Part shown: positions 1 to 64,000 of the stretch, piece by piece | Position numbering within the stretch: position 1 is the stretch's first letter | Layout: every line of letters begins with the position of its first letter | NCBI GenBank assembly: GCA_944358895.1 | Contig: CALVSB010000003.1 | Span: forward strand, 22,868 to 86,867 | Length of the DNA: 64,000 nucleotides | Reading direction: 5' to 3' | Source: an uncultured Bacilli bacterium | GTDB taxonomy: Bacteria > Bacillota_I > Bacilli_A > RFN20 > CAG-826 | Made by a program: the position numbers and the translations under genes | The notes under the pieces: generated by a model | What the model was told of the DNA's origin: nothing | Seen by the model: only the letters and a program-made list of their open reading frames with translations | Database searches by the model: none

Positions 1-1
1 C

Positions 2-1141
2 GTCTCTTGCTACGATGATAGCGGCAACAAACGCAAGGACTTCAAGGTCATGAAGCTCTATTCCTTCGAAGGGATGAACCGAATCGAGGTGAACGAAGTC
101 CAGGCCGGCGACATCTGCGGCATCGCCGGCTACCCGGAAATCGAGGTCTCGAACACGGTGAACGAAGCCGGGAAGATGGATCTCCTCCCGCCGCTAAGGG
201 TCGACGAGCCGACCCTCCAGATGGAATTCGGGACCAACTCCTCGCCGCTCCGGGGCCAAGACGGGAAGCTCGTCACGGCCCGGGTCATCGAGGAACGCCT
301 CTTTGCCGAGACCCAGCGCGACGTCTCGCTCCGCTACCACCGCATCGAGAACAAGGAAGGCTGGATCGTCTCCGGCCGGGGCGAACTCCACCTCGGTGTC
401 CTCATCGAGACGATGCGGCGCGAAGGCTATGAGCTCGAGGTAAGCAAACCCGAGGTCATCGTCAAGGTGATCGACAGGGTCAAGTGCGAGCCCTACGAAG
501 ACCTCACGATCGATGTCCCGAGCGAATTCGTCGGCGACATGATGACGATCCTCTCCGGCCGGGGCGCCGAGCTGAAGGACATGGACGACAACGGCACCAC
601 CGCCAAGCTCGTCTACGTCATCCCGTCCCGCGGCCTCATCGGCTTCGTGAGCAACTTCCTCACCCTCACCAAGGGGTACGGCATCATCAACCATGTCTAT
701 AGGGAGTACCGGCCGATGTCGGTCCAAAGCTTCGGCGAGCGGCCCCTCGGGGTCCTCGTCTCGGTGGCCAAGGGCGAGGCGACCGGCTACGCTCTCGAGA
801 AGGTCGAGGAGCACGGGACGATGTTCATCGCCCCGGGCGAGACCTGCTACGAGGGGATGATCGTCGGGGAGCACCGCTACCCCAACGACCTGGCGGTCAA
901 CTGCACCGAGACCAAGCCGATGAACAATATCCGGAGCTCCACCAAGGAGCAAGGGGTCGTCCTCAAGACCCCGCGGAAGATGTCGCTCGAGGCCTGCCTC
1001 GACTATATCGACAGCGACGAGCTCGTCGAGATCACCCCGCATGCCATCAGGATGCGGAAGAAAATCCTCAACACTGCCGAGCGGAAGAAGTTCGACGCCC
1101 ATAAGAAGTGGGCCAAGGAAGCCGCTCTCCAAGGCAAGTAA
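2..1141 (+). CDS. typA: Translational GTPase TypA/BipA, C-terminal ~380 aa (5' end outside window)
   Basis: The frame of ORF 50..1141 stays open back to nt 2 (VSCYDDSGNKRKDFKV precedes the first Met). GELHLGVLIETMRREGYELEVSKPEVI, GYGIINHVYREYRP and the basic C-terminal tail fit EF-G-like domains III-V plus the BipA C-terminal domain. Confidence 0.85.
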   Translation, partial: VSCYDDSGNKRKDFKVMKLYSFEGMNRIEVNEVQAGDICGIAGYPEIEVSNTVNEAGKMDLLPPLRVDEPTLQMEFGTNSSPLRGQDGKLVTARVIEERLFAETQRDVSLRYHRIENKEGWIVSGRGELHLGVLIETMRREGYELEVSKPEVIVKVIDRVKCEPYEDLTIDVPSEFVGDMMTILSGRGAELKDMDDNGTTAKLVYVIPSRGLIGFVSNFLTLTKGYGIINHVYREYRPMSVQSFGERPLGVLVSVAKGEATGYALEKVEEHGTMFIAPGETCYEGMIVGEHRYPNDLAVNCTETKPMNNIRSSTKEQGVVLKTPRKMSLEACLDYIDSDELVEITPHAIRMRKKILNTAERKKFDAHKKWAKEAALQGK

Positions 1142-1149
1142 AAGCCATC

Positions 1150-1186
1150 AAAAAAGGCGTCTCCCGCGAAGGGGGACGCCTTTTCC
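1150..1186. terminator. Bidirectional intrinsic terminator between convergent genes
   Basis: GGCGTCTCCC-gcgaa-GGGGGACGCC at 1156-1180 (10-bp stem with one G-U), A-run upstream and T-run downstream. Confidence 0.75.
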
Positions 1187-1206
1187 TTATCCTTTCGGAA
1201 GCCCGC

Positions 1207-2541
1207 TTAGTTGGAAGCGTGCTTGCGGCGACGGACGAAGTAGAAGACGGAGAAGCCGAGAATCGAGACGAGGACGAGAGCCCCAGCCGTGATGCCGGCG
1301 ATGTTGGACGGATCGGAGACAAAGGTCGCGACGTAGCCGGCGTTTTCGTTGCTGTTTGCGGCCTCGAGGGTTTCCATCATCGCAAGCTTTTCAAGAGCAG
1401 TCGTCGTGATGGTGCGCTCACCAGTCACATAATAGTCGTCGTAGTTAGTGCTCGGACCAGCATATGCGTAATCGGAGAGGGTCACATCGGCTAGAGCCTC
1501 GCGTCCGCCAACCATAAGGTCCTCCCCAATCCAAGTTTCCGTAAGCTCGGTAGTGGCAAGATAACCGTTTGCTTCCGACCCAAGGCAAGAATAGTAGGCA
1601 GGAAGGACATAGGTGGCGAAGAAGTAAGGAGTGACCGAATTTGCTTTGAGTTTATAAGGATAAACGGCAGCGTCATCAAGAACGGTGTTCCACTCTCCCT
1701 TTTCGGCATTGTCGCCATTGGGCCAGCTAATGGTATGAATGTTAGCAAAATCCGATGCTGTCAAAACTTTTTTAGTGCTGGTTCCATCAACGTATTCAGC
1801 TAAATCCCAAATGTGAGCGGTCGTTACATAGTACTGAAGCCCTACGTAAGAAAGCGGTACATCAAAGTAGGCAAGATATGTACGGTCTTCGGCGGTCGCA
1901 ATCGTGTCCCCGCCTTCCGAGAGGGAACTCGTTGACGGATAGGCAGTAGCCGGAATTGCAATATCACCCTCAGCCGTCTCAAAGGTCAAGAACGTGAGGC
2001 AATCCGTCCGACCGCCTTGATGAAACCAATAGCGGGCATATTCGCTATTCAATTCAACATGCCTGTCGATCTTCAAACTATTATCTAGAGCCCCAATTTG
2101 ATTATTGTCATCAATGTATGCGTCGTAGTAAGCCGGTGATTCTTCGGTTATGCGGATGCCTTCGCCATCAATGGCAGCCAATTTCTGCGGATAGTTCGGG
2201 AAATTCCACGATTGCATTCCTCCGCTATCCGGCCAAGCTCCGTTGTAGATCAAGAATCCATCACAATTGGTTGGAATTTCAAACTCCGCAATACCAGTTT
2301 CGGCATCGTGGCCAATCATGGTAGCCTCACCATTTGTAATGCCAGTCCCCCACCAATAGCTACGCAAAGTAGCGCTGCCATTATTAGTGAATGTGTTGTA
2401 AACCTCATCGGAAATCTTGAAGTAAACTGAATACATGTCCGGGGAAGCAGCTTTGGTCTCAACGGCATTTCCGCCAATTCCAAAAGACGTCGCTAATAGA
2501 CTTAGTGCAAAAAGCAATGCTGCGGGTCCTGTTTTCTTCAT
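1207..2541 (-). CDS. Surface protein, paralog 1 of 3 (signal peptide plus C-terminal TM anchor)
   Basis: Start moved to the ATG at 2541 (MKKTGPAALLFALSLLATSFG is signal-peptide-like, with AGAGAGG upstream). C-terminus AGITAGALVLVSILGFSVFYFVRRRKHASN is one hydrophobic helix plus a basic tail. Shares the SCLGSEANGY block with the next two genes. Confidence 0.6.
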   Translation of the reverse strand: MKKTGPAALLFALSLLATSFGIGGNAVETKAASPDMYSVYFKISDEVYNTFTNNGSATLRSYWWGTGITNGEATMIGHDAETGIAEFEIPTNCDGFLIYNGAWPDSGGMQSWNFPNYPQKLAAIDGEGIRITEESPAYYDAYIDDNNQIGALDNSLKIDRHVELNSEYARYWFHQGGRTDCLTFLTFETAEGDIAIPATAYPSTSSLSEGGDTIATAEDRTYLAYFDVPLSYVGLQYYVTTAHIWDLAEYVDGTSTKKVLTASDFANIHTISWPNGDNAEKGEWNTVLDDAAVYPYKLKANSVTPYFFATYVLPAYYSCLGSEANGYLATTELTETWIGEDLMVGGREALADVTLSDYAYAGPSTNYDDYYVTGERTITTTALEKLAMMETLEAANSNENAGYVATFVSDPSNIAGITAGALVLVSILGFSVFYFVRRRKHASN

Positions 2542-2744
2542 TTCTGATACCTCTCTTAACATTCCAATTCTAGTGAAAGCGCTTGCATATAACAACAAGG
2601 ATGCAAATTTGGCTTGTTTTTTGAATACATTTTCAGAAAACCATCGAAACAGTTGTGGCAAAAATACATGCCCCCTTTTCTTGATTCGCATACTCATTTC
2701 CAAGCAATTGGCTGGAAAAGCAATGAGATTTTCAAGCAATTAAA

Positions 2745-2771
2745 ACAAAAAAGGCCGCGACAACACGACCT
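2745..2771 (-). terminator. Intrinsic terminator after paralog 2
   Basis: Minus strand GGUCGUG-uugu-CGCGGCC followed by UUUUUUGUUUU (plus-strand 2754-2771, A-run 2745-2753). Confidence 0.6.
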
Positions 2772-2831
2772 TTTGTGTCAACCGAACTTTTACAAAACCT
2801 CTTGATTGCTATATAAGGATTTTTTCTATAC

Positions 2832-3812
2832 TTAGTCAATCGGAAGTTCGACTTCTGGATGGGCTGCCATGTAAAGTTTTGACATGGTAACAAGCTTTTC
2901 ATTGGCATTGACAGTCCAATCCTTTGAAGCCGTCGTCCAAGAACCATCAGCCCCAAGAGAGGGATCATAGTCATGAATAGTTTCGGACGCGATGCCTGCT
3001 CCTGTAACATGTTTGTCCTTCCAGCCGTTGAATACTCCACTATTCTCGTTGTATGTCCACAAGAAGTTCTTTCCGGTGTAAGGAATGGCTTCATACCCGT
3101 TGACTGCACTATTGGAGCACGTGTTCAAGCCTTCAATGGCAAGAGCGGCGATATGAGAATCAATAGAATTTGCATGATTTCCGAAGCCAGCCGTGTGGTA
3201 CTCTTTCATCTCTCTATAGACAAACATCACCGAATTATCCAAATACTCTGTATCATTGTCGGACCGCCGGAATCTGCCGTCTGCTTGCTTTTCGAAACGG
3301 ACGTTAACTCCATTTATAGCCCAGCCGCTCTGATAGGTTCCGTTAAATGTCGAAGCGTTACTATCATAAGACGTGCCGATTTCTTTGTAATACTGGATGG
3401 TTACGTACATGTACGAGTGTTCTTCAAAGACCCATGCCGGAATGTCATAGTACCAGTAAGGACGATATGTGCCCCAACCGTTATTAACATCGGCGTAACC
3501 AAAGTCCGCTTCGCATGAATTCCACACAACCCCACTGGGCTGGGCAACATACTCCCAACTGCCCATATTTTCTTGCGCCTCGTGAATCCAGAGAGCTAAG
3601 TATCCGGCGCCCGACGCCCAAGCATTGTTAGCGTCACCCTTGTCAAGTGTTGTCCACAAGCGAACATTGCCATAGGTCGTTCCCGTGGTCTCCAGTTCAG
3701 CATTAACGCCCAAAAGGCTCCGATCCGCCACCTCGCTAGCCACAACGCCCCCGAGGGTTCCGATTGAGATCACCGCTGCCGCTAGGCAGATTCCAAGCAT
3801 CTTCTTGTTCAT
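2832..3812 (-). CDS. Secreted protein, paralog 2 of 3 (no C-terminal anchor)
   Basis: Start at the ATG at 3812 (MNKKMLGICLAAAVISIGTLGGVVA signal peptide). Contains ALAIEGLNTCSNSAVNGY, which aligns with the neighbouring paralogs. Confidence 0.6.
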   Translation of the reverse strand: MNKKMLGICLAAAVISIGTLGGVVASEVADRSLLGVNAELETTGTTYGNVRLWTTLDKGDANNAWASGAGYLALWIHEAQENMGSWEYVAQPSGVVWNSCEADFGYADVNNGWGTYRPYWYYDIPAWVFEEHSYMYVTIQYYKEIGTSYDSNASTFNGTYQSGWAINGVNVRFEKQADGRFRRSDNDTEYLDNSVMFVYREMKEYHTAGFGNHANSIDSHIAALAIEGLNTCSNSAVNGYEAIPYTGKNFLWTYNENSGVFNGWKDKHVTGAGIASETIHDYDPSLGADGSWTTASKDWTVNANEKLVTMSKLYMAAHPEVELPID

Positions 3813-3989
3813 AGGCAATGCCTCCGCAATGAAAACGAGTAAATTCCTTTTCACTGGTTCCATAAAATAGTGCAAGCGCTTTCAAATAACAAGACATTTG
3901 TTTAACAATTTCTTTAATGTTTTAAGGTTTCGGCCGCTTTGCAAGCTTTTCAGCGAAATAATCGGCGCCATCAAAAATGCAAACCATGC

Positions 3990-4014
3990 AAAAAAAGGAG
4001 CCGCTGATGGCTCC
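3990..4014 (-). terminator. Intrinsic terminator after paralog 3
   Basis: Minus strand GGAGCC-aucagc-GGCUCC followed by UUUUUUU (plus-strand stem arms 3997-4002 and 4009-4014, A-run 3990-3996). Confidence 0.7.
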
Positions 4015-4034
4015 TCTTCTTGCTTCGACTAGGC

Positions 4035-4940
4035 TTAGATGGCCTTCTTTCTCCTTTGCTGGATGAAAGCCCATCCGCCGACGGCCGCTGCCACCGCCAC
4101 CAAAGAAACGGCACCGACGATCCAGTAGTTCCCACTTTCCTGACCGACGAAGGCCGCCGCCTGGGCCGAAGTCCCGGCTTCGTAGGCTTCATAGCTGGCC
4201 TTCATTTGGGCGATTTTGTCGCGGACCGTGTAATGGCTATCGCCTTTCGAGACGTTCTCACCGTACGAATAGCCATTCGAAGCGTAGTCGGAATAGGAGT
4301 ACTCGTCGCTGAGCGGGGCGTTCAAAGCCGCATCGTCCATTTTGCTGAAAAAGTTTTGCTCAAGCGTCGGGTAGGCAAGGAAGCCGTTGACTTCACTAGG
4401 AAGGCAAACGCTGTAGCCTTCGAGGAGAATGGATGCGAATTCGGGAGAAATATAACTGAGGTTCAACTCCTCGTAGGTCCAAGTCCAGTCGTATTCCTTT
4501 ATGGAGCGAACGGTGGAGGACCAGGCGCCAGTCATAACCAAATCGGGAGCGTATCCCCAGTTATTGGTGAGATCAGTCGGGTCCACCCGCACGAACTGGA
4601 GGCCAGAGAGATCGGTAAGCGGAATGTCGGCATATCCGACCCACGCCGGTGCTTCTTCGGTTCCAGCGTTGACCCAGTTGGTATCGTAAACGGTAACCGC
4701 ACCTTCCTGATTCCAGGTGCGGACGGCCGTCTTGGCCCCGGCGGATTGCCACTGGCCGGCATTCGAGTTGTGGATGAAAACCCGGGTCGTTAGATAGGTC
4801 GCGTTCCGCGACGAATCGGCGGTCACCACTTCGTCCGCGGCTTTAACCACTTCGGCTCCGCCTAAAACCAGGGACGAAGAGAGAATGAGGCCGCTTCCGG
4901 CGACCAAGGAAAGAAGAACTGCAGCTTTGCCAAATTTCAT
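4035..4940 (-). CDS. Surface protein, paralog 3 of 3 (signal peptide plus C-terminal TM anchor)
   Basis: MKFGKAAVLLSLVAGSGLILSSS signal peptide. C-terminal WIVGAVSLVAVAAAVGGWAFIQQRRKKAI. SILLEGYSVCLPSEVNGF block shared with the other two. Confidence 0.65.
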   Translation of the reverse strand: MKFGKAAVLLSLVAGSGLILSSSLVLGGAEVVKAADEVVTADSSRNATYLTTRVFIHNSNAGQWQSAGAKTAVRTWNQEGAVTVYDTNWVNAGTEEAPAWVGYADIPLTDLSGLQFVRVDPTDLTNNWGYAPDLVMTGAWSSTVRSIKEYDWTWTYEELNLSYISPEFASILLEGYSVCLPSEVNGFLAYPTLEQNFFSKMDDAALNAPLSDEYSYSDYASNGYSYGENVSKGDSHYTVRDKIAQMKASYEAYEAGTSAQAAAFVGQESGNYWIVGAVSLVAVAAAVGGWAFIQQRRKKAI

Positions 4941-5107
4941 AAGTTACCTCCGAAGGACAGGCAGACTTTTCTATGAATCCGAATTAAGAATATGGCTTCT
5001 CCATGCTATTTTTCAACAATTGTAAAAGTAACAAATGATTTGTAAGGTTTGTAAGGCTTAAATTGAAAAGATAAATGCTTTTACATTGTCATAACTATTT
5101 CTGACGA

Positions 5108-5135
5108 TCAAAAAGCCCCGGCTGTTCCGGAGGCT
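5108..5135 (-). terminator. Intrinsic terminator ending the nuclease gene string
   Basis: Minus strand AGCC-U-CCGG aacag CCGG-GGCU followed by UUUUGAU (plus-strand 5114-5135). Confidence 0.55.
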
Positions 5136-5153
5136 TCTCAAAAGGCTTGGTAT

Positions 5154-6590
5154 TCAGGCGAACACTTCCTCGGCCAGCGTCGGGAAGTCGACATAGGGAT
5201 TCCGGTTCCCCTGCACCCCGAAGACCTTCTCGTTCCGCTCGCGCTCGCGGTCGGAAATCGGGTCTTCCTTGGCCCATTCGAGGAACATGTCGGTCGCCCA
5301 GTCGCTAAGCCCAAGCGGCGATGAATAGTCGAAGAGGGCATACGGCTGCCAGTCCCCAAATCCCATCTGCTGCTCATAGCAAGTAACAAAGTAGAAATGG
5401 ACCCGGGCGATGTCGCCCTTCCATTCGTCTCCCGGCTCGAAAACCGTCTCGGAGGGGCCGCCCGGATAGACGTTCGGTCCGAGCTTCGACCCGTTGGTCG
5501 TCTCGTAGGTCGGATCATCGACCTCGCCATAGGGATTGTCGTTCCGCCTCATGTTCGAGTAAGCATCGGCCGGCATGACCGAGAAGGCATCGGAATACAT
5601 GGGGTGGGCATCGTTGAAATAGGACTTCGGGATCACATGCTCGCGCTGGAGGCCTTGCCCCTCTTCCCCGGCCCCGGCTTTCCAGCCGTCGGCGGGCTTG
5701 TGTTTCTCTTTGTCGCTGTAGATGTCGTAGATGTAGCCATCGGGGTCGACATCAGTCACGGCATAGACGTCCATGAGATTGTTGTAGCTGAGTTGATCAT
5801 GGGACCTGATGGTTTTCCAGAAAGAAGTTTTGAGTTCGCTTCCCTCGAGATAGAGATTCACGTTCTTGTAATATTCCTGGGCTTCTCCGTCCAAGTGGTC
5901 ATATTCGCCGAAAAGCCCATCGGTCGGGCGGGGCAAGGACGAAGATGAAGATTCGCTGGTCGGCTCTTCCACCGAGCTGCCTCCCACAAGAAGGGTGAGA
6001 ACGACCTTGCAAATCATGACACGGCCCTTTACTTCCTGACCCAATGTCAAGGTCGAGGCCGCTAAATCGTCAGGTCCGTCCAAGTCTTCGAAATAGACAC
6101 AATAAGGATCGTCGCTCCCGTCGATGGCTGGCACGTCGGACCACGTGACATTCTTGTATTCGGGGTCGCCGCTCACGTCGGTATAAGCCGAAAAGGAAGC
6201 CGCGACGTCAGCTTCGTAGCGGTAGCAGTAAACACGCGCTTTCGAAATACGAACAGGTTCATAAAAACTAAATGTTATTTTGCCCGGGGTTGTAGAGGTC
6301 CCAAGACGAAGACCGCTGGGACTTTTATCGTAATAAGCCTTATTAGCCGATGCTGACCTGATTTCGATGCCACTATGTTGGATGTTTGCTAGGACCGGAG
6401 TATTGTTCTTAGAAAACTTGGCCGTCCCGAAGACGATATCCGCACACTCGACGGTCGTTAGCTCGGCCCCGTGGAGGCGGGCCGTCTCGGCCGCCTTCGC
6501 TCCCAAGCTAAAAAGCGCCACGGCGACGACCGCCAGGGCGCTGAAGATAAAGAAACGTCTATGCTCGCCTCGAAGGAATTGATCCGCCAT
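5154..6590 (-). CDS. Endonuclease I family (EndA/Bsn-like) extracellular nuclease with N-terminal signal-anchor
   Basis: C-terminal domain: REHVIPKSYF, DAFSVMPADAYSNMRRNDNPYGEV, FEPGDEWKGDIARVHFYFVTCY, QGNRNPYVDFP. N-terminal hydrophobic helix FFIFSALAVVAVALFSLG. Ser-rich linker. GAGGAGG Shine-Dalgarno upstream. Confidence 0.8.
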   Translation of the reverse strand: MADQFLRGEHRRFFIFSALAVVAVALFSLGAKAAETARLHGAELTTVECADIVFGTAKFSKNNTPVLANIQHSGIEIRSASANKAYYDKSPSGLRLGTSTTPGKITFSFYEPVRISKARVYCYRYEADVAASFSAYTDVSGDPEYKNVTWSDVPAIDGSDDPYCVYFEDLDGPDDLAASTLTLGQEVKGRVMICKVVLTLLVGGSSVEEPTSESSSSSLPRPTDGLFGEYDHLDGEAQEYYKNVNLYLEGSELKTSFWKTIRSHDQLSYNNLMDVYAVTDVDPDGYIYDIYSDKEKHKPADGWKAGAGEEGQGLQREHVIPKSYFNDAHPMYSDAFSVMPADAYSNMRRNDNPYGEVDDPTYETTNGSKLGPNVYPGGPSETVFEPGDEWKGDIARVHFYFVTCYEQQMGFGDWQPYALFDYSSPLGLSDWATDMFLEWAKEDPISDRERERNEKVFGVQGNRNPYVDFPTLAEEVFA

Positions 6591-6613
6591 GCAAGCACCT
6601 CCTCTCTACTAGT

Positions 6614-8125
6614 CTAGCCAAAAATAGCTTCAGACAAAGAGGGGAAATCGACGAAGGGGTTGCGGTTCTTCTGATGGGAATAGACGGCGTTGTTGCGCTC
6701 GATTTCCTTTGGGGACACCGGGTCTTCCTCGGCCCAGGAAAGAAGCATCGACTGGGCCCAGCTCGAGAGCCCGAGGGCCGACGAGTAATTGAAGGAGGCG
6801 TACGATCCCCAGCCGCTTTTCATCTCGCTTGCGTAACAAGTGACGAAATAGAAATGGATCCGAGCAAAGTCGCCTTTGTATTCGTCGATCGGCTCGAAGA
6901 CGGTGCCGGAGTAACCGGGATAGGAACACTTCCCGAGCTTGGAACCGTTCCCCGACGTATAGGTGGCCGTTCCGACCTCGCCGAAGGGATAGTTGCTCCG
7001 CCGGTTGTTGACATAGCCGTCGGTCGGGATGACCTGGTGGGCATCCGCCACCATCGGGGAACGCTCGTCGAAGACGCTTTGGGGGATCGTGTGCTCGCGG
7101 TTGACGCAATCCCCTTCCCCGCCGTAATTGCCGCATTTATCGTCGTTGATCCGATGGCGGATGTTGCTATACATGTCCCAGTAGTTGCCCTTCCCGTCGT
7201 CGTCGCTGTCCTCGTAGACATTCCAAAGGCCGTTGTAGCCGACGTTGGTGTGCGAATGGATGATCGAGGTGAATTCGCTCTTAAGGGAAGCCCCGCTCCT
7301 CGAGAGGTCGGCAGAGGCGTAATAGGAACGGACGGAGGAAGGAAGGGCGGCCAGCTCGTCCCCGAGGTCCCCGCTTTCCCCGCCCGCGGGGAAACTCTCG
7401 GAACTCTCTTCCGAAGAAGGAGGGGCCGGCGGCTCGCTCGAAGAGGAGGAATCCCCGCCCGAAGGCGCGCCCTCGAGGTAGTAGCCGATGGCGATTTCGC
7501 AAACGTTGACCCGCTCGCGTCCGTTCTCGTTGTAGAGGGAAAGGGAAGACACTTCCCCTTCGCTTGAGAGGCCATCGAAGGACACGGCATTGCTTCCCTC
7601 ATCCGTTCCGAGGGTCGGAACGCTCGTCCAATCGACCGCGGCCGGGGCGGCATAGACCTCACCGCCGAGCTTTAGCCCGAGGCGGGCGGTATCGTTCCCG
7701 TACTGGTAGCAATAGACGTCGATACTCTCGAGGACATAAGAAGAATCGAAACTAAGAGTCAATTCCCCCGCCTTGCTGCTGCTCCCGAGGCGCAGGGCGT
7801 TGTTCCCGCCTTCTTCCGGGGCATAGGCATTGGTGCCGCTCAGCGAGGCGACGATGCTCTCGCCGCTTTGGAGATACGAATCGGGACCGACGATGGTGCT
7901 CACCGTATTGTCGGACACCGTGCCGAAAGTGATCCGGCAGGTCGCGAGGACCGGTTCGGCCGCTTCGGAAGAGGAGGAACCTGAGCCAGACTCCGAAAGC
8001 GAGCTCCCGGCCGAGCTTTCGAGGACCGGCTCCGAGGAGGAACCGCCGAGCGAGGAGCCAAGGAAGCCGTCGCAGGAAGCGAGAAGCAGGCCGAAAAGGG
8101 CCGTGAGGACCAGTTGTCTTTTCAT
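6614..8125 (-). CDS. Endonuclease I family extracellular nuclease, lipoprotein paralog
   Basis: Lipobox LLLASCDG. REHTIPQSVF, DAHQVIPTDGYVNNRRSNYPFGEV, FEPIDEYKGDFARIHFYFVTCY, QKNRNPFVDFP. The N-terminal domain is homologous to that of 5154..6590. Confidence 0.8.
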   Translation of the reverse strand: MKRQLVLTALFGLLLASCDGFLGSSLGGSSSEPVLESSAGSSLSESGSGSSSSEAAEPVLATCRITFGTVSDNTVSTIVGPDSYLQSGESIVASLSGTNAYAPEEGGNNALRLGSSSKAGELTLSFDSSYVLESIDVYCYQYGNDTARLGLKLGGEVYAAPAAVDWTSVPTLGTDEGSNAVSFDGLSSEGEVSSLSLYNENGRERVNVCEIAIGYYLEGAPSGGDSSSSSEPPAPPSSEESSESFPAGGESGDLGDELAALPSSVRSYYASADLSRSGASLKSEFTSIIHSHTNVGYNGLWNVYEDSDDDGKGNYWDMYSNIRHRINDDKCGNYGGEGDCVNREHTIPQSVFDERSPMVADAHQVIPTDGYVNNRRSNYPFGEVGTATYTSGNGSKLGKCSYPGYSGTVFEPIDEYKGDFARIHFYFVTCYASEMKSGWGSYASFNYSSALGLSSWAQSMLLSWAEEDPVSPKEIERNNAVYSHQKNRNPFVDFPSLSEAIFG

Positions 8126-8184
8126 GAATTAATACCCATTCGTATCGCCAAGTTTACATCCGAAGGCCTGATCAAGGGAAGCCG

Positions 8185-10074
8185 CTAATCCTTCTTGAAG
8201 CCGGGCATCCGCTTTTCCCGCGAGACGCGGTAAGCCTCGCCCGATGGGTCTTGCCAGCTATGGTCGCGAAGGAGGGTCGGGAGGAGGGAGAGGAAGGCTT
8301 CGTCGACGAAGTCGGCGTGGAACGCTTTGTCGTAGGCGACCGGGACCATCGCCGGCAGGAGTTCTTGCTCAAGGTAGAAGAACTCCTTCCTCAGGAGCTG
8401 GTTGGGCGAGCAGACCGAGACGAGGCAGCGGAAGCCGCCGTCGCGGAAAAGGCAGGAGGCGGCATAGCATTCGTCGGCCGAGTTATAGACGCCGGCCTCC
8501 CCCATGTAAAGGGCGTTCGCCCTCTCGCCGTGAAGGCACTTCCGGGGGATTTTCCTTTCCTTGCCGAGGAGATAGGCGATCCCGGCGCTCGAAAGGGAGG
8601 CGCGGTCGGCTTTGCCCTTCCCGTTCGGGCGGAGGTGCTTGCTCCCGGGAACGTAAACGGCGGCCTTTTCCCCGGAATCGACGAGCGACCAGTAGAGTTC
8701 GTACCCCCGGTCGAGGCGGGCCCGGAATTCGCCGCCCGGGGTCCCGTCTTCCCGGAGCGGATGCTGGGCCGCGATCTCGATGAGGGTCCCTTCGTAGCTC
8801 CCTTCTTCGGCGTTCTCCCTACGGTCCTGTTCCTTCCTGGCCTTGGCCCATTTCTCCTCGTAATGGCGGTAAGCCTCCTCGATTGGGAGGGAGGAAGCGT
8901 TCTTTTCGTAGAGGCCCCGCGGGGAGGAAATCACCCGCAAATCGAGGCTATCCCCCGCCTTTTCCGACAGCTCAACGAGGGAAGAGGCGTAAAGAAGAAC
9001 GAGCGATGGCAGGTTTTTCTTCCCTTCGTTTTCCTTCTTTCCCCGGAAGACGAGGGAGGGGGTCCCGTCGGCCGTCCGGGCCGGCGGGAGGGTCAAGGTG
9101 ATCCACCCTTCGAGCAATCCGCCCTCCTTCTCCGCGAGGAAGGCCGTTTGCCGGATCAGGCCGTGGGCCGGATAGGCTTTCACCTTCCCGGCTCCCGGCC
9201 CATCGGCGGCCAGGGCGATTTCGCGGAGGAAGCCGAGAGAGGAGGCGATTTCTCCGTCGAGGCGGACGCGGTTCTGCCTCGCTTCGTCCTCCCCTTTGCC
9301 GAGCGATTCGATGCCGGCTACCCCTTCGAGGTCGCGGCTCGAGGTCGCCCCGAGGACGGCATGGAGGTTCGCTCCCCCTTTCACCGCGGCGGAAAAGAGG
9401 TCGCGGTTCGTCTTGAGGAAGGAGGAACCGGTCGTCGAGACGAAATAGATGTCCTTGGCTCCCTCGAGGGTCGAGCGGAGGGAGGAAAGGGTCGACGGCG
9501 TCCCGTCGTCGAAGCGCTCGATCCCGCTTTTCTCAAGATAAGGGAAAAGGGAAAGGTAGCGTTCCTTGCCCATCCCGAGCGGCGGAAGGAGGGAAAAGGC
9601 CGTCCCCTTGGAAGCGAAGGAAGAAAAGAAGGCATCGGCGGCCGGAGAAGCCTTTCCCTTGAGGTCGAAGGCCGAGAAAAAGCGCTCGGCCGCCCCTTTC
9701 TCCTCGGCATTGACGTAAGTGAGGCCCGGGAAGAGGGGCTCGAGCGGCGTCACGAGGGAAGAGGACGCGGCGATCGGGACGACGAGCTTCTTCCCCTTCG
9801 TCCGGAAATAAGAAGCCAAGGAAGCCTCGTAGAGGCAAAAGGGCTTGCGAAGGTAGTCACTGGTGAGGAAAAGGATGATGCAATCGGCTTCCTCGATGGC
9901 CCTGGCCAAGGAAGAAAGGACCTCGTCGCCCGGCCGGACCCCGACCGCGTAGGCGTTCGAGGAATAGAAAAGGTCCTTTCCCTCGTCGAGGGCGGGGTCG
10001 ATTTCCCTAAGGACCAGGAGGAACGCCCGGAGGAAGGAATCGTCGCTCGAGGCGTGGGAAAGGAAGTATTTCAT
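8185..10074 (-). CDS. Three-module cytosolic protein: N-terminal TIR-like domain, uncharacterised middle region, C-terminal DUF218/YdcF-like domain
   Basis: N-terminus: KYFLSHASSDD ... VRPGDEV ... IEEADCIILFLTSDYLRKPFCLYEASLA (TIR_2-like strand/helix order, Glu in the expected position). C-terminus: IEIAAQHPLREDGTPGGEFRARLDRGYELYW..AAVYVPGS..LSSAGIAYLL..IPRKCLHGE..GVYNSADECY..FRCLVSVCSPNQLLR follows the DUF218 order. ATG overlaps the upstream stop (ATGA at 10071-10074). Confidence 0.55.
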   Translation of the reverse strand: MKYFLSHASSDDSFLRAFLLVLREIDPALDEGKDLFYSSNAYAVGVRPGDEVLSSLARAIEEADCIILFLTSDYLRKPFCLYEASLASYFRTKGKKLVVPIAASSSLVTPLEPLFPGLTYVNAEEKGAAERFFSAFDLKGKASPAADAFFSSFASKGTAFSLLPPLGMGKERYLSLFPYLEKSGIERFDDGTPSTLSSLRSTLEGAKDIYFVSTTGSSFLKTNRDLFSAAVKGGANLHAVLGATSSRDLEGVAGIESLGKGEDEARQNRVRLDGEIASSLGFLREIALAADGPGAGKVKAYPAHGLIRQTAFLAEKEGGLLEGWITLTLPPARTADGTPSLVFRGKKENEGKKNLPSLVLLYASSLVELSEKAGDSLDLRVISSPRGLYEKNASSLPIEEAYRHYEEKWAKARKEQDRRENAEEGSYEGTLIEIAAQHPLREDGTPGGEFRARLDRGYELYWSLVDSGEKAAVYVPGSKHLRPNGKGKADRASLSSAGIAYLLGKERKIPRKCLHGERANALYMGEAGVYNSADECYAASCLFRDGGFRCLVSVCSPNQLLRKEFFYLEQELLPAMVPVAYDKAFHADFVDEAFLSLLPTLLRDHSWQDPSGEAYRVSREKRMPGFKKD

Positions 10075-11360
10075 TGCCTTCCTTCGAATTCGGCCTTGAG
10101 GCGGGAGGTGACTTCCTCGGCCTTGGCCACGATCTCTTCGACCGGGGTGCCGACGTCGAACTGCCCGTCGAGATAAAGGATCTTCCCCTCGACCATCGTC
10201 ATCCGGACGTCGAGCTTGCTCCCGGCGTAGACGAGGTTGTTGGGAATGTCGTTGAGGGGGCGCATATCAGGTTTATCGAGATCGATGAGCACGAGGTCGG
10301 CCCGCTCCCCTTCCTTCACGTAGCGGGCGTCGAGGAGGCCCATCGCGATGGAACCGCCGACCGTCGCGGCATAGAGGGCATCGGTTCCCTTGAAGGCCGA
10401 GGGATCCATCGTCCTTAGTTTCTGGAGGACGGAAGCGAGGCGCATCTCATAGAAGAAGTCGAGGCCGTTGTTGCTGCCCGGGCCGTCGGTCCCGATGGCG
10501 AGGTTGACCCCGGCGTCGAGGACGTCGGTGAGGGGCGCGATGCCGCTGGCGAGCTTGCTATTGGAGCCGGGGCAGGTCACGAGGGAGCAGCCGTGCTTTT
10601 TGTAGATGGCGATGTCGCTCCGCGAGAAGGCGACCCCGTGGAAGCCGCCGCCGCCATAATCGAGAAGGCCGAGCGACTCGGCGTACTCGACCGGGTCGAG
10701 GCCATGGTGGCGGGCCTTGCAGCCCTCGTACTCGCTATAGGTCTCGGAGGTATGGGAATAGATCGGGCACTTCAGCTTGTGACTGGCCTTCGAAAGCTCG
10801 ACGAGGATGTCCTCGGAGCAGGTGTACTCGGCGTGGAAGCCGAGCTGGTAGCTGACCAATGGGTTGCCGTCATTGATCTTGCGGTAGCTTTCGACCATCT
10901 CGGCGACCGACTCCCGCTCCTTCGTCACCGTCCCGAGAAGGACGGCCTTGAAGCCCATTTCCTTGGCGGCTCTCGCCATCTCGAGGGGGTTGTAGTACAT
11001 GTCGAAGCAAGCCGTGATGCCGCTTGTGAGATACTCGAGGATAGCGAGCCGCGAAAGATAGTATTGATCCTCGGGCTTGATGAGGGCCTCGAGGGGGAAG
11101 ATCCGCTTGAAGAGCCAGTCGTGGAGGGGGAGGTCGTCGCTATAGCTCCGGGCGAAGGTCATGGCGCTATGGGTGTGGGCGTTCTTGAAGCCCGGGAGGA
11201 GGAGCCCGCCCCGGCAGTCGACCGTCTTGTCGACGCCCTTGGATGGGAGGTTCTTCCCGATTTTCTTGATGGCCCCGTATTCGACGAGGACGTCGCCTTC
11301 GACGATTGAGAAACCCTTCTCGAGGGAGAGGATCCGCGCGTTCTTGAGTAAAGTCTTCAT
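10071..11360 (-). CDS. mtaD: Amidohydrolase-superfamily deaminase, 5-methylthioadenosine/S-adenosylhomocysteine deaminase-like
   Basis: GFKNAHTHSAMTFARSYSDDLPLHDWLFKRIFPLE, HTSET, AIGTDGPGSNNGLDFFYEM. Start set at the ATG at 11360 (MKTLLKNARIL) behind GGTGG. Confidence 0.7.
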   Translation of the reverse strand: MKTLLKNARILSLEKGFSIVEGDVLVEYGAIKKIGKNLPSKGVDKTVDCRGGLLLPGFKNAHTHSAMTFARSYSDDLPLHDWLFKRIFPLEALIKPEDQYYLSRLAILEYLTSGITACFDMYYNPLEMARAAKEMGFKAVLLGTVTKERESVAEMVESYRKINDGNPLVSYQLGFHAEYTCSEDILVELSKASHKLKCPIYSHTSETYSEYEGCKARHHGLDPVEYAESLGLLDYGGGGFHGVAFSRSDIAIYKKHGCSLVTCPGSNSKLASGIAPLTDVLDAGVNLAIGTDGPGSNNGLDFFYEMRLASVLQKLRTMDPSAFKGTDALYAATVGGSIAMGLLDARYVKEGERADLVLIDLDKPDMRPLNDIPNNLVYAGSKLDVRMTMVEGKILYLDGQFDVGTPVEEIVAKAEEVTSRLKAEFEGRQ

Positions 11361-11400
11361 GAAGTTACCACCTATCAAGGCAAGTTTAGCCGATAGGCGG

Positions 11401-11417
11401 CTTCCCTACTAGGGAAG
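11401..11417. promoter_or_regulatory. Perfect 8-1-8 palindrome upstream of mtaD (candidate operator)
   Basis: CTTCCCTA-C-TAGGGAAG lies 41 nt upstream of the mtaD ATG and just downstream of the ribF terminator. Confidence 0.4.
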
Positions 11418-11464
11418 AGAAGGATGAACGAGAGATATTGTAAAGAAAAGGCCGTTCTTCGACG

Positions 11465-11485
11465 AAAAAAGGCGGTCGCCCCGCC
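11465..11485 (-). terminator. Intrinsic terminator after ribF
   Basis: Minus strand GGCGG-ggcga-CCGCC then UUUUUU, immediately after the ribF stop codon (11487-11489). Confidence 0.7.
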
Positions 11486-11486
11486 T

Positions 11487-12392
11487 CTATTCTTCCTCTT
11501 CCCCGCGGAGGACCGCTTCCTTGTCATGCTCGATCTGCTTTTGGAGTTCCGCGAGGCTACCGAACCTCTTCTCGCCCCGGAGGCGGCGTTCGAAGCTGAC
11601 GTAGAGGGTCTTGCCATAGGCGTCCCCGGAAAAGCCGAGGAGATGGCTTTCGACCTGTGGGGCGGACAGGGCCCCGACCGTCGGGTTGGTCCCGACGTTG
11701 ATGATCGAGCGGTAAGCCATGCCCGAAAGGTAGGAAACCCCTTCGTAAACCCCGTTCAAGGGATAGCAATAAGGGGCGCTCGGGAGGAGGTTCAGGGTCG
11801 GGAAGCCGATCCGGGTGCCGTTATGGAGGCCATGGCGGACGCTTCCCTTCATCTCGTAAGGCCGGCCGAGGAGAGAGGTTGCCGCCCTCACGTCGCCTTC
11901 TTCCATGATGAGGCGGCGAATCCGGGTCGAGGAGACCTTTTCCCCGTCTTTTTGAAGGAGTGGCAGTTCGACCGTCGGGAAGGCTTTCCTTAGAAGGGTC
12001 GGGTTCCCTTCGCAGTTCCTAGCGAAGCGGAAGTCGGTCCCGCAGACGATGAGGGAGGGGTCGATCTTTTCCTTGAGGAAGGAAACGAAGCCTTGGGGAT
12101 CGAGGGCATAGAAGGAAAGATTGGCCCGGAGGACATAGGCCCGCTCGATCCCGTAGCGCGGCAAAATCCTCAGCTTGTCCGCGAGGGAGGTGAGGACCGG
12201 GTGGGGACGCTCGGGGAATAGAAGCGCCTCGGCGCTCGGCTCGAAAAGGAGGATCGAAGGAAGATAATCGCTCTTCCGGGCGGTCAAAAGGAGTTCCTGG
12301 TGGCCGAGGTGAAGGCCGTCGAAATTCCCGAGGCAGAGGGCCACTTTCGTCCCATCGGGCCGGGTTTTGCTATCGATTTCGATGATATCCAT
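11487..12392 (-). CDS. ribF: Bifunctional riboflavin kinase / FAD synthetase
   Basis: ALCLGNFDGLHLGHQ, SSTRIR, GFPTLN, VGTNPT. Start at the ATG at 12392 (MDIIEIDS); the longer ORF prefix is Arg/Ser-rich noise. Confidence 0.85.
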   Translation of the reverse strand: MDIIEIDSKTRPDGTKVALCLGNFDGLHLGHQELLLTARKSDYLPSILLFEPSAEALLFPERPHPVLTSLADKLRILPRYGIERAYVLRANLSFYALDPQGFVSFLKEKIDPSLIVCGTDFRFARNCEGNPTLLRKAFPTVELPLLQKDGEKVSSTRIRRLIMEEGDVRAATSLLGRPYEMKGSVRHGLHNGTRIGFPTLNLLPSAPYCYPLNGVYEGVSYLSGMAYRSIINVGTNPTVGALSAPQVESHLLGFSGDAYGKTLYVSFERRLRGEKRFGSLAELQKQIEHDKEAVLRGEEEE

Positions 12393-12393
12393 C

Positions 12394-13245
12394 TTAAAAG
12401 AGCCCCCTTTCGGACCGGTAGACGTCCCCGTCTTTCTTATAAACGGCCAGGACCGCGCCTTCGTAGGTGATGAAGACTTCCTCCTCATCGCCATAGATGG
12501 AAGGGAGGGCCAAGGGCTTCCCGTCCTTCACCATCTTTGCTTCCTCTTCCTTCGCCTCGTAACGCTTGAATGGTTTGAGATAAGGCGAAGGGTCGAGAAG
12601 GGGCGGGACGTCCCCGAAGCTAACGCGGATGGCCCTATCGACCATCATCTTCCCCATCGATAGCCGCCTTAGTGAGGAGAGGTAGCCAAGAGTCCCGAGT
12701 TTCTTCGCGATGTCTTCCCCGAGGGTCCGGATGTAGGTTCCCTTCGAAACCGAGGCCGTGAAGACGATTTCCCCTTTCTCGCAGGAAACGAGATTGATGG
12801 AACTAACCACGCACTTCCGGGGCTTCAGCTCCACCGCCTCGCCCTTCCGGGCGTAGCTATAGGCGGGGCGGCCGTTGACCTTGAGGGCCGAATAGGCCGG
12901 GGGAAGCTGCTCGATCTCGCCCTGAAAGGAAACAAGGACGGAAGCGACTTCCCGCACATCGAGGAGGGGAACTTCCCTTTCCTCGACGGTCGTCCCGGTG
13001 AGGTCGGCCGTGTCCTTCCTCGCCCCGAGGGTCAATTTGGCGATGTAGCTCTTCGGCTCGTCGAGGAGATAGGGAAGGAACTTGGTAGCCTTCCCGACGG
13101 CGACGACCAGCAACCCCGAGGCGAAGGGGTCGAGGGTCCCGAGGTGCCCGACCCGAAGGCCAGGGTAAGCCTTCGAAAGGATAGCGTCGTAATAACGCGA
13201 GCTCCTTCCCTCTTCCTTGTCGATCAAAACGAGTCCCTGTGCCAT
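12394..13245 (-). CDS. truB: tRNA pseudouridine(55) synthase
   Basis: GLVLIDKEEGRSS, GHLGTLDPFASGLLVVAVGKATK, PPAYSALKVNGRPAY. Start at the ATG at 13245 (MAQGLVLIDK). Confidence 0.85.
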   Translation of the reverse strand: MAQGLVLIDKEEGRSSRYYDAILSKAYPGLRVGHLGTLDPFASGLLVVAVGKATKFLPYLLDEPKSYIAKLTLGARKDTADLTGTTVEEREVPLLDVREVASVLVSFQGEIEQLPPAYSALKVNGRPAYSYARKGEAVELKPRKCVVSSINLVSCEKGEIVFTASVSKGTYIRTLGEDIAKKLGTLGYLSSLRRLSMGKMMVDRAIRVSFGDVPPLLDPSPYLKPFKRYEAKEEEAKMVKDGKPLALPSIYGDEEEVFITYEGAVLAVYKKDGDVYRSERGLF

Positions 13246-13270
13246 TGCTGATGAATTATAGACAAAGCGA

Positions 13271-13304
13271 AAGGAAAAAGGGCAGGGAATGACTTCCCTG
13301 CCCC
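13271..13304 (-). terminator. Intrinsic terminator after the lipoprotein gene, just upstream of truB
   Basis: Minus strand GGGCAGGGAA-guca-UUCCCUGCCC (perfect 10 bp, plus-strand 13280-13303) then UUUUUCCUUU. A TATAAT (plus-strand 13255-13260) follows, 9 nt before the truB ATG. Confidence 0.8.
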
Positions 13305-13318
13305 ATAGGAAACTCTCT

Positions 13319-14170
13319 TCAGCGGAGGGAAGCGAGGTCGAGGCGGATGCGCTGGCCCGAGGGCGCAAACGGCTCGAGGCGGTAGGCGTCCCCGACTTCA
13401 ATCTCGAAGCCCAATTCGGTCGGGACGACGAGCTTGCCTTCGCTCCGGCCGTAGGAGGCTAAGACGAGGGTGCCCGAAGCCGGTTCGCCTTCGCCCTTGA
13501 GCGGCAAGTAAGAAGGATCGAGTTTTAAGCCGAGCATCCAGTCGTAGGAATAGGCCCACGGCTCGCCCGTCAAGACGCTGCTGCCGGAAAGGAGAGGCGC
13601 ATAGTTCCTTCCGAGTTCGCCATCCGCGACATAATCGCTTTGATAGAGTTCCTGCCAATAGTTGACGGCCATGGAACTATAGAGGAGGCAATGCTCGCCG
13701 TCGTAGAGGGTGATGACCTCGAAAGGCAGCTCGTAGGCCGGGGCACCGGAGATTTCGACAGAAGTCCGGCCGGTCGGGCTCAGAACCGTCAAAAGGCATT
13801 CGACCTTCCGCCCGGCAAAGCTCGAAAGGGGCAAAGACTCGTCGTCGGGGAACGTGAAGTAGAAGCAATAGGCCTCGTCGACATAGGCCTCGTCGTAGAC
13901 GTGGGTCGGGGCGCTTTTCACGAGTTGTTCGCCGTATCCGTACCTGCTTAAGGCGAAGACCTCCTCGTAGGAAGAGACCTCGGCCCCCGCTTCCGGGGAC
14001 AGGGACTCCCGCCCCTCGATGAAGCTGGCAACCATTTCGTGGAAGCCGACGGCAAAGCTTTCGACCTTCCCGCCAACCGGGGGAGCGAAAGGGTCGGACG
14101 AGGGCCCGCACGCGGCGAGCGACAGGGCTGCTAGGCCCAAGGCGGCGAGGCTGAGGCGCGTCGTTTTCAT
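13319..14170 (-). CDS. Lipoprotein, unknown function
   Basis: MKTTRLSLAALGLAALSLAACGPSS lipobox. No recognisable domain. Confidence 0.6.
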   Translation of the reverse strand: MKTTRLSLAALGLAALSLAACGPSSDPFAPPVGGKVESFAVGFHEMVASFIEGRESLSPEAGAEVSSYEEVFALSRYGYGEQLVKSAPTHVYDEAYVDEAYCFYFTFPDDESLPLSSFAGRKVECLLTVLSPTGRTSVEISGAPAYELPFEVITLYDGEHCLLYSSMAVNYWQELYQSDYVADGELGRNYAPLLSGSSVLTGEPWAYSYDWMLGLKLDPSYLPLKGEGEPASGTLVLASYGRSEGKLVVPTELGFEIEVGDAYRLEPFAPSGQRIRLDLASLR

Positions 14171-14291
14171 GGAGTTCCTCCTTTTTAGGGGCCGTCACGC
14201 TTATTGATATCTCCTTATATAACAAAAAAATGGCAAATCTCAAGGAAAGGCCGGATGCGGGTTGCTCCCTTCTTTGCTAGAATGCTCCCCG

Positions 14292-15374
14292 ATGCGTACC
14301 ATCCGTAAGATATTGGCCTCCATCAGGAAGGCCGACGAAGCCTTCAACCTCATCGAGAAAGGCGATAAGATCGCCATCGGCTTTTCCGGCGGGAAGGACT
14401 CGATGGCCCTCGTTGCCGCCTTCGAACGCTACAAGCACTTCGCGAAGAAAGACTTCGACTACGTGGCCGTCTACCTCGACCTCGGCTTCCCGGCCGGGCG
14501 CCCGCCTTACCTCGAGGAATTCGCCGCGCGCTACCACGCGAAGCTCGTCATTAAGGACGCCCGCTTCGTCTACGATGCCCTGAAGGCCCACCAGAAGGGC
14601 GAAGGGCACCATCTCCCCTGCTCCCTCTGCTCGAGGATGAAGAAGGCCGCCATCTGCGAGGCCGCCCACGAACTCGGCTGCAACAAGGTCGCCTTCGCCC
14701 ACCACCTCGACGACGCGGTCGAGACCTTCGTCATGAATCTCTTCCACGGGGGCATGGCCCAGACCTTCGCTCCGAAGATGGAACTGACAAGGAACAAGAT
14801 CACCTTCATCCGCCCCCTCGTCTTCGCCCGGGAGAAGGACATCCGCCGCTCGGCCAAGGAAGAAGGCTTCCCAGAGGCCGTCAAGGTCTGCCCGGCCGAC
14901 GGCTTCACCGAACGCCAGAAGGTGAAGGAATTCCTTGCCCACGTTTACGAGGAATTCCCCCAAAGCGAGCATAACCTCGCCCTCGCCCTTCTCGACTTCC
15001 GGCGCCTCGAGCTCTTCTTCAACCAAGGGGAAAGCCTCCCCCACGGCCGCCTCGAGGCCGTCTCGACGAAGGAAAGGGCCCTCCTCTTGCCCCATAAGCC
15101 CCCGAAGGAAAAAGGCGACACCTACCTCGCCTACGACGAAGAGGGCAAGCTCGTTGGGCAAATTAGCCTCATCATGCTCGACGCCCACCGCTACGCCCTC
15201 AAGGGAATCCATCTCCCGAAGGCGATGCGAAAGGAGGCTATCGAGCATTTCGAAGGGGTTTTGCGGATGAAAACCTCGCCGATGACCCTCATGCTCTTCG
15301 GCCTAAGCAAGGAAGAAAAAGAAGCCCTCGGCTACCGAAAAGGGCCGCGCGGCTACTACAAGCGGCTTATCTGA
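14292..15374 (+). CDS. TtcA-family PP-loop tRNA thiolase-like ATPase with ~110-aa C-terminal extension
   Basis: IAIGFSGGKDS PP-loop, PCSLCSRMKK, VAFAHHLDD. Start at the ATG at 14292 (MRTIRKIL). Confidence 0.7.
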   Translation: MRTIRKILASIRKADEAFNLIEKGDKIAIGFSGGKDSMALVAAFERYKHFAKKDFDYVAVYLDLGFPAGRPPYLEEFAARYHAKLVIKDARFVYDALKAHQKGEGHHLPCSLCSRMKKAAICEAAHELGCNKVAFAHHLDDAVETFVMNLFHGGMAQTFAPKMELTRNKITFIRPLVFAREKDIRRSAKEEGFPEAVKVCPADGFTERQKVKEFLAHVYEEFPQSEHNLALALLDFRRLELFFNQGESLPHGRLEAVSTKERALLLPHKPPKEKGDTYLAYDEEGKLVGQISLIMLDAHRYALKGIHLPKAMRKEAIEHFEGVLRMKTSPMTLMLFGLSKEEKEALGYRKGPRGYYKRLI

Positions 15375-15511
15375 ATACGCCAGAGTTCATACTACCAAAC
15401 CAGTAAAAACAAGGTAGGAAAAGCCTCCGTTCTTTGGACTAATACGTAGGCTTTTTTGACGATGCAATAGATCCGAAACGAAGTCAGTTTTAGAAAGAAG
15501 TTTCTCCTAGA

Positions 15512-16894
15512 TTAATCATCAGCATCAACAATTTTCCAATAGCCAGCTTTGTTGGATCCGACTCTGACAATCAAGGACGACTTCCTGAATTTTTTCATTG
15601 CTTTCTGAACAGTCGACAGGGAAACATTGGCAACCTCCGAAATTTCATCTTGGGTCGACCTTGGATTTTCCCGAATCGCAAACAAAATCTTCATCTCGGT
15701 TTTGCTTAGCCGATCAGCAATCTTATCCATCTCATCCTTGAACGAGTGCTTCCAGTTGTAGGGAATCGTAACGACAATGCAGTCTTCGCCAATCTTAAAT
15801 GCCTTCCGGCCGAAATAAGAAACAATAAGCGGATTTCCTTTGCCGGTTCTTTCGCTTAGATGGGTGGCCAGAAAAATAGACGATAGTTCTTCATTGACGG
15901 GAACGCTCCGGCCGTTATAGAAGCCTTCGACCGTTTGGCTCGGGGCCAGGGACGAGAAGGATGTTATTTCGACGCGGTCGTCGAAGAACGTGATCATCGG
16001 GGCCGTCCGCCGGAGCCATGAGTTATGAATGAAGGCATTTTTCACTGCCTCGTTGAAACAATCTTGGTTGAAAAGAGGAACGTCCGTCCGGATGCCGGTA
16101 TGGACGTTCTCCACCGCTTTTGGCATGTTGATGGTGTCGGAGTAATCGATGATGCGGTCAATGACCGAAACAAGGCTTTGATTTCCAAATTCCTTAACCG
16201 AAAACAATTTGCTTGCCTTATCTGATCCCGAAAAGATGGCAACTCGAACGGGGATCTCGCCGTTATCTGCTAGAAAGCAGGCCAGCATGTTGTACTTGCC
16301 GTCCGGGCAAAACAAATGCATGTTCACCTTGAAAGTGGCGTCGTTGAAAAGAAGGCCTTTCCCAAGGTAATAGGTTTTGAGTTGGTTGAACGTGAGATCT
16401 TGGACGGGCGACTCGGTATTCACCATCGTCGGATAGCCCCGGAGCAAAACGTTCCAGAGGAGTCCTTCCCTTTCCGGATATTTCTCGAGGGAAGCGATGC
16501 TCGAGCCAATGCGCGAATACCTTATTTTGTTAAAGGCCGTCGGGACCGTTTTGGCGCTCGGAATAACCAAGGCGACCACACGTTTGCCATTCATGGTAAC
16601 TTCTTGGAAACGAAAGGCAATCGATGGCTTTAGATTTCGGGCCAAGTAGTTCTGAAGCGGTTCGCTTTTATAATGTCCAAACGGGTTTACGGATGTGCCT
16701 ACGACCTCATGCGTTTTATCGTCGATGCCCCAAACGAGGTAGCCGTAATCTTTGCCTACGATGGCCGCCGAGTTCGACAAAGCCGAAATGTAGTGGCCGA
16801 TTCTCTCTTCTTCGAACCAATCGACCTTAAATTCAAACCACTCCTCTTCGTCTGTTCTGCTGAGGAGGTCAGAAATTACATCAACCAAATTCAT
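15512..16894 (-). CDS. AlbA_2 (divergent AAA / Schlafen-type) domain protein with C-terminal winged-helix HTH; putative transcriptional regulator
   Basis: N-terminus: EEEWFEFKVDW..IGHYISALSNSAAIVGKDYGYLVWGIDDKTHEVVGT. C-terminus: LSKTEMKILFAIRENPRSTQDEISEVANVSLSTVQKAMKKF. The gene is AT-richer than its surroundings. Confidence 0.65.
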   Translation of the reverse strand: MNLVDVISDLLSRTDEEEWFEFKVDWFEEERIGHYISALSNSAAIVGKDYGYLVWGIDDKTHEVVGTSVNPFGHYKSEPLQNYLARNLKPSIAFRFQEVTMNGKRVVALVIPSAKTVPTAFNKIRYSRIGSSIASLEKYPEREGLLWNVLLRGYPTMVNTESPVQDLTFNQLKTYYLGKGLLFNDATFKVNMHLFCPDGKYNMLACFLADNGEIPVRVAIFSGSDKASKLFSVKEFGNQSLVSVIDRIIDYSDTINMPKAVENVHTGIRTDVPLFNQDCFNEAVKNAFIHNSWLRRTAPMITFFDDRVEITSFSSLAPSQTVEGFYNGRSVPVNEELSSIFLATHLSERTGKGNPLIVSYFGRKAFKIGEDCIVVTIPYNWKHSFKDEMDKIADRLSKTEMKILFAIRENPRSTQDEISEVANVSLSTVQKAMKKFRKSSLIVRVGSNKAGYWKIVDADD

Positions 16895-16944
16895 ACCATA
16901 CCGCCTACAAACATGATAAGAGAATAGTTATAGGATTGCCAGAA

Positions 16945-16992
16945 AAATTACGGGATAAATTACGGGATAAATTACGGGATAAATTACGGGAT
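16945..16992. repeat. Tandem array 1: four perfect head-to-tail copies of the 12-bp unit AAATTACGGGAT
   Basis: Read directly: units at 16945, 16957, 16969 and 16981. Array starts 51 nt upstream of the AlbA_2/wHTH gene start. Confidence 0.95.
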
Positions 16993-17070
16993 AAACATTC
17001 ATGGAATATTCGATGGATACTGAAGAATTATATATGGATGGTTACCAAGTTTAGAAAATTTAGAGCCGAA

Positions 17071-17118
17071 AAATTACGGGATAAATTACGGGATAAATTA
17101 CGGGATAAATTACGGGAT
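17071..17118. repeat. Tandem array 2: four perfect copies of the same 12-bp unit, same orientation
   Basis: Units at 17071, 17083, 17095 and 17107. Array starts are 126 bp apart, separated by a 78-bp AT-rich spacer. Confidence 0.95.
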
Positions 17119-17200
17119 AAAATTCCCCGCTTGTTTTTGGGATTTTGTCCCTTGCTGCCCCCCTGCTCTCTCAAAGGCAAATTGGACCGTCAAGGCATAG

Positions 17201-17230
17201 AAAAACGGGCCAGGCCTAGGGCCTAGCCCG
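17201..17230 (-). terminator. Intrinsic terminator ending the rimP-to-rbfA operon
   Basis: Minus strand CGGGCUAGGCC-cua-GGCCUGGCCCG (11 bp, one U-G; plus-strand 17206-17230) followed by UUUUU. Confidence 0.8.
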
Positions 17231-17243
17231 TCGAAAGACTGAG

Positions 17244-17627
17244 TCAGTCCTGCTTGTCGTTCTTTTCGCCGAGGGAGGCGAGATCGCTTTCCTCCTTTTT
17301 GAGCGCTTCTTCGAGGCTTTCGGCCACGTCGAAGCTCTCGTCGAGGACGAAGACGATGTCCGGGGCCTTGTAGACCCCGAGTTTCTTGCTCAGGCGGCTC
17401 CTCACCAGCCCCTTGAGGGAACAAAGTTCCTCGAAGTTCTGCTTCGGGTACTTGGCCCCGAGGAAGGAGACGTAGACCTTGGCGAGCGAATGGTCGGAGT
17501 TGACCCGCACCTCGTTCACCGAGACGAGCCCCACGTGGGGGTTCTTGATGTCCCGGAGGATGATTTCCGGGATGAGGCGGGCGATGAGGGAGGAAAGGCG
17601 GGCTCCGCTATTGGGATTCTTCTTCAC
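17244..17627 (-). CDS. rbfA: Ribosome-binding factor A
   Basis: RLSSLIARLIPEIILRDIKNPHVGLVSVNEVRVNSDHSLAKVYVSFLG. GTG start at 17627 overlaps the infB TGA (GTGA). Confidence 0.8.
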   Translation of the reverse strand: MKKNPNSGARLSSLIARLIPEIILRDIKNPHVGLVSVNEVRVNSDHSLAKVYVSFLGAKYPKQNFEELCSLKGLVRSRLSKKLGVYKAPDIVFVLDESFDVAESLEEALKKEESDLASLGEKNDKQD

Positions 17628-19489
17628 GCTTCCTCCTTCGCGACCATCTCGTAGCCTTCGACGATGTCGCCTTCCTTCACGTCGTTGTAGCCGGCGATCC
17701 GGAGGCCGCATTCATAGCCCTGGCGGACTTCCTTCACGTCGTCCTTGAAGCGCTTGAGCGATTCGAGGCTTCCTTCGTAGACGATGGCGCCGTTCCTAAG
17801 GAGGCGGACCTTTTCCCCGGCCTTGATCTCGCCCGAGGTGACGTAGGAACCGGCGACGGTCCCGACATGGGTGATCTTGTAGATGTGGCGCACTTCGGCC
17901 TGGCCGGTGACTTTCTCCACCACTTCGGCCTTGTACTTGCCCTTGATGGCATTCTTCATCTCGTCGAGCAGTTCGTAGATGATCCGGTGGAGCCGGATTT
18001 CGACGCCCTGCTCCTCGGCGAGGGTCTTGATCCGGGCATCCGGGCGGATGTTGAAGCCGTAGATGAGGGCATGGGAGGCGCTGGCCAGGAGGACGTCGTT
18101 GTCGGAGATGGCCCCGGCCGCGGCGCTGATGACCTTGACCCGGACCTTGTCCTCGCTCAGCTTCTCGAGGGAAGCCTTGAGGGCCTCGGCCGAACCGTCG
18201 GTATCGGCCTTGACGATGACGTTGATGTCCTCAACTTGCCCGGCCGTGACGAGGTTATTGAGGTCGGATAGCGACATGGCCGAGGTCTTCGAACGGGTCT
18301 TCTCGAGCTTTTCGAGGGCCCGCTTCTCGGCGATTTCCTTGGCTTGCCGCTCGGTCGGGAAGGCCATGAAGCGGTCGCCGGCCGCCGGGACCGAACTGAG
18401 GCCGGTGACGGCCACCGGGGTCGATGGCCCAGCCGTTTTCAAGACCTGGCCGTTTTCGTTGGTCATCCGCCGGATCTTGCCGTAGATATCGCCGACGACC
18501 ACGAAGTCGGCCGCGCTCAGGGTGCCGTTTTGGACGAGGAGGGTCGCCTTCGGGCCTTCGCCCTTGTCGAGGTTGGCCTCGAGGACCGTGCCGATGGCGT
18601 AGCGGTTCGGGTTGGCCTTGAGCTCCATCATCTCCGCCTTGAGGAGGATGGCGTCGAGGAGGTCGTCAAGCCCTTGCTTCGTCTTGGCGCTCACCTCGAC
18701 CATGATGACGTCGCCGCCGTAATCCTCGGCGATGACGTCGTGGGCCATGAGTTCTTCCTTGACCTTGCGGGAGTTGGCGCCCGGCTTGTCCATCTTGTTG
18801 ATGGCGACGATGATCTGGCTATTGGCCGCCTTCGCGTGGTCGATGGCCTCGATCGTCTGGGGCATGACGCCGTCGTCGGCCGCGACGACGAGGACGACGA
18901 TGTCGGTCACCGAAGCCCCGCGGGCCCGCATCGCCGTGAAGGCCGCGTGCCCCGGCGTGTCGATGATGGTGATCTTCTTGCCATTATGCTCTTTCTGGTA
19001 GGCGCCGATGGCCTGGGAGATGCCGCCGGCTTCCTTCCCGGCGACGTTGGAATGGCGGATGGCGTCGATGATCGAGGTCTTGCCGTGGTCGACGTGGCCC
19101 ATGACGGTGACGACCGGGGGCCGCTCGACGAGGGAAGAGGGATCGTCTTCGATCTCGATTTCCTCGAAGTGGGCCTCGTCCACCACCTTTTCCTTCTTGA
19201 AGTCGTAGCCGAACTCGAGGCAGATGGTCCCGATCATCTCGTCGTCGAGCACCTGGTTGATGGTGACGGCCTTCCCTTGGAGGAAGAGGAACTTGATGAT
19301 ATTGGGAACCGGGATGTTGATGGCTTCGCTCAGCTCGCCAACGGAAAGGGGCTTCGAGTAGATGAAAACGCCGCCGTTGACCTTGGCAAAGGTTTTCTTC
19401 TTTTCGCTCGGGGCATGCTCGACGTTGTTGATCCGCGCCTTCTGGGCTTGGTTCTTCTTCGAGAAATGGCGGTTGTTGTTCTTCTTCAT
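17624..19489 (-). CDS. infB: Translation initiation factor IF-2 (short-N-terminus form, 621 aa)
   Basis: [34 protein letters not shown], plus the C-terminal IF2 domains. Confidence 0.95.
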
Positions 19490-19782
19490 ACTTTCTCCTT
19501 CCCAAGGCCCTTGAGGGCCTTTTTGTCGGTAAGCAGGGCCAGCGAGACCTCGTCCCGCCCGAGGGCGTGGCCGAGTTCTTCCTTGCTATAGGGGGCCTCG
19601 TAGACGGGTATGCCGCGGCTTTCGGCCTTGGCAACCAGGCGTTTGGCCTCGCCGCTACTCGCGTCTTTGGCTTTGATGAGGAGGACCCCATGGCGGAATG
19701 AGGCCTCGATGCGGCTGCCGATCGTCAGCTTGTCGGCCCGGAAGAGGATGCCGAGGAAGCCGAGCTCACGCGCGTAGTCCAT
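19486..19782 (-). CDS. ylxQ: L7Ae-family RNA-binding protein YlxQ
   Basis: Conserved position between ylxR and infB. LGILFRADKLTIG..GVLLIKAKDAS pattern. ATGA overlap with infB. Confidence 0.7.
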   Translation of the reverse strand: MDYARELGFLGILFRADKLTIGSRIEASFRHGVLLIKAKDASSGEAKRLVAKAESRGIPVYEAPYSKEELGHALGRDEVSLALLTDKKALKGLGKEKV

Positions 19783-19999
19783 CTTTCTCCTCCTCGCTAA
19801 GTTCCCGGCGGAGGATCCGCCGGAAGGCCTTTTCGGCTTTGACGGGATCGCTCCCCTTCGAAAGGTAGTAGCCGCGGCCGGGTAGCCGCTGCTCCGGATC
19901 GTAGAGGAGCTTTCCCTCCTTCACCACGAAGCGGCGAAGCTCGGCCTTCGGGTAGCGTTTCCCGTCGGACACGTCCTTTCGAAAGGGTGTTTTCTCCAT
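19766..19999 (-). CDS. ylxR: YlxR/RnpM (DUF448) RNA-binding protein
   Basis: PKAELRRFVVKEGKLLYDPEQRLPGRGYYL. Conserved position after nusA. Confidence 0.75.
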   Translation of the reverse strand: MEKTPFRKDVSDGKRYPKAELRRFVVKEGKLLYDPEQRLPGRGYYLSKGSDPVKAEKAFRRILRRELSEEEKDGLRA

Positions 20000-20002
20000 T
20001 GG

Positions 20003-21817
20003 TTACTTCCCGTCGTCGTCGTAGTAGCTGTCGTACTGGTCGTAGTCGCTTTCGTCGATGTCGTCGTCGAGCGATTCCTCGCTCTCCTCGGCCTCGATCT
20101 CGGCGAGTTCTTCGTCGCTATAGATCGGAAGGACGTTGGCCGGCATCTCGCTCGGCTTGACGCGCTCGACTTCCTCTTCGGAAATGCGGCGCGGACGGCG
20201 CTTTTTCTCGCCGCCGCGGCGGATCGGCTCGTCTTTCTTCTCGGAAAGTTCCTTCTCGAGGTCCTCGAGGGTAGTCGTCGTCTTGACTTCGGTGTGGACA
20301 ACCGGCTTGGCCGGCTTTTCGACGGCCGGGGCGGCCGGGGTTTCCGCGGCCTTCGGGGCTTCTTCGGCCTTCGTTTCGACCGCCGGTTCGGCCTTCGGGG
20401 CCTCGGCCTTTTCTTCGGCCGGGGCGGCCGGGGTTTCCGCTGCCTTCGGGGCTTCTTCCGCCGGAACTTCCTCCGGCTTCTCTTCTTCGGCCTTCATCGT
20501 GGCCTTTTCGGCCGCGGCCTTGAGGGAAGAGGCAAGGTATTCGGCCTTGTCCTTCTCTTTCTTGGCCTTGGCGGCTTCTTCCTTGATCTCTTCGATCGGG
20601 GTGTAGACGAGGCCGTCTTCGGTCGCCTCGCTGAGCGGAACGATGTCGATGTCCCAGCCGGTGAGCTTCTTGGCCAGGCGGACGTTGGCCCCGCGGCGGC
20701 CGATGGCGAGCCGCGTGTCGCCGTCATTGACGATGACGGTCGCGACCGGGCGGGCATTCTCGTCGTCGCCCTCCCCTTCCATCGCGACGCCGAGGACCTG
20801 GGCCGGGCGGAGCGATTCGGCAATGTAAAGGGGCATGTAATCGCTATAGGCGATGATGTCGATCTTTTCTTTGTCCTTGCCGTTGCCGAGTTGTTGGACG
20901 ATTTTCTGGATGCGGCTCCCCTTGGGGCCGATGCAAGCGCCGGTCGGGTCGATGTCGTCGTCCTTGCTATAAACGGCGACCTTGCTGCGGATGCCGGCAT
21001 CCCGGGCAATGCCCTTGATGACGACGGTGCCGTCGTAAATTTCGTGGATTTCCTCTTCGAAGAGGCGCTTGAGGAAGCCGCTAGAGGCCCGGGTCACCTC
21101 GATCTGGGGCCCGCGGATGAGTTTGCCTTCCGGAGTGCGCTGCTCCTTGACTTCCTGAAGGTAGACCTTGATCGGGTCGCCGACCTTGAAAATCTCATCG
21201 CCGATCAGCTCCTTGGCCGTCAGTTCCACGACGGTGTGGCTGCCGATGTTGACGGAAACGCTCCGGTCGCCGGCCTTTTCGACCGTGCCGGTGAGCATCT
21301 CGCCGATATGGTCCTTGTACACTTCGTAAAGGGCGGTCTGCTCGGCCACCCGGATGTTGCTGCGAAGAGCGCTCTGGATGCCGTTGACCGTGATCTTGCG
21401 GAGGCTTTCGATCGGGCAATAGATCGGGAAACGGTCGCCCGGCTTGAGATTCTTGACGCTGCTTTCAACAAGGGTAAGGAGGTACTTGAGCTGATTGCGC
21501 TCGTCCTTGTCTTTGGTCTCGGCGATCTTCTCTTCGATGTCAGCGCGTTCCTCGTCGGCCGTGTCGATCGCGTCTTCGACGGTGATTTCGAGATAGTCAT
21601 CCTCGACTTCCTCGACGACGTCCTTGATCTGGGCAATCACGATGGTTCCGTGCTCCTCGTCGAGGGTGACGTCGACGACGGCGTCGTCGCCGCCGCCGAG
21701 GCTTCGTACGTAGCCGCGGGCGATGGCTTCCTTGATGGCGGCAAGGACGTTGTCGACTTCAATGCCTTTGCTTTCGGCGACCAGTTTGGCCGCGTTTAGG
21801 AATTCTTGGTAATTCAT
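20003..21817 (-). CDS. nusA: Transcription termination/antitermination factor NusA with ~200-aa low-complexity C-terminal extension
   Basis: N-terminal, S1 and KH region (GPKGSRIQKIVQQLG, IGRRGANVRLAKKLTGWDIDI), then an Ala/Glu/Lys/Pro-rich repeat and an acidic tail. Confidence 0.9.
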   Translation of the reverse strand: MNYQEFLNAAKLVAESKGIEVDNVLAAIKEAIARGYVRSLGGGDDAVVDVTLDEEHGTIVIAQIKDVVEEVEDDYLEITVEDAIDTADEERADIEEKIAETKDKDERNQLKYLLTLVESSVKNLKPGDRFPIYCPIESLRKITVNGIQSALRSNIRVAEQTALYEVYKDHIGEMLTGTVEKAGDRSVSVNIGSHTVVELTAKELIGDEIFKVGDPIKVYLQEVKEQRTPEGKLIRGPQIEVTRASSGFLKRLFEEEIHEIYDGTVVIKGIARDAGIRSKVAVYSKDDDIDPTGACIGPKGSRIQKIVQQLGNGKDKEKIDIIAYSDYMPLYIAESLRPAQVLGVAMEGEGDDENARPVATVIVNDGDTRLAIGRRGANVRLAKKLTGWDIDIVPLSEATEDGLVYTPIEEIKEEAAKAKKEKDKAEYLASSLKAAAEKATMKAEEEKPEEVPAEEAPKAAETPAAPAEEKAEAPKAEPAVETKAEEAPKAAETPAAPAVEKPAKPVVHTEVKTTTTLEDLEKELSEKKDEPIRRGGEKKRRPRRISEEEVERVKPSEMPANVLPIYSDEELAEIEAEESEESLDDDIDESDYDQYDSYYDDDGK

Positions 21818-21836
21818 CTTTCTATCCTCTTTAGAA

Positions 21837-22286
21837 TCAGACCGCGAGGTGGGCGCGATCGACGTAACGACGTTCCAATTCGACTTTCTTCTTTTTCCCT
21901 TTGATGACTAGAGCCAGCTTCACGCTTTCCCCGTCGGCATCCTCGAGGAGGCCAATCAATTCGTTTTCCCCTTCGAAGGGGTGGCTCAAGTGAAGATAGC
22001 ATTTCTTTCCGATGGCCCTTTCGAGCTTCTCGACGGGAATCGGCTTCTCGGCCCCAAGGGAGCTGACGTCCAACGTGTAAGGGCCATCGAAAGGATCGAT
22101 CGGATCGACGATGGCATCGACGAGGCCGCTGGCCTCTACGATGTTTTCGAGGGAAATGGGCTCCTCGCGATCGATGACGACCTCGAGGGTGGCGGGATTT
22201 TTCTTCAGGCAGAGCGAATAAAGCTCATAGCCTTTTTCCCGGAGGGCCGAAGCAAGTTTCGACCGCAGTTCTTCTTCCTTTTCGAT
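21837..22286 (-). CDS. rimP: Ribosome maturation factor RimP (non-canonical ATC start proposed)
   Basis: My translation upstream of the listed TTG-start ORF gives IEKEEELRSKLASALREKGYELYSLCLKKNPATLEVVIDREEPISLENIVEASGLVDAIVDPIDPFDGPYTLDVSSLGAEKP, a full RimP N-domain. AGGAGG at 22294-22299 lies 7 nt before the ATC at 22284-22286. Confidence 0.7.
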   Translation of the reverse strand: MEKEEELRSKLASALREKGYELYSLCLKKNPATLEVVIDREEPISLENIVEASGLVDAIVDPIDPFDGPYTLDVSSLGAEKPIPVEKLERAIGKKCYLHLSHPFEGENELIGLLEDADGESVKLALVIKGKKKKVELERRYVDRAHLAV

Positions 22287-22590
22287 AGCCTTTCCTCCTA
22301 AGAAAAGGCGGCCGCTTTCGCGGTCGCCTGACCTTTAAAAGCATGTAGCAGAGCCCTTCCGGGATCTTCTGCCGTCGTTATCTTAGCAACCGCCTGCCCA
22401 TCTTACAAGGGCCAAGCAACGCAAACACCGGCCGTTTTATCGAACCCTGCGATGAGAAAAACGTCGGTCGCTGCTTGAATATTTCTTCTTTGATTGGATA
22501 AACGCGCTTTCCAAAGCCCCTCTTTCCAAGGGGCAAGGCCGCCCAGGGGCACGGAAAGAGGGGGTTTCGCATACGGTGATTATGCCTGGT
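22287..22590 (-). promoter_or_regulatory. Long structured 5' leader of the rimP operon with terminator-like hairpin abutting the Shine-Dalgarno (candidate attenuator / rimP-leader-type element)
   Basis: Minus strand GGCGACCGC-GAAA-GCGGCCGCC (plus-strand 22307-22328) then UUUUCUU (22300-22306) then AGGAGG. Further upstream an 11-bp perfect inverted repeat CCCCTCTTTCC / GGAAAGAGGGG (22517-22527 / 22553-22563). Confidence 0.5.
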
Positions 22591-22623
22591 CGGCCCATTT
22601 GTAACTAACGTCAATGAATGGGT

Positions 22624-23880
22624 CTATCGATATGTGGACAGCCATCGCGGATCAACCGGGTTTTCCTTGATGAACTCCTCGAAGGCGGTCCTCAGGAGGT
22701 AAGGCTCGCGCCTGAGCCTCGCGGCAAGTTTGAGAAGGATGGGCCGATTGGCCACGAGGAACCTCCTCACGTTTGCGGAGATGGGAAGAAGAAGCTCGCC
22801 GAAGGGTTGCTTGGTCTGCCTCACGAAGTCGTCGCTGACATCGTTGCCGTTGAAGGTCATTCCGACGCCCAAGGAACCGGTATGGAGATAACCATCTGTC
22901 GCGGATTCGAGGGCGATGGCGTAATCTACCGCATAGTTGCCGTTGGCCATCCCGAGGGCAAGTTCGGCCCCAAGGGGCCCGGCAAGGAGGGTCGCGATGG
23001 CTCCCGGCCGCCGCCGGGGATGGAAGCGTAGGCAATCGAGGGAACGGATCGAGAGAAAGCCGACCGTACCTTCCTCCACCGTCTCGGAAACCAAGGCTTT
23101 CGCAGCAGCGGCCGCGGCTTTTTCAAGGAGGACGGCCTCGCTTTCCTTCTCATCATCGATTTTCGAACGAAGGCCATAGAAGGCTTCGACGAAATCGTCG
23201 ATGGTCACTTCCTTCCCACCTCTATCGACCGCGGCCATCACGGCTTCGTTGGCAAAGGAACGCGCCTTCGCGCAGGTCGAGACGAGGCCAAGGCCGGCCA
23301 GGTCTTTTTTGTTGAGGCCATCCCCTCCCGGGAGCCCCCGGGCGATCTTCAAAATGATCTCGGCCCCGGTCGAGCGGTCCGGGGGTTCGATGTTGAGGAA
23401 ATGGTCGACCCGCCCTTTGCGGTAGAAGCTTTCGGGAATGTCATCGAGGCTATCGGCCGTCATGATGAAATAGATCCCCCGCCCCGCGCTCGCGTCGAGA
23501 ATCCCCTGGATGGCCCCGATGTTCTCCTGTTCGTCGCTTTCGTCGCTGACCTTGTCGAAATCGTCGAGGAGAAGGCAAGAAGGGGCCGCGGCCGCGGCCT
23601 CCTCGACCGCTTGCTGCAGCTTTTCGATGTAGTCCTCCGACGGGCCAAGGACAAAGGAGGGGCGGAGGCTCGCTTTCATGAAAGCTTTCGCAAAGGCCGT
23701 CTTCCCGTTCCCCGGGGCCCCGTAGAGGAAGAGGCCGGAAGGGACTTTCGCCCCCAGTTCCGCCGCTTGTTTATCCTTTCCCATCGTGCAAAGGATGGCC
23801 TTCAGCTCCCGCTTGACCTCTTCGTAGCCGAGGAGATCGTCGAAGGCATGTTCGTAGTTGTCCATGTTTTCTCCTTTCAT
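22624..23880 (-). CDS. Soluble FtsH-like AAA+ protein with degenerate (zinc-site-less) M41-like C-terminal domain
   Basis: FDDLLGYEEVKRELK..GLFLYGAPGNGKTAFAKAF (Walker A), CLLLDDFD (Walker B with D for E), RKGRVD. The HEAGH-equivalent position reads AAAAK (EKAAAAAAKALVSE). No TM segment. ATGA overlap with the upstream gene. Confidence 0.65.
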   Translation of the reverse strand: MKGENMDNYEHAFDDLLGYEEVKRELKAILCTMGKDKQAAELGAKVPSGLFLYGAPGNGKTAFAKAFMKASLRPSFVLGPSEDYIEKLQQAVEEAAAAAPSCLLLDDFDKVSDESDEQENIGAIQGILDASAGRGIYFIMTADSLDDIPESFYRKGRVDHFLNIEPPDRSTGAEIILKIARGLPGGDGLNKKDLAGLGLVSTCAKARSFANEAVMAAVDRGGKEVTIDDFVEAFYGLRSKIDDEKESEAVLLEKAAAAAAKALVSETVEEGTVGFLSIRSLDCLRFHPRRRPGAIATLLAGPLGAELALGMANGNYAVDYAIALESATDGYLHTGSLGVGMTFNGNDVSDDFVRQTKQPFGELLLPISANVRRFLVANRPILLKLAARLRREPYLLRTAFEEFIKENPVDPRWLSTYR

Positions 23881-25160
23881 AGTTTGTTCCCGTTAAGGAT
23901 GGGTTCCTCCAAGAGGGCGAAGGACGAGACGGCCGCCCGGTTGATTTCCAACCGGTGCCCGAGGGCCTCGATTTCGCTTCTTAAGAGGTAATGATTCTTG
24001 TTTAGAAGGGCCGCTGCCTCTTCTAGGTAAGGGGCGTTCTCCACAAAGAGCCGCCGGACGAAGGAGGAGGCCGCTTCGAGGAAGCTGCCCAGGCGGAGGC
24101 GGGCGGGCACGACCTTCAATTCCTCCTCGATATGGAAATCGAGGTTGGCCAGGCCCATCGCGCCCCGCTCGAAATAGAGCTTCTCGAGGAGGTCATAGGC
24201 CCTTTCAAGGTCATTGCCGGCCCCGCTGGCCGTTTTCGGGAGGAAGGTCTCGACGGCGATTTTCCCGCCGAGGAGGACGAGGATGCGGCCAAAGGGAGAA
24301 AGGGCCTCGGGCCTTAGGAGGCGGACGTTCCCATACTCCTTCCAGGTGGAGGCAAAACCCACGATCCCCGGGGCGAGGGCCTCGGCGACGAGGAGGTGGC
24401 CCGCCTCGTGGTAGCTGACCTCAAGCCGGCGTTCCTCCCCGTCAGGCGCATCCTCCTCATCGAGGTTTTTTTCGTTGATGGCTTCAACCAAATATCGCAT
24501 CGCAACTTCCTTCGCATTGGAAAGGAGAGCGCGCCTGGCCGCTTCATTGACGGCCTCTTTGGCCTCGGCCGGGGTAAGGGAATAGACGAGTCCCTCAAGG
24601 TCGCTGATCTTCACGTCTTTTCCGCATTTGACCGTCGCGGCAAAGGCCTTTATGAGAGCGGCTCCGTCCTCGTGGGAGACCTCCTCGAGCCGGAAAAAGA
24701 AGTCGAACCGCCCTTTTCGGATGAGGCTACGGGGAACCTTGTAGGTCGAATTCATGGTAGCGACGACAAAGACGTCCTCCGGCGAGGAGGCGTCGATCAA
24801 GGACTGGAGGTGGCCGTACCTCGTGTTCCGGCCTTCCGAGCCATAGGCCTTGTCGAGATCGTCAAAGAGGATGACGCTCGGGGCCTTTTCCTTGGCCTCG
24901 GCAAAGAGGGCGGCGAGGTCATCGAGCCGAGGGTCGCCCGGCCGGACGAGAAAGGAAGTACGTCCGCTCGCCTCCATAAAGGCCTTCGCGAAGGAAGTCT
25001 TCCCGGTTCCGGGACGGCCGAGGAAGAGAAGGCCCTTAGGCGGGATCCCGCCCATGGCCCGGTAGAGATCCCCTTCCTTCAATGTTCGGAGGATTTTCCC
25101 CATTTGCTTCTTGAGGGAGGCACGGCCCACCAGGCCGTTGAAAGCATCCATCGTATCCAT
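23877..25160 (-). CDS. Soluble FtsH-like AAA+ / M41 metalloprotease homolog with intact HEAGH
   Basis: FNGLVGRASLKKQ..GLLFLGRPGTGKTSFAKAF, VILFDDLD, VATMNSTYKVPRSLIRKGRFD, SYHEAGHLLVAEAL, LLGGKIAVE, GAGNDLERA. Start at the ATG at 25160 (MDTMDAF) behind GGAAAGGA. No N-terminal TM region. Confidence 0.7.
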   Translation of the reverse strand: MDTMDAFNGLVGRASLKKQMGKILRTLKEGDLYRAMGGIPPKGLLFLGRPGTGKTSFAKAFMEASGRTSFLVRPGDPRLDDLAALFAEAKEKAPSVILFDDLDKAYGSEGRNTRYGHLQSLIDASSPEDVFVVATMNSTYKVPRSLIRKGRFDFFFRLEEVSHEDGAALIKAFAATVKCGKDVKISDLEGLVYSLTPAEAKEAVNEAARRALLSNAKEVAMRYLVEAINEKNLDEEDAPDGEERRLEVSYHEAGHLLVAEALAPGIVGFASTWKEYGNVRLLRPEALSPFGRILVLLGGKIAVETFLPKTASGAGNDLERAYDLLEKLYFERGAMGLANLDFHIEEELKVVPARLRLGSFLEAASSFVRRLFVENAPYLEEAAALLNKNHYLLRSEIEALGHRLEINRAAVSSFALLEEPILNGNKL

Positions 25161-25298
25161 CTGCGTCCTTTCCGGGCCTCGGGAAACGCCCAACGCCCTT
25201 TTCCCAAGCCTTTCGGGTCTTGGCCATCGGATTTTAAAGAGGGCAGGCCACAAGAAAAAAGCGCTTTACACGAAAGGTGGATTTATTCAACAAATCGT

Positions 25299-25856
25299 TT
25301 ATTTGGCCGGGCTTTTGCCAAGGGAAACGAAGCAATCCTCGTCGTGGGAGAAGACGATGCCGATGGCTTGAAGATAGGAATAGACGATCGTCGGCCCGAC
25401 GAACTTCATGCCGCGCTTTTTTAAGTCGGAAGAGATCTTTTCCGCGAGGGGCGAAGTAGTCTTTCCCCGCTCGATGATCGGACGAGGCGCAAAAGAGGAA
25501 AGATAGGCGGCAAAGCTTCCCCATTCCCTTTCGATCGAGAGGTAGGCCCGGGCGTTAATGACGGCCGCCCGGATCTTGGCCTCGCTTCTTACGATGCGGG
25601 GATTGGAAAGGAGGGAGGCGATCTTCGCTTCGTCATAACGTGCGACAGTCTCCGGGTCGAAGCCGTCGAAGGCCTCTTCGAAGGCCTTTCGCTTATGGAG
25701 GATCGTCCGCCAGCTTAGTCCGGCCTGGAAGCCTTCGAGGATAAGCATTTCGAAAAGCTTCTTCTCTTCTTTGAGAGGGCGGCCCCACTCCTCGTCGTGA
25801 TATTCGACATAGAGAGGGTCGTCGAGGGGCACCCAGCGGCAGCGTTTTTGATCCAT
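25299..25856 (-). CDS. tag: DNA-3-methyladenine glycosylase I
   Basis: RCRWVPLDDPLYVEYHDEEWGRP, LILEGFQAGLSW, FVGPTIVYSYLQAIG. Confidence 0.9.
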   Translation of the reverse strand: MDQKRCRWVPLDDPLYVEYHDEEWGRPLKEEKKLFEMLILEGFQAGLSWRTILHKRKAFEEAFDGFDPETVARYDEAKIASLLSNPRIVRSEAKIRAAVINARAYLSIEREWGSFAAYLSSFAPRPIIERGKTTSPLAEKISSDLKKRGMKFVGPTIVYSYLQAIGIVFSHDEDCFVSLGKSPAK

Positions 25857-25950
25857 GCCCCGATTATGGAAGCGCTCTTATTTCAATCAAGCCTTCATTT
25901 TTGACAATTCCCTTATTCCGACCCCTGGAATGGGGTTATTATGAGATGAA

Positions 25951-27393
25951 ATGACTTCCTATCTCGATGCAGCCCGAAAAGCCGCCCCGCTTGTGCAAGT
26001 CCGGGGCAAATCCTACTTCCAAAACGGACAGGTCCGCCTCGTATCCTTCGACGGCGCCCATGCCGAGCTCGAGTCCTACGGGACCGAGACTTATCACGTA
26101 AATCTTTACTTCGAGGGCAAGAAGCTGACGAGCTATTCCTGCACCTGCCCCTTCGACCGGGGAATGTGCAAGCACGTCGTCGCTTCCCTTTACCTCCTCG
26201 AAATGCAATCTAAGGCCGAGCCTGCTTCCATGGTCGTCGAGGCCCCGCGGCCCGGCACCTCGACCCTCCAGGCTTACCTGGCCTATTTCGAGGAACTCGG
26301 CAAATCCCACCGGGAGCCGATGGCCTACGATGTCCGGCGGCTCGGGACGCGGAATCTCTCGCCCGAGGATACGGAAACGATTCTCACGAAGACGCTAGAG
26401 CTCACGATCGAGAATTCTTCCTCCTACGGCGGGGAGATCGGCTTCTATGACAATCTCGTCCGTCTTCTAGCCGTCGACGAGGCGACCACTGGGGCAAAAT
26501 GCCTCGCAAAAGCCCTGCCAAATCTCCAAAAAGCGGCTTTTAGGCCCCTTTTCCGCCTCTTCCTACGGGATAACCAGGCAGCCGCGACGGCCTACCAAAA
26601 GGCGGCTCTTCCCTTCCTGAAGGACCTCGAGATCCAGACGACCGGGGTCTATGGAAGGATGTCCCTCGAGCTCGGGGAACTCCGCCGCCTCGTCGGTGGT
26701 ATTTTGCCCTTCGCGGCCAAGTGCTACCCGGGAAGCGCCATCCTCACGATGAAGGAAGCGAGGAAGCGGGGACTGGTCGAAGAGACGAAGGCCATCTTCC
26801 TCGAGGTCCTTCGAAGCGGGACCTTCGACTACGACGCCTTCTGCTTCGTCCTCCCGAGCCTCGAGAAGGAGGAACGCTCCGCTATCCTCCGGGAGGCCAT
26901 TCTGGCCCAGGACGATTTCAAGGGGTATCTAAGGATCCGCTCGCTCCTAAGCAAAGACGAGGTGAAGGACATCCTCCCCCGCCTCTCCGCCACGGCCGAA
27001 GCCAAGGGCTATGCCCCCTCCTTCGACTTCTATGAGTTTGGGGCCTCGCCGCGGGGAACTTTGGCCTCGGTCGAGGTCGACGATCTCGTCTATATTCTCC
27101 CGGCCCTCGCTCCCGACGTCCACGAGCGGGCCTTGAAACGGATCATCACCCGGATCGAGAGCGAGCTTAACAAGAAATCTGACGTCAAGGAAAAGCTGGT
27201 TCCCGTCGTCCGGGCCCTCTCTCTCAGCCATTCCCCGCTCCTCACCCACTACCTCAAAGACCCCCGCCTTCTCAAGGCAGCCGAGCGCTATCCGCAGATC
27301 GAGGGGGCTTTGGCCTATACCTACGTCAGCCTCGGCCATCTAGACGAGCACGGCGTTCATCCTTACGGAGGAAAGAGCGATGTTTCTAACTAA
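25951..27393 (+). CDS. SWIM zinc-finger protein (YwqB-like partner of the SNF2 helicase)
   Basis: SYSCTCPFDRGMCKHVVASLYLL is a CxC..CxH SWIM motif. 14-nt overlap with the downstream SNF2 gene. Confidence 0.75.
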   Translation: MTSYLDAARKAAPLVQVRGKSYFQNGQVRLVSFDGAHAELESYGTETYHVNLYFEGKKLTSYSCTCPFDRGMCKHVVASLYLLEMQSKAEPASMVVEAPRPGTSTLQAYLAYFEELGKSHREPMAYDVRRLGTRNLSPEDTETILTKTLELTIENSSSYGGEIGFYDNLVRLLAVDEATTGAKCLAKALPNLQKAAFRPLFRLFLRDNQAAATAYQKAALPFLKDLEIQTTGVYGRMSLELGELRRLVGGILPFAAKCYPGSAILTMKEARKRGLVEETKAIFLEVLRSGTFDYDAFCFVLPSLEKEERSAILREAILAQDDFKGYLRIRSLLSKDEVKDILPRLSATAEAKGYAPSFDFYEFGASPRGTLASVEVDDLVYILPALAPDVHERALKRIITRIESELNKKSDVKEKLVPVVRALSLSHSPLLTHYLKDPRLLKAAERYPQIEGALAYTYVSLGHLDEHGVHPYGGKSDVSN

Positions 27394-30300
27394 CGCGACG
27401 TCCCTCAACCTGCTCGACGAGGCAGGCAGAAGCGTCTACGAAGCTTTGAACGAAGGTCTTTACGACCTTTATTTCCGCTACGACAAGGAACGGGAAACCC
27501 TTTCCTATTATGCTTTCGTGAAGCACGATACCCCATCGCTCCCGCCTATCTTGGTCGTCCGCCTCTCGCCCGAGGGGCCGCTTCAGGATTCCTACGATCA
27601 GGACTATCCCTATGCCTCGAGCTACGTCCGGGGCTTCCTCAGCTACCTTTTCCTCCACGAAAAGGAGCTTTCGCCCGAAGACGTGAAGGAACTATATGGA
27701 AGCGAATATGAGGAACTAGACCGTCTCTCCAAGCTCGACCCGGCCTCCTACAAGGCTCATAGAGAACTCCGGGATGCCTTCCTTTCCTTGACCGACCAGA
27801 TGGCCGCCCCCTCGGTCTCCTCCATCGCCGACCAGGCGAAGGAAAGCCAGAAAGGGCTTGCCACCGCCGTCGTCTCCTTTTCCTATTACGACGAGGGACG
27901 CTATGCCGTCACCCTCTCGATTTACCAAGACGGGAAGAAACTCGCCACGCCATCGACTAGGCCCTTCCTTCGGAAGGTCCTCCTCGACGGCACCTATTTC
28001 TCCCGCGACCGCCGGGTCCCTACGAAGAAGGACGAATACGAACCCCCTTATGGAGACGTTCTCGCCCTCCTCGCCAAAAGCGACGAGCAGCTCTACCAAA
28101 GCGACACCAACCTCTATGGCTATAGCGCCTCCTACTACCTCGTCGACGACGAGGCGTTCATCGAATGCCTCTTCCTCCTCGAGGGGCATGGAGTCGCCAT
28201 CGAAGGGCGGGTCTACCAAGTCCCTTCCCCGATCGAAGGTTACGTCAGCTTCGACGAGGACGGGCAGCTCCTCCTATCGCCCTCCCTCCCCCGGAAAGGG
28301 ACGAAGTGCGAGATCGCCGGCGACAAGCTGGCCTATTGGGCCGACGGCAAGATGGTTCTCGCCTCCTTCCCGAGCCCCAATAGCGCCTCCCTCTACGCCT
28401 TCTTCCTGAAGCACGGGAAAAAGGCCTACATGGAAGTGGCCGACCTCTTCCCGAAGCGGGTTGTACCGAAGCTTGGGAAGGACCTATTGACCGCGGAGAA
28501 GGCGAATGGCAGCAAGAGGACCCTATCCATTTCCCTCTATGTTTCCCTCATGGACGACCAAAGTCTAGGTTTCCAGACCCTGTATCTCTTGAACCGCGAG
28601 AGCGTCGCCCCGGCCCTCTTCGACGAGAACCCCCTCGGGGCCAGCCTCCGCCAGGCGTATCTCGAAGCCCTCAAGGCGGCCGGCGGCCTCGAAAACGGCA
28701 CGGCCGAGGATCCTTTGCCGTTCCTTCAGGCCAATCTCACCGAGCTCGGGAAACTCTCCGACCTCCATATCGACGAGGCCCTCATGGGGGTCAAGGTCGT
28801 CAAGAGCATCTCCCTCCGGGTCCAAGGCCGCTACGAGAACGACTGGCTCTCCCTCAGCATGCACGCGAACGACTTCACGAGCGACGAGCTAAGGGCCGTC
28901 TTCGAGGCCTGCCGGAAGAAAAAGAAGTTCGTCCTTCTAGGCGGCAAGGCCGTCATCATGAGCGACGAAGTCAAGAAAGCGGCCGAGCTGGCCGCCTCCT
29001 TCGGGCTCGACGAAAGCTTAGAAAACGCCGAGCTCCCCCTCTACGACGCCTTCTCGCTCCCGGCCCGGGGCGAAGGCTTCGTCGACTTCCAGTTCGACTC
29101 GAAGCTCGGCGAGGCTCTCGAAGCCGTCGCCTCCTACAAGAACAGCCAGGTCGATCTAGATCCTGAAATCCGTTCTTCGATGCGGGACTACCAGTACGAA
29201 GCCGTCCAGTGGCTCACCGTCCTCGACCGCTACGGCCTTTCGGGCATCCTGGCCGACGACATGGGCTTAGGCAAGACGCTCGAGACGATCGCCTATATCT
29301 CGACCCTCCACGATGAGCGGCCGATCCTCGTCGTCTCCCCGAAGAGCCTCGTCTACAACTGGGCCGTCGAGTTCCGGAGGTGGTTCCCTTCCTGCTACGT
29401 CGAGACGATCGACGGGCCGAGGAAGAACCGGGAGGGGGTCATCGCGAAGATCTATCCCCGGAGCATTCCCTCGGTCTATCTCATCTCCTACGACACCCTT
29501 CGGATCGACATCGACCTCCTGAAGGACAAGAAGTTCGCCCTGGCCGTCCTCGACGAGGGGCAGTTCATCAAGAACAGCTCGACGAAGAAGGCCCACGCGG
29601 CCAAGGGGATCGAGGCCGCGAGGCGCCTCGTCCTCACCGGCACCCCGATCGAGAACGACGTGACCGACCTCTGGTCGATCTTCGACTTCCTGATGCCGGG
29701 GTATCTCGGTACTGAAAGTAGCTTCGAGCGCTCATACGTTGACGATGGCCCGGACTCCAAGATGAAGAAGATCGAGCTCTTGGTCCGGCCCTTCATTCTT
29801 AGGAGGACCAAGGAAGACGTCCTTTCCTCCCTGCCGCCGAAAACGACGATCCAGGTCCCGGTCGAGATGGAAGAGGACGAACGGGCTCTCTACGAGTCCT
29901 GGCTCGAGAAGACCAGGGAGTTGGTAAGCGGAGGCGAAGGCCCGATGGCCCTCCTCAAGATGCTGACGCGCCTAAGGCAGATCTGCATCGACCCCTCGAC
30001 CTTCTTAGAGGGGATGGAGACGGTCTCGAGCAAGCTGCAGCTGGCCATCATGATGATCGAGAATGCGGTTCAAAACGGCCACAAGGCTCTCGTCTTCTCT
30101 TCCTTCGTCAAGGTCCTCGACCACCTCGAGGCCCTCCTCGCAGAGAAGGGGATCCGCTCGATGAAGATCACCGGGCAGACCGACGGGAAGGAACGGATTG
30201 CCATCGCTTCCTCCTTTAACGAAAGTGAGGACACCAAGGTTCTTCTCATCTCCCTCAAGGCCGGGGGAACCGGGCTTAACCTCCAAGGGGCCGATACGGT

Positions 30301-30538
30301 CATCCACCTCGATCCTTGGTGGAACGTCGCGGCCGAGGAACAGGCCAGCGACCGGGCCCACCGCCTCGGCCAGCTCCGCCCGGTCACCGTCTACAAGCTC
30401 ATCGACCACGACACGGTCGAGGAGAAGGTCGTGGCCCTCCAGGAAAAAAAGAAGAGCCTCTACGAGGCCTTCATCAAGTCGGGCGAGGAAGGTGTCTCTT
30501 CCCTCACGGTCGAGGACATCAAGTTCATCCTTTCTTGA
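27380..30538 (+). CDS. SNF2-family helicase/translocase (YwqA/RapA-like)
   Basis: LADDMGLGKTLETIA, AVLDEGQFIKN, LTGTPIENDVTDLWSIFDFLMPG, LISLKAGGTGLNLQGADTVIHLDPWWNVAAEEQASDRAHRLGQ. Confidence 0.9.
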   Translation: MFLTNATSLNLLDEAGRSVYEALNEGLYDLYFRYDKERETLSYYAFVKHDTPSLPPILVVRLSPEGPLQDSYDQDYPYASSYVRGFLSYLFLHEKELSPEDVKELYGSEYEELDRLSKLDPASYKAHRELRDAFLSLTDQMAAPSVSSIADQAKESQKGLATAVVSFSYYDEGRYAVTLSIYQDGKKLATPSTRPFLRKVLLDGTYFSRDRRVPTKKDEYEPPYGDVLALLAKSDEQLYQSDTNLYGYSASYYLVDDEAFIECLFLLEGHGVAIEGRVYQVPSPIEGYVSFDEDGQLLLSPSLPRKGTKCEIAGDKLAYWADGKMVLASFPSPNSASLYAFFLKHGKKAYMEVADLFPKRVVPKLGKDLLTAEKANGSKRTLSISLYVSLMDDQSLGFQTLYLLNRESVAPALFDENPLGASLRQAYLEALKAAGGLENGTAEDPLPFLQANLTELGKLSDLHIDEALMGVKVVKSISLRVQGRYENDWLSLSMHANDFTSDELRAVFEACRKKKKFVLLGGKAVIMSDEVKKAAELAASFGLDESLENAELPLYDAFSLPARGEGFVDFQFDSKLGEALEAVASYKNSQVDLDPEIRSSMRDYQYEAVQWLTVLDRYGLSGILADDMGLGKTLETIAYISTLHDERPILVVSPKSLVYNWAVEFRRWFPSCYVETIDGPRKNREGVIAKIYPRSIPSVYLISYDTLRIDIDLLKDKKFALAVLDEGQFIKNSSTKKAHAAKGIEAARRLVLTGTPIENDVTDLWSIFDFLMPGYLGTESSFERSYVDDGPDSKMKKIELLVRPFILRRTKEDVLSSLPPKTTIQVPVEMEEDERALYESWLEKTRELVSGGEGPMALLKMLTRLRQICIDPSTFLEGMETVSSKLQLAIMMIENAVQNGHKALVFSSFVKVLDHLEALLAEKGIRSMKITGQTDGKERIAIASSFNESEDTKVLLISLKAGGTGLNLQGADTVIHLDPWWNVAAEEQASDRAHRLGQLRPVTVYKLIDHDTVEEKVVALQEKKKSLYEAFIKSGEEGVSSLTVEDIKFILS

Positions 30539-30544
30539 ACGATG

Positions 30545-30564
30545 AAAAAAGGCCCCGAAGGGCC
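30545..30564 (-). terminator. Terminator between convergent SNF2 and degV genes
   Basis: GGCCC-cgaa-GGGCC (30551-30564); the U-run is on the minus-strand side (A-run 30545-30550 on plus). Confidence 0.65.
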
Positions 30565-30580
30565 TAAGCCGTTATTAAGC

Positions 30581-31447
30581 TCAGTCGACCGGATGGGGGC
30601 CGTCCGCGAAGTAGAGAACCCCAAGGCAATGAGGTCCGCAGTGGCAGGAAATGGTCCCGCCGGCCTTGGTGACGTAAACCGTCTTGAAGCCGGCGTCGAG
30701 CATCATCTTCTTGGCCGTCTCGATGATCGAGGGGTCGGCCGAGGAATAGGTGACGAAGCCGATTTCCGGATCGATGTTCGGGAACTCCTCGAGGGTGGTC
30801 CTGATGTAATCGACGACCCACTTTTCCATCCTCCCCTTGAACTTCCGCCCGGCGCTCATGGTGCCGCTGTCGGGATGCATGATGATCTGAGGACGGAGGT
30901 GAAGGAGGTTGGCCCCAAGGCGGGCAAGGGCCGAGCAACGGCCGCCTTTGTAAAGGTACTCAACGCTTTCGAGGGCAAAGGATGTCTGGTCGTAAGGAAG
31001 GCGCTCCATGACTTTCTTCACGATTTCCTCGGCGCTTTCGCCTTTCTTTGCCAGCCGCGAGGCATAGATGGCCTGGAGGGCGATGCCGGTCGAAAGGCTA
31101 TGGGTATCGATCACGATGACGCGGCCGCCGAATTCCTGGCTGGCCATGATGGCGTTTTGGGTAGCCGAGGTGATGCCGCTTGAAAGGGAAAAATGAATAA
31201 CTTTCTCGGCATCTTCCAATAGGGAGGCGAAGTAATCGTGGTAGTTCTTCTCGTTGATGGCCGAAGTATGGGGGAGCTTCCCCGTCTTTTCGACATAAGC
31301 GAAGAGATCGTCGCCGTCGACTTCCCCGTCGGTCGCTTCTTTCTCCCCGAGGACGAGGATGAAGGGGATGGTCTTGATGTCGTAGGCGGATAAGAGATCC
31401 TTCGGCAGGTCGATGGTCGATTCAGCGCTGATCTGGATAGGTTTCAT
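30581..31447 (-). CDS. degV: DegV family fatty-acid-binding protein
   Basis: ISAESTIDLPKDLL..YDIKTIPF, TSAINEKNY, HFSLSSGITS, VIDTHSLSTG. Confidence 0.85.
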   Translation of the reverse strand: MKPIQISAESTIDLPKDLLSAYDIKTIPFILVLGEKEATDGEVDGDDLFAYVEKTGKLPHTSAINEKNYHDYFASLLEDAEKVIHFSLSSGITSATQNAIMASQEFGGRVIVIDTHSLSTGIALQAIYASRLAKKGESAEEIVKKVMERLPYDQTSFALESVEYLYKGGRCSALARLGANLLHLRPQIIMHPDSGTMSAGRKFKGRMEKWVVDYIRTTLEEFPNIDPEIGFVTYSSADPSIIETAKKMMLDAGFKTVYVTKAGGTISCHCGPHCLGVLYFADGPHPVD

Positions 31448-31543
31448 CTTCTAATAAACACTCCAAGGGGAATTATAGGGATTGACCGCCTCAAGGGAAG
31501 AGGAGAGAAGGTATACTAACGGAGTCAAGAAAAGGAGAGTCGC

Positions 31544-32056
31544 ATGGAAACCCTAAAAGCCATCGCCAGCCGTTTCAGCTGCCGGAAGTTCGTCAAAGGA
31601 ACGATGAAGGAAGAGGATAAGCGTGCCATCCTCGAAGCCGGGATGAGCGCCCCTTCGGCCATGAACCGCCGCCCATACGACCTCATCGTCATCGAGGATC
31701 CGGAGGTCCTTCGCCCCCTTGAAGGGTCCAAGCCGACCCTCGGCCTCTTCTACGACAACCCCCTGAGCGTCCTCATCGTCGTCGACGAGGAAAAGAACCC
31801 GAAGATGGAGTTCCAGGAACAGGATGCCGCGGCCGTTGCCGAGAACATGCTTTTGGCCGCGACCGACCTCGGATACGGGTCGCTTTGGGCCGGAATCACC
31901 GAAAAGAGCGATTTCCAAGCGGGTCTTGCGAAGATTTTCGGGATTCCGGCGGGCCATCGCCCGGCCATCCTCCTATCCTTCGGGATCAAAGGGGAGCACA
32001 AGGAAGAGCGCCCGAGCCGCTACGAGGAAGCAAAGATCCACCACGGCCGCTGGTAA
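31544..32056 (+). CDS. Nitroreductase family protein
   Basis: IASRFSCRKF, SAPSAMNRRPYDLIVI, AAVAENMLLAATDLGYGSLW. Confidence 0.8.
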   Translation: METLKAIASRFSCRKFVKGTMKEEDKRAILEAGMSAPSAMNRRPYDLIVIEDPEVLRPLEGSKPTLGLFYDNPLSVLIVVDEEKNPKMEFQEQDAAAVAENMLLAATDLGYGSLWAGITEKSDFQAGLAKIFGIPAGHRPAILLSFGIKGEHKEERPSRYEEAKIHHGRW

Positions 32057-32058
32057 GC

Positions 32059-32775
32059 ATGGAACTGAGCGAAAATAGCCGCCTCCTGCCCTATCTCCTC
32101 GCGGACGGGAAGGAACATCCTTTCGTCATTGTCTGCCCGGGCGGCGGCTTCCGGATGGTGTCCGTCGAAAAAGAAGGCACGCCGGTCGCCCGCTTCCTGA
32201 ACGGGCAAGGCTGCCATGCCTTCGTTCTCGAATACACGACCGGAGAAGGCGGGATTTATCCAAAGCCCCTCATAGACCTCGAAAAGGCCATCCGGGCCAT
32301 TTTAGCTATGGGCAAGGAGCATAAGATCCTCCCCTCCTATGATCTTTGGGGCTTCTCGATCGGCGGGTGGCTCGCTTCGTGTTTTGCCGCCACCTATCCC
32401 TTCGAGAAGGAAAAGCTCCCCCGCCCGAAGGCTCTCGTCCTCGCCTACCCCGTCATCACGATGGGCGAGAAGAGCCATCCCTGGTCGAAGGAGCGGCTCC
32501 TTGGAAAGGAACCCGATCCCCGGCTCATTGATCTGCTAAGCGTCGAAAAACACGTCGGGCCGGGCTTCCCGCCGACCTTCTTCTTCCGGGGCGACGCCGA
32601 CGAGGCGGTCCTCCCGGAGAACTGCGCCCTCCTAAAGGAAGCGCTCGAAAAAGAAGGAGTCCCCTACGTCTTCCGTTCCTATCCCGGGGTCCATCATAGC
32701 GTCGGCCTTGCCGAAGGCACATCCGCCGAAGGCTGGGCGGAGGAAGCCGCTAACTTCGCCAAGAGGTTCAGCTAA
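32059..32775 (+). CDS. Alpha/beta hydrolase (esterase/lipase-like)
   Basis: FVIVCPGGGF, nucleophile elbow GFSIGGW, GDADEAV, PGVHHS. Start at the ATG at 32059 (MELSENS). Confidence 0.7.
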   Translation: MELSENSRLLPYLLADGKEHPFVIVCPGGGFRMVSVEKEGTPVARFLNGQGCHAFVLEYTTGEGGIYPKPLIDLEKAIRAILAMGKEHKILPSYDLWGFSIGGWLASCFAATYPFEKEKLPRPKALVLAYPVITMGEKSHPWSKERLLGKEPDPRLIDLLSVEKHVGPGFPPTFFFRGDADEAVLPENCALLKEALEKEGVPYVFRSYPGVHHSVGLAEGTSAEGWAEEAANFAKRFS

Positions 32776-34051
32776 GGAACAAATAGCCGTCTTCCTTCAC
32801 TTCGAAGGGGTCGGAATAGAAAGCCTTGACAAAAGCGGCCATCGCGTCGATATCCTTCACCGCGCATAGCTCGTAGGACGAGTGCATGGCCAGCTGCGGG
32901 ATCCCGATGTCCGCGGTAAGAAGCGGCACTTCGGCCGTCGATAGATTCCCTAAGGTCGATCCGCCCCGGAGGTCGCTCCGGTTGGTGAACTCCTGATAGG
33001 GAATCTTTTCCTTTTGGGCCAGGGCTTTCAGTAGAGCCGAGGAGAAGGCGTTGGTCGTGTAGGTCTCGGAGGCCGCGCTCTTGATGGCAATCCCCTTCCC
33101 CAAGATGACCCGGCTCGTCGGATCGGCCAATTGGGCGTAGTTAGGGTGGGTCGCATGGGCATTGTCGATGCTTAAGGCGAAGGAAGAGGCCACCGCTGAA
33201 CGGTAGTCAAAGCCAAGCGAAGAGGCAATCCGCTTCAAGGTGTCCTGGAGGAAGGTCGATGCCGCCCCCTGGCGGGTCAAAGAGCCGACTTCCTCGTTAT
33301 CCGCGGCATAGTAGACCTGGATTTCCCCTTCCTTCCGAGCCTCGAGGAAGGAAAAGAAGGAAGAATAGGCCGAGGCGAGGTCATCGAGGCGGGGAGAAAG
33401 CAAAAACTCGTCGTTCAGGCCGCTTTTGCAGGGTTTTAGGCGGCTGGCCAAGAACAAATCGAAGCTGAGGACGTCTTCTTTCTTGACCCCGAGTTCCTTC
33501 CCGAGGAAAGCCTCGAAATCGACCCGCCCGAGGGAAAGGAGTGGGAAGGTCTCGCCCTTCCGGTCGAAGTGGGCGCTCTCGTTCACCCCGCGGTTGAGAT
33601 GGATGGCGAGGGAGGGAATGGATAGAAGGTCGCGGTCGACATAGAGGAGCTTTGAAGAGACTTTGTTCCCGTCTCTCACCATGACCCGGCCGGCGATCGT
33701 AAGAGGCCGGTCGAACCACGAATAGTCGATGAGTCCCCCGTAGGGCTCAACGTCGAGGACGGTCCCTTCTTCCTTCTCGATGACCGGATGGGGCTTGAGC
33801 TTCCAGGTCGGGCTGTCGAGATGGACCATCGATAGGCGGAAGGCCGCCTTTTTCTTTTCGGGCAGGTAAAAAGCGATGAGTGAGGAGCCGTTCCTCGTGT
33901 AGAAATAGCCCTGCCCTTCCTTGAGGAGCGGGACTTCGCGCTCGCTCAGTTCCTCGTAGCCTTCCATGAGGAGACGCTCTTTAAGAAGAGAGGTCGCGTG
34001 GAAGGGCGAAGGAGAAGCAGCGAGCCATTCGATGACGTTATCGGAAACCAT
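32768..34051 (-). CDS. M18 family aminopeptidase
   Basis: SPSPFHA, MVHLDSPTWKLKP, DNEEVGS, ADIGIPQLAMHS. Confidence 0.8.
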   Translation of the reverse strand: MVSDNVIEWLAASPSPFHATSLLKERLLMEGYEELSEREVPLLKEGQGYFYTRNGSSLIAFYLPEKKKAAFRLSMVHLDSPTWKLKPHPVIEKEEGTVLDVEPYGGLIDYSWFDRPLTIAGRVMVRDGNKVSSKLLYVDRDLLSIPSLAIHLNRGVNESAHFDRKGETFPLLSLGRVDFEAFLGKELGVKKEDVLSFDLFLASRLKPCKSGLNDEFLLSPRLDDLASAYSSFFSFLEARKEGEIQVYYAADNEEVGSLTRQGAASTFLQDTLKRIASSLGFDYRSAVASSFALSIDNAHATHPNYAQLADPTSRVILGKGIAIKSAASETYTTNAFSSALLKALAQKEKIPYQEFTNRSDLRGGSTLGNLSTAEVPLLTADIGIPQLAMHSSYELCAVKDIDAMAAFVKAFYSDPFEVKEDGYLFLS

Positions 34052-34091
34052 GTTAATTACCTCGAGGCAATGCTAGGCCTTGCCCGCAGAT

Positions 34092-34124
34092 AAGAAAAGC
34101 CCCCAGCGTGTCCAAGCCGGGGGC
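34092..34124 (-). terminator. Intrinsic terminator after the large lipoprotein gene
   Basis: Minus strand GCCCCCGG-10 nt-CUGGGGGC then UUUUCUUAU (plus-strand arms 34099-34106 and 34117-34124). Confidence 0.7.
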
Positions 34125-34138
34125 AAGAGGAATGTAGT

Positions 34139-36637
34139 TTAGGCCTTGTAGAGCATGAGCCACCCGCCATCCGGGATCCCGAGGGTGAAGAAGGGGTCGC
34201 CGGAATAGGAGACGTAGCCGATGTCGTAGCTAACGCCTCCGACCGTCAAGGTGTACTCGTCCGTCCCGACGGCGACGAAGGCTTCGGCCGCCGTCCCGTC
34301 GTAGATGATCGTCCCCTCCGCGGTGAACTCGAGGGTGTGAGAGCCGTCTTTCGTCGCCCATTGGCCGATGAATTCTTCGGGGAATTCGAAGGTCGGGGCG
34401 GCCTCCGGGGTCTCTTGGAGGGTCAGCACGACGTCGATGTCGTAATTCTCGTCGTAGAGGCGGATCGTGCCCTTGGCTTCCGAGTACTCGAGGGTGTATT
34501 CGAGGCCTTCAAGCGTCGTCGTGGCCTTCATGTTGATGAAAACCTGCCGGAACTCAAGCGGTTCCTCGAAGGCTTTTCCGTCGAGGGTGGCCGTCGCATC
34601 GGCATTGATCACGAGGGTGTGGCTAAGGCCGCTATCTTCGTCGACCCCGGTCCAGGTTCCGACGTATTTCGGATCGATGGCCGGTTCGACCGGCTCTTCG
34701 ACGGCCTTCTGGAGGTCGACGTAGAGGGCGCCGGTTTCGTCGGTCAGGCGGAAGGTTCCGGTCCCGGGGCGGTAAGTGAGGAGGTAGACATTCTCCCCGA
34801 CCGTCGCTTCGACGCGGTAGCCGCCGGGCGGGGCCACCGTTTCTTCCCAAGCCCCGAGGACGGCTTCGACCCCGTTGATGGTGATCTTGCCGTCTTCGGT
34901 CACGACCACCTTGTAAGGGTCGCCGGTTCCTTCGTCGTTTCCTTCCCAGGAGCCGACGATTTCCGCCGGCATCGCGACTGGCGCCTCGATCTTGAGATTC
35001 GCGTAGACATCGTCGTTCGAGAGGTTTATCTGCTCGGGGCCGTAGCTATCCGCCGGCATGTAGGTCAGATCGTAGGAGGCGGCCCCGACCTTGAGGGTTC
35101 CGTGGTAGTCGCCCCAGTCGTCGACGGTGAGGCCGAGGAGCTCGGCCGCTTCCCCGTTCAGGGTGATGCCGTCGTCCCCGATGACGAGGGTATAGGCATC
35201 GAGGGTGTAGGTGTCGACCCCCGTCCAGGTATTCTTCATCGCCTCCGGCATCGGGACGGTCGGGATGGTGAACGTATAGTCGATGGTCGCCGTGTCGAAG
35301 TCGACGATGTCGACGCTGACACGCTCGCTATAGAAGGTGCCGGCCGTGTCGAACATCCGCGTCGTGTAGGCAAAGTTGTCGACTTTTCCCGCCTCGTCGA
35401 GGTGGATGGTCAAATCCTTGACCGAGCCGTAATAGGCGAGGAAGGCAACGACACTTTCGTCCTCGAGGAAGAGGGAGGCCGCGCTAAGGGAAGAAGGGCC
35501 ATCCCGGTAGACATAGGTTCCTGCCTCGTCGGTCGGGACGAACATTTCCGGAGCCACGATGTTCGGGAAAGGCATCGGGTAGTATTCCCCGTCGTAGGCC
35601 TCGCCTCTGACCGGTTCCCCGTCAACGATCTCGAACTCGTAGTACTTGCCGTCGTCATAGAGGGCATAGCCCCAGTCGTTGATGCTCGTGATGCCGCCGT
35701 CATTGGCAAAGAGGGTGGCATTGTAGGTGACGGTGCTCCGGCTATGGGCCACTTCGATGTCGTCCCGGCCAAGCGGGGTCATCGTCTTCTCGTAGACGAA
35801 GCCGGTGGTGTCGCTAGGCCCGGAAAGGGCCAAAGTCCACGTATCGAGGGCTTTGCCGATGGCGTCATGGTACGCTTCGGTTTCGAAGGGGGCAGGTACT
35901 TCCCGGTCCCCGGTCGTGACCGCGAGCTCGAGTTTCATCTCCATCGGGTCGCCTCGTTCGTCGGTCGCCCCGAGGGTAATGCTCAAGGTATCGCCGAGCC
36001 GGGCGACCGTCGCCGTATCGAAGGTCCCGACCGCGTAGTGCATGAGGGGAATCGAGAAAGCCTGGACCTTGGCCGCGGAGACCGCATAGCCGTTCTCCCC
36101 AAGGGTCAAATCGGCGGCTTCGAGCTTGCCGAAGGGATTGTAGAAATAAGTGTCCCACGGGGCTTCGACCGTCTGGCTTTCGTTGACGTAAAGGGGTGAG
36201 GACAGGATCTTGTTGTCGACGTCCCGCATGTAGGCGGTCGTCGTCCCGTCTTCGTCTTTCCGGTAAAGATCGGCCGCGTAATAGATCCCGTATTCGTCGT
36301 AGTCGTAGAAATCAAGGGAGCTCGGGCCGAGGAAAATCTCGATGTTCGTCGTGACCCCGTAGCTAGTAAGCGTCCCCTTCCCTTCGAATGAGGACGAGGC
36401 GAGCGTCGCGAGGTAAGCCTCGTCGATGGCCGTCGCCGGAAGAGGCGGCTCGCTTACAGAAGAAGAGGAAGAAGATTCGCTTGAGGAACTGCTTCCAGGG
36501 ATTTCCCCTTGGCTCGAGGAAGAACCGGTCTCCTCTGCAGCCGAGGATGATGGCAGGCTCGAGGTCGTGGTACCACCGCAGCTACCGAGCAAAAAAGCGG
36601 CTCCGATCAAGGGGAGCGCTAGGGTCTTTCGTTTCAT
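34139..36637 (-). CDS. Large surface lipoprotein (832 aa) with four ~85-aa C-terminal repeats
   Basis: Start at the ATG at 36637 behind AGGAGGG. MKRKTLALPLIGAAFLLGSCGG lipobox, Ser-rich linker. Repeated module G-x-W-x-G..D....L.I..DG.I.L.G (e.g. TINGVEAVL, TLNGEAAEL, TLDGKAFEE, IIYDGTAAE). Confidence 0.65.
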   Translation of the reverse strand: MKRKTLALPLIGAAFLLGSCGGTTTSSLPSSSAAEETGSSSSQGEIPGSSSSSESSSSSSVSEPPLPATAIDEAYLATLASSSFEGKGTLTSYGVTTNIEIFLGPSSLDFYDYDEYGIYYAADLYRKDEDGTTTAYMRDVDNKILSSPLYVNESQTVEAPWDTYFYNPFGKLEAADLTLGENGYAVSAAKVQAFSIPLMHYAVGTFDTATVARLGDTLSITLGATDERGDPMEMKLELAVTTGDREVPAPFETEAYHDAIGKALDTWTLALSGPSDTTGFVYEKTMTPLGRDDIEVAHSRSTVTYNATLFANDGGITSINDWGYALYDDGKYYEFEIVDGEPVRGEAYDGEYYPMPFPNIVAPEMFVPTDEAGTYVYRDGPSSLSAASLFLEDESVVAFLAYYGSVKDLTIHLDEAGKVDNFAYTTRMFDTAGTFYSERVSVDIVDFDTATIDYTFTIPTVPMPEAMKNTWTGVDTYTLDAYTLVIGDDGITLNGEAAELLGLTVDDWGDYHGTLKVGAASYDLTYMPADSYGPEQINLSNDDVYANLKIEAPVAMPAEIVGSWEGNDEGTGDPYKVVVTEDGKITINGVEAVLGAWEETVAPPGGYRVEATVGENVYLLTYRPGTGTFRLTDETGALYVDLQKAVEEPVEPAIDPKYVGTWTGVDEDSGLSHTLVINADATATLDGKAFEEPLEFRQVFINMKATTTLEGLEYTLEYSEAKGTIRLYDENYDIDVVLTLQETPEAAPTFEFPEEFIGQWATKDGSHTLEFTAEGTIIYDGTAAEAFVAVGTDEYTLTVGGVSYDIGYVSYSGDPFFTLGIPDGGWLMLYKA

Positions 36638-36808
36638 GGACAACCCTCCTTTGCCCGGAAAGATACATGAGTTCAGCAAATTGGCAAGCATTAGTTTGTT
36701 ATAGAAACGAATCGTCAACGAAAGCGGCCATCCAAGAAGCAGCTGATAACTAACTGTCAAAATGGAAAAACATTCGGCCTTGCCTAGCCAAACGGCTATT
36801 CGCTTTTT

Positions 36809-37948
36809 TTACTCGTCTGCATCGAAAGTCGATGAAAGGTACATCTTCTCAATATCATTAACTTCCATGATGTTGGGATAGATATCGGATAGCCGGCGAT
36901 ACGAGGAATAGCCCTTAGACCAAGAAGCAAAGTAAATCTGGTCGGGCCGGAGTTCTTTCATCGCAAAGGTGTTATGCATCTCCATGACGACCTGGATGCC
37001 CCTGCCCCGAATGGCTTTGAGGAACCCTTTGATTGAGGATGGGGGCAGGCCTAGATCGGCTCCGTCGACGAAGAAGACGGCTCCCGATGGGAGAGATAAA
37101 AGAAGGGCAAGAATCAGGCTTTGGCTCTTCATTCCAAGGGAAATCTCCGCAAAAGGGAGCTTTCCTTCAAAATTTCCGTCCTCGAGGACAACGTAATACT
37201 GCTCTTCAAGAGGACCATTGGTCATGACCGATGGATCTTTCTTAACCATGAAAGACGGCATATCGGAATAACCATCGAGGGCCTTTTTCACTTCTTCCGG
37301 GCGGCTGGCCAAGAGGTCCATCAGGTTCGCGTTTAGGAAATAGCCGGATGTCAGGAAGTTCCCATGAGCGACCGACGAAACGTCAGCATAGGCAAAAGAA
37401 CGGAAAAAGCGGAAGGTATCCTGAATGATTTCGTCAGTCACTTCCCTCGAGGCGAGAACTCGAAGAAGAGGGACGAGGCTAGACCTCGTCTCCTCAATGT
37501 CATAACGAGATCCTTTGAGAAGGTCTTTCCCTTCATGGCTTTCCAAATAAGTTTCTCCGTCGATTTTCAGATATTCCTCGGAAATACCGCCATCGGCTCT
37601 CGTCTCGAGAAAATAGTCGCGTCTCCGTCCATCGATGTCGAAAAATAACTCGATGCTCCCCTCGATCAGACAATGGTCCGAGCGGCCATCTGAAATATAT
37701 TGGTTGACCGAAAACCAGTTTGCCGGAAAGGGAGAAAGGATCTCGGGCGGAAGACACATAAGGCTGATAAAAGAACGCACGGCCTTAAGAAGAGAGCTCT
37801 TGCCGCTGCCGTTGGGCCCATAGAGAGCAATTGGATTCACGACCGGGCCCAAAAGATTCTCTTTCAGGTAGCGGTACTCACCCTTAGTCAAATCCAGTTC
37901 GCAGCAGCCGATCGAATTGACATTCCGGATAACAATCTTTTTCAGCAT
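36809..37948 (-). CDS. AAA_21/ABC-like ATPase (orphan, defence-island type)
   Basis: IRNVNSIG..LDL..NPIALYGPNGSGKSSLLKAV (Walker A). VFFVDGADLGLPPSS corresponds to hhhhDEPE..LHP. QVVMEMHNTF corresponds to the tTHs motif. AT-rich gene. Confidence 0.6.
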   Translation of the reverse strand: MLKKIVIRNVNSIGCCELDLTKGEYRYLKENLLGPVVNPIALYGPNGSGKSSLLKAVRSFISLMCLPPEILSPFPANWFSVNQYISDGRSDHCLIEGSIELFFDIDGRRRDYFLETRADGGISEEYLKIDGETYLESHEGKDLLKGSRYDIEETRSSLVPLLRVLASREVTDEIIQDTFRFFRSFAYADVSSVAHGNFLTSGYFLNANLMDLLASRPEEVKKALDGYSDMPSFMVKKDPSVMTNGPLEEQYYVVLEDGNFEGKLPFAEISLGMKSQSLILALLLSLPSGAVFFVDGADLGLPPSSIKGFLKAIRGRGIQVVMEMHNTFAMKELRPDQIYFASWSKGYSSYRRLSDIYPNIMEVNDIEKMYLSSTFDADE

Positions 37949-38003
37949 GAGCCTTCCTCGAACAAACGTATTTTAAAGGTATGATCCTTCACTGGGGATA
38001 TTG

Positions 38004-38039
38004 AAAAAAAAGACCCGGCAACCGTCATGGCTCCGGGTC
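38004..38039 (-). terminator. Intrinsic terminator after the lipoprotein gene
   Basis: Minus strand GACCCGG-14 nt-CCGGGUC followed by UUUUUUUU (plus-strand arms 38012-38018 and 38033-38039). Confidence 0.7.
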
Positions 38040-38056
38040 CTTCATTCGCTCAACAA

Positions 38057-38809
38057 CTAGGCGTTAGCCGCCGCTTTGCTCACGACGATCCGCCCAAGGG
38101 CCAAATTGCACCCCTGGCCGTTGAATTCGATCTTGTCGTCCATCCGGACCAGAATCCGGCTGGCCCCGTCGGCATCGAGATAAGCCACGATCGGCTCGGA
38201 TGAGAAATCGGAGGTATAAGGCGGGATCTCGGGAAGGGCTTTGTTCGTGACATCCTCATCGGTCACCGTGTGGCTATAGCTATAGGTATCGACCGGGTCC
38301 GAGACCGAGAACCCATCCTCGTCGATGCTGTAGGCAATGGTCGAGAGGCTGAAGGCGAAAGTTTCCCCAACCGCGGCCACGGTGAGGTTGTTCAAGTTGG
38401 TGACGTGGCAATAGAGTTCCACTTTTACTTCCCCGGATAGTCCCTCGATGTCGGGAGTCCGCATGTAGCCTTCAGGGTCGATGAGGTTCAGGTAGTTGCT
38501 CCCGAATTTCGAATTGACCGTCGAATAGCCTTCTTCGAAGAAGGCCAGTTCGTTGCCCTCGTACCCGGCGAAGGACTTTTCGAAGAGGGTCTCCCATTCC
38601 CCGTCGGCATCCTCAAGGGAGGAAGAGGAAGCGCTCCCGAGGGAATCGCTGTCGGTAATCCCTTCTGAGGAGGAACTGCCCTCGAGGGAGGAAGAGGAGG
38701 CCGGAATCTCAACCTCTATTTCCGAAGAAGAGGAAAGGGAAGAAGCAAGGGGCGAGGAGCAGGAAGCGAGCAAGGCTAGGGCAAGCGGGAACAAACATTT
38801 CTTTGTCAT
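38057..38809 (-). CDS. Lipoprotein, unknown function
   Basis: Start at the ATG at 38809 (MTKKCLFPLALALLASCSS lipobox), Ser-rich linker. No Shine-Dalgarno; TATAGT lies 6 nt before the ATG. Confidence 0.55.
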   Translation of the reverse strand: MTKKCLFPLALALLASCSSPLASSLSSSSEIEVEIPASSSSLEGSSSSEGITDSDSLGSASSSSLEDADGEWETLFEKSFAGYEGNELAFFEEGYSTVNSKFGSNYLNLIDPEGYMRTPDIEGLSGEVKVELYCHVTNLNNLTVAAVGETFAFSLSTIAYSIDEDGFSVSDPVDTYSYSHTVTDEDVTNKALPEIPPYTSDFSSEPIVAYLDADGASRILVRMDDKIEFNGQGCNLALGRIVVSKAAANA

Positions 38810-38829
38810 GGCCAAACTATACACGAAAA

Positions 38830-39200
38830 GGAGGGGCGTGCGGGGGTTTCTCCGGGTGGCCGCCCTTACCTTATAGCTGCCCCCAAGGATGCAATGCCAT
38901 CCGCGGAGGGTTAATTGTTAGCTTCCCAATGGCCTATGCCGGCCACCTTGCTCCTTTTTTCCAGGTAGCCGCCCGGGAACGGGAGAGCCTAGAGTCAACC
39001 GCTTGGTCCTGGAAAAGAAAACAGGCCGGATGGGGAATCAGCCTTAGATATGCCCTGCCCTGTCGGTTTCGATGCATTGCACGCCCCTCCAGGGTTACTC
39101 GGAACTCTTGAAGAAAAAATATCTTCGGTCTTTTCAACCCTCTATGCATTTCTGGTTTCCTTTCTTCCGGCCGCCCATTGAAAGCAGACCAGTGACAGGA
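38830..39200. ncRNA. Candidate structured RNA or degraded element (unclassified, strand unresolved)
   Basis: GC-rich noncoding stretch with nested complementarity: GGTGGCCG 38855-38862 / CGGCCACC 38940-38947; GGATG 38887-38891 / CATCC 38898-38902; CCAGG 38961-38965 / CCTGG 39008-39012; CCCG-GGAA-CGGG 38972-38983; ACAGG 39021-39025 / CCTGT 39059-39063. Confidence 0.3.
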
Positions 39201-39201
39201 T

Positions 39202-40056
39202 TCAGAGGCCGTCATCGTTAAAAACAACATCCAATAAGGCCAGAATGGAAGAAATCGTTTCTCCAAAGCCAACATCGAACGCAAAGCTGTTCCTTTTGCG
39301 GTATAAGTCCCACCTCTTAGCCATCTCGGCATCGCATTTGATCTTTTGCGCGATAGCGTAGGCCTCGTTTCTGTCAATTGCAGTGCCCCTGTAATCGCAC
39401 GTGCGAAAAAACGCCTTTCTCAGAATCGAGGAATCGATATCCCCCCATCTCAGCTTATGAATGATGTATATGTCGTAAAAATCCTTGCTCCGACTGTTCG
39501 CGATTCCCCTAAACAAAACGGTTTGGAGTTTCTCCGCGAGTATCGTTTCGAAGTTATAGGCCCTCAAATGAAAGACCGTGTCCTCGAAAAGGGATTTGTA
39601 TTGATAATCGACCGCTTCCGGCGTAATCGGATCGCCGGTGGCGATATCGATGCTGACCGCTTCTTTAATGTTTTCCAATCCTGCCGAAAGTCTGACATTG
39701 AATCCGCCGTATTCATCGTCTCGCCTGATTTCATCGATGCCGCACAACTCGAAACGCACGTCGTCGCCTCCATTGGCGGAAACGACTTCCCTGAATACGC
39801 CCGCTATGTTTTTTCGTTCCAACTTGACTTTCTGGGCCAAGATGTCGATGTCCATGGTCGATCGGAGTCGTATCCCCAGGCACGTCGAAAGTAAAAATCC
39901 GCCTTTGAAAACAAAACGGTCCGCGTATTTGGAAAGCGAAAGGCGCTTTAGGAAAGCCTCAAAGAAAAAGGATTTCAAAAGGATGTTCTGATGTACGCCC
40001 GTTTCCTGGGAAAGCCTGTTGATTCTTGACTGGAGGGAAGCCTTGTTAATCGCCAT
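39202..40056 (-). CDS. abiEii: AbiEii/AbiGii-family nucleotidyltransferase toxin (type IV TA)
   Basis: LQSRINRLSQETGVHQNILLKSFFFEAFLKRLSLSKYADRFVFKGGFLL..RSTMDIDIL. 11-nt overlap with the upstream antitoxin gene. Confidence 0.85.
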   Translation of the reverse strand: MAINKASLQSRINRLSQETGVHQNILLKSFFFEAFLKRLSLSKYADRFVFKGGFLLSTCLGIRLRSTMDIDILAQKVKLERKNIAGVFREVVSANGGDDVRFELCGIDEIRRDDEYGGFNVRLSAGLENIKEAVSIDIATGDPITPEAVDYQYKSLFEDTVFHLRAYNFETILAEKLQTVLFRGIANSRSKDFYDIYIIHKLRWGDIDSSILRKAFFRTCDYRGTAIDRNEAYAIAQKIKCDAEMAKRWDLYRKRNSFAFDVGFGETISSILALLDVVFNDDGL

Positions 40057-40651
40057 TGAGCATTACCTCCATTTGTTCTCGCACTTTTCGCTCGATGCCT
40101 AGGGCTCGGGCATAATTCATTAGCTTGTTGATGTTCCTGTCTTTTGATCTCGAATATATGAGCAATGCTTTCGCATAGGTCTCGAATTCCACAATGTCAT
40201 TATGCTTGATAAGGTCGCAGATGGTCTTTTCCTTGTCGTAAACGCTCACCATATTGCCAAGGCTTGTCTTTAGCCTGACCAGGCCAAGCGAATATGATCG
40301 GCCAACCGTGTCGGTGTGCGTGATAATATCGCTCCTTTTTTGGGGGAAGGGCCGGTAATTTATTGGCCCCGTCACCTCCAAATAGTTTGGGATGATGTCG
40401 CCTAGGCCGTGAAGATAGATGGCCGAGCTGAACGAATATACGTATCGGGGGTACGTATATTGGAAAACAAGATAGGGATCGACAATCCAATCCTCGAGGG
40501 CATAGAACCCCCTTGCGATTCGCCTTAGGCCGTGCTTCTTGGAAAATCTCGTCAGGGCGATTGACGGAATCCCCAAGTCGTCGATTTCCTTTCTTGTTAG
40601 ATAACCATTATTGGATTCCAGCAGCCGGTTAATCTTTTGTTCGTTTGTCAT
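40046..40651 (-). CDS. abiEi: AbiEi-family antitoxin / transcriptional regulator (type IV TA)
   Basis: NNGYLTRKEIDDLGIPSIALTRFSKKHGLRRIARGFYAL is the AbiEi N-terminal wHTH pattern. Confidence 0.8.
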   Translation of the reverse strand: MTNEQKINRLLESNNGYLTRKEIDDLGIPSIALTRFSKKHGLRRIARGFYALEDWIVDPYLVFQYTYPRYVYSFSSAIYLHGLGDIIPNYLEVTGPINYRPFPQKRSDIITHTDTVGRSYSLGLVRLKTSLGNMVSVYDKEKTICDLIKHNDIVEFETYAKALLIYSRSKDRNINKLMNYARALGIERKVREQMEVMLNGD

Positions 40652-40663
40652 TGTGTTCCATTT

Positions 40664-40700
40664 CCAACCACAATATACATTCTTATGGTTGTATTTGCAA
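40664..40700 (-). promoter_or_regulatory. Sigma-70-type promoter of abiEi-abiEii with an inverted repeat spanning the -10 box
   Basis: Minus strand TTGCAA (40695-40700), 17 nt, TATATT (40672-40677). Inverted repeat CAACCA 40665-40670 / TGGTTG 40686-40691 brackets the -10. Confidence 0.5.
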
Positions 40701-40812
40701 CGGCAAACCAGGAAAGGGGAGGATAAGTCAAAAACGCTAGCCTTTGGAGAAGTCGCACAGGCATGTTCCCCGAAGATTTGTCAAAGCACCCAGTCTTAAG
40801 GCATCGTTGGGT

Positions 40813-41076
40813 CTAAGGCATATGGAAGGCGAGGTAATCATCTAACGACAAATCGTTCCTTCGATAGGCATGGAAAAGGCCCGAGCACCCTTTCGAGCAA
40901 CAGACGCGTTGTTTCGAGATTTCCATGGCATCCGCATCCCCGTCTTCCTTTTCCGAATCGGTGATGTCGACGCCTTCGACGGAGCCCGCCGCAACGGCGA
41001 TGGCGACTCGGCATTCGCGGCCGTAGATGTAGCGTTCCATCAGTTCGGAACCGAGGCTGACCTTGCGGCAAGCCAT
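40813..41076 (-). pseudogene. Small Cys-containing ORF, possibly the 3' part of a frameshifted gene
   Basis: The 87-aa ORF has no Shine-Dalgarno of its own. An AAGGAGG-cctt-ATG at about 41125-41140 opens a 29-codon ORF (MGPKLKIGILPFVPTRP...) in another frame that runs into it. Confidence 0.25.
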
Positions 41077-41488
41077 GACGGTCTCGTAGGGACGAAGGGC
41101 AAGATGCCAATCTTCAGCTTGGGTCCCATAAGGCCTCCTTGTGAATAGAGAAGGGAATCCATGCCCCCTCGCTCGATGGAAAAGGGAGGGTTTGACAGGG
41201 GCAAGTTGCAGATACGGAAAGATGCGGTCTACCCATTCAACGACAAGCGGCCATAGAGGCCGATGCCAAAAAAGAGGTTATAGATAGATGAAATGGATCT
41301 GGTGGGGTGTGCAAGCTTCCGTGCAAGCATCGGGTTTTCGGTCGGGTCTGAGCCATTGAAAATCCTCGAACAACCCCTTCCGGATTGAAGATCAGGCATT
41401 CGAAAAGGCCAATCGCATCGGCAAAAAAAGAAAAATGCCGGCGCACCCCGGGAATTTCCCGAAATGCTCCAGACATGTCGATTCGATG

Positions 41489-41562
41489 TGGTGCCCCGCC
41501 GCAGAGTCGAACTACGAATTGATCCTTACCATGGATCCGTTATACCGCTTAACTAGCGGGGC
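41489..41562 (-). tRNA. tRNA-Thr (anticodon GGU), CCA encoded
   Basis: Folded by hand: acceptor GCCCCGC/GCGGGGC, D arm GTTA-AGCGGTA-TAAC, anticodon arm GATCC-AUGGUAA-GGATC, T arm CGTAG-TTCGACT-CTGCG, discriminator A, CCA. Confidence 0.9.
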
Positions 41563-41677
41563 ATTGCCTTGCGGCGATAGAAATCATAATTAAGAAGGGG
41601 GTGCCGTTCAAGAGTAATCTTCGCGTAAGCTGATGATCAACGGAAAATCGCCGCAAAAAGGGCCTCTTTTCCCGGCT

Positions 41678-42682
41678 TTATTTGTCATAACGCGTCGAAG
41701 ATCGCTCATTTAAGCGGGGAAAGGCGATGTAAGTCTCGCTCACCTGCTCGGGATGGCGCATCTGCTCGACGATGGCCCGCCCGGCCGATAGGCCGAGGGA
41801 ATGGACGTCGATCGAGACGCTCGAGAGCTTCGGCTTGGTGTAGAGGGCCAACGGGTAATCGTCGAAGGTAATGATCGAGACTTCGCTCGGGACCTTCTTC
41901 TTGGCATCCTGGAGAGCCCGTAGCGCCCCGAGGGCCAGGAAGTTGTTGGCCGCCACCACCGCGTCGATCTCGAAAGAAGATAGAGCGGTCCTCACTGCCT
42001 TCTCGGCCTGAATGGCCACCGGCTCGAGGGAAAGGATCCTCCTCTCTTCCAGTTCGATGCCCTTTTTGGCTAGGGCCCGCTTCACCCCGTGGAGGCGCGA
42101 AAGGGAAATGTTGTCGGCTTCCTCGCCCCCGACAAAGAGGAAATGCGTGCGGCCATGGGAAAGGAGGCAATTGGCCGCCACTTCCCCGCACACCTCGTTG
42201 TTGTTGTCGATCCAGGACAATGAGCACTTCTCCTTCGGCTCCCCGATGAGGAGGGTCGGGATGGCGAATTCATGGACGATGTCGAGGAGGAACGGGGTGA
42301 TCTCGATGCCGTGGACGACAAGGCCGTCCATCTCCTTCTGGGAGGCCATCTTCCTTAAAGGCGCGAGGTCGCCCCGCTCGACCTGGAGGAAATAGACCCG
42401 GTACTTGTAGCGGGCCAGGCTATGCTCGATCCCCGAGAGGATGGCGAACTTGTGGGGATCCTCGAAGAGGGTCTCGTAGGAGGTTAGGAAAACGACCGAC
42501 CCCGTCTTCCCGGTCGCGAGGCTTTTGGCCTTGCGGTCGGGGACGAAGCGGAGCTTCTTCATGGCCCGCTCGACTTTCTCGCGGACCTCCGGGGAGACGC
42601 TCGGGAAGGAATTGACGACCCGGGAAACACTCGCCGTCGAAACCCCGGCCTCTTTCGCCACGTCCTTGATGGTGCTCGACAT
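41678..42682 (-). CDS. LacI-family transcriptional regulator (maltodextrin locus)
   Basis: TIKDVAKEAGVSTASVSRVVN HTH plus a periplasmic-binding-protein-like sugar-binding domain. Confidence 0.9.
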   Translation of the reverse strand: MSSTIKDVAKEAGVSTASVSRVVNSFPSVSPEVREKVERAMKKLRFVPDRKAKSLATGKTGSVVFLTSYETLFEDPHKFAILSGIEHSLARYKYRVYFLQVERGDLAPLRKMASQKEMDGLVVHGIEITPFLLDIVHEFAIPTLLIGEPKEKCSLSWIDNNNEVCGEVAANCLLSHGRTHFLFVGGEEADNISLSRLHGVKRALAKKGIELEERRILSLEPVAIQAEKAVRTALSSFEIDAVVAANNFLALGALRALQDAKKKVPSEVSIITFDDYPLALYTKPKLSSVSIDVHSLGLSAGRAIVEQMRHPEQVSETYIAFPRLNERSSTRYDK

Positions 42683-42686
42683 ATCA

Positions 42687-44372
42687 CTATTCTACCGGTT
42701 CGAGGAGGAGATAGCCCTTGCTGGCCAGTTTTCCTTCCGCGTAGCCTTTCGAAAGGAGGACCTTTCCCGGAAGGGGTTCGACCGTCCGGCTCTCCTCCGA
42801 GGCATTGAGATAGACGGCCACCGCTTTCCCTTCGCCCGAGCGGAGATAGGCGAAAAGGCCGCCGCTTTCGCTATGGAGGGCCTTGAAGCCTTTCCCCCGG
42901 AGGGAGGGATAAGCCTTCCTAAGGGACGAAAGAGAATGGAGAAGTTCCTTGAACTTGACTTCCCCGCCCCACTCCATCGGCCGGCGGTACTCATTCTCGT
43001 GGAGGCCGGTAAAGCCCCGCTCGTCGCCATAGAGGAGGTTGACCGGGCCGGGATAGGTGAATTGGAGGACGTAGGCGAGCTGCATCCGCCCTTCGTCTTC
43101 GCCCATGAGGGTGAGGAAGCGCGGGACGTCGTGGGTCGAGAGGAGAGAAAGCATCCCGCCGTAGTAGGCGGAGGGTATCCGGTTGAAGAGATAGGCCGTC
43201 CTTTCGAGGAGGTCGTCGCTTTTCCCACCGGGCGAAAGATAGGCGAGGACGGCCCGGCGGAAGTCGTAGTCCATCGCCCCGTCGAAGCCTTCCTCAAGGA
43301 GCATCGGGCGGGGGTTTTGCCACGTCTCGGCCAATAGGCAGGCCTCGGGGTTCAGCTTCTTCAGGGCCGAGGAGAAAAACCGCCAGAAAGAGGGCGAGCA
43401 TTCGTCGGCCGTGTCCATCCGGAAGCCGTCGACCTTGAACTCCCCGACCCACTTCGCCATGACCTTGAGGAAGTAGGCGCGGACTTCTTCGCTATCGAGA
43501 TCGAGCTTCGGCATGTGGGCTTCGTATCCGAAGGTCGCGTAAGAGGGGCGCTTTCCTTTCTCCGGCGGGTACTTGACCGGGAAGGAGAGGGAATAGAACC
43601 AGTCCCGATAAGGCGAGGCTTCCTGCCGTTCGAGGAGGTCCACGAAAGCAAAGAAGGAGGGTCCGCAGTGGTTGAAAACCCCGTCGAGGATGATATGCAT
43701 CCCCCGCGCGTGGGCTTTTCCGACGAGCCGGGCGAAGTCCTCCTCGCTCCCGAAGGAAGGGTCGATTTGGAGATAGTCCTCGGTATCGTAACGGTGATAG
43801 CTCATCGCCTTGAAGATCGGGTTGAGGTAGATGGCGTTGCAGCCCAAAGAGAGGATGTAGTCGAGGCTTTGCTCGATGGCTAGGAGCGTCCCACCATGGT
43901 GGGCGTTCCGCTTGTTTGAAGGTTCGACCCCCGGAGCGAGGAAACTATCGGGGAAGATGTTGTAGAAAACGGCTTCCGAAAGCCATTTCGGGGTCTCGTG
44001 TCCGAGGGAGCGGAACCGGTACGGGAACTTGAAAAGGTCGTTCCGTTCCGTCGAAAGTTCCTCATGGAAACCTTCCCCGTAGTAGTAAATCCGCCCGCCG
44101 TCCTTGAAGAGCAGTTCAAAAGCGTAGACGAGGCGGACGAGGGGCGTCGATACCTCGGCTTCGAAGTAATCGTAGAGGCGCGTCGCGAAGGTCTTTTCCA
44201 TCTTCGCCCGCTCCATCTTGACGACCGGGGCCGGGTAGGCGGTGTCGCCATAGAGGAAATAGGCTTCCTTGAGGTCGCCCGCCTTGGCCCGGAGGCGGAA
44301 GGCAAAATGCCCCGGGCGGGGGCTATAGGCCATTTCGGAAAGGGAACGGTGAAGGATCGAGCTGAGGTCCAT
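42687..44372 (-). CDS. GH13 alpha-glucosidase (neopullulanase/cyclomaltodextrinase-like)
   Basis: LGCNAIYLNPIF, HRYDTEDY, AHARGMHIILDGVFNH, GFRMDTADE, LAETW, LLSTHD. Confidence 0.85.
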   Translation of the reverse strand: MDLSSILHRSLSEMAYSPRPGHFAFRLRAKAGDLKEAYFLYGDTAYPAPVVKMERAKMEKTFATRLYDYFEAEVSTPLVRLVYAFELLFKDGGRIYYYGEGFHEELSTERNDLFKFPYRFRSLGHETPKWLSEAVFYNIFPDSFLAPGVEPSNKRNAHHGGTLLAIEQSLDYILSLGCNAIYLNPIFKAMSYHRYDTEDYLQIDPSFGSEEDFARLVGKAHARGMHIILDGVFNHCGPSFFAFVDLLERQEASPYRDWFYSLSFPVKYPPEKGKRPSYATFGYEAHMPKLDLDSEEVRAYFLKVMAKWVGEFKVDGFRMDTADECSPSFWRFFSSALKKLNPEACLLAETWQNPRPMLLEEGFDGAMDYDFRRAVLAYLSPGGKSDDLLERTAYLFNRIPSAYYGGMLSLLSTHDVPRFLTLMGEDEGRMQLAYVLQFTYPGPVNLLYGDERGFTGLHENEYRRPMEWGGEVKFKELLHSLSSLRKAYPSLRGKGFKALHSESGGLFAYLRSGEGKAVAVYLNASEESRTVEPLPGKVLLSKGYAEGKLASKGYLLLEPVE

Positions 44373-44376
44373 GGCA

Positions 44377-45264
44377 TTACTCCTTGACCCCGCCGGAGGA
44401 GAGCCCGCTCACCATGTGGCGCTGGGCGAGCATGAAGACGGCGAGGATCGGCGCGCTGACGAGGAGGGAGGCAGCGAAGAAGACGGGCCAGCTCCCGGTC
44501 GATTCCTGGGCTTGGAGGCCATAAAGGCCGCTGGCCAGGGTATAGAAGTCGGGGTTCGAGACGAAGGTCGTCGCGAAGATGTACTCGTTCCAGACGTAGA
44601 TGAGGACCATGACCCCGGTCACGGCCAGGGCCGGCCGGGCCAAGGGCAAGAGAATCCGGGTGATGACCTGGAAGGTCGAGCAGCCGTCCATCCGGGCCGC
44701 TTCCTCAATTTCGTAGGGAATCGTGTCGAAGTAGCCCTTCAGGTTGTAGAGGCCGAAGATGGCCATCGTCCCGACGTAGACGAGGAGGAGGCCGTAGATG
44801 CTATTGGAAAGGCGAAGCTCCCGGATCAAGGTATAAATCGAGTAAAGGGAGAGGACGCTCGGGAAGGCGTTGAGGATGATGAGGAAGCGGATGGCCGCCC
44901 CTTTGAAACGGAAGCGGAAGCGCGAGAAGGCATAGGCCGCCGGAATCGAGATGGTCAGCACCAAGACGACGGTCGAAACGGCAAGAAGGATGGTGTTCCC
45001 GAACCAGGTCAGGATGTCGTAGTCGGTGAAAAGCTTCACGTAATTGTCGACCGTCCAAGTCTCGGGAAAAAGGGAAAGCGAAGAGGAAAGGAGGGAATTG
45101 CTCTCCCCGAAGCTCACCCCGAGGGCATAGAGGATCGGGAGGAGGGTCAGGAAGCAAAGGACGATGAAGAAGACTTGCAGTCCCGCGACCTTGGAGACCG
45201 TTTTCGCTTTTTTGATGGCCTTTCGGCGGGCGATTTCGGGGCTGATGGCCTTATTTGGCTCCAT
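44377..45264 (-). CDS. Sugar ABC transporter permease (MalG-like)
   Basis: Six hydrophobic segments; EAA-type loop EEAARMDGCSTFQVITRILLPLARPAL. Confidence 0.85.
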   Translation of the reverse strand: MEPNKAISPEIARRKAIKKAKTVSKVAGLQVFFIVLCFLTLLPILYALGVSFGESNSLLSSSLSLFPETWTVDNYVKLFTDYDILTWFGNTILLAVSTVVLVLTISIPAAYAFSRFRFRFKGAAIRFLIILNAFPSVLSLYSIYTLIRELRLSNSIYGLLLVYVGTMAIFGLYNLKGYFDTIPYEIEEAARMDGCSTFQVITRILLPLARPALAVTGVMVLIYVWNEYIFATTFVSNPDFYTLASGLYGLQAQESTGSWPVFFAASLLVSAPILAVFMLAQRHMVSGLSSGGVKE

Positions 45265-46168
45265 GCTTCGCTCCTTTCTTCCGGAAGGACGGGTCGAAGA
45301 AGACGGTCGAGAGGACGACGAGGACGAAGATGATGGTCGCGACCGCCCCGCTATAGCCGTAATTGCCGGTGATGAAGGCCTGCTGGTAGGCGTAGACGAT
45401 GACCGTCTCGATGTGGGCCCCGGTCCCGACCGGGGAAATGGTCATGAGGTTGATGATGTCGAACTGCTTGAAAGTCGTGAAGAGGGTGATGAGGACGGCC
45501 GGGGCAATGATCGGCACGATCGAGGGAATCGAGACGAAGAGGTGCTTTTCGAAGGCGTTGCAGCCGTCGAGGGAGGCGCTTTCGAAAAGCTCCTTGTTCA
45601 CGCTTTGGAGGGCCCCGTCGATGATCATGATCATGAAGGGGAGGGCCAGCCACAGGTTCACGATGGTGCAGGAAACGAAGGCGAGGACGTCGTTCGAGAG
45701 GAAATCGGCCTTCGCCCCGAAGAGGGAAAGGATCTTGTTCAAATAGCCGAACTGGCCGTTGAACATGCCGTTCTTCCATAGAAGGATGCTCACGTAGCCG
45801 GGCATCGCCCACGGGATCATGAGGAGGGCTTTGTAGACCTTCCTTCCCTTGAGGTGGGGCGAGTTGAGGAGGACGGCCAGGACGTAGGCGATCACCAGCT
45901 GGAGGACCATGTTGACGGCCGTCCAAAGGAGAGTGATCCCGAGGCTACGAAGGAAGCTGGCGCTCCCTAGCGAGAAGGCATCGACGTAGTTCTCGATCCC
46001 GATAAGGGTGTAATCGTAGTAGTTGTAGATCCCCATGTTGGTGAACGATAGGTAGACCGTGTGGCCGATGGGGAAGACGACCACGAGGAAAATGGTAAGA
46101 AGGGAAAGCGAAGAGAAGAGCCAGGGCCTCGCTTCCCGCTCGATTTTCCGCAGGGCCGCCTTTTTCAT
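45251..46168 (-). CDS. Sugar ABC transporter permease (MalF-like)
   Basis: Start at the ATG at 46168 (ATGA overlap with the binding-protein stop). FESASLDGCNAFEKHLFVSIPSIVPI EAA loop. Confidence 0.85.
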   Translation of the reverse strand: MKKAALRKIEREARPWLFSSLSLLTIFLVVVFPIGHTVYLSFTNMGIYNYYDYTLIGIENYVDAFSLGSASFLRSLGITLLWTAVNMVLQLVIAYVLAVLLNSPHLKGRKVYKALLMIPWAMPGYVSILLWKNGMFNGQFGYLNKILSLFGAKADFLSNDVLAFVSCTIVNLWLALPFMIMIIDGALQSVNKELFESASLDGCNAFEKHLFVSIPSIVPIIAPAVLITLFTTFKQFDIINLMTISPVGTGAHIETVIVYAYQQAFITGNYGYSGAVATIIFVLVVLSTVFFDPSFRKKGAKHGAK

Positions 46169-47382
46169 TGCATCTGCTCGATGAGGCGGAGGGCTTCTGC
46201 TTGGTATTTGTCGGCTGTTTCCTCCACGTCGGCCCCGTTCATGTTGACGTCGGTGAGGAGGTAGCCGAGCTCGCTCCACATGATGTCCATTTCCGGGCGG
46301 GAAGGCATCGGGATGGCCGTCGCGGCCTGCTCTTGGATGGCCTTCACGATGGTATTGTCCTTGACGCCTTCGACCTCGTAGGCCGCCTCGAGGGCCGGGG
46401 CGCAGCCGCTAACGAGGGCGAGCTCCCCTTGGACCGCCGGATCGAGGAAGCACTCCATCACGGCCTTGATCCGTTCCTTCCGGCCGCTATCCTGGCACTT
46501 GATCTTGAGGGCTTGGATGCCCTGGACGCCGCTATAGGGCGAAAGGGGCTTCCCATTGGGAAGGGTCGGCATCGGGGCCACCCCGATGTCGATGCCGGCC
46601 TCGAGGGCCGAGGGAATCATCCATGGACCCCCGATCACCATGTCGGCGCTCTCTTCGAGGAAGAGAGTGTTGACCGTCGCGTAGTCGGCGCTCGTCCGCG
46701 GCATGTAGTCGATGAACTTCTTGTGGTACTCCAGCGATTCGACCACCGCTTCGTCACTAAGTCCCGGGGTGCCGTCCTCGTGGAGGATTTCCCCGCCGTA
46801 GCCGTTGATCCAGGCCGAGGCGTAATAAGGGGTCGAATGCTGCTCGACGAAGCCGTATCGACGCCCGTCGGTATATTCCTGCATGTAGGCATATAGCTCT
46901 TCCGTCGTCGACGGAAGGGCGGGAAGGGAGGGATCCTTGTCTCCGACGAGGTCGCGGTTATAGAGGAAGAGGGTCGTCTCGTAGTAAAGCGGGAGCCCGT
47001 AGTTCGTCCCTTCGTATTCCATGGCCTCGAGGGTGAGGGGCACGCTTTCCTCGTAACTGGAAGGATCGATGAGGCTATCGAGGTCCTCGAGAATCCCAAG
47101 CGTCGCGAAAAGGCCGATCTTGTCGTGGGCGAAGATGTACATGTCGGGGCAGCTCGAGGGGTCGTTCCCGACGAGCTTCAGCTGGTCGGTCATCGAGTCG
47201 CGGCGGACGAACTCGACCTTCTCCTCGGGCAGTTTTTCCGCGATGGCTTTTTGCAAAACTTCGACCACCGCATCCGTCTTGTCGTGCCAGATGACGAGGG
47301 TCGAGTCGTCGCTCCCCCCGCAGGAAGAAAGGCCGGCGACGGCCAGAAGCCCGGCCAGGGTGAGGGCAATGCGCTTTTTCAT
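46165..47382 (-). CDS. Sugar ABC transporter substrate-binding lipoprotein (maltodextrin-type)
   Basis: MKKRIALTLAGLLAVAGLSSCGGS lipobox; family-1 solute-binding protein pattern. Confidence 0.85.
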   Translation of the reverse strand: MKKRIALTLAGLLAVAGLSSCGGSDDSTLVIWHDKTDAVVEVLQKAIAEKLPEEKVEFVRRDSMTDQLKLVGNDPSSCPDMYIFAHDKIGLFATLGILEDLDSLIDPSSYEESVPLTLEAMEYEGTNYGLPLYYETTLFLYNRDLVGDKDPSLPALPSTTEELYAYMQEYTDGRRYGFVEQHSTPYYASAWINGYGGEILHEDGTPGLSDEAVVESLEYHKKFIDYMPRTSADYATVNTLFLEESADMVIGGPWMIPSALEAGIDIGVAPMPTLPNGKPLSPYSGVQGIQALKIKCQDSGRKERIKAVMECFLDPAVQGELALVSGCAPALEAAYEVEGVKDNTIVKAIQEQAATAIPMPSRPEMDIMWSELGYLLTDVNMNGADVEETADKYQAEALRLIEQMQ

Positions 47383-47440
47383 GGGTTACCTCCAAGGGAA
47401 GAGGGGGCCCGAAGGCCCCCGGATCGTCTATTGAGAACGA

Positions 47441-48658
47441 TTAGTAGGAGATGGTGAGGAGATACTTGCCGGTGGCGTCGGTTTCCCCGCTCACCGTCGC
47501 GTAGACCGTCTCCTTGCTCGTGTCGATGTTTTCGGGAAGGTCGGCCGTCTGGAGGCGGGCATCCTCTTTATCGCTATTCGGGTCGTCGATCGAGATGATG
47601 ATCTGGTCGCAGGTCGTCGAGACGTCGTAGGCGAACTTCCCGTCGCTTATCTTCTCGAGGGCCTCGCCCGGCCAGGTCGAGAACATCCCGACCCCGCTTT
47701 CCTTGTTCCAGGCCCAGAGGTAGGGCTCGGTCCAGGTCTCGGGGACGCTCACCTCGAGGCGGTAGGTGTCGCTCGGGGGCATCGGCTTGGTATCGTAAGC
47801 CACGATGCCGGCTTCGTTCTTGCCGTCGATCAGGTACTCCCCGACGTCGGCGAACCAGGCCGAGTTGCCGTTGTTCTTCCGGAGGGTGAAGTTCACCGAG
47901 GTCCGGCTTCCGCCGTCGGTCACGTAGTAGGAAGCGTACTTGCTCGAGGCGAAGCCCATGAAGCGGTAGCCGTCGCTGTCGAGCTCGGTCGGGATGAGGG
48001 TCGCTTTCCCTTCGGCGTCGACCCCGTAGACATTGGCCGTCCGCCAGGCGTTGGGGACGTGGACCCCGAAGTAGGCCTCGCTTTCGTAGGCCTTGGCCGC
48101 CGGGGCACCGGCGGGAGCCTCGTAAAGGGCCGTCAGGTTATGGGTGGGGCGGGTCGTTCCATCTTCGTTATTCGCCGTGCCGTCCGTCACGCCGTCGAAC
48201 CAGACGTCTTTCCCTTCGATGAGAAGGCCTTCGCTTTGAATGGCCGTCTCCGTTCCCTGGTTGGCCGCGATGATCACCATGTCGACCCGGGTCGGGACCG
48301 CAAGCTGATACCAGCCGCCCGCGGCTTCTTCCATCGCCCGGCCCGGCCACGCCATGCCCGGGAAGGCATTGGCACCGCCGTCGTTCGTCCAGGCCCAGAG
48401 ATAGGGATCGTTCCACCCTTCGGGGGCTTTGAACGAAATGGAGTAGCCGGTCGTGTCGGGCTCGGTTTCGAGATCGTCGAAGGTCGGGTAGTCGGTCGGC
48501 TCACCCGTGGATTCGGCTTCCGAGGAAGAAGAGGAGACGGCTATTTCTTCCGAGCTTCCCTCGGAAGGGGCCGCCGATGAGGAAGTCCCGGTTTCGCCGC
48601 ATCCAGCCAAGATCAAAAGGGCCGCGGCGCCGAGAACAGGGAACAAAGACTTTTTCAT
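47441..48658 (-). CDS. Surface lipoprotein with two starch-binding (CBM25/26-like) modules
   Basis: Start at the ATG at 48658 (LILAGCGETG lipobox). EGWNDPYLWAWTNDGGANAFPGMAWPGRAME and ETWTEPYLWAWNKESGVGMFSTWPGEALE. Confidence 0.65.
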   Translation of the reverse strand: MKKSLFPVLGAAALLILAGCGETGTSSSAAPSEGSSEEIAVSSSSSEAESTGEPTDYPTFDDLETEPDTTGYSISFKAPEGWNDPYLWAWTNDGGANAFPGMAWPGRAMEEAAGGWYQLAVPTRVDMVIIAANQGTETAIQSEGLLIEGKDVWFDGVTDGTANNEDGTTRPTHNLTALYEAPAGAPAAKAYESEAYFGVHVPNAWRTANVYGVDAEGKATLIPTELDSDGYRFMGFASSKYASYYVTDGGSRTSVNFTLRKNNGNSAWFADVGEYLIDGKNEAGIVAYDTKPMPPSDTYRLEVSVPETWTEPYLWAWNKESGVGMFSTWPGEALEKISDGKFAYDVSTTCDQIIISIDDPNSDKEDARLQTADLPENIDTSKETVYATVSGETDATGKYLLTISY

Positions 48659-48724
48659 TGATGGTCCTCCTAATGTTCCTACGGCCATTATCAGGGGGCT
48701 AAGAAGCGTTTTCACACACAAAGT

Positions 48725-48738
48725 TGAAAGCGGTTACA
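48725..48738. promoter_or_regulatory. cre / LacI-type operator upstream of the maltodextrin operon
   Basis: TGAAAGCGGTTACA fits TGWAANCGNTNWCA at every constrained position. Confidence 0.5.
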
Positions 48739-48773
48739 TTACTATTAAATTCGATGGTGCCTACCTTTTTCCT

Positions 48774-48788
48774 ATGTAACGCTTACAT
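48774..48788. promoter_or_regulatory. Second LacI-type palindromic operator candidate
   Basis: ATGTAA-CGC-TTACAT: perfect 6-bp arms around CGC, 49 bp from the first site. Confidence 0.45.
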
Positions 48789-48841
48789 TTGAAAACGACT
48801 TTTCGAAAAACGAATCCCCGATAAAGCCGCTTTTACGTAAG

Positions 48842-48864
48842 AAAAGCCCCGCGGGCGGCGGGAC
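48842..48864 (-). terminator. Intrinsic terminator after rimO
   Basis: Minus strand GUCCCGC-cgccc-GCGGGGC then UUUUCUUACG. Confidence 0.65.
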
Positions 48865-48871
48865 TCTGTTT

Positions 48872-50170
48872 TCAAAGAACGGCGAGCAGCTTCGCGTGGA
48901 GGTCGTAGACAAAGGAGGAGTCGATCTCGACTCTCACCCGGTCGCCGCGCTTAAGTTCGACGTCGGTATCGAGGAAGATCTTCCCGTCGATGTCGTCGGG
49001 AGCGTTCCAATAGGACCGGAGGGAGTACTTCCCCTTCTCCCCGGCCAGGACATAGGCGTCCATCGTCTCCCCGACCCGCTTCTTGAGGAGGCCGACCGAG
49101 ATCTTCCGCTGGGCGTCCATGATTTCCTGGGCCCGGCGTTCGCGCTCGGGATGGGGAATGACGGGGCGGATGGCATAGCCCATCGTCCCTTCTTCCCGGG
49201 AATAAGGGAAGACGCCAAGGTGATCGAAGCCGATTTCCTGAATAAAGGAGAGGGTTTCGCGGTGGTTTTCCAGGGTTTCCCCCGAGAAGCCGGCAATGAG
49301 GGTCGTCCGGAGGGCCGCCTTCGGCATGAGCTCGCGGATGCGGGCGAAAAGCTTCCGCATGCTCTCCCGGGTATCCTTCCGGTTCATCTTCTTAAGCACC
49401 TCGTCGCTCCCCGACTGGATCGGGATGTCGAAGTACTTCTCAACGGCCGGGTTGTCCTTCACGTAGAGGAGGAACTCGTCGTCGATCTCGTCCGGATAGA
49501 GATAGAGGAGGCGGATCGAGGGGAAGCCGATGGCCGTGAGTTCCTTAAGGAGGTCGACCATCTTCGGCCGCCCGGGGAGATCGACCCCGTAATGCATCGG
49601 GTCCTGGCTCACGAGGGCCAATTCCCGGACTCCCTTCTCATAGAGGATTTTTCCTTCTTCGAAGAGTTCTTCCATCGTCCGGGAGCGATAGGGCCCCCGG
49701 ATGTAGGGAATGGCGCAGAAGGCGCAATAGTTGCTGCAGCCTTCCGAGATTTTCATGTAGGCAAAGGGAAGGGCGGTCGAAAGTTCCCGTTTCAGGGGAT
49801 CGATTTCCTTCACCGGTTCCTCGAGAAGCTTCCCGACCAGTTCCCCGAAGCGGGGATAGTCGGAAAGAGGGACGAAGAGGTCGACTTCCGGGAGGCTCTT
49901 CCTAATCTCGTCGAGGTCCTTGTAGAGGAGGCAGCCGGTCACGACGAGCTTGGCCGGGTAGTTGCCCATCTCGAGGATCGTCTCCACCGCTTCCTTCTTG
50001 GCCGCGTCGATGAAGCCGCAGGTATTGACGACGATGACGTCGGCCTCGTCGGGCCGGAGGGTGATCTCGAACTCGTCCTTCGGGAAGCAGGCCAAAAGGT
50101 TCTCGCTGTCGACGAGGTTCTTGGCGCAGCCGAGGGAAACGAGGCCGATCTTCTTCTTAGAGGCGGCCAT
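48872..50170 (-). CDS. rimO: Ribosomal protein S12 methylthiotransferase
   Basis: KKIGLVSLGCAKNLVDSE, radical-SAM CSNYCAFCAIP, C-terminal TRAM-like domain. Confidence 0.85.
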   Translation of the reverse strand: MAASKKKIGLVSLGCAKNLVDSENLLACFPKDEFEITLRPDEADVIVVNTCGFIDAAKKEAVETILEMGNYPAKLVVTGCLLYKDLDEIRKSLPEVDLFVPLSDYPRFGELVGKLLEEPVKEIDPLKRELSTALPFAYMKISEGCSNYCAFCAIPYIRGPYRSRTMEELFEEGKILYEKGVRELALVSQDPMHYGVDLPGRPKMVDLLKELTAIGFPSIRLLYLYPDEIDDEFLLYVKDNPAVEKYFDIPIQSGSDEVLKKMNRKDTRESMRKLFARIRELMPKAALRTTLIAGFSGETLENHRETLSFIQEIGFDHLGVFPYSREEGTMGYAIRPVIPHPERERRAQEIMDAQRKISVGLLKKRVGETMDAYVLAGEKGKYSLRSYWNAPDDIDGKIFLDTDVELKRGDRVRVEIDSSFVYDLHAKLLAVL

Positions 50171-51635
50171 AGCGTTCGACCAAGGACCGGATATAGGGCG
50201 CCTTGGCCTTCAGCCCGTCGAGGGAGGCGAGGCGGAAGGTCCAGTTGACGCTATCGACGACGCCGGGGACGTTGAGGCGGCTTTCCTTCCCGAGCCCGAG
50301 ATAGTCCTGGGCAGCGATGATCGTGTATTTGGCCTCGAGCGAGAGAGCGTAGGCAACGAAGCAGTCGACGTCGGTCGGCTCGTTATAGCCTTTGGCGTGG
50401 ATCTGCTCCATCCAATAGCGGCAATGGTCGGGACGGAGGGACTCGAGGTAGGCCTTCATCGGGTCGTTGTCGTGGGTGCCGAGGTAAGCGACCATGTTGT
50501 TCTGGTCGACTTTCTTGCCCTTGAGGACGTCGTCGAAGGTGAATTCCACGACGTTCATCCCCGGGAAGGCATAGTGGTCGCGGAGGACGAGGACCTCCGG
50601 GCGGAGGTCGCCGAGGTCCTCGGCGATGATCTCGATATTCGGGCACTTCTTGAGGAAGAGGTCGAAGAAGGAGGTCGCGGGGCCGAGAATCCACTCGCCC
50701 TCGACGGCCGTCGGGCAGGAAGAGGGGATCTTCCAATAGGTATCGAAGGCCCGGAAATGGTCGAGCCGGATGATGTCGTAGAGCTCGCCGTTCCTCCGGA
50801 GGCGGTTGACGACGAGTTCATAGTCTTCCTTCTTCAGCTTGTCCCAGTCGTAGATCGGGTTCCCCCACCGCTGGCCGGTCGCCGAGAAGTAATCGGGCGG
50901 TACCCCGGCGACGAAGGTCGGCTCGAGGGTAACCGGGTCAAGGAGGAACTTGTCGCGGTTCTCATAGACGTCGGCCGAGTCGTAGCCGACGTAGAAAGGT
51001 ACGTCCCCGACGATCTTGATGCCCTTGCCGTGGGCGTATTCCCGGAGGAGATCCCATTCGCGGTAAAGCTCGTACTGGATCCAGGTCTCGAATAGGCGGC
51101 CCGTCCGCTCGGCGGTGTTCTTGTAAGCCAAAGACGAAATCCGGTCTTTCTTTTCCTTCGGCCACTCGGCCCAAGAACGCATCCCCTCGCCCTTCTTGAG
51201 GTACATGAAGAGGGCATAGACCTTGCACCAGGGATGCTCCCTCATGAAGGCATTGAGGGTGGCGGCTGCCCCCTCTTTCTTCATGAACGCCTTGTAGGCC
51301 TTCTCAATGTAGGGGGCCTTGAAGGCTTTCGTCTTCTCGTAATCGACCTTGCCCGGCTCGACGCCAAGCTCGTCGGGAGCCGGTTCGGCGAGGAGCCCTT
51401 CCTCGTAGAGGGCATCGAGATCCATGTAAAGATCGTCGATGGCAAAGCTCGAGAAGGGCTGGTAGGGCGAGTGCCCGTAGCCGAGCGGGTTGAGCGGCAA
51501 TATCTGCCAGAGCTTCATGCCCATCTCGGCGGCGAGATCGACGAACGCCCGGGAGCTCTTCCCGAAATCCCCGATCCCGAAGCGGGAGGGGAGCATGCTG
51601 ACGGGGCAAAGGACCCCGGCGACGCGTTGTTCCAT
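50157..51635 (-). CDS. malQ: 4-alpha-glucanotransferase (amylomaltase, GH77)
   Basis: GVLCPVSMLPSRFGIGDFG, WQILPLNP, SPYQPFSSFA, RLDHFRAF, IIAEDLG, YLGTHDN. Confidence 0.9.
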   Translation of the reverse strand: MEQRVAGVLCPVSMLPSRFGIGDFGKSSRAFVDLAAEMGMKLWQILPLNPLGYGHSPYQPFSSFAIDDLYMDLDALYEEGLLAEPAPDELGVEPGKVDYEKTKAFKAPYIEKAYKAFMKKEGAAATLNAFMREHPWCKVYALFMYLKKGEGMRSWAEWPKEKKDRISSLAYKNTAERTGRLFETWIQYELYREWDLLREYAHGKGIKIVGDVPFYVGYDSADVYENRDKFLLDPVTLEPTFVAGVPPDYFSATGQRWGNPIYDWDKLKKEDYELVVNRLRRNGELYDIIRLDHFRAFDTYWKIPSSCPTAVEGEWILGPATSFFDLFLKKCPNIEIIAEDLGDLRPEVLVLRDHYAFPGMNVVEFTFDDVLKGKKVDQNNMVAYLGTHDNDPMKAYLESLRPDHCRYWMEQIHAKGYNEPTDVDCFVAYALSLEAKYTIIAAQDYLGLGKESRLNVPGVVDSVNWTFRLASLDGLKAKAPYIRSLVERYGRL

Positions 51636-51653
51636 AGTCTTATCTTTCTCCTT

Positions 51654-52847
51654 TCAGATTGTTTCCTTTTCGACTTCGGTCGCACCGAGGGGCGAGATCC
51701 CGACTTCGATGACGGAGTCCTCGCCATAGCGGCTGCCGATGGCCTTCTTGAAGGCTTCCTCTTCTTCCTTCACCACGAAGTTGATGGTGTTCCCGGCGAG
51801 GCCCCCGCCCATGACCCGGTGGGCCGAGCGGAGGGTGGCGCTTCTAGCGACCTCCACCGCCTCGAGGGGCGAGGAGGCGTAGCGCGAGGGCTCGATCATG
51901 ACGTTCCGGAGGAGCTTTTCCTGGCTCAGCTCCGTCATCCGCTCGAGGGTGAGGAAGAAGTCGAGGTTTTTTTCCTCAAGCGCCCGCTTGGCGAGCTTCA
52001 CCTGTCGTTCCTCGTAGAAGAAATGGCGGGCCCGGTCGACGACTTTCTCCGGGAGGGCGAGGCCATTGGCTTTCTCATAGAAGGCCGCCTCGTCGACTTC
52101 CGAGAGGACCTTCTTCCCGAAGAGGGCGGCCACCTTCTTCATGTCGCCCGGCATGGCGTCGTAGAGCGAGCCGAGCCCGGCATGGGAGGAATGCGGGTTG
52201 ACGAGGTAGATCTTCACCTCGTCCTCGAAGGGCCAGACGATGCTCGTGACCTCGGGCTCGCCTTTCGTTAGATCCATGTAGGAAAGGCCGCCGAAGGCGC
52301 TCCCGGTCTGGTCCAGGATGCCGCTCGCCTTGCCGAAATAGACGTTTTCGGCGAATTGCCCAGCCTTGGCCATGACGAGGGGCGGGATCTTCCCGTCGTT
52401 ATAGAGGGCGTTCATCGCCTCGGCCACGAAGAGCTCGTAGGCAGCCGAGGACGAAACCCCGGACCCGGAGGCGACGTTCCCGATGAGGGCGGCCCGGAAG
52501 CCGCCGACCTTGTAGCCGGCTTCATTAAGATAATGCATGACCCCGCGGGTGAGGCCGATCGGCCGCCCGGCCTCGCTTTCCTTCTTGGCGAGGTCGTTGC
52601 TCGGGAAGGTGAAGGGCGGATAGCCCTCGCTCAAGATGGAGACGAGGACGGGATCGGGCCCGATGGCGGCCCGGAGCGACAGGGTGGCCGAGGCCACGAG
52701 GCAATGCCCTAACTGGTGGTCGGTATGATTGCCGATGATCTCGAGGCGGCCGTTGCTTTTGATCCACTTCGCGCTCGGCTTCCCGCCGAACTGGCGGGCG
52801 TAGGCCGCCTCGGCCTTCGAAAAGAAATAGCGGTCGGTCTCGTTCAT
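51654..52847 (-). CDS. galK: Galactokinase
   Basis: GRLEIIGNHTDHQLGHCL, GNVASGSGVSSSAAYE (GHMP motif), MGGGLAG. Confidence 0.85.
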   Translation of the reverse strand: MNETDRYFFSKAEAAYARQFGGKPSAKWIKSNGRLEIIGNHTDHQLGHCLVASATLSLRAAIGPDPVLVSILSEGYPPFTFPSNDLAKKESEAGRPIGLTRGVMHYLNEAGYKVGGFRAALIGNVASGSGVSSSAAYELFVAEAMNALYNDGKIPPLVMAKAGQFAENVYFGKASGILDQTGSAFGGLSYMDLTKGEPEVTSIVWPFEDEVKIYLVNPHSSHAGLGSLYDAMPGDMKKVAALFGKKVLSEVDEAAFYEKANGLALPEKVVDRARHFFYEERQVKLAKRALEEKNLDFFLTLERMTELSQEKLLRNVMIEPSRYASSPLEAVEVARSATLRSAHRVMGGGLAGNTINFVVKEEEEAFKKAIGSRYGEDSVIEVGISPLGATEVEKETI

Positions 52848-54319
52848 CGTAGGTTCTCCTTCACGAAGGCCTCGAAAGCCTCTTGGTCTTCCTTGCTGTT
52901 CTTGTAGACGGCGACGTCGTCGAGGATGGCGCGGCAGATGGCGTTGACGTAGTGCTCGACGCTTTCGCCTTTCTTTAGATGGGCGTAGCAGTCGGAAAAC
53001 TCCTGCAAATCCGGGTTATCTTTCGCGAGTTCCGCGAATTCGAGGCTTTTTTGCGCACCTTCTTCGAGAAGGGCCAATTGACGCTTCAGCCGGGCCGGGA
53101 GGACGAAGAGGCCGGCCGCTTCGATGAGGCCGATCCCTTCCTTCTTGATGGCCCACTTGTCTTCGTGGGCATGGTAGATGCCGCCCGGGTGCTCCTCGTT
53201 CACGCTGTTGCAGCGGAAGATCAAATAGAAGCGGTAAAGATCCCCTTCCTTGCTCGCGAAGGGAGTGAAGGTCTGGTGGCAGGTGCCGTCTTTTTCGATA
53301 GGGGCGAAATGTCTCTTTCCGTCTTCGTGGTCCCGCCAGGCGGCGAGAAGGCGTTCGGCCAAAGCGGCGATCGCCGCCTTGTCCTTCCCTTCGAGGAGGA
53401 GGACCGAGTCGTAGAAATCGAGGATCAAGATTTCGACCCCGTTCTCGTGAGCGACCGTTTTCCGTTTCTTGGCCTTGAAGAGGGGGAGTTCCTTGTCCCC
53501 GCCCTGGAAGTGCTCGTGGGTGAGAATCGAGCCCCCGACGATCGGGAGGTCGCTATTGGAGCCGATGAAGAAGCGAGGGAAAAGGTCGACGAAGTCGAGG
53601 AGCGAGCGGAAGCAATGAGCGTCGATCTTCATCGGGCTATGCTCGTCCTGGAAGGCGATGCAATGCCTTGAGAAATAGCCATAGGGGCTGTACTGGAGGT
53701 ACCACGGGCCGCCATCGAGCGTGATCGAGACGAAGCGGAGGGTTCCCCGGGGCGGGATCTTGCCCCCGCCCTCATAGCCGAGGTTTTCCTTGCAGAGGGC
53801 GCAGGAAGGATAGGCGACGCTTTTGGCCTTGAGGGCGGCCGCGATATCCTTGTTGTTCTTCTCCGGCTTCGAAAGGTTGATCGTCACGACGAGGGGCGAG
53901 GCCCCGTCTTCGTAAGTCGCGTCCCAGCGGAGGTTTTTCTTGATGGCCGTCTCGGCGTAGTAGCCGCTGGCCCGCCCGACCTCGAGGAGGTATTCGGTCG
54001 CCTTGAAGGGATCCTCCTTCATGAGCGAGTGGAAGGTTTCGTCCACGGCGTCGGGCCGCGGGGTAATGATCCCGAAGATGGCCACCGCTTCCTTGTGCGG
54101 GTCCTTCGAGCCGAGCTCGGAAAGAGCCGTCTCGAGTTCCTCGTAGAGGCTGTCGGGCAGCTCTGGGGCCTCGTAGGCGAGCTCGCCCTCGTAGGGCGAA
54201 GGCTCGTGGAGCCAGGCGAGAATCACGTTCTCGGCGTAGATGGAGTCGAGTTTCCCGAGGCCCAGCCTTTCCTTGGCGAAAAGCACGAGCTTCCGGGCCA
54301 GTTTCTTGCGGTCGGTCAT
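52844..54319 (-). CDS. galT: Galactose-1-phosphate uridylyltransferase (long Firmicute-type GalT)
   Basis: About 490 aa, with CALCKENLGYEG, GGSILTHEHFQGG, WAIKKEGIGLIE. Located between galM and galK with 4-nt overlaps. Confidence 0.8.
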   Translation of the reverse strand: MTDRKKLARKLVLFAKERLGLGKLDSIYAENVILAWLHEPSPYEGELAYEAPELPDSLYEELETALSELGSKDPHKEAVAIFGIITPRPDAVDETFHSLMKEDPFKATEYLLEVGRASGYYAETAIKKNLRWDATYEDGASPLVVTINLSKPEKNNKDIAAALKAKSVAYPSCALCKENLGYEGGGKIPPRGTLRFVSITLDGGPWYLQYSPYGYFSRHCIAFQDEHSPMKIDAHCFRSLLDFVDLFPRFFIGSNSDLPIVGGSILTHEHFQGGDKELPLFKAKKRKTVAHENGVEILILDFYDSVLLLEGKDKAAIAALAERLLAAWRDHEDGKRHFAPIEKDGTCHQTFTPFASKEGDLYRFYLIFRCNSVNEEHPGGIYHAHEDKWAIKKEGIGLIEAAGLFVLPARLKRQLALLEEGAQKSLEFAELAKDNPDLQEFSDCYAHLKKGESVEHYVNAICRAILDDVAVYKNSKEDQEAFEAFVKENLR

Positions 54320-55311
54320 TTCACTTCCTCCAGGCGGTATTCGATAAAGGTGCGCTGGGTCGCGCCGTCCCTGATCGCGTAGTCATTGACGTCAAGGGGC
54401 GAGAAACTCGGCTCGAGGGCCACCGCCCCGAAGCGTTCCCAGCTTCCCCCGCGGTTGAGGGGCAGTCCGGCCACCCCGAAATTGTCCGTGTAGACCTGGA
54501 CGCCGGGGAAGGAGGTCGAGATGTGGAGCTCGAGGTCCTGGCCCTTCAAGACGACGCGGTCCCGCTCGTCCTTGGTGTCGAACTTATAGCTATGGTCGTA
54601 GCCGCCGGTCACCCCGTCGAGGATCTCCGGATCGTGGAGGTCCTTGCCGATCTTCTTGCCTTCCTGGAAGTCGAGGGCCGGGCTCACGTCGGCATAGCCG
54701 AGGGGAATGAGCCCTTCCCCGTACATCATGGCTTCGTGGGAGCGGATCGCTAGTTCGTGCTCCTCGATCGTTCCTTCGCCATTGAGATTCCAGTAGCTGT
54801 GGTTGGTAAAGCTGAGGAGGCTGTCGCCCTTGGCCACCGCCTTCGTCTCGATTCGGAAGGTCGGCTCGACGTCGCTAAGAAGGTAACGGACCCGGACGGT
54901 GAGTTCGCCGGGGAAGCCGCCTTCCCCGTCGGGGGAAGTGAGGTAGAAGTCAACGCGGCACGTCCCCTTCTCGAGAAGCTCGATGTCGCTCCGCCACTTC
55001 TTGAAGGCAAAGCCGGAAGTTCCGCCGTGCAGGCAGTTATTCCCGTTGTTCTGCTCGAGCAGGTATTCCTTCCCCTCGAAGGAAAGGATCCCGCCCTTGA
55101 GGCGGCCGGCCACCCGGCCGACGCTCTTCCCGTAATAGCCGGTCGAGCGCTCGTAGACGTCATGGTCGCGCGGGGTCTCGACGAGGTGCCTCCCCTTGTA
55201 GAGGCAATCGTAGATGCCAGCCCCAACCTCGCTCAGGATGAGGGTGAGCCCGGAACGGCTTTCAACGACGAAGTAGGCGCTTCCGCCATGGACGGCTTGG
55301 GTGATTTTCAT
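54316..55311 (-). CDS. galM: Aldose 1-epimerase (galactose mutarotase)
   Basis: NNGNNCLHGG, FKKW, SFTNHSYWNL, GGYDHSY, VQVYTDNF. Confidence 0.85.
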   Translation of the reverse strand: MKITQAVHGGSAYFVVESRSGLTLILSEVGAGIYDCLYKGRHLVETPRDHDVYERSTGYYGKSVGRVAGRLKGGILSFEGKEYLLEQNNGNNCLHGGTSGFAFKKWRSDIELLEKGTCRVDFYLTSPDGEGGFPGELTVRVRYLLSDVEPTFRIETKAVAKGDSLLSFTNHSYWNLNGEGTIEEHELAIRSHEAMMYGEGLIPLGYADVSPALDFQEGKKIGKDLHDPEILDGVTGGYDHSYKFDTKDERDRVVLKGQDLELHISTSFPGVQVYTDNFGVAGLPLNRGGSWERFGAVALEPSFSPLDVNDYAIRDGATQRTFIEYRLEEVK

Positions 55312-56525
55312 ACGCTAGTGACGGCCGATTTCAGGATCAAGGCCAGTTCCTCCTCGCTTAAGATCTTGGGGACGTGGTACAGGGGGTTGGCTTCCTTGGC
55401 CGCTTCGTGGGCCAAGGAAGAGGCCGCTTCCTCCCCAAAGGAAGGAAGAGGCAGTTTTTGGTCGATATGGAGATCCCGCTCGAGGGAATTGACCCGGGCG
55501 ATGAAGGCCTCGGCCTTCTTGGCCATCGAGAGGTCATTGCTCCCGCCGATCGCCTCTTCAAGGCGGGCGAGGGCCGGGTAGGCCTTGCTCCCGTAGGCGC
55601 GGAGGACATAGGGCAAGAGGACGGCGTTGAGATAGCCATGGGGCAAGTGGTAGCGCCCGCCGATGGCGTGGCTGAGGGCATGGGAATAGCCGACATAGCC
55701 GCGGGCAAAGGCCCGCCCGGCGAGGTAGGAAGCCTTGAGCATCTCGAGGTTGAGCGAAAGATCGTTTCTATTTTGAGCGAAAAGCCGCCCCTTTTCCAAG
55801 ATGGTGCGCGTCGCGGCGATGGCATCGCGCGCCACTTGACTGTCCTTCGGGCGGTTGAGGAAGCTCTCGAGGGCATGGGTCAAGGCATCGAGGATGCCGT
55901 AGACGGCCGGCCGCTCGGGCAGGCTCTTGAGGTATACCGGGTCGAGGACGGCGAGGCTCGGGGTGAGCCGCGGCGACATGATAGCCACCTTCCCTTCCCC
56001 ATGGGGAAGCGAAAGGACGGCCACCGGGGTGATTTCGCTCCCGGTCCCGGCCGTCGTCGGGACGAAGGCCATGAACGGAAGCTTCCGGTGGACCTTGAGG
56101 AGGCCGCGGAAGGAGGCAATGTCCTTGCCCTTATAGGCGAAGATGACGCCGGCGCTTTTGGCCACGTCCATGGCCGAGCCGCCGCCGATGGCGACGATGG
56201 CGTCGCAGTTGGCCCGCTTCATCTCGAGGTAGCAGGCGTTGGCCGTGTCGAAGCCCGGCTCCCCGCTCGGGAGGACGTAAAGGGTCGGCTCGATGCCCTT
56301 TTCCTTCAGTCCATCGAGGAGAGGGGCGTCGGCCCCCGAGCGATGGACCGAGTCGGAAAGGACGAAAAGGGGGCGGACGTAGCCGCGGCTGCTCAGTTCG
56401 CCGACGAGGCGGAGGGAACTCCCCTCCCCTTCGAGGAGGCGGTGCTCCGGATAAGAGACGAAACGCGCGAGGACCCTAAGGATCCACTGGTAGCTCCGGG
56501 CATAAGCCGAATAAAGGAAAAACAT
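55308..56525 (-). CDS. Iron-containing alcohol dehydrogenase family protein
   Basis: AIGGGSAMDVAK, PTTAGTGSE, HALSHAIGGRYHLPHG. Confidence 0.8.
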   Translation of the reverse strand: MFFLYSAYARSYQWILRVLARFVSYPEHRLLEGEGSSLRLVGELSSRGYVRPLFVLSDSVHRSGADAPLLDGLKEKGIEPTLYVLPSGEPGFDTANACYLEMKRANCDAIVAIGGGSAMDVAKSAGVIFAYKGKDIASFRGLLKVHRKLPFMAFVPTTAGTGSEITPVAVLSLPHGEGKVAIMSPRLTPSLAVLDPVYLKSLPERPAVYGILDALTHALESFLNRPKDSQVARDAIAATRTILEKGRLFAQNRNDLSLNLEMLKASYLAGRAFARGYVGYSHALSHAIGGRYHLPHGYLNAVLLPYVLRAYGSKAYPALARLEEAIGGSNDLSMAKKAEAFIARVNSLERDLHIDQKLPLPSFGEEAASSLAHEAAKEANPLYHVPKILSEEELALILKSAVTSV

Positions 56526-56552
56526 ATCGCTATGGTCCTATTCTTTAATATC

Positions 56553-58115
56553 CTACAACAAAGGAGCGACGAGGCGGAGAAGGGCCCATAGAAACTTCTT
56601 CTTGGCCCTCATTTTCCGATATTCCTCGGAGGTCACCTGCCGGCTCTTCTCGATCGTCAGGAGGAAATCGTCCTTCATGTCCTTCACCGCCCGGCTCCCG
56701 ACGATGAAGGTCCCGTTTTCGAGGTGGAGGTAAAGGGAACGGTAGTCGAGGTTGATCGTCCCCTCGGTCGCCCATTTGTCGTCGGAGACGAACATTTTCT
56801 GGTGGACGAAGCCCGGTGTGTACTCGTAGATCTTGACCCCGGCCTTCAGGAGGGGCCCGTATTCGCTCCGCGTGAGCTCGTAGACGGCCTTCTTGTCCGG
56901 GATGCCCGGGGTGAGGAGGCGGACGTCGACCCCACTTTCAGCCGCCAGGCAGATGGAGTCGCGGAGCCGGGCGTTCAAAACGAGGTAAGGAGTCGAGATA
57001 TAGACATAGTCCTTGGCCCGGGCGAGAATGGCCTGGTAGACCCCGACACCGACGGCCGTGTCGCTATAAGGGAGCTCGCCATAGGGCTGGACGAAGCCGT
57101 CGGAGACGGGGAAGCCGCCGGCTTCGTCGATGAAGCGTTCCGAGCGGTAATACTCGTAGTCGATCGCCTCGTCGGGGGCAAACTCGCTCTTCCAGAGGGC
57201 AAGGAAGAGGAGGACGTATCCATGGACGGCCTTGCCCCTCACCATGATGGAGGAATCCTTCCAGTGGCCGAAGCGCTCCTCGGCATTGATGTACTCGTCG
57301 GCCAGATTGATGCCCCCGGTGAAGGCCGTGTGGCCGTCGATGACCATGATCTTCCGGTGGTCGCGGTTGTTCATCCGGATGTCGAGGAGGGGCTTGATCT
57401 TCCGGAAAACCCGGGCCTTGATTCCCATTTCGCAGAGTTTTTTGTCATACCCCACCGGCGTGGCTCCGAGGTTCCCGACGTCGTCGTAGACGACCCGGAC
57501 GTCGACCCCGGCTTTGGCTTTGCGGACGAGGATCTCGAGAATCTCGTCCCACATCTTCCCGGGCTTGATGATGAAGAACTCGATGAAAATGTAATGCCGT
57601 GCCTTCTCCAACTGCTTCTTCATCTCGGGGAAGGCATCGTCGCCGAGGGGGAAATAAGTCACGGCGCTATTGAGATAGCAATCCCCTTCCGAGCCGTGCT
57701 CGATGAAGCGGGAAATCCGGTAGGAGTCCTCGTCGTAGGCCTTGAGCTTCCGGAGGGTTTCCTCCCGGCTCGACTCGACTTTGAGGACCGAGTAATAGCG
57801 ACGGAGGTAGGCCTTCTGCTTCTTCGTCCGGAGCTTGTGGGCGAACATGAGGTAGAAAAGGGCCCCGACGACCGGGACGGCGACGAGGAAGAAGAGCCAG
57901 GCCGTTTTGTACTCCTCCTCGGCCGCGGAGTTGACGATGAAAACCCCGATGCCGAAGTTGACGAGGAAGAGGGAAACGACGACGTAGAGGGCCGCGTTCC
58001 CGTTCAAGGAACCGGCCGTGAGGAAATAGACGATGGCGATGACGAGGGCGAACTCGAGGAGGACGCAGATCATCGTGACCGCTTTTTGCCAGAAGCCGTT
58101 CCGCCAGAATTTCAT
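56553..58115 (-). CDS. cls: Cardiolipin synthase (PLD family)
   Basis: Two HKD motifs (NNRDHRKIMVIDG, GFVHQKMFVSDD) and N-terminal TM helices. Start at the ATG at 58115 (MKFWRNGFW). Confidence 0.9.
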   Translation of the reverse strand: MKFWRNGFWQKAVTMICVLLEFALVIAIVYFLTAGSLNGNAALYVVVSLFLVNFGIGVFIVNSAAEEEYKTAWLFFLVAVPVVGALFYLMFAHKLRTKKQKAYLRRYYSVLKVESSREETLRKLKAYDEDSYRISRFIEHGSEGDCYLNSAVTYFPLGDDAFPEMKKQLEKARHYIFIEFFIIKPGKMWDEILEILVRKAKAGVDVRVVYDDVGNLGATPVGYDKKLCEMGIKARVFRKIKPLLDIRMNNRDHRKIMVIDGHTAFTGGINLADEYINAEERFGHWKDSSIMVRGKAVHGYVLLFLALWKSEFAPDEAIDYEYYRSERFIDEAGGFPVSDGFVQPYGELPYSDTAVGVGVYQAILARAKDYVYISTPYLVLNARLRDSICLAAESGVDVRLLTPGIPDKKAVYELTRSEYGPLLKAGVKIYEYTPGFVHQKMFVSDDKWATEGTINLDYRSLYLHLENGTFIVGSRAVKDMKDDFLLTIEKSRQVTSEEYRKMRAKKKFLWALLRLVAPLL

Positions 58116-58222
58116 TCTGACCCGATTGTAGCCGATTTCCGCCGCTTTGAAAGCCGCAGGAGGAAGCAAAACGGGCAAATCGGCAAAAAAAGAAGCCGCT
58201 TTTGCGGCCTCTTTTGCCTAGA

Positions 58223-59203
58223 TTACTGTTTAAGGGGGCGGAAGATCGACTCGAAGTGGGCCATTCTTTCGCCAACGTGCCCGCCGTCGTGGGTCAACCC
58301 GGCGGTGAAGGAGGGAAGGTCGGGCTTTTCCCCGGCGAGGGCCCGGTCGAAGAGGCCGAAGAGGACCTCGGCATCGGAAGCCGCCTTCTCGTAGAGGTCG
58401 AGGAAGGATTCGTTCCGCTCCTTCCCCGTGAAGGGGTCGGGCCAGGGGAAATGTTCTTCGTTCAAAAGGTCGAAGTCGTTCTTCGAGAGCTCGATCTCGA
58501 GACCTTCCCGGGCCGCTTTCGAGGGGTAATGGAGGGCCGCGACCTGGCTCTCTTTGCCCATGGCGAGATCGACGAAGACCTTCGAGAACCACCGCGGCTT
58601 GTTGGTGATCTTGAGGACCGCTCGGTAATCATCGAGGGCCGCGGCCAGGGACGAAGGCCCGAGCCCGGGGATCTTCCGGTCACCGAGATAGGCCGCGGTC
58701 GCCTGGTAGAGATGGGCGGATATGCCCGCGGCTTCCTTTTCGTCGAGATCGATGTAGCGGTAAGCGTACGGGGTATAGGTATCGTCCCCCGTCGCGATGG
58801 CCTCGTCGATGAGGACCTCGAGGAGGGTGTGGTCATGGGCAAGCTTGCCGTTCAGCTTCCTATCGTCGCTGAAGCCGGTCCGCCCGAAGACGAAGAGATG
58901 GGCCGCCCGGTCGAGGCAATAATGGGCCCCGAGGCCGTAGACGTAGGAGGTGAAGCTTTTGGATTTGGCTTCCCCCGCTTCTTTGAGAAGGGAGGCGAAA
59001 TAGGCAGCCGGGTCGATATGGTGGAGGTCGCTTCCGAAGGCCGCCACTTCCTTCCCGCCTTCCCGCTTCTTCCACGGGAGCTGGCCGTAGAAGAAATAGG
59101 GATCGGGGCCTTGGCTCCCGAGGAGGAAGGCCTTCTCTGCGAAATCAGGATGATTACCAAGAAGCCGGAGGGCGAACGACCGGTGGGTCAAAAAGGCCGG
59201 CAT
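58223..59203 (-). CDS. Zinc-dependent phospholipase C-like family protein
   Basis: N-terminal MPAFLTHRSFA...FLLGSQGPDPYFFY and GSDLHH, GLGAHYCLDRAAH resemble the His-rich PLC/P1-nuclease-fold family. Motif-level only. Confidence 0.5.
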   Translation of the reverse strand: MPAFLTHRSFALRLLGNHPDFAEKAFLLGSQGPDPYFFYGQLPWKKREGGKEVAAFGSDLHHIDPAAYFASLLKEAGEAKSKSFTSYVYGLGAHYCLDRAAHLFVFGRTGFSDDRKLNGKLAHDHTLLEVLIDEAIATGDDTYTPYAYRYIDLDEKEAAGISAHLYQATAAYLGDRKIPGLGPSSLAAALDDYRAVLKITNKPRWFSKVFVDLAMGKESQVAALHYPSKAAREGLEIELSKNDFDLLNEEHFPWPDPFTGKERNESFLDLYEKAASDAEVLFGLFDRALAGEKPDLPSFTAGLTHDGGHVGERMAHFESIFRPLKQ

Positions 59204-60627
59204 CAGTCGAGGTCCCCCATCGCTTCGAGGCCCTTCGGGGTATCGACGTTATGGATCTTGACGTTTTTGACGAACATGAAGATGGCGATCGAGATGGCCA
59301 TCATGACGGTCGCGTAGATCGGGAGCATCCGCCAGCCGAAGTCGGGGACGAGGTAGATGACGAGGCCGACGATGACCGGAGTCACCGTCTGGGCACCCAT
59401 CGAGGCGGCATAGTAGTAGCCGGTGAATTGCCCCACTTTCTTCCCGGTCGCGAGTTCGACAACCATCGGGAAGGAACAGGTATTGACGAGGCTCATGCCG
59501 AGGCCCTTGAGGATGTAGACGAGATAGAGATGCCACGGGAAGGCGGCATACTCGTCTTCTCCGGCCGGATGGCCTTCGAGGGTGAAGCACATGATGAAGT
59601 AGCCGGCGATGGCAAGGCCAAGGCCGATGAGCATCGTGTACTTCCGGCCGATCTTGTCGGCGATGAAGCCGGCCGTGGCAAAGCCTATAACCGAGGCGAC
59701 GCCCATGAGGATCGTCGTGATCATCGTCGACTGGGAGGAGGCATGGACGTAATAGATGACGTAATTCCCGAAATAAGTCCCGACCGCGTTGTCGGCCATG
59801 AACCAGAAGACCTCGGCCGCCAGGATGAGGAGGAGCATTCTCCGATTGGCTTTGCTGAGGGGCCGGTCTTCCTCGACCCGGTCGACCGATTGGGCTTCCT
59901 TCTCCCCGAGTTCCATTTCGGGGCGGAGTTCCCTTTCGAGCTTATTCTCCTTGATGGTGAAGAAGAGGACGAGGGCCGAGACGAGCATGAGGACCGAGGC
60001 GATGAGGAAGGGAGCCTCGATGGCCCAGATGTTCCCGGTCGCCCAGGTGATGTCGCCGGTTCCGAGGTAGTCGCTCAAGACGAAGACGATCCCGGCCAGG
60101 GTCGCGAAGGCCCCGCCGAGGTAGCCCATGATGTTGATGATGCCGTTGGCTTTGCTCCGAAGGGGCTTCGGGGTGATGTCCGGCATGAGGGCGACGGCCG
60201 GCGAGCGGTACATCATCATGAAGAAGATGACGATGGCCATGAGGGCGATGACCCCGGCCACGTTGTTATAGTGGAAGCAAACCGGGATGAATGGGAAGGC
60301 GATGGCCGAGACGACGGTCCCGAGGAGGATGAAGGGCATCCGCTTCCCAATCGGGGTCTTCGTCTTGTCGCTCATCCGCCCGAAGATCGGGAGCATGATA
60401 AGGGCCGCGAGGTTATCGAGGGCCATGACGATGCCGACGAGGTACTGGACCTCAGTCTCGTTATCAGTATGAAGGGCTTCCTTGAAGATCTCGGTGAGGA
60501 AGGTCGGGCACCAACTGTCGTAGACCTGCCAGAGGAGGAGGATGCCGAAGAAGGCAAAGCCGATCAGCATCGTGCGCTTGACGTTCAGCTTGAGCTTCGG
60601 GGTCGACCCGCTTTGTGTGCTTTCCAT
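59203..60627 (-). CDS. MFS transporter (GPH/SLC45-like sugar:cation symporter)
   Basis: Twelve hydrophobic segments; SDKTKTPIGKRMPFILLG loop. Start at the ATG at 60627 or 60636; the 115-codon N-terminal ORF extension overlaps the upstream gene and its terminator and is rejected. Confidence 0.65.
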   Translation of the reverse strand: MESTQSGSTPKLKLNVKRTMLIGFAFFGILLLWQVYDSWCPTFLTEIFKEALHTDNETEVQYLVGIVMALDNLAALIMLPIFGRMSDKTKTPIGKRMPFILLGTVVSAIAFPFIPVCFHYNNVAGVIALMAIVIFFMMMYRSPAVALMPDITPKPLRSKANGIINIMGYLGGAFATLAGIVFVLSDYLGTGDITWATGNIWAIEAPFLIASVLMLVSALVLFFTIKENKLERELRPEMELGEKEAQSVDRVEEDRPLSKANRRMLLLILAAEVFWFMADNAVGTYFGNYVIYYVHASSQSTMITTILMGVASVIGFATAGFIADKIGRKYTMLIGLGLAIAGYFIMCFTLEGHPAGEDEYAAFPWHLYLVYILKGLGMSLVNTCSFPMVVELATGKKVGQFTGYYYAASMGAQTVTPVIVGLVIYLVPDFGWRMLPIYATVMMAISIAIFMFVKNVKIHNVDTPKGLEAMGDLD

Positions 60628-60750
60628 GCCTACCATTCTAGGTGTTAAGGGCGGGAAAGGGCAAAAGGCATTTTCCCTTTTTGCCGCGAAAATCCGACTT
60701 TTTGGATATCCATTCCAGCAAAAAGCCCGCAAAAGGCCCTTCCTTTTCCC

Positions 60751-60785
60751 AAAAACGAAAAAAGGAAGGGAGTGGTTCCCTTCCT
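60751..60785 (-). terminator. Intrinsic terminator after the M6 protease gene
   Basis: Minus strand AGGAAGGGA-accac-UCCCUUCCU (9 bp, plus-strand 60763-60785) then UUUUUCGUUUUU. Confidence 0.8.
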
Positions 60786-60796
60786 TGAAAGCCGTC

Positions 60797-63361
60797 TTAC
60801 CGGCGGCTGACGGTGACTCTTGCCTCCTCGGGCGAGACCTCTTCGAAGGAGATTTCGTAAGGGAAGGAGTCGCCCTTGTTGAGGGTCGTTTCCTCGTAGA
60901 AGGAGTTCGCGTAGCCTTCGAGGGTGAAGACGTCGCCCGTCTGGAAGAGGTCATCCTCTTCAAGGAGGGCACTCGCGCCGCCGCCGACCCGGGCGAAGGA
61001 GTTGCTCCCGTCGGCCTGGATCAGATGGATGAGGTTGTACTTGGAGATGGCATAGCCGTTTTCGTTCGGCACGGTGGCGACGGCCGGGGCGGCGTAAGCC
61101 TGGTCGAAATAGGTGTTGTTGTTGCCCGGGAGATACACCTCGTCGGTCCCCGGTCCCTCTGGCAGTTCGTCGACGAAGCCGATGGCCGAGTAGTAGCCGT
61201 CGGAACGGGGACGGAAGCGGCCGAGCCGGGCATCGACGTGATAGAGGCGGATCCCGCCCTCCCCGAGGGAAGAAAAGTAAGTACTCTCGTAGGCGTCCCA
61301 CTGGCAGGCGCTATTGCCGACCTTCGCGAACAGCTCGATGAGGATGTACTCGTCGAAGGCCGTCCCGTTCCAGTTCGTCCCGACGAGGAGGGGGCTCCCG
61401 CCAAGGGAGGCGGGTTTTAAGACGACGCTTCCTTCTTCCCCGCTTCCGAGGTCGAGGCAGATCGGGTCGACCCAGCCGAGCGACATCTTCGAGAAGGAGT
61501 TCCAATCCCCGAGGCCGATGTCCTGCATGTCGTAGCCGCCGAGGAGGTCGTAGGCGCCAGAATAGTCGTAGTAGTCCTCGATCCCGTAGATGTGGCCCTG
61601 CTCGTGGATGGTCGTGAGGGCGTCGGTCAGGTGGCCGAGGTTGCTGAGGGAGTAGGACATGATGGTCGGGGCCTCGAGGGAGCCCTGATCCATCGCGAGC
61701 GTCCCCATGTGGGGCCAGATGCCCGAGGAGCCGTCCTCGTGGTCGGAGCCGTCGACGATGAAATGAATGGAATCGATGTGCCCGTCGTCGTCGCTATCGT
61801 AGCTGTCGAGATCGAGGTCCTCCTGCTCGGAGAGCCAGGCCACGCAGTCCTCCAGCATCGCGTAAAGGCGGCTTCCGCTCGGGTCGGAGTTGAGCTGCGA
61901 CTCGGTGTAGGAGGCCTGATACATCGATTCGAGGCTCCCGTAGACTTCCCCGCTCACGCTGAGGCGGCCGTTGGAGGCGCGCTCGTAGTAGTTGACGAGC
62001 GACCACTCGTTGTCTTCCCCGAAGATGTTGTACTCGACCTGGGCGAGTTCCTCGTTCGTCCAGCTGTAGGTCGGATTGCCGGCGAGGGCAATCGGGACGA
62101 TGAGGACCTTCTGCTCGCCGCTCGAGGGAGCGAAGTTCGCCGAGTAGTCGCTGGCCGTGTAGGAAATCGGGGCAACGCTCGCGTAAGGGGAGGAAAGGAC
62201 CTCGACGGCGATGCTCGCCACCTTCTCCCCGGCGGCGATGAGGACATTCGCCGTCCCGGAACGGAGGGCGGTTACCCGGGTTCCTTCGACTTTAAGGACC
62301 TCGGGGTCGCTCGAAGACGTCTCCACGAGGGAGGGATCGTAGCTCATCGGCTCCGTTTCGTAGGAGAAAGAGTAGCTTTCGCCCGGGTAGAGGCTGAGAC
62401 GCTCGACGCTTGGTAGCACCGCCTCCGCGCTCGGGGGATTGTCGAAGTCGTAGACGTAGACGCTTTGGCTGGCGGTCGCAAGGCCCTGGTAGGCGAGATG
62501 GAAGGTAAGAAGGCCCTCGTCATCTTCCCCGAAGACGGTATCGAGGGCAACGTCCTTCCCGTTCAGGGTCCCCACCGCTTCGTAGCCGCTTTGTAGGAGG
62601 AGGCTCCGATGCTCGCTCGTCTCGAGGTAGACCCCGCCGAGGAGGTCGGAAAGGCGGCTCCCGATGTCGGCCCGCTTCTCGAGGAGGCTCATGCTCAGGG
62701 AAACATTGAAGGGCTCCTCTTCCTCCTTGAAGGAGATGTGGACCTCCTTGAGGGCGAGGGTCCCGCTTGAAAGGAGGAGGCGGAAATGGGAATAGCCGGG
62801 CCCAAAGTCGCTCCCGGCCGCGATGTCGATGCTACCCGAAGAGGGAAGCTCGAAGCTTACGTAGGCGCTTTCCCCGTCCCCGAAGGCGAGGCTCGCCTCA
62901 GCTCCCGCGGAAAGCTCGTAGACGAGGCGGAAGGAAGAAATGTTCACGAGGTCGGTCGCGTTTTGGAAGAAGGCTCCCTCTTCCATGAGGAGGATCGAGC
63001 CTTCTTCCGAGCGCGAGGAGCTCGCGGAAAGGTAATAGATGTCGGTCCCGATGATCTCCATGAGGGAGAAGTCCCCTTTGAGACCGGCTCCGGGACGGGA
63101 GGCGTATTCGTCGCTTTCCCCGGTCAGGTCGATGGCCTTTTCCGCTCCGATGGGCTCGCTCGAGCTCGAGGAGGAACCATCCGAAGAGGAATCCGGGCGT
63201 GAGGAGGAAGAGACCTCGGACGAGGAGCTTCCGCCCTCGCCCGCGGAAGAAGAGCCCTCCGCAGACGAGAGGATGGAGGAAGAGGATGAAGCGCCCGTCC
63301 CCCCGCAGGAAAGAAGGGCCAATAGGAGGCCGAGGGAAAGTGGCAGCCAAGTCTTTTTCAT
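60797..63361 (-). CDS. Surface lipoprotein, M6 (immune inhibitor A-like) metalloprotease with Ig-like (Big_2-type) domain
   Basis: Start at the ATG at 63361 (LLLALLSCGG lipobox). TIHEQGHIYGIEDYYDY corresponds to HExxHxxGxxDxYD. SSSDPEVLKVEGTRVTALRSGTANVLIAAGEK is Big_2-like. Confidence 0.65.
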   Translation of the reverse strand: MKKTWLPLSLGLLLALLSCGGTGASSSSSILSSAEGSSSAGEGGSSSSEVSSSSRPDSSSDGSSSSSSEPIGAEKAIDLTGESDEYASRPGAGLKGDFSLMEIIGTDIYYLSASSSRSEEGSILLMEEGAFFQNATDLVNISSFRLVYELSAGAEASLAFGDGESAYVSFELPSSGSIDIAAGSDFGPGYSHFRLLLSSGTLALKEVHISFKEEEEPFNVSLSMSLLEKRADIGSRLSDLLGGVYLETSEHRSLLLQSGYEAVGTLNGKDVALDTVFGEDDEGLLTFHLAYQGLATASQSVYVYDFDNPPSAEAVLPSVERLSLYPGESYSFSYETEPMSYDPSLVETSSSDPEVLKVEGTRVTALRSGTANVLIAAGEKVASIAVEVLSSPYASVAPISYTASDYSANFAPSSGEQKVLIVPIALAGNPTYSWTNEELAQVEYNIFGEDNEWSLVNYYERASNGRLSVSGEVYGSLESMYQASYTESQLNSDPSGSRLYAMLEDCVAWLSEQEDLDLDSYDSDDDGHIDSIHFIVDGSDHEDGSSGIWPHMGTLAMDQGSLEAPTIMSYSLSNLGHLTDALTTIHEQGHIYGIEDYYDYSGAYDLLGGYDMQDIGLGDWNSFSKMSLGWVDPICLDLGSGEEGSVVLKPASLGGSPLLVGTNWNGTAFDEYILIELFAKVGNSACQWDAYESTYFSSLGEGGIRLYHVDARLGRFRPRSDGYYSAIGFVDELPEGPGTDEVYLPGNNNTYFDQAYAAPAVATVPNENGYAISKYNLIHLIQADGSNSFARVGGGASALLEEDDLFQTGDVFTLEGYANSFYEETTLNKGDSFPYEISFEEVSPEEARVTVSRR

Positions 63362-63455
63362 GTTTTGCTCCTGCGGCCGGGCCAGGGCCCAAGCCGGCTT
63401 TTTCAACGAAAAGAGGGGGAAACGGCAAGCGTTCCCCCTCGCATGAGCTTAGAGA

Positions 63456-64000
63456 TTAGGCGTTCGGGTAATCGGCGCTCGCCGGGATCGAGGTCGTCCC
63501 GATGTCCGAGAGCGTGAAGGTGAGCTTCTGCTCGACGCCTAGGATGGTGAAGCCGGTCTCGATGCTCTTGATGGTCGGGGTCGCCGCCTCGGGATCGAGG
63601 TGGATGACGACTTCCGTCGTCGAGGTGGTCAGGGCCTCGCTATGGCAACCAGCCATCTGGTTGTCGAAGTAGGTGCCCATCCCCGAGACGGCGGCCATCG
63701 CCGTGTAGGTATAGGGGTCTTCCTCGTCCTGGGCGAAGAGCTCGGGGCTCACGAGGTACATCGTCGGGCCGAGGTCGGAGAAGTCCTCGACCGTGTAAAG
63801 GGTGGACGAGGAGAGGCTGACCGGGCTCCAGCCCCAGCCGAGGCGGTCGTTGTAGGTGAAGGTGTAGATGTAGAAGAGGTCGTCTTCTTCCTCATAGTCG
63901 GCGAGATAATGGGTCTCGATCGAGACGGCGGTCGTCCCGTCGGCCGCGGAAAGATCCTCGCCGTTGTAGTTGTAGTAGGCCCGGGTCGGGGTGTAATAGC
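63456..64000 (-). CDS. Hypothetical secreted/surface protein, C-terminal part (5' end outside window)
   Basis: The frame of ORF 63456..63761 remains open upstream to the window edge by my translation (...YYNYNGEDLSAADGTTAVSIETHYLADYEEEDDLFYIYTFTYNDRLGWGW...). No recognisable domain. Confidence 0.5.
   Translation of the reverse strand, partial: YYTPTRAYYNYNGEDLSAADGTTAVSIETHYLADYEEEDDLFYIYTFTYNDRLGWGWSPVSLSSSTLYTVEDFSDLGPTMYLVSPELFAQDEEDPYTYTAMAAVSGMGTYFDNQMAGCHSEALTTSTTEVVIHLDPEAATPTIKSIETGFTILGVEQKLTFTLSDIGTTSIPASADYPNA

What the first reader, a model, noticed from the sequence alone, without database searches (positions are those of the whole stretch)
5108..11417. Candidate four-gene unit: MtaD-like deaminase, TIR-DUF218 protein and two surface nucleases, bracketed by terminators
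Seen in sequence: the ribF terminator (11465-11485) and a perfect palindrome (11401-11417) precede mtaD. The mtaD stop and the TIR-gene start overlap (ATGA, 10071-10074). The 59-nt gap to the first nuclease gene and the 23-nt gap to the second contain no hairpin-plus-U-run that I can find. The next convincing terminator is at 5114-5135. This predicts co-transcription of an adenosine-type deaminase, a TIR-like protein and two secreted/anchored nucleases. Two readings are possible. (a) A nucleic-acid scavenging and nucleoside-salvage module: nucleases outside, TIR-fold enzyme acting as a nucleosidase/transferase plus deaminase inside. This fits a reduced, host-associated organism. (b) An immune-type module in which a TIR signal or NAD-derived nucleotide is made or destroyed by the deaminase. 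Either would be a new functional context for a TIR fold.
Basis: inference. Interest (0 to 1): 0.6.

Follow-up and report, generated by a model that had tools for sequence, protein, structure and literature searches.

The report
TIR defence-like gene inserted beside mtaD
The four genes are real and tightly packed, but they are not a conserved module: a stand-alone TIR gene, probably a phage-defence "suicide" NAD-destroying enzyme with an undescribed sensor part, was inserted between a housekeeping deaminase gene and a separate array of secreted-nuclease genes in 3 of 78 species of this gut genus.

Summary
Four minus-strand genes lie between good terminators at 11469-11485 and 5116-5132: an mtaD-like amidohydrolase, a 629-aa TIR protein and two endonuclease-I proteins. 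The mtaD and TIR genes overlap by ATGA, and no hairpin lies in the 59-nt or 23-nt gaps.

The interpretation as one functional module is not supported.
- The TIR gene occurs in 3 of 78 species of the genus.
- The closest TIR-less relative (mtaD 87% identical) has a terminator and a promoter-like site exactly where the TIR gene sits, followed by three nuclease genes.
- Elsewhere in the genus, mtaD and the nucleases are not adjacent.
- About 70 other loci with TIR-family homologues lack an adjacent deaminase or any nuclease. Eighty metagenomic mtaD loci lack both a TIR gene and a nuclease.

The TIR protein belongs to a sparse, horizontally spread family of about 730 clusters, mainly from gut and rumen anaerobes. 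Each member has an N-terminal TIR domain (invariant catalytic Glu; closest to SpbK and Cat1) or a DUF4062 NADase domain. This is followed by a PLD-like fold without the HKD motif and a divergent DUF218 (Upr/YdcF-like) domain, and no partner gene is conserved.

Best reading: a single-gene NAD-depleting defence protein, coupled to mtaD expression by the accident of insertion.

The parts
11469..11485 (-). Intrinsic terminator of ribF; upstream boundary of the cluster
   Evidence: 6-bp GC stem plus U6, -16.7 kcal/mol, z -3.57.
11401..11417 (.). Perfect 8-1-8 palindrome CTTCCCTAGTAGGGAAG in the mtaD upstream region; possible operator
   Evidence: Partly conserved in sister species L059. Function untested.
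11382..11388 (-). TAAACTT element 21 nt upstream of the mtaD ATG; candidate -10 box
   Evidence: one of only 3 copies in 64 kb. Conserved upstream of mtaD in L059.
10071..11360 (-). mtaD-like amidohydrolase (429 aa from ATG 11360); housekeeping gene in truB-ribF-mtaD synteny
   Evidence: Amidohydro_1 E 3e-54. Best NCBIfam rows are MtaD/DadD/TRZ-ATZ types, all below their equivalog cut-offs. Orthologues of 56-87% identity in 7 of 24 same-genus genomes that lack the TIR gene.
10071..10083 (-). Left insertion junction: the TIR gene's AGGAAGG ribosome-binding site and the ATGA stop/start overlap. The last four mtaD codons are rewritten relative to G022.
   Evidence: homology to the TIR-less relative G022 ends at 10084.
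9625..10074 (-). TIR domain (aa 1-150) of the 629-aa protein; the catalytic Glu83 codon is at 9826-9828
   Evidence: TIR_2 37.7 bits. F4, S6, D11, Y74, R76 and E83 are invariant in 21 homologues. Best PDB relatives by sequence are SpbK (4.6e-13) and Cat1 (6.5e-9). Foldseek: AbTir TM 0.74.
8800..9582 (-). Middle domain (aa 165-425): PLD-superfamily / TrmB-effector-like fold without an HKD motif; probably ligand-binding
   Evidence: model pLDDT 90.9; TrmBL2 5bpd, TrmB 2f5t and NgoAVII R 4rct at E 5e-4 to 7e-4, prob 1.0; no invariant His or Lys in this domain.
8188..8799 (-). C-terminal divergent DUF218 (Upr/YdcF-like) domain (aa 426-629) with invariant H438, PGSxH, YN[ST][AC]DEC, CSPNQxxRK, H586 and E592
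   Evidence: PF02698 is sub-threshold in homologues. hhalign to SanA and ElyC gives E 3-4e-4. The domain also exists as stand-alone proteins of about 225 aa.
8126..8184 (-). 59-nt spacer between the TIR gene and nuc1: no hairpin; contains TAAACTT (8150-8156) 24 nt upstream of the nuc1 ATG, a candidate internal promoter
   Evidence: The block GGATGTAAACTT...CGAATGG is conserved in L059 and L076.
6614..8125 (-). Endonuclease-I family lipoprotein (503 aa; signal MKRQLVLTALFGLLLASC)
   Evidence: Homologues in 37 of 41 related genomes, at varying locations.
6591..6613 (-). 23-nt spacer with a GAGGAGG ribosome-binding site; no hairpin
5154..6590 (-). Second endonuclease-I paralogue (478 aa; N-terminal hydrophobic anchor or signal)
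   Evidence: 42% identical to nuc1. The array has 3 copies in G022.
5116..5132 (-). Intrinsic terminator after the second nuclease gene; downstream boundary
   Evidence: -19.2 kcal/mol, z -1.75, followed by CTTTTT.

Best explanation
The cluster is a composite of three unrelated units, not a dedicated four-gene system.

(1) mtaD is a housekeeping amidohydrolase of the MTA / 5'-deoxyadenosine deaminase group. It ends the conserved truB-ribF-mtaD stretch and has its own promoter region.

(2) The two endonuclease-I genes are a lineage-variable tandem array of secreted or anchored nucleases. This fits nucleic-acid scavenging by a small-genome gut bacterium. The array probably has its own promoter.

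(3) A single accessory gene was inserted between them in the common ancestor of three species of the genus. The insert brought its own ribosome-binding site, rewrote the last four mtaD codons and replaced the mtaD terminator and the nuclease promoter region. The TIR gene is now translationally coupled to mtaD, and transcription can read through into the nuclease genes (inferred).

The inserted protein has an N-terminal TIR NADase-type domain, a PLD-like fold without the HKD motif, and a divergent DUF218 (Upr/YdcF-like) domain. It most likely works as a one-protein abortive-infection sensor-effector. In this model the C-terminal two-domain module senses a phage-derived or infection-induced ligand, possibly a sugar-diphosphate or nucleotide-type molecule. 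Sensing then drives TIR assembly and NAD+ breakdown through Glu83. The domain identities, the insertion and the phyletic pattern are shown here. The NADase activity, the trigger and the defence phenotype are inferred.
For: Insertion:
- The TIR gene is present in 1 of 61 related genomes and in 3 of 78 species of the genus.
- The closest TIR-less relative G022 has mtaD, then the terminator GCCGCC-TTTA-GGCGGC-TTTTCTTC (z -2.3), then TTGAAA-17-TATAAG, then three nuclease genes.
- Nucleotide homology stops at window 10084, just before the TIR ribosome-binding site.
- The sister species keep the same order and the 4-nt overlap.
- dN/dS is 0.23 with dS like the flanking genes, and GC3 is 0.81. The insertion is therefore old, vertically kept and under purifying selection.

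No module:
- mtaD and the nucleases are unlinked in G004, G008, G010 and G020.
- No nuclease, and no adjacent mtaD, lies next to TIR-family genes outside the sister species among about 70 loci. The only mtaD nearby is 2.8 kb away on the opposite strand in L067.
- Neither a TIR gene nor a nuclease lies near mtaD in 80 metagenome loci.
- No partner gene is conserved across 74 loci.
- TAAACTT lies upstream of both mtaD and nuc1.

Defence-type protein:
- The catalytic Glu is invariant.
- The nearest solved relatives are the anti-phage NADases SpbK and Cat1. PADLOC gives only an spbK hit.
- The N-terminal domain is swapped for DUF4062 in a sister clade. DUF4062 is reported as a TIR-like NADase of single-gene anti-phage systems (bioRxiv 10.64898/2026.05.01.722283, 10.64898/2026.06.25.731849, 10.64898/2026.09.04.749371).
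- The family is sparse, and a Bacteroidota clade is nested inside Bacillota in the tree.
- Some loci lie beside TIR-TPR proteins, a STAND NTPase, a transposase or a Csn2 gene.
Against: - There is no RNA evidence.
- Neighbourhoods of family members are mostly housekeeping genes, and defence-gene hits are few. The usual 'defence island' argument is therefore weak.
- There are no phage hits and only one plasmid hit.
- The C-terminal module also occurs without any NADase domain, with a wHTH domain, or as a stand-alone protein of about 225 aa. It has many invariant polar residues, so it may be an enzyme with its own, possibly non-immune, role.
- The direction of the event (gain, or loss in G022) is inferred from parsimony and from the intact terminator and promoter in G022. 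It is not proven.
- E. coli YdcF, a DUF218 protein, binds S-adenosyl-methionine (cited in 10.64898/2026.10.14.759067), and mtaD acts on SAM by-products. A metabolic link therefore cannot be excluded by sequence alone.
Confidence: 0.62

Rival explanations
1. Reader's reading (a). The four genes are a nucleic-acid scavenging and nucleoside-salvage operon. Outside nucleases release nucleotides, and inside the cell the TIR-fold domain acts as a nucleosidase or N-glycosyl hydrolase whose products are handled by the deaminase.
For: Same strand, ATGA coupling and no terminators between the genes. The genome is small (1.46 Mb). mtaD and nuc1 share a TAAACTTG upstream element, so those two may be co-regulated. 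mtaD and the nucleases are also adjacent in G022. TIR folds are related to nucleoside 2-deoxyribosyltransferases (established knowledge).
Against: The TIR gene is missing from 75 of 78 species of the genus, which still have mtaD and/or nucleases. TIR-family genes elsewhere lie beside no nuclease, and only one (L067) has an mtaD homologue within 3 kb, on the opposite strand. The TIR domain is closest to immune NADases, not to salvage enzymes. In G022, mtaD has a terminator and the nucleases have their own promoter-like site.
Confidence: 0.08
2. Reader's reading (b). The genes form a multi-gene immune module in which the TIR product (an NAD-derived signal) is made or destroyed by the deaminase, with the nucleases as effectors. 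This would be analogous to Thoeris or to deaminase-containing systems such as RADAR.
For: The TIR domain is of the immune type with its catalytic Glu. It is translationally coupled to a purine-type deaminase. Deaminases and nucleases are known defence effectors (established knowledge).
Against: mtaD is orthologous (56-87% identity) to genes in the same truB-ribF context in genomes without the TIR gene. It gives no PADLOC hit. The nucleases carry export signals, so they act outside the cell. They are present in 37 of 41 related genomes regardless of the TIR gene. No partner gene is conserved for the TIR family in 74 loci.
Confidence: 0.05
3. The TIR / PLD-like / DUF218-like protein is not an immune protein. 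It would be an accessory metabolic or regulatory enzyme, for example one acting on NAD-, nucleotide-sugar- or SAM-derived molecules, with the DUF218-like domain as the catalytic core and TIR or DUF4062 as a regulatory or second catalytic domain.
For: The C-terminal module is the constant part of the family and carries most of the invariant polar residues. R562 and E592 align with catalytic Arg and Glu of Upr-like hydrolases (10.64898/2026.10.14.759067). The module exists without any NADase domain and as stand-alone small proteins. Flanking genes are mostly housekeeping. Several Firmicute copies, including the Streptococcus ones, lie downstream of dnaG-rpoD.
Against: The distribution within the genus is extremely patchy. 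The catalytic His of Upr enzymes is replaced by an invariant Gln. TIR and DUF4062 swap at the N-terminus, and both are experimentally tied to NAD+ depletion in phage defence.
Confidence: 0.2

Closest known systems
SpbK (Bacillus subtilis ICEBs1 abortive-infection TIR NADase; PDB 9phb)
   Same: One-gene system. It is the best sequence match of the TIR domain in the PDB (E 4.6e-13) and the only PADLOC hit. It shares the FISHSxxD ... YxxSxxCLxE motif with the catalytic Glu, and the folds match (Foldseek TM 0.64).
   Different: In SpbK the TIR domain is C-terminal and the sensor is an unrelated N-terminal domain that recognises a phage protein. Here the TIR domain is N-terminal and is followed by a PLD-like fold and a DUF218-like domain. 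No trigger is known.
Evangelion / Swarozyc / NIR systems (DUF4062 TIR-like NADase fused to variable auxiliary regions; bioRxiv 10.64898/2026.06.25.731849, 10.64898/2026.05.01.722283, 10.64898/2026.09.04.749371)
   Same: Single-gene logic: an N-terminal NADase core plus a C-terminal auxiliary or sensor region. A sister clade of this family carries DUF4062 in place of TIR_2 on the same C-terminal module. These systems are also not obligatorily in defence islands.
   Different: The auxiliary regions described there are short or different. None of the three papers mentions DUF218, YdcF or a PLD-like sensor. The window's protein has a classical TIR_2 domain, not DUF4062.
Thoeris (ThsB TIR signal producer plus ThsA-type effector)
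   Same: Bacterial TIR domain with a catalytic Glu that acts on NAD+.
   Different: Thoeris needs a separate effector gene beside the TIR gene. No conserved neighbour exists here, and the TIR domain is fused to its own large C-terminal module.
DUF218 / Upr-like proteins (E. coli ElyC, SanA, YgjQ; cytoplasmic YdcF; bioRxiv 10.64898/2026.10.14.759067)
   Same: Weak but consistent profile matches over the core (hhalign E 3-4e-4) and sub-threshold PF02698 hits in homologues. R562 and E592 align with catalytic Arg and Glu. A Ser/Thr lies in the YN[ST] motif. The protein is cytoplasmic like YdcF.
   Different: Pfam does not detect the domain in the window's protein. There is no match to YdcF itself and no DUF218 structure among the top Foldseek hits. 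The catalytic His is an invariant Gln. There is no membrane anchor and no envelope-glycan gene context.
TrmB / TrmBL2 effector (sugar-binding) domain and other HKD-less PLD-superfamily folds
   Same: The middle domain's predicted fold matches TrmBL2 5bpd, TrmB 2f5t and the NgoAVII R-protein PLD domain (E 5e-4 to 7e-4, prob 1.0).
   Different: TM scores are low (0.28-0.38 of target). There is no sequence similarity and no HKD motif, and ligand binding is only inferred.
MtaD / DadD amidohydrolases and periplasmic Endonuclease I (EndA / Vvn family)
   Same: Clear family-level matches for the flanking genes.
   Different: mtaD scores below every NCBIfam equivalog cut-off, so its substrate is uncertain. 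The nucleases carry extra N-terminal regions of about 250 aa that match no family.

Membership tests
Four-gene operon / functional gene module | Same strand, short or overlapping junctions, no internal terminator | tested here: met
   ATGA overlap; the 59-nt and 23-nt gaps have no significant hairpin; terminators only at 11469-11485 and 5116-5132.
Four-gene operon / functional gene module | No internal promoter; a single mRNA | not testable with these tools
A conserved TAAACTT element upstream of nuc1, identical to the one upstream of mtaD, argues for an internal promoter.
Four-gene operon / functional gene module | Gene order conserved across related and unrelated genomes | tested here: not met
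   The order is found only in 3 of 78 species of the genus. G022 has mtaD, a terminator and the nucleases without the TIR gene. mtaD and the nucleases are unlinked in G004, G008, G010 and G020. About 70 TIR-family loci outside the sister species hold no nuclease, and one (L067) holds an mtaD homologue, 2.8 kb away on the opposite strand; none of 80 mtaD loci holds a TIR gene or a nuclease.
TIR domain (Pfam PF13676 TIR_2) | Profile match above the curated cut-off | tested here: met
   37.7 bits against 28, residues 4-126.
TIR domain (Pfam PF13676 TIR_2) | Flavodoxin-like TIR fold | tested here: met
   AbTir 7uxu TM 0.74, MyD88 0.72, SpbK 0.64 (target-normalised), prob 1.0.
Catalytic (NADase-type) TIR | Conserved catalytic glutamate in the xCxxE motif | tested here: met
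   E83 (FCLYE) is invariant in 21 homologues. It aligns with CLNE of SpbK and CWDE of Cat1.
Catalytic (NADase-type) TIR | NAD+ cleavage activity | not testable with these tools
   Needs an enzyme assay.
Thoeris-type TIR signalling system | Adjacent effector gene that senses the TIR product | tested here: not met
   Clustering of 824 flanking ORFs from 74 loci found no conserved neighbour. PADLOC and Pfam scans of 123 neighbours were heterogeneous.
Single-gene abortive-infection NADase (SpbK / Evangelion-like) | Stand-alone gene, sporadic and horizontally spread | tested here: met
Single-gene abortive-infection NADase (SpbK / Evangelion-like) | Enrichment next to known defence genes or on mobile elements | tested here: inconclusive
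   A few loci lie beside TIR-TPR, STAND, transposase, Csn2 or mad2 genes, but most neighbours are housekeeping. There are 0 phage hits, 1 plasmid hit and 1 viral-contig hit.
Single-gene abortive-infection NADase (SpbK / Evangelion-like) | Protection against phage with NAD+ depletion | not testable with these tools
   Needs an experiment.
DUF218 / Upr-like (PF02698) | Profile match above the curated cut-off (27.6 bits) | tested here: not met
   No hit in the window's protein even at E 10. Homologues reach 18.9-24.8 bits. The precomputed hits are 'weak' or 'faint'.
DUF218 / Upr-like (PF02698) | Homology to characterised members by profile comparison or fold | tested here: inconclusive
   hhalign gives SanA E 3.4e-4 (prob 38%), ElyC E 4.3e-4 (prob 34%) and no match to YdcF. 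No DUF218 structure is among the top 50 Foldseek hits.
DUF218 / Upr-like (PF02698) | Thr-His-Arg-Glu catalytic cluster (10.64898/2026.10.14.759067) | tested here: not met
   In the hhalign alignments the Arg aligns with R562 (ElyC) and the Glu with E592 (SanA). The His position is an invariant Gln559. The Thr position is ambiguous (N531 or S/T532).
PLD superfamily | PLD-like fold | tested here: met
   TrmB/TrmBL2 effector domain and NgoAVII R PLD domain (prob 1.0, E < 1e-3); PPK1, Tdp1 and F13 are weaker.
PLD superfamily | HxK(x)4D catalytic motif | tested here: not met
   No invariant His or Lys in residues 165-425.
MtaD (MTA/SAH deaminase) equivalog | NCBIfam equivalog score above the cut-off | tested here: not met
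   best rows score 310.9 bits against cut-offs of 609-617. The bifunctional MTA/SAH deaminase row scores 190.6 against 779. Only the family-level assignment (Amidohydro_1) is safe.
Defence-associated deaminase (e.g. RADAR RdrB-like partner) | The deaminase co-varies with the defence partner | tested here: not met
   mtaD orthologues are present without the TIR gene in 7 of 24 same-genus genomes, and in the truB-ribF-mtaD order in two of the four inspected (G009, G020). No PADLOC hit.
Endonuclease I (PF04231) | Profile match above the cut-off and an export signal | tested here: met
   249.6 and 202.8 bits against 25. Lipobox LLASC in nuc1 and a hydrophobic N-terminus in nuc2 (read from the sequence).

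The most novel reading that the evidence does not exclude
The inserted gene would be the founding example of an undescribed single-gene anti-phage family of about 730 50%-identity clusters. In it an NADase head (TIR_2 or DUF4062) is controlled by a two-domain sensor: an HKD-less PLD-like fold plus a divergent Upr/YdcF-type domain. The characterised relatives of that last domain cleave sugar-diphosphate bonds or bind SAM. The trigger could then be an infection-induced change in a nucleotide-sugar, cell-wall-precursor or SAM-derived metabolite rather than a phage protein. In this lineage the system was also wired into the translation of a SAM-by-product deaminase, which might tune its expression or its ligand pool.
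Probability: 0.35. Interest if true: 0.65.

Novelty: new variant of a known kind. Interest (0 to 1): 0.35.

Why it matters
For the finding as posed, the result is a caution. Tight packing, overlapping stop and start codons and missing terminators can arise from a single-gene insertion into a housekeeping region. They do not by themselves define a functional module. Comparison with one TIR-less relative was enough to show this.

The part worth keeping is the inserted protein. It adds a new sensor architecture to the growing class of one-protein NAD-depleting defence systems. It shows TIR_2 and the recently characterised DUF4062 NADase domain as interchangeable heads on the same module. It also places a cytoplasmic, divergent DUF218 domain in a likely immune context, shortly after the DUF218 family was first given a biochemical activity. 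Homologues exist in cultured Ruminococcus albus 7 (plasmid pRUMAL01, WP_013483453.1) and in oral streptococci, so the idea is testable.

Tried and rejected
- Pfam on the C-terminal 479 and 210 residues at E 10 gave nothing. NCBIfam gave nothing for the TIR protein.
- Profile search of the PDB with the C-terminal module found no DUF218 structure. hhalign against E. coli YdcF gave no real match. A MAFFT alignment of the four E. coli DUF218 paralogues was too poor to use as a profile.
- Foldseek with the whole model was dominated by TIR-APAZ (SPARTA) chains at rmsd above 20 A. I treat these as TIR-driven matches, not as evidence for an APAZ-like domain.
- Literature searches for 'DUF218' with 'TIR' returned only papers on DUF2188, an artefact of word-start matching. 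'YdcF' with 'TIR domain' returned nothing.
- Looked for a conserved partner gene. None was found. A protein of about 700 aa, with a faint RyR-domain match in one member, lies within 122 nt of the gene in 4 loci (3.3 kb away in a fifth), and TIR-TPR proteins lie nearby in 5. Both are too rare to define a system.
- The defence-island argument was tested and found weak.
- The metagenome scan with mtaD returned no close relatives (best 67% identity). It served only as a negative control for linkage.
- The hairpin after the TIR stop codon in sister species L059 and L076 is not significant and lacks a U run, so it was not counted as a terminator.
- Rejected the idea that the TIR gene is a recent or decaying insertion: GC3 matches the neighbours and dN/dS is 0.23.

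Full report
**Observation**

Four minus-strand genes fill 5154-11360.
- An Amidohydro_1 protein of the MtaD/DadD/TRZ-ATZ group lies at 10071-11360. Its real start is ATG 11360, behind AGGTGG.
- A 629-aa protein with an N-terminal TIR_2 domain lies at 8185-10074.
- Two Endonuclease_1 proteins lie at 6614-8125 (lipoprotein signal ...LLASC) and 5154-6590.

The mtaD stop and the TIR start overlap as ATGA. The ribF terminator (11485-11469) is strong (z -3.6). The terminator after the second nuclease gene (5132-5116) is adequate (z -1.75). The 59-nt spacer has no significant structure (z +1.6). The 23-nt spacer holds only a GAGGAGG ribosome-binding site. The 8-1-8 palindrome at 11401-11417 is exact.

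One label needs softening. Pfam does not detect DUF218 in this protein, even at E 10.

**Is it a conserved unit? No.**

The window lies in a 1.46-Mb, 38-contig genome. Public records title its closest relatives uncultured Firmicutes.
- The TIR gene was found in none of 60 other genomes of the same genus and order.
- It is present in 3 of 78 species of the genus: the window's species, G082 (= L059/L047, 78% identical) and G084 (= L076, 84% over the part on the contig).
- Those two sister species, and a 96%-identical strain (L144), keep truB-ribF-mtaD-TIR-nuclease-nuclease with the same 4-nt overlap.

The closest TIR-less relative is G022 (mtaD 87% identical). There, mtaD is followed by a clear terminator (GCCGCC-TTTA-GGCGGC-TTTTCTTC, z -2.3). 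Next come a TTGAAA-17-TATAAG promoter-like site and then three nuclease genes. Nucleotide homology between the window and G022 ends at 10084. This is immediately upstream of the TIR gene's AGGAAGG ribosome-binding site, so the last four mtaD codons were rewritten. Homology resumes only inside the first nuclease gene.

In other species of the genus, mtaD orthologues (56-69% identical) are present and nucleases are also present. They sit on other contigs or 30-230 kb away. Of four inspected mtaD loci, two (G009, G020) keep the truB-ribF-mtaD order.

Outside the genus:
- About 70 loci outside the sister species that encode relatives of the TIR protein hold no endonuclease-I gene. Only one (L067) has an mtaD homologue within reach, 2.8 kb away on the opposite strand.
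- 80 metagenomic loci with mtaD homologues hold neither a TIR-family gene nor a nuclease.

**How old and how real is the insertion?**

GC3 of the TIR gene (0.81) matches its neighbours (0.76-0.86). Between the window and L059, the TIR gene has dN/dS 0.23 and dS 0.68. The flanking genes give 0.13-0.28 and 0.49-0.80. The gene was therefore acquired before these species split, has been inherited vertically, and is under purifying selection.

In one near-identical assembly (L143, 91-97% nucleotide identity) the TIR reading frame breaks at about residue 210. It continues into a DegV-like fragment and then pyrH-frr-uppS. This is either a rearrangement or a chimeric scaffold.

**Transcription**

No RNA data could be consulted. 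From sequence alone, read-through from the mtaD promoter across all four genes is plausible, because the insertion removed the mtaD terminator.

There is also evidence for an internal promoter. The heptamer TAAACTT occurs only three times in the 64-kb window. Two of those copies lie 21 nt upstream of the mtaD ATG and 24 nt upstream of the nuc1 ATG. Both copies, with flanking bases, are conserved in the sister species within otherwise diverged spacers. I read this as a probable -10 element. On that reading the nuclease array keeps, or regained, its own promoter, and mtaD and the nucleases may share regulation. This is inference.

**What the inserted protein is**

*Family.* A word-indexed search found 21 full-length relatives. 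A genome scan found 130. An exhaustive profile search with the C-terminal module found 728 clusters at E <= 1e-3 and 222 at E <= 1e-30.

*TIR domain.* Alignment of 21 full-length members shows an invariant F4, S6, D11, Y74, R76 and E83 (FCLYE). The best solved relatives by sequence are SpbK (4.6e-13) and the CRISPR-associated Cat1 (6.5e-9), both anti-phage NADases. PADLOC gives only an spbK hit. AlphaFold2 models reached pLDDT 82.9 for the full length and 90.9 for residues 165-629. With Foldseek they confirm the TIR fold.

*Middle domain.* Foldseek assigns residues 165-425 to the PLD superfamily, with TrmB/TrmBL2 effector domains and the NgoAVII R-protein as best hits. The domain has no invariant His or Lys, so there is no HKD site.

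*Last domain.* It gives sub-threshold PF02698 hits in homologues. It also gives weak hhalign matches to E. coli SanA and ElyC (E 3-4e-4) but none to YdcF. A 2026 preprint shows that DUF218 (Upr-like) enzymes hydrolyse the sugar-diphosphate bond of undecaprenyl-linked glycans with a Thr-His-Arg-Glu cluster, and that cytoplasmic YdcF binds SAM (10.64898/2026.10.14.759067). In the hhalign alignments R562 and E592 match the Arg and Glu, the His is an invariant Gln559, and the Thr position is N531 or S/T532. The genome has no canonical DUF218 gene.

**Architecture variation and context**

On the same C-terminal module, the N-terminal domain takes several forms:
- TIR_2, in the large clade that includes the window;
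- DUF4062, in a sister clade, mostly Lachnospiraceae and Oscillospiraceae;
- a wHTH domain;
- nothing at all.

The last domain also exists as stand-alone proteins of about 225 aa. Three 2026 preprints show DUF4062 to be a TIR-like NADase that acts in single-gene and multi-gene anti-phage systems. None of them mentions a DUF218 or PLD-like partner.

A tree of the module places the window's protein, on a long branch, next to Acutalibacteraceae/Clostridia sequences. A Bacteroidota clade and a Spirochaetota sequence are nested among Bacillota, which indicates horizontal spread within gut and rumen communities.

Clustering of 824 flanking ORFs from 74 loci found no conserved partner. Some loci lie beside TIR-TPR proteins, a STAND NTPase, a transposase, Csn2 or other PADLOC families. 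Most neighbours are ordinary housekeeping genes. There is no phage copy, one plasmid copy (R. albus 7 pRUMAL01, annotated hypothetical) and one viral-contig fragment.

**Interpretation**

The best-supported reading is that the cluster is a composite.
- mtaD is a housekeeping deaminase.
- The nucleases are a lineage-variable array of exported enzymes: two copies here, three in G022.
- Between them sits an old single-gene insertion of a TIR / PLD-like / DUF218-like protein.

By its catalytic TIR domain, its interchange with DUF4062, its solo status and its patchy, horizontally spread distribution, this protein is most likely a one-protein NAD-depleting abortive-infection system with a previously undescribed sensor module.

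The main rival reading is that the constant C-terminal module is itself an enzyme with a non-immune role. This is kept at about 0.2, because the module occurs without an NADase head and the defence-island signal is weak.

I list it as agreement, not as evidence.

**Verdict**

The functional-module interpretation is not supported. The interesting content is the inserted protein's architecture, which is a new variant of a known kind of system.

Noticed in passing
L143 (ena:ERZ16268067:scaffold_2143) against window 9445-19672: A 91-97% identical assembly carries the TIR reading frame only to about residue 210 (window 9445). It then continues into a DegV-like fragment followed by pyrH-frr-uppS, with no nucleases. 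The same contig also lacks window 15372-17095, the AT-rich AlbA_2/wHTH insertion between rbfA and truB. This is either real strain-level rearrangement or a chimeric scaffold.
   Followed up: partly
window 8150-8156, 11382-11388, 17047-17053 (minus strand): TAAACTT occurs only three times in 64 kb. Two copies lie 24 and 21 nt upstream of the nuc1 and mtaD start codons, both followed by G(G/C)C, and both are conserved in the sister species. The third lies between the iteron-like arrays of the AT-rich insertion. This is a candidate -10 box or shared regulatory site.
   Followed up: partly
L042 (G022:C25) 8971-9209, upstream of mtaD: In the TIR-less relative, the region upstream of mtaD holds three direct copies of GGAAACAAATCACGTCATAA instead of ribF and its terminator. 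The contig ends there. This could be iteron-like repeats or the end of a mobile element.
   Followed up: no
L079:841-3006, L084:5525-7807, L092:1295-3175, L106:9369-11273: A protein of 626-760 aa with no family match, apart from a faint RyR-domain hit in one member, lies within 0-122 nt of the TIR/DUF4062 / DUF218-like gene in four distant loci (3.3 kb away in a fifth, L058). It may be a partner in a sub-family.
   Followed up: partly
L129-L138 (Streptococcus infantis, S. oralis, S. taonis and others), about 7250-8840 in each locus: Oral streptococci encode a 511-528-aa variant with a different N-terminus, part of the middle domain and the DUF218-like domain. It lies downstream of dnaG-rpoD. 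Two Clostridia TIR-type copies (L049, L061) also lie downstream of dnaG-rpoD.
   Followed up: no
L067:12594-13850 (minus) against the TIR gene at L067:8001-9782: In one Erysipelotrichaceae MAG, an mtaD homologue (48% identity) lies 2.8 kb from the TIR-family gene on the opposite strand. It is the only such case among about 70 loci, so it is probably chance.
   Followed up: partly
window 5154-8125 against G022:C25:3094-7493: The copy number of the endonuclease-I array varies between close relatives: two here and in L076, one plus a split second copy in L059, and three in G022. A third, more distant Endonuclease_1 homologue lies outside the window at G000:C3:105444-106163.
   Followed up: partly
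L059:6860-6923 and L076:456-520: In the two sister species, the spacer after the TIR stop codon holds an inverted repeat GGGGGAGC...GCTCCC followed by TTTGG that is absent from the window. It is not significant by shuffling (z -0.3 to -0.6).
   Followed up: yes

Follow-up and report, generated by a model that had tools for sequence, protein, structure and literature searches.

A TIR, PLD-like and DUF218/YdcF-like fusion protein: a candidate single-gene defence by NAD depletion, with a putative sensor core of a new type

TIR domains and domains resembling them serve as effectors in several bacterial immune systems. Among solved structures, the closest relative of the TIR domain described here is that of SpbK, the abortive-infection protein of Bacillus subtilis ICEBs1 (PDB 9phb; profile E=1.6e-13). 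SpbK provides defence as a single protein, as is proposed for the present one, with which it shares the FISHSSKD...YxxSxxCLxE motifs and a Glu at the catalytic position; however, its TIR is C-terminal, behind another type of N-terminal domain, it has neither a PLD-like nor a DUF218-like domain, and the likeness is confined to ~95 residues. Thoeris (ThsB TIR plus an effector) and SPARTA (TIR-APAZ plus a short Argonaute) are further forms of TIR-based bacterial immunity, as is proposed here, but both are defined by a partner gene (effector or Argonaute), and no such partner is conserved at the loci of the present family. We know of no described prokaryotic defence system made of a single-gene TIR protein with a PLD-like plus DUF218-like core. 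In 2026, DUF4062/NIR was shown to act as a TIR-like NADase effector in three single-gene anti-phage systems, Swarozyc, Evangelion and Vulcan (10.64898/2026.05.01.722283, 10.64898/2026.06.25.731849, 10.64898/2026.09.04.749371). These follow a like design, in which one polypeptide combines an N-terminal NADase bearing a catalytic Glu with a sensing or auxiliary region at the C-terminus. In Swarozyc this region is a helical stalk whose activator is the portal protein of the phage, in Evangelion a short AUX region and in Vulcan a set of HEAT repeats; none has been described with a PLD-like plus DUF218-like core, although sister branches of the present family do have DUF4062. In Metis (MisA/MisB), the effector directly senses the mononucleotide m6dAMP and depletes NAD+, an alternative type having a TM effector instead (10.1101/2025.11.05.686725); this is a mechanistic precedent for the sensing of an infection-derived nucleotide coupled to NAD+ depletion. 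Its domains (a PUA-like sensor and a calcineurin-like phosphoesterase) are nevertheless unrelated, and it comprises two genes, with a phosphatase. As for DUF218, YdcF is reported to bind S-adenosylmethionine (SAM), the other known members act in envelope biogenesis, and SanA has a putative Thr-His-Glu catalytic triad (T125/H149/E182) that is experimentally required (PMC12176290).

The window analysed here is a stretch of 64,000 nucleotides from an uncultured Bacilli bacterium. The gene of interest and its parts are as follows (all on the minus strand):

8185..10074 (-): whole gene, TIR / PLD-like / DUF218-like protein, 629 aa (ORF, full-length homologs, AF2 model)
9697..10074 (-): TIR domain, predicted NADase effector, residues 1-126 (PF13676, PDB profile search, Foldseek)
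9826..9828 (-): Glu83 codon, catalytic-Glu position of TIR NADases, motif FCLYEAS (alignment)
9523..9696 (-): helical linker, residues 127-184, poorly conserved (predicted secondary structure; mean pairwise identity 23.5%)
8950..9522 (-): middle alpha/beta domain, PLD-like fold without HKD, residues 185-375 (Foldseek)
8788..8949 (-): second linker, residues 376-429 (model; mean pairwise identity 23.1%)
8188..8787 (-): divergent DUF218/YdcF-like Rossmannoid domain, residues 430-629 (PF02698 in homologs, model)
10071..10074 (-): ATGA overlap of this start codon with the stop codon of the upstream amidohydrolase gene (sequence)
10071..11360 (-): MTA/SAH / 5'-deoxyadenosine-deaminase-like amidohydrolase, upstream neighbour (Pfam, NCBIfam)

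The ORF starts with ATG and ends with the stop codon at 8185-8187. Its product is a cytosolic, three-domain, uncharacterised protein, which occurs in identical sequence, and with identical synteny, on six public contigs. The AF2 model of the 629 residues has a mean pLDDT of 82.2. A first-pass annotation made from the sequence had proposed three parts (a TIR, an unnamed and possibly PLD-like alpha/beta domain, and a DUF218-like domain), the absence of TM segments and of a signal peptide, and a host-like GC content. Profile and fold searches recovered the three parts; Kyte-Doolittle hydropathy (19-aa windows, maximum 1.44) indicated neither a TM segment nor a signal peptide; and the composition of the gene (GC 0.628, GC3 0.81) matched that of its neighbours.

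The N-terminal domain is a genuine TIR and looks catalytically competent, since it matches Pfam PF13676 (TIR_2) above the gathering threshold (37.7 bits versus 28, residues 4-126) and its invariant Glu83 aligns with the corresponding residue of solved bacterial defence TIRs; on these grounds it is predicted to be an NADase. This agrees with the TIR_2 assignment, and with the Glu at the catalytic position, made in the first-pass annotation. TIR_2 was present in 20 of 20 family members and Glu83 was likewise invariant (20/20 sequences), its alignment column holding the Glu of SpbK (CLNEMG), Cat1 (CWDELE) and PdTIR/BtpA (ARELD). The PDB profile search with the TIR returned SpbK, at the E value given above, and Cat1 (1.1e-8); Foldseek with the model matched TIR structures, and weak ThsB_TIR matches were seen in 3 of 20 members. 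PF13271 (DUF4062) did not match the window protein, which has a canonical TIR_2 instead. The sole match in PADLOC-DB v2 was spbK (E=2.2e-5, over TIR residues 2-83), NCBIfam returned no match for the family protein, and the literature searched held no co-mention of DUF218 with DUF4062 or of YdcF with anti-phage activity; the reports found on DUF218 and phages concern SanA/ElyC envelope biology. The earlier statement that the architecture could be matched to no described system is upheld by these searches, the resemblance to spbK being limited to the TIR. SPARTA TIR-APAZ chains were the top Foldseek matches of the whole model, with an RMSD of 22-28 A and a TM of about 0.17-0.28. A SPARTA-like TIR-APAZ protein was ruled out on account of the RMSD of >20 A (only the TIR part aligned) and the lack of an Argonaute partner. 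Nor did the loci look like Thoeris, their flanks being heterogeneous and diverse loci having no gene family in common there.

The middle domain appears to be PLD-like at the fold level. Using the full-length model as the query, its matches in Foldseek were TrmB (3qph, 5.1e-4; 2f5t, 2.9e-3), TrmBL2 (5bpi, 3.6e-3), the NgoAVII R-protein (4rct, 2.7e-3) and polyphosphate kinase (PPK; 2o8r, 2.6e-3), all of which we take to be PLD-fold proteins; the probability was 1.0 for TrmB, TrmBL2 and the NgoAVII R-protein, and the TM-scores to PLD-fold structures were kept low by the use of the whole protein as the query. Outside the TIR, the full-length model thus found its best fold matches in the ligand-binding domain of TrmB type, the N-domain of the NgoAVII R-protein and the C-domains of PPK. 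No sequence-level relationship to TrmB or other PLD-fold proteins was found: single-sequence and profile searches of PDB sequences with the middle domain gave no match, no Pfam family was assigned to it (PLDc_2 matched only 2 of 58 members, with E=0.03), and the HxK(x)4D motif was found in none of 58 middle domains. The suggestion that this domain might be PLD-like therefore stands for the fold but not for the HKD motif. Its conserved motifs are STTG (213-216), DVAEIE (GVAGIE in the window protein), LIRQT and TLPPxR, in which E256, R308 and P331, respectively, of the last three are invariant; judging from the secondary structure, the invariant Arg of LIRQT probably lies where the HxK would be. 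In the model, the linker that follows contains a low-confidence loop (385-399) and a long helix (398-420).

Of all parts of the protein, the C-terminal domain shows the strongest constraint, with a mean identity of 50.6% and 34 of 196 columns invariant, compared with 30.7% and 6 invariant columns in the TIR. In 62 of 62 sequences there is no variation at Q437-H438, R453, P476-G477, H480, Y530, E535-C536, Q559, H586, E592 and R622, and the DUF218 motif order noticed in the window protein proved near-invariant across these 62. The assignment to DUF218 itself holds for the fold; profile scores of homologs lie on both sides of the gathering score, and the window protein did not match PF02698 at E<=1. 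Thirteen of 20 homologs matched this profile at E<=0.01, the match falling in one and the same region each time and mostly covering profile positions ~11-110; in a set of 10 homologs the scores were 18.8-32.3 bits, with only two above the gathering score of 27.6. A model of residues 400-629 in isolation (pLDDT 91.7) had YdcF/DUF218 proteins as its top three matches in BFVD (E=2.4e-6, 9.3e-4 and 1.6e-3; TM 0.58-0.62, normalised to the target). Searching the PDB with the isolated C-terminal model, Foldseek gave nothing below E=1e-3 and only weak HUP/PP-loop matches, while single-sequence and profile searches of PDB sequences with this domain gave no match. The hhalign probability for the C-terminal alignment was 0.3 against E. 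coli YdcF alone and against a 15-sequence enterobacterial profile, which is a narrow one (homologs of >=59% identity). The motif order is collinear with SanA, and a MAFFT profile alignment, in which the low identity makes the mapping tentative, places the SanA triad T125/H149/E182 at S/T532, Q559 and E592. The family thus keeps the Glu in 62 of 62 sequences but has a Gln in place of the triad His in all 62, possesses invariants of its own (Q437-H438, H480, E535-C536 and H586) and, unlike YdcF, SanA and ElyC, is a cytosolic protein fused to TIR and PLD-like domains. In Rossmannoid folds, ligands bind at the C-terminal ends of the strands. The invariant residues are placed at such ends, after beta-strands 1, 2 and 4, which, together with a conservation far above that of the TIR, points to a conserved pocket for a small molecule more than to a rapidly evolving surface for protein recognition.

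At E<=1e-30 the family comprised 207 clusters (50% identity) among 1.84 billion (1.84e9) representatives, and 131 matching stretches were found in 185,579 species genomes. Its distribution is sporadic (Clostridia, Erysipelotrichales, Bacteroidales, Spirochaetota and Actinomycetota; 4-5 phyla, with gut and rumen habitats in common), its tree is partly incongruent with taxonomy, and one member is carried by a mobilizable megaplasmid. The N-terminal module is interchangeable on a constant core, being a TIR, DUF4062/NIR, a wHTH or a TM helix. At least 10 loci fuse the middle plus C-terminal core to DUF4062, and two fuse it to an OmpR-type wHTH (Trans_reg_C), as does possibly R. albus pRUMAL01; in Streptococcus, among others, the core carries one TM helix at its N-terminus. 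The prevailing outputs are TIR and DUF4062, the wHTH forms being a small minority. In Streptomyces and Kitasatospora the genes are split into DUF4062-mid and DUF218-like parts. Further partners fused to the C-terminal domain (P0060, P0088, P0111 and others) had no Pfam annotation. Stand-alone versions of ~225 aa containing only this domain are common in bacteria and also occur in phages, the copies on phage contigs having all the invariant residues, although no homolog was found among the INPHARED complete phage genomes. The exchange of TIR, DUF4062 and TM modules while the core stays constant follows the pattern of effector modules in defence systems such as Metis, with its NADase and TM-effector types, and a stand-alone domain borne by phages is what would be expected if the domain handles a molecule relevant to phage-host conflict.

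The first-pass annotation had noticed the ATGA overlap with the MTA/SAH-deaminase-like gene, which is indeed present in the sequence, with a ribosome-binding site (GAAGGAAGG) upstream of the coupled start. The amidohydrolase gene probably starts at the ATG at 11360, giving 429 aa, and a 429-aa gene is called on the identical contigs. An equal 4-nt overlap exists at locus L001 (3685-4974 and 4971-6860), whose family member is 78% identical, and at L167/L168, and synteny with L001 and L018 is conserved. The overlap gives a translational coupling that is specific to the window lineage. From this coupling, adenosyl-nucleoside chemistry had been proposed; however, a survey of the neighbourhoods of homologs showed that the amidohydrolase adjoins a family member only in the window and at L001, while at one unrelated locus a copy lies 2.8 kb off on the opposite strand. 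Conversely, none of 80 loci around amidohydrolase orthologs contained a family member, and the closest of them (L083, L085 and L086) keep the order PP-loop-truB-ribF-amidohydrolase with the TIR gene missing. The link is thus local to the window lineage and does not define a conserved partner; a general linkage was ruled out by these 80 deaminase loci and by ~78 other family loci that lack it. All-against-all clustering of the flanking ORFs of 80 family loci revealed no partner gene in common, Pfam and PADLOC scans of 108 flanking proteins no conserved partner, and a scan of the neighbours of stand-alone C-terminal-domain genes none either. Since no neighbour is conserved in 80 loci, the unit is a single gene. 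The view that the gene is a lineage-core function and not a mobile defence gene also gave way, as the family is rare and sporadic, shares no neighbourhood, and can swap its TIR for DUF4062/NIR; the host-like GC implies long residence in the window lineage and nothing more.

The reading that we favour, to which we would give a probability of about 0.45, is that a single gene here encodes a defence protein that depletes NAD and has a sensor core of a new type. It would be a stand-alone, single-polypeptide conflict protein, probably of anti-phage or abortive-infection type, in which the TIR acts as the effector, most likely hydrolysing NAD+ via Glu83. The HKD-less PLD-like plus divergent DUF218/YdcF-like core, a putative sensor rather than a second enzyme, would hold the TIR inactive until it bound, and possibly processed, a conserved small ligand containing a phosphate or a nucleotide and arising in infection or stress; binding might then drive the assembly required for TIR NADase activity. 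In the window lineage, the gene would have been inserted just after the housekeeping truB-ribF-deaminase block and be expressed by read-through and ATGA coupling. Several observations count against a defence role: PADLOC contains no member, INPHARED no homolog, the gene lies in a housekeeping context (truB, ribF, the deaminase and endonuclease I), to one gene of which its translation is coupled, and its GC is host-like. With no signal-producing partner gene, the ligand is purely hypothetical, and the 22 invariant C-terminal residues (His, Glu, Cys, Gln, Arg) resemble an active site just as much as a sensor pocket.

By an enzymatic explanation, rather unlikely in our estimation, the DUF218-like plus PLD-like part would be the real catalytic machine, modifying a nucleotide, cofactor or sugar-phosphate, with the N-terminal modules as accessory, regulatory or targeting elements. 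The protein would then be a bifunctional small-molecule enzyme acting on, for example, NAD-derived or adenosyl compounds, not primarily immune, and able to cooperate with the deaminase in the window lineage. The C-terminal domain is indeed the most conserved and has invariant His, Glu, Cys, Gln and Arg residues, two of the three SanA-triad positions (S532 and E592) are chemically kept, stand-alone forms exist in bacteria and phages as expected of autonomous enzymes, the weak PDB fold neighbours are PP-loop/adenine-nucleotide alpha-hydrolase enzymes, and the ATGA coupling is kept in window-lineage contigs from several samples. On the other hand, the deaminase link is missing elsewhere, no locus has a conserved metabolic neighbourhood, a sporadic distribution is atypical of a metabolic enzyme, an invariant Gln replaces the triad His, and the N-terminal domains are the very ones that defence systems employ as NADase effectors. 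An envelope role like that of SanA/ElyC, on undecaprenyl-linked intermediates, fits the DUF218-superfamily membership at the profile and fold levels and the SanA-like N-terminal TM anchor of some members, but is very improbable: the window protein lacks both a TM segment and a signal peptide, the strongly basic residues past the TM helix of the anchored forms predict, by the positive-inside rule, cytoplasmic domains, hhalign finds no similarity to the YdcF profiles, the triad His is lost, and a cytosolic TIR fusion would make no sense for a periplasmic function.

Since wHTH-fused and effector-less (TM-anchor and stand-alone) forms exist, a regulatory or metabolic family also fits. In the regulatory version, the protein would serve normal physiology as a one-component regulator or a stress sensor, with no dedicated role against phages, its core sensing a metabolite and its output being DNA binding (wHTH) or NAD turnover (TIR/DUF4062). 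The layout of TrmB (wHTH plus ligand domain) resembles that of the wHTH plus core variants, the best fold match of the middle domain is the TrmB ligand-binding domain, and the window gene sits in a housekeeping context with host-like GC; yet only two examined loci, and possibly pRUMAL01, have a wHTH, TIR and DUF4062 dominate, a constitutive NADase output is hard to square with routine regulation and the distribution is sporadic; we regard this version as quite improbable. About equally improbable is Thoeris-like signalling, in which the TIR would make a second messenger on infection (a cADPR isomer, His-ADPR or similar), read by the fused DUF218-like domain in cis or in trans, or by an effector whose gene lies elsewhere. 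Bacterial TIRs are known to generate signals, the ThsB_TIR matches point the same way, YdcF, a DUF218 relative, is reported to bind the adenosyl compound SAM (PMC12176290), and a 2025 survey of Thoeris lists 29 putative effector types. Thoeris is, however, an operon of TIR plus effector, whereas no adjacent effector gene is conserved here; core-only, wHTH and TM versions exist without a signal generator, and the best TIR relatives are the NAD-depleting SpbK and Cat1, not ThsB.

If the single-gene defence reading holds, the family would be an undescribed anti-phage family and a new sensor architecture for TIR and NIR(DUF4062) NADases, and it would tie to immunity the DUF218/YdcF fold, so far associated only with envelope homeostasis and SAM binding. 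A wider and more tentative proposal, doubtful as a whole, takes the HKD-less PLD-like plus DUF218-like pair as an unrecognised, widely portable immunity sensor, which would detect a nucleotide- or phosphate-containing infection molecule and might switch on a fused TIR NADase, DUF4062/NIR NADase, membrane helix or DNA-binding domain; the phage stand-alone copies would then perhaps be a counter-defence, sequestering or destroying the molecule sensed. This would provide the first biochemical handle on the ligand of a cytosolic DUF218 pocket; were the enzymatic explanation true, a new DUF218 activity, located in the cytosol, would be defined by the family. The effector swaps, split genes and phage-borne domain copies amount to natural 'experiments' that make the question of sensor and ligand directly testable, and members are plentiful among Clostridia, Bacteroidales and Streptococcus of gut and rumen, hosts with few experimentally characterised defence systems. 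Most genes flanking the family members are ordinary housekeeping genes, and the association with defence genes, counted without a background, is at best modest. The anecdotal PADLOC matches in some flanks were to MzaA, HEC-06, PDC-S23, Csn2 and IetA, and additional TIR proteins are encoded in the flanks of L021 (two of them), L017, L020 and L043.

The TIR gene occupies positions 8185-10074 of the window (minus strand) and specifies a 629-aa protein from an ATG start codon that overlaps, as ATGA, the TGA that ends the upstream amidohydrolase gene (which is MTA/SAH-deaminase-like); GAAGGAAGG lies just 5′ of this start. The amidohydrolase ORF as listed begins with a TTG at 11378; the gene calls of identical contigs render 429 aa, which fits an ATG at 11360 (MKTLLKN...). 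Pfam matched TIR_2 at residues 4-126 of the TIR protein (37.7 bits; gathering score 28), an NCBIfam scan of the protein returned no match, and the sole PADLOC match was to spbK (E = 2e-5), at the level of the TIR domain. The protein lacked hydrophobic segments (Kyte-Doolittle hydropathy at most 1.44), and the GC content of the gene (0.628; GC3 0.81) was similar to that of its neighbours. Since the ORF, Pfam, hydropathy and GC/GC3 results all agree with it, the first-pass annotation described the gene accurately, including the ATGA overlap, TIR_2, the lack of a hydrophobic segment and the neighbour-like GC. TIR_2 was matched in all 20 aligned family members, and E83, invariant among them, shares a column with the Glu of SpbK (CLNEMG), Cat1 (CWDELE) and PdTIR/BtpA (ARELD); the closest solved relative of the domain was SpbK (1.6e-13). 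With TIR_2 above its gathering score and an invariant Glu at the catalytic position, the TIR assignment made earlier holds.

The rest of the protein is formed by a middle and a C-terminal domain, together referred to as the core. The middle domain had no Pfam match and no PDB sequence match. In the model of the whole protein (mean pLDDT 82.2), its fold neighbours were TrmB, TrmBL2, the NgoAVII R-protein and polyphosphate kinase, all of them PLD-fold proteins. The HxK(x)4D motif was found in the middle domain of none of 58 members; E256, R308 (in LIRQT) and P331 are invariant.

The C-terminal domain had been proposed to be DUF218/YdcF-like. The window protein itself lies below the reach of PF02698, but 13 of 20 relatives matched it at E<=0.01, always over the same profile region and with scores (18.8-32.3 bits) around the 27.6-bit threshold. 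The isolated domain was modelled with a pLDDT of 91.7 and a pTM of 0.91. No convincing neighbour was found in the PDB, the best being PP-loop/adenine-nucleotide alpha-hydrolase enzymes (E>=6.6e-3); in a viral structure library, the best three matches were all annotated as YdcF or DUF218 (2.4e-6, 9.3e-4 and 1.6e-3). An hhalign comparison with E. coli YdcF profiles did not match the domain. In a MAFFT profile alignment SanA was collinear with it, T125, H149 and E182 of SanA tentatively falling on S/T532, Q559 and E592; this SanA triad is required, as determined by mutation (PMC12176290). The PF02698 matches in relatives, the fold matches and the SanA alignment therefore uphold the earlier call, save for the missing PF02698 match in the window protein: the domain is a divergent branch of the DUF218 superfamily with a rewired pocket. 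Invariant in 62 of 62 sequences, whatever their architecture, were Q437-H438, R453, P476-G477, H480, Y530, E535-C536, Q559, H586, E592 and R622. These residues come after parallel beta-strands in the model, and we infer that they would sit where Rossmannoid domains bind ligands.

An HMM search of the ORFs at 80 genomic loci (loci and contigs are given L-numbers here) revealed the core in several contexts.

Contexts of the core
TIR + core: about 38 loci
DUF4062 + core: e.g. L038, L040, L050, L051; Pfam E down to 2e-30
OmpR-type winged helix + core: L035, L041
Single N-terminal TM helix + core: Streptococcus, Staphylococcaceae and others; hydropathy 1.8-2.4, basic residues following the helix
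Split, DUF4062-middle-domain gene + DUF218-like gene: Streptomyces, Kitasatospora

In the split loci (L047, L049, L069, L074 and L078), a gene for DUF4062 plus the PLD-like domain (375-448 aa) directly precedes a second gene, which is DUF218-like (227-285 aa). This naturally occurring arrangement is evidence of joint action by the two core domains. The C-terminal domain was also found alone (about 225 aa).

A word-indexed search gave 21 clusters, each of 600-675 aa and alignable over its full length; the only public name among the family records was 'TIR domain-containing protein'. An exhaustive HMM search gave 207 clusters at E<=1e-30 among 1.84 billion representatives, and among 185,579 species genomes scanned there were 131 matching stretches; the TIR/core family is thus rare. 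Its hosts are chiefly gut and rumen Clostridia, along with Erysipelotrichales, Bacteroidales/Prevotella, Spirochaetaceae, Streptococcus, Streptomyces/Kitasatospora and Coriobacteriia. TIR-type members form a deep tree (30-60% identity) that agrees with taxonomy only in part: Clostridia branches enclose Spirochaete and Erysipelotrichaceae copies, and the sister of the Solobacterium copy is an Oscillospiraceae copy. Relatives were also present on phage-like contigs and on a plasmid.

L163:7905-8543 (also on L164 and L165): 212-aa stand-alone homolog of the C-terminal domain, phage-like contigs
L082:6515-8212: non-TIR family member, 565 aa, 'hypothetical protein' (WP_013483453.1), Ruminococcus albus 7 plasmid pRUMAL01

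The three IMG/VR contigs bearing the 212-aa homolog (88-113 kb) also encode DNA primase and nucleotide-kinase PHROGs. The homolog retains every invariant motif (LIEVAAQHPL, YVPGSRH, SEDEC, CSPGQ and FH..E) and may act against defence or in nucleotide metabolism; none of the complete phage genomes in INPHARED contained a homolog. Plasmid pRUMAL01, from a cultured strain, is a 420-kb mobilizable megaplasmid in which the WP_013483453.1 gene lies close to parA/parB and mobC.

Clustering of all flanking ORFs yielded no gene family common to unrelated loci, and the 108 nearest neighbours of TIR-type loci were heterogeneous and chiefly housekeeping (Pfam). Further TIR proteins were encoded close to members in L017, L020, L043 and, twice, in L021, a TIR-rich cluster in which both lie less than 8 kb from the family member at L021:3021-4892.

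L021:7287-9269 and L021:10116-12545: further large TIR proteins, 660 and 809 aa, Spirochaetaceae MAG

MzaA, HEC-06, PDC-S23, Csn2 and IetA were each matched once by PADLOC in the flanks. Together with the nearby TIR proteins, these matches are at best modestly suggestive of an association with defence.

A metabolic link to the deaminase-like gene had also been suggested. The amidohydrolase gene adjoins a family member only in the window and in L001 (a 78%-identical relative), and a family member was present at none of 80 metagenomic loci bearing amidohydrolase orthologs (45-67% identity), which speaks against such a link. The three closest ortholog loci keep PP-loop-truB-ribF-amidohydrolase and diverge beyond it; the order in the window lineage (the window, L001, L018 and six contigs with an identical protein) is truB-ribF-amidohydrolase-TIR-endoI-endoI. 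Since the block is conserved without the TIR gene in relatives and the order is constant in the window lineage, the TIR gene is an accessory insertion bordering these conserved housekeeping genes and has been present in this lineage for a long time; the proposal of a lineage-core function was not supported.

TIR, DUF4062 and a TM helix replace one another on a constant core, no partner gene was found and the distribution is sporadic; all three features suggest a conflict protein that works alone. The TIR domain would be an NAD-depleting effector and the core its control module, a role supported by the domain-wise conservation: mean identity was 50.6% for the C-terminal domain (34 of 196 columns invariant), versus 33.4% for the middle and 30.7% for the TIR domain. 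This difference argues that what the core recognises or works on is a small, conserved molecule and not a phage protein that varies. The main rival explanation is that the pocket also catalyses, beyond binding; the conservation pattern would suit a molecule acted upon as well as one recognised. For a defence NADase with a novel sensor, our preferred reading, the sequence evidence suggests a probability of roughly 0.45.

Three 2026 preprints show DUF4062/NIR to be a TIR-like NADase that provides the effector function in Swarozyc, Evangelion and Vulcan, each a single-gene defence, and in Avs proteins (10.64898/2026.05.01.722283, 10.64898/2026.06.25.731849, 10.64898/2026.09.04.749371); the core of the TIR family is described in none of them. 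In Metis, which has NADase and TM-effector types, a defence effector directly senses an infection-derived mononucleotide (10.1101/2025.11.05.686725). DUF218 proteins elsewhere act in envelope homeostasis (SanA, ElyC) or bind SAM (YdcF) (PMC12176290). Among the papers searched, none combined DUF218 with DUF4062, or YdcF with anti-phage; the few containing both DUF218 and phage dealt with SanA/ElyC envelope biology, and apparent matches for DUF218 that concerned DUF2188 were rejected.

Other features were seen around the TIR gene. Directly downstream lies a tandem pair of paralogous Endonuclease I genes (PF04231), also conserved in L001, L018 and L167; each protein begins like a lipoprotein and carries a Ser-rich N-terminal extension of about 250-280 aa.

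5154-6590 and 6614-8125, minus strand: Endonuclease I pair
15512-16894, minus strand: 460-aa ORF, about 5 kb from the TIR gene

The 460-aa ORF has markedly lower GC (0.479; window 0.583), and an identical public contig annotates it as SLFN_AlbA_2 + HATPase_c_4 + HTH_24. It is probably a regulator or defence-associated gene gained by horizontal transfer. GC drops to 0.45 at 2001-4000, and AT skew reaches -0.24 to -0.34 at 18001-22000, across two minus-strand ORFs of ~600 aa. A block of GC about 0.52 at 36001-42000, which may be an island, contains the only tRNA of the window (tRNA-Thr, 41489-41562).

What the first reader, a model, noticed from the sequence alone, without database searches (positions are those of the whole stretch)
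15376..17243. AT-rich insertion between rbfA and truB: AlbA_2/wHTH regulator preceded by two 4 x 12-bp iteron-like arrays
In Bacillota the order is typically ...infB-rbfA-truB-ribF. Here rbfA is followed by its terminator (17201-17230) and then an AT-richer segment. It contains two perfect tandem arrays of AAATTACGGGAT, four copies each (16945-16992 and 17071-17118), in the same orientation. Their starts are 126 bp apart, which is 12 helical turns at 10.5 bp per turn. They flank a 78-bp AT-rich spacer that carries ATGGAT twice. A 460-aa gene encoding an AlbA_2 (Schlafen-type) domain plus a C-terminal winged helix starts 51 nt from array 1. Direct repeats flanking an AT-rich core is the layout of iteron-type plasmid/phage replication origins. 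It is also the layout of operator arrays for cooperative repressor binding. The 12-bp period is short for classical iterons. AlbA_2-type proteins are frequent in defence and mobile islands. No integrase or Rep gene is present, so this may be a remnant or a self-contained regulatory cassette.
Basis: partly seen in the sequence, partly recalled or inferred. Interest (0 to 1): 0.6.

Follow-up and report, generated by a model that had tools for sequence, protein, structure and literature searches.

The report
Binding-site arrays of a Schlafen gene
The two 4 x 12-bp repeat arrays are most likely the docking sites for the DNA-binding tail of the adjacent, horizontally acquired bacterial Schlafen-type nuclease/ATPase gene, a gene-plus-own-repeat pairing that recurs across this protein family but that I could not find described in the literature.

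Summary
Two perfect 4 x 12-bp arrays (16945-16992, 17071-17118) lie upstream of a 460-aa gene (15512-16894, minus strand) inside a low-GC insert next to rbfA.

- **The protein.** It is a prokaryotic Schlafen of the "HisKinase-HTH" or "Schlatpase-HTH" class: an AlbA_2 nuclease domain with an intact Ex4ExK motif, a GHKL ATPase and a C-terminal winged helix.
- **The arrays.** They are not a replication origin. In 573 kb around 50 relatives, 10-13-bp arrays are about 40 times denser just upstream of family genes than elsewhere (p = 8e-27). Each paralogue has its own unit.
- **Close orthologues.** They carry TTTATCTACNNN directly before a -10 box. Four of nine also carry an inverted, in-frame copy that encodes an (x-V-D-K)n linker before the winged helix.
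- **The window copy.** It changed the 6-mer (TTTATCCCGTAA) together with the first residues of the recognition helix. It lost the internal array and has two upstream arrays.
- **Sister strain.** It keeps the gene (28 changes, all synonymous), the proximal array and three distal units. The spacer between the arrays is unrelated.

Most likely function: cognate operator arrays for autoregulation, probably repression, of a mobile defence-type gene. Binding itself is inferred, not shown.

The parts
15512..16894 (-). Gene for a 460-aa prokaryotic Schlafen protein (P0001): AlbA_2/SLFN nuclease domain, GHKL ATPase and winged helix
   Evidence: Pfam hits: AlbA_2 8.6e-19, HATPase_c_4 6.1e-8, HTH_24 1e-10. 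AF2 model pLDDT 90, pTM 0.76. Foldseek matches 3LMM at 1.5e-20, plus SLFN13/11/14 and MarR-type wHTH-DNA complexes. All 28 differences from the sister strain are synonymous.
16826..16849 (-). Codons for E16-x4-E21-x-K23, the Schlafen catalytic motif
   Evidence: E16 and K23 are invariant across 114 homologues. E21 is invariant in the 8 closest genus relatives. The motif is defined in PMC13056530. Coordinates.
16016..16057 (-). Codons for the GHKL N-box (E282, N286, H290, N291, W293)
   Evidence: These residues are invariant in alignment A3. Coordinates.
15710..15739 (-). Codons for the disordered linker KDEMDKIADR (residues 386-395), a decayed remnant of the internal array
   Evidence: pLDDT is below 50 at residues 385-392. 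Orthologues carry in-frame 12-bp arrays here that encode (xVDK)n. 59 of 114 homologues have at least two tandem xxD[KN] motifs here.
15581..15619 (-). Codons for the wHTH recognition helix LSTVQKAMKKFRK (residues 426-438)
   Evidence: Helix 426-438 in the AF2 model. Six of the nine orthologues read GKTTVQ at this position and their units all carry the core TACC.
15536..15565 (-). Codons for the wing RVGSNKAGYW (residues 444-453), conserved across the family
   Evidence: G451 and W453 are invariant; R444, G446, S447 and K449 are nearly invariant. Strands 442-445 and 452-455.
16945..16992 (-). Proximal array, 4 x 12 bp (TTTATCCCGTAA in gene sense); the putative operator
   Evidence: Identical in the sister strain L111.
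17071..17118 (-). Distal array, 4 x 12 bp, same unit and orientation
   Evidence: The sister strain has 3 copies.
16993..17070 (.). 78-bp spacer between the arrays; not conserved
   Evidence: 50% identity to the 102-bp spacer of the sister strain. Shuffled controls give 0.49 +/- 0.02.
16913..16942 (-). Promoter-like site directly after the proximal array: -35 CTGGCA 16942-16937 and -10 TATCAT 16918-16913. An alternative -10, TATAAC, lies at 16932-16927.
   Evidence: Consensus scan, 9 of 12 matches. The 53 nt between array and ATG are 94% identical in the sister strain. Orthologues have TGnTATAAT 1-5 nt after their arrays.
17204..17232 (-). rbfA terminator; upstream limit of the cassette
   Evidence: 13-pair stem followed by a T-run.
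15419..15455 (.). Hairpin AAAAGCCTCCGT...ACGTAGGCTTTT between the convergent Schlafen and PP-loop genes; a likely two-way terminator
   Evidence: Inverted repeat I4, 12 nt arms, 92% complementary.

Best explanation
The 1.8-kb low-GC segment is a horizontally acquired single-gene cassette. Its gene encodes a prokaryotic Schlafen protein of the HisKinase-HTH ("Schlatpase-HTH") class. This combines a Schlafen-type nuclease domain with an intact Ex4ExK site, a GHKL ATPase and a C-terminal winged helix.

The two 4 x 12-bp arrays are the cognate DNA sites of that winged helix. Each unit has an AT-rich part (TTTAT) and a specific 6-7-bp core. I infer that the conserved wing reads the AT-rich part and that the variable start of the recognition helix reads the core. 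Several copies would then bind head to tail, one per helical turn.

The proximal array ends 2-12 nt before the promoter-like elements. Occupancy should therefore control the gene's own transcription, most likely by repression, which would keep a potentially toxic nuclease at a low level. The distal array would add cooperativity or looping.

**Shown:**
- the sequence features and domain identity;
- the insertion status;
- purifying selection on the gene;
- the family-wide, position-specific pairing of gene and array, with unit and helix changing together.

**Inferred:**
- physical binding;
- the sign of regulation;
- nuclease activity and any defence role.
For: 1. **Domains.**. E16 and K23 are invariant and E18 nearly so in 114 homologues, and E21 is invariant in the 8 closest genus relatives. 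The motif definition is from PMC13056530.
2. **Enrichment.** Of 62 arrays (period 10-13, at least 2.8 copies) in 573 kb around 50 relatives, 34 lie in three zones that hold 5.4% of the bases. The zones are -120..+30 of the start, 150-420 nt before the stop, and 0-220 nt after the stop. The binomial p is 8e-27, with 1.98 arrays per kb in the promoter zone against 0.052 elsewhere. Many of the remaining arrays sit 12-61 nt before more distant Schlafen genes.
3. **Same unit recurs around one gene.** Direct copies occur in L040, L025, L036 and L028; inverted copies in L042, L049 and L105-L108.
4. **Internal arrays are in frame.** Every array lying in the linker before the wHTH has period 12 and encodes a 4-aa repeat. 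No 11-bp array lies in a linker.
5. **Orthologue series (58-74% identity).** Their units are TTTATCTACCA(C/A), TTTATCTACCGG or TTTATCTAACAC. In five of the nine the array ends 1-5 nt before TGnTATAAT. The helix reads GKTTVQ with core TACC, GTTTVQ with TAAC, and in the window SLSTVQ with CCGT.
6. **Covariation.** Unit distance follows wHTH distance (rho 0.14, Mantel p 0.002) more than N-terminal distance (rho 0.08, p 0.05).
7. **Sister strain.** The proximal array and promoter region are kept, the spacer is replaced, and the gene has 28 synonymous and 0 non-synonymous changes.
8. **Self-only regulon.** The unit occurs nowhere else in the genome.
9. **Fold.** The wHTH matches MarR-type DNA complexes and the centromere binders AspA and TubR.
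Against: - There is no binding, expression or transcription-start data.
- The sign of regulation is open. With -35 CTGGCA and -10 TATCAT the array lies just upstream of the -35, a position that also suits an activator.
- The Mantel correlation is weak.
- Not every family member has an array: 6 of 27 in the class sample, and the Mycoplasma phage phiMFV1 copy.
- The tested Enterobacterales proteins of the HisKinase architecture (no HTH) gave no phage defence in E. coli (PMC13056530), so a defence role for this class is unproven.
- Perfect repeats could partly reflect recent slippage.
Confidence: 0.68

Rival explanations
1. The arrays are an assembly or anchoring platform rather than a transcriptional operator. 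In this view they act like a plasmid centromere (tubC, parC, stbS). Their main role is to nucleate a DNA-bound oligomer of the Schlafen-ATPase, for example to keep the nuclease latent or to sense loss of or competition for the site. Any autoregulation would be a by-product.
For: - tubC consists of seven 12-bp direct repeats in two sets, bound by the wHTH protein TubR. stbS has two sets of five repeats. Both lie upstream of their own operons (10.1101/2022.04.29.490116).
- Foldseek lists TubR and AspA among the wHTH matches.
- In a related Schlafen-GHKL protein, the GHKL domain drives ATP-dependent tetramers (10.64898/2026.05.29.728809). The window arrays have four units each.
- Many relatives have arrays after the stop codon or inside the frame, where a simple operator is not needed.
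Against: - The most consistent position is directly before the -10 box.
- Copy number ranges from 2 to 18.
- There is no partner NTPase gene of the partition type, and the locus is chromosomal.
- Plasmid centromere binders also autoregulate, so the two readings overlap.
Confidence: 0.17
2. The region is an iteron-type replication origin, or the remnant of one, from a plasmid or phage: direct repeats flanking an AT-rich unwinding core.
For: Two sets of direct repeats around an AT-rich 78-bp spacer inside a low-GC insert.
Against: - There is no Rep or integrase gene.
- The 12-bp units are shorter than classical iterons.
- The spacer is unrelated in the sister strain, while the arrays and gene are kept.
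- The segment sits in the chromosome at the same place in two strains.
- Family-wide, the arrays lie at promoters and inside coding frames.
Confidence: 0.03
3. The arrays are the ends or recombination sites that move the cassette, like transposon end-repeats or att-like sites.
For: - The gene is mobile. The identical protein P0003 sits in two different contexts, once at a tRNA 3' end.
- Many paralogues are bracketed by arrays.
- A weak 16-nt inverted repeat lies at 15405-15420 and 17123-17138.
Against: - In L057/L058 the shared mobile segment extends 224 nt beyond the array and about 720 nt beyond the gene. It ends in a different 24-bp direct repeat.
- In the window both arrays are on one side of the gene.
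- Units differ between paralogues, so no common recombinase site exists.
- Internal arrays are coding.
Confidence: 0.05
4. The arrays are neutral microsatellites produced by slippage in AT-rich intergenic DNA.
For: The copies are perfect, and copy number differs between strains (3 against 4) and between orthologues.
Against: - The unit is kept exactly while the adjacent spacer is replaced.
- Arrays are about 40 times enriched at fixed positions of one gene family.
- The same unit recurs at two or three places around a gene, in either orientation.
Confidence: 0.03

Closest known systems
Prokaryotic Schlafen proteins (pSlfn), HisKinase-HTH composition (Nat Microbiol 2026, PMC13056530); also called Schlatpase-HTH proteins (bioRxiv 10.64898/2026.05.29.728809); COG2865; structural representative PDB 3LMM
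   Same: The domain order is the same: AlbA_2, GHKL, HTH. The Ex4(E/D)xK motif and the GHKL N-box are present, and 3LMM matches over the full length. The gene is sporadic, mobile and single, as these genes typically are.
   Different: Neither paper mentions repeat arrays, operators or autoregulation. No function has been shown for the HTH class. The characterised members use Ig-like, DUF262 or Argonaute sensors.
TubR-tubC of type III plasmid partition (pBtoxis), with related centromere/operator arrays: R388 StbA-stbS and ParR-parC
   Same: Short direct repeats (12 bp in tubC) are arranged in two sets just upstream of the gene for the HTH protein that binds them. Binding is cooperative and the operon is autoregulated. 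The wHTH fold is similar.
   Different: Here the wHTH is the tail of a 460-aa nuclease/ATPase. There is no TubZ, ParM or ParA partner, and the locus is chromosomal. In relatives the arrays also lie inside the coding frame.
PhoB/OmpR-type boxes (from my own knowledge): direct repeats of 10-11 bp, made of a conserved core plus an AT-rich spacer, that replace the -35 element
   Same: The unit has a core plus an AT-rich part. The period is about one helical turn. The geometry is head to tail, and the position is at or just upstream of the -35 region.
   Different: The wHTH here scores as MarR/TrmB/HTH_24, not as the OmpR family. There is no receiver domain. PhoB activates, whereas repression is the likelier reading here.
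Operators inside coding regions, such as lac O2 and gal OI (from my own knowledge)
   Same: A second cognate site lies within the regulated gene. This holds for the orthologues, not for the window copy.
   Different: In this family the internal site is a tandem array that also encodes a flexible 4-aa-repeat linker of the regulator itself.

Membership tests
Prokaryotic Schlafen, HisKinase-HTH / Schlatpase-HTH class | Schlafen AlbA_2 domain (PF04326) above the curated cut-off | tested here: met
   68.6 bits against a cut-off of 25.3, residues 16-133. A profile of the family hits SLFN8/11/12/14. Foldseek matches SLFN13/11/14.
Prokaryotic Schlafen, HisKinase-HTH / Schlatpase-HTH class | Catalytic Ex4(E/D)xK motif | tested here: met
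   E16-x4-E21-x-K23. E16 and K23 are invariant in 114 homologues, and E21 is invariant in the 8 closest genus relatives.
Prokaryotic Schlafen, HisKinase-HTH / Schlatpase-HTH class | GHKL-type ATPase domain (PF13749) after the Schlafen domain | tested here: met
   33 bits against a cut-off of 26, residues 299-359. E282, N286, G351 and G353 are invariant.
Prokaryotic Schlafen, HisKinase-HTH / Schlatpase-HTH class | C-terminal helix-turn-helix | tested here: met
   HTH_24 at 41.4 bits. The AF2 model shows three helices plus a wing at 398-455. MarR-type DNA complexes match.
Prokaryotic Schlafen, HisKinase-HTH / Schlatpase-HTH class | tRNA cleavage and phage defence | not testable with these tools
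   Shown only for other architectures (PMC13056530).
Iteron-type replication origin | Adjacent initiator (Rep) gene whose product binds the iterons | tested here: not met
   The only gene in the insert is the Schlafen gene; no Rep family is hit.
Iteron-type replication origin | Conserved AT-rich unwinding core beside the iterons | tested here: not met
   Spacer identity to the sister strain is 50%, equal to the shuffled level.
Iteron-type replication origin | Located on an extrachromosomal or integrated replicon | tested here: not met
   The segment lies between rbfA and a conserved PP-loop gene in two strains, and holds only 1.8 kb of foreign DNA.
Plasmid centromere arrays (tubC / parC / stbS) | Two sets of short direct repeats upstream of the gene for their binding protein | tested here: met
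.
Plasmid centromere arrays (tubC / parC / stbS) | Partner segregation NTPase (TubZ, ParM or ParA) in the same operon | tested here: not met
   The cassette holds a single gene.
PhoB/OmpR response-regulator boxes | OmpR-family wHTH (Trans_reg_C) with a receiver domain | tested here: not met
   The Pfam hits are HTH_24, TrmB and MarR only.

The most novel reading that the evidence does not exclude
The arrays may be more than operators. They could be the resting platform of an immune sensor. In this reading the winged helices of an ATP-assembled Schlafen-ATPase oligomer dock on the gene's own repeat arrays, upstream, downstream or written into its own linker codons, and this docking keeps the tRNA nuclease silent. 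Loss of docking would release the nuclease; possible triggers are a phage product, competing DNA or damage to the locus. The in-frame inverted arrays of the orthologues would then be a dual-use sequence: protein linker and DNA docking site in one.
Probability: 0.12. Interest if true: 0.85.

Novelty: new variant of a known kind. Interest (0 to 1): 0.6.

Why it matters
Schlafen-GHKL-HTH proteins are the largest class of prokaryotic Schlafens: 19% of pSlfn in one survey, and more than 90% of 60,692 "Schlatpase" proteins in another. No function has been assigned to the HTH.

A cognate, paralogue-specific repeat array next to the gene gives that domain a concrete DNA target that can be tested directly. 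It also explains how many paralogues (up to 27 matches in one 1.7-Mb genome) can coexist without cross-talk.

The family also offers a natural series of helix-and-site pairs for studying winged-helix specificity. In the orthologues it shows a rare case of an operator array that doubles as coding sequence for a protein linker.

For genome annotation, these arrays should not be called iterons, origins or CRISPR-like repeats.

Tried and rejected
- **Related loci.** The search for related loci with family alignments A1 and A2 failed because no stretch was conserved enough. I used the genome search, the fetch from genomes and the look-up of encoding contigs instead.
- **Sequencing runs.** There is therefore no RNA evidence for the transcription start, and no read-level view of copy-number variation.
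- **Spacer promoter.** The spacer holds a perfect TATAAT (about 17035-17030, minus strand), but it is not kept in the sister strain.
- **Plus-strand ORF.** The ORF at 16936-17226 across the arrays (96 aa, reading KLRD repeats) is broken by stops in the sister strain.
- **RNA-level pairing.** Pairing between upstream and internal inverted arrays is unlikely. In orthologues the upstream array lies before the -10 box, and other paralogues have direct copies.
- **Cassette ends.** The terminal inverted repeat at 15405-15420 / 17123-17138 matches only 13 of 16 positions and has no comparative support.
- **PADLOC.** It gave only a weak N-terminal hit to candidate PDC-S50.
- **phiMFV1.** The Mycoplasma phage phiMFV1 homologue shows no clear array.
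- **Solved structures.** A sequence search of solved structures with the single protein found nothing; a profile of the family was needed.
- **Helical phasing.** Spacings of 126 bp (12.0 turns), 138 bp in the sister strain and 81 bp in L062 show no conserved phase.
Full report
**1. What is in the window**

TRF reports two arrays of AAATTACGGGAT, each 4.2 copies and 100% identical, at 16945-16995 and 17071-17121. The exact 12-mer occurs eight times in the 64-kb window and in the whole 1.46-Mb assembly, all at this locus.

The arrays lie upstream of a minus-strand ORF, 15512-16894, of 460 aa. In gene sense the region reads as follows:
- rbfA stop, then the rbfA terminator (17232-17204);
- about 80 nt;
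- the distal array (TTTATCCCGTAA x4);
- a 78-nt spacer;
- the proximal array (x4);
- TTTTTCTGGCAATCCTATAACTATTCTCTTATCATGTTTGTAGGCGGTATGGT, then the ATG;
- the gene;
- a hairpin (15419-15455) facing the convergent PP-loop gene.

GC falls to 0.35-0.50 across the segment, against about 0.60 on both sides.

**2. The protein**

Pfam gives Schlafen AlbA_2 (residues 16-133, 8.6e-19), HATPase_c_4 (299-359, 6.1e-8) and a winged helix (HTH_24, 396-442, 1e-10, with TrmB and MarR).

A profile of 28 family members hits PDB 3LMM (5.8e-25), mammalian SLFN8/11/12/14 and MarR/Lrs14-type regulators.

An AlphaFold2 model built on 114 homologues has pLDDT 90 and pTM 0.76. It shows:
- a disordered linker at 385-392;
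- a wHTH with helices at 398-409, 415-422 and 426-438;
- a wing at 442-455.

Foldseek returns 3LMM (1.5e-20), SLFN13/11/14, MarR-type DNA complexes and the centromere binders AspA and TubR.

The Schlafen catalytic motif Ex4(E/D)xK (PMC13056530) is present as E16-x4-E21-x-K23. The GHKL N-box residues E282 and N286, and G351 and G353, are invariant in the family.

The protein is therefore a member of the "pSlfn HisKinase-HTH" class (19.2% of prokaryotic Schlafens). The same class is called "Schlatpase-HTH" in a second study (60,692 proteins, more than 90% with an HTH). [quoted passage not shown] Neither paper mentions repeat arrays.

**3. It is an insertion**

In ten same-genus genomes the order is infB, rbfA, a PP-loop (TtcA-like) gene on the opposite strand, truB, ribF.
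- rbfA and the PP-loop gene are 87-324 bp apart in four genomes.
- In four other genomes the gap is 1.1-3.3 kb and holds unrelated genes.
- None of the ten has a Schlafen gene there.

Close orthologues (58-74% identity) sit in unrelated contexts. The identical protein P0003 occurs in two contexts, once directly after a tRNA 3' end. More distant family members (about 31% identity) also occur on plasmids, satellite phages and a Mycoplasma phage.

A sister strain from another sample (95-98% nucleotide identity) has the same gene at the same place.

**4. The arrays belong to the gene family**

I fetched 573 kb around 50 homologues from relatives and ran TRF.
- Period 12 dominates all tandem repeats.
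- Of 62 arrays with period 10-13 and at least 2.8 copies, 34 fall in three small zones that hold 5.4% of the sequence. The zones are -120..+30 of the start, 150-420 nt before the stop, and 0-220 nt after the stop.
- The binomial p is 8e-27. Density is 1.98 per kb in the promoter zone against 0.052 per kb elsewhere.
- Many of the remaining arrays are second upstream arrays. Others sit 12-61 nt before more distant Schlafen genes, a stand-alone 89-aa wHTH gene, or other orphan ATPase genes.

Each paralogue has its own unit, and the same unit recurs around the same gene in either orientation:
- direct copies in L040, L025, L036, L024, L039 and L028;
- inverted copies in L042 and L049.

The two other Schlafen paralogues of the window's own genome (contigs C17 and C5) also carry repeat modules of their own, with a 20-bp period.

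A sample of the wider class, which includes genomes where the ORF is open only with TGA read as sense, shows arrays at the expected places in 21 of 27 loci.

**5. Arrays inside the reading frame**

Every array that lies in the linker before the wHTH has period 12 and is read in frame as a 4-aa repeat (VGNK, DTQN, TTQK, NATK, GAKN and others). These arrays sit between the GHKL domain and the wHTH. No 11-bp array lies in a linker.

In the orthologue series the internal array is the reverse complement of the upstream one:

| Locus | Upstream unit | Internal array |
|---|---|---|
| L106 | TTTATCTACCGG | CCGGTAGATAAA, encoding PVDK x4 |
| L105, L107, L108 | related units | same inverted arrangement |

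The peptide is x-V-D-K because the reverse complement of TTTATCTAC is GTAGATAAA. 59 of 114 homologues have at least two tandem xxD[KN] motifs in this linker.

The window protein has only KDEMDKIADR at this position. This is a decayed remnant in the segment the model predicts to be disordered.

**6. Position relative to the promoter**

In the orthologues the array ends a few nt before a -10 box. In five of the nine it ends 1-5 nt before an extended -10 box:
- TGATATAAT in L057 and L108;
- TGCTAAAAT in L062;
- TGCTATAAT in L106;
- TGTTATAAT in L109.

No -35 match is present. In L057 and L109 the ATG follows the -10 box by 6 nt. The array therefore occupies the -35 region, which favours promoter occlusion.

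In the window, the proximal array is followed by CTGGCA-18 nt-TATCAT (9 of 12 matches), or by TATAAC 12 nt after the array. These 53 nt are 94% identical in the sister strain.

**7. Unit and helix change together**

| Loci | Helix start | Unit core |
|---|---|---|
| Six of the nine orthologues | G-K-T-T-V-Q | TACC |
| L105 | G-T-T-T-V-Q | TAAC |
| Window | S-L-S-T-V-Q | CCGT |

The TTTATC part of the unit and the wing (GSNKxGxW) stay constant.

Over 49 gene-array pairs, unit distance correlates with wHTH distance (Spearman 0.14, Mantel p 0.002). The correlation with N-terminal distance is weaker (0.08, p 0.05). The partial correlations are 0.126 and 0.036. The effect is significant but weak.

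**8. Sister-strain test**

- The gene differs at 28 positions, all synonymous. If roughly three-quarters of random changes are non-synonymous (my estimate), the chance of this is about 1e-17.
- The proximal array is identical.
- The distal array has three units instead of four.
- The inter-array spacer is 102 nt instead of 78 nt and is 50% identical. That equals shuffled controls (0.49 +/- 0.02).
- The flanks are 86-99% identical.

This removes the "AT-rich core", the ATGGAT pair and the 126-bp phasing as conserved features. It also shows selection on the gene and the units.

**9. Conclusion**

The arrays are best read as the cognate operator of the gene's own winged helix, and the cassette regulates itself. 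Repression is more likely than activation. Binding, the sign of regulation and nuclease activity are inferred.

The nearest known DNA layouts are tubC (seven 12-bp repeats in two sets, bound by the wHTH protein TubR), stbS and parC, and PhoB-type boxes (from my own knowledge). The locus fails the defining tests of a replication origin and of a partition system.

Earlier notes of this scan describe the same pairing in other genomes. I treated them as leads and reached the result from my own data. Searches of the literature found no description of the arrays.

Noticed in passing
window 13319-14170 (minus strand): A 283-aa ORF between the PP-loop gene and truB has no Pfam or NCBIfam hit. It is absent from ten same-genus relatives. 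It is only 66.6% identical (46 gap columns) to the sister strain, whose flanks are about 97% identical, so it looks like a hypervariable or replaced gene.
   Followed up: partly
window 16993-17070, compared with L111 2797-2898: The spacer between the two arrays is unrelated between sister strains (identity at the shuffled level, 78 against 102 nt), although the arrays on both sides are kept. How it was replaced is unexplained.
   Followed up: partly
own genome, G000:C17 near 24355-24585 and G000:C5 near 38642-38854 (outside the window): Two more Schlafen-GHKL paralogues carry their own repeats. C17 has an 80-nt module (TGATTCTTGCTCCTTTGGCCAAAA...CAAGAATATTTCC, 20-bp period) both before the start and after the stop. 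C5 has TCTTTCGAAAGA palindromes at 20-bp spacing after the stop.
   Followed up: partly
L057 3701-6130; L058 485-2931: A 2.4-kb segment (array, Schlafen gene, 158-184-aa ORF) is shared at 98.6% between two contexts. It is bounded by a 24-bp direct repeat (TTATAACTAACATTTTGATACAAA). In L058 it starts right after a tRNA 3' end. In L057 it follows a RhuM + HTH_3 unit that begins with the same 100-bp left end, which suggests tandem cassettes without an integrase.
   Followed up: partly
L062 1523-1559; L026 3490-3521; L024 1857-1962; L018 849-879: The same kind of array, and in L062 and L026 the same unit as the neighbouring Schlafen gene, precedes genes of other families. These are AAA_14-DUF4143, AAA-ATPase_like + PDDEXK_9, ATPase_2, and a stand-alone 89-aa wHTH gene. 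Some Schlafen-HTH proteins may therefore control neighbours as well.
   Followed up: partly
G024 (same genus, 1.7 Mb): There are 27 matches to P0001 in one small genome, several with internal stops. This is a large lineage-specific expansion of the family.
   Followed up: no
L093-L102 (rbfA / PP-loop junction in relatives): The junction is a variable spot in the genus. The gap is 87-324 bp in four genomes and 1.1-3.3 kb with unrelated ORFs in four others.
   Followed up: partly
L057 3983-4003; L109 near 1975-2003: TGnTATAAT is followed by the ATG after only 6 nt. These orthologues may be translated from leaderless mRNAs.
   Followed up: no
window 15405-15420 and 17123-17138: A 16-nt inverted repeat (13 of 16 matches) lies at the two edges of the low-GC segment. 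It could mark cassette ends or be chance.
   Followed up: no
window 16945-17118, plus strand: Read on the opposite strand, the upstream arrays encode (KLRD)n. This is the same type of peptide as the (xVDK)n linkers of orthologues. It fits arrays having moved between the upstream region and the linker by inversion.
   Followed up: partly
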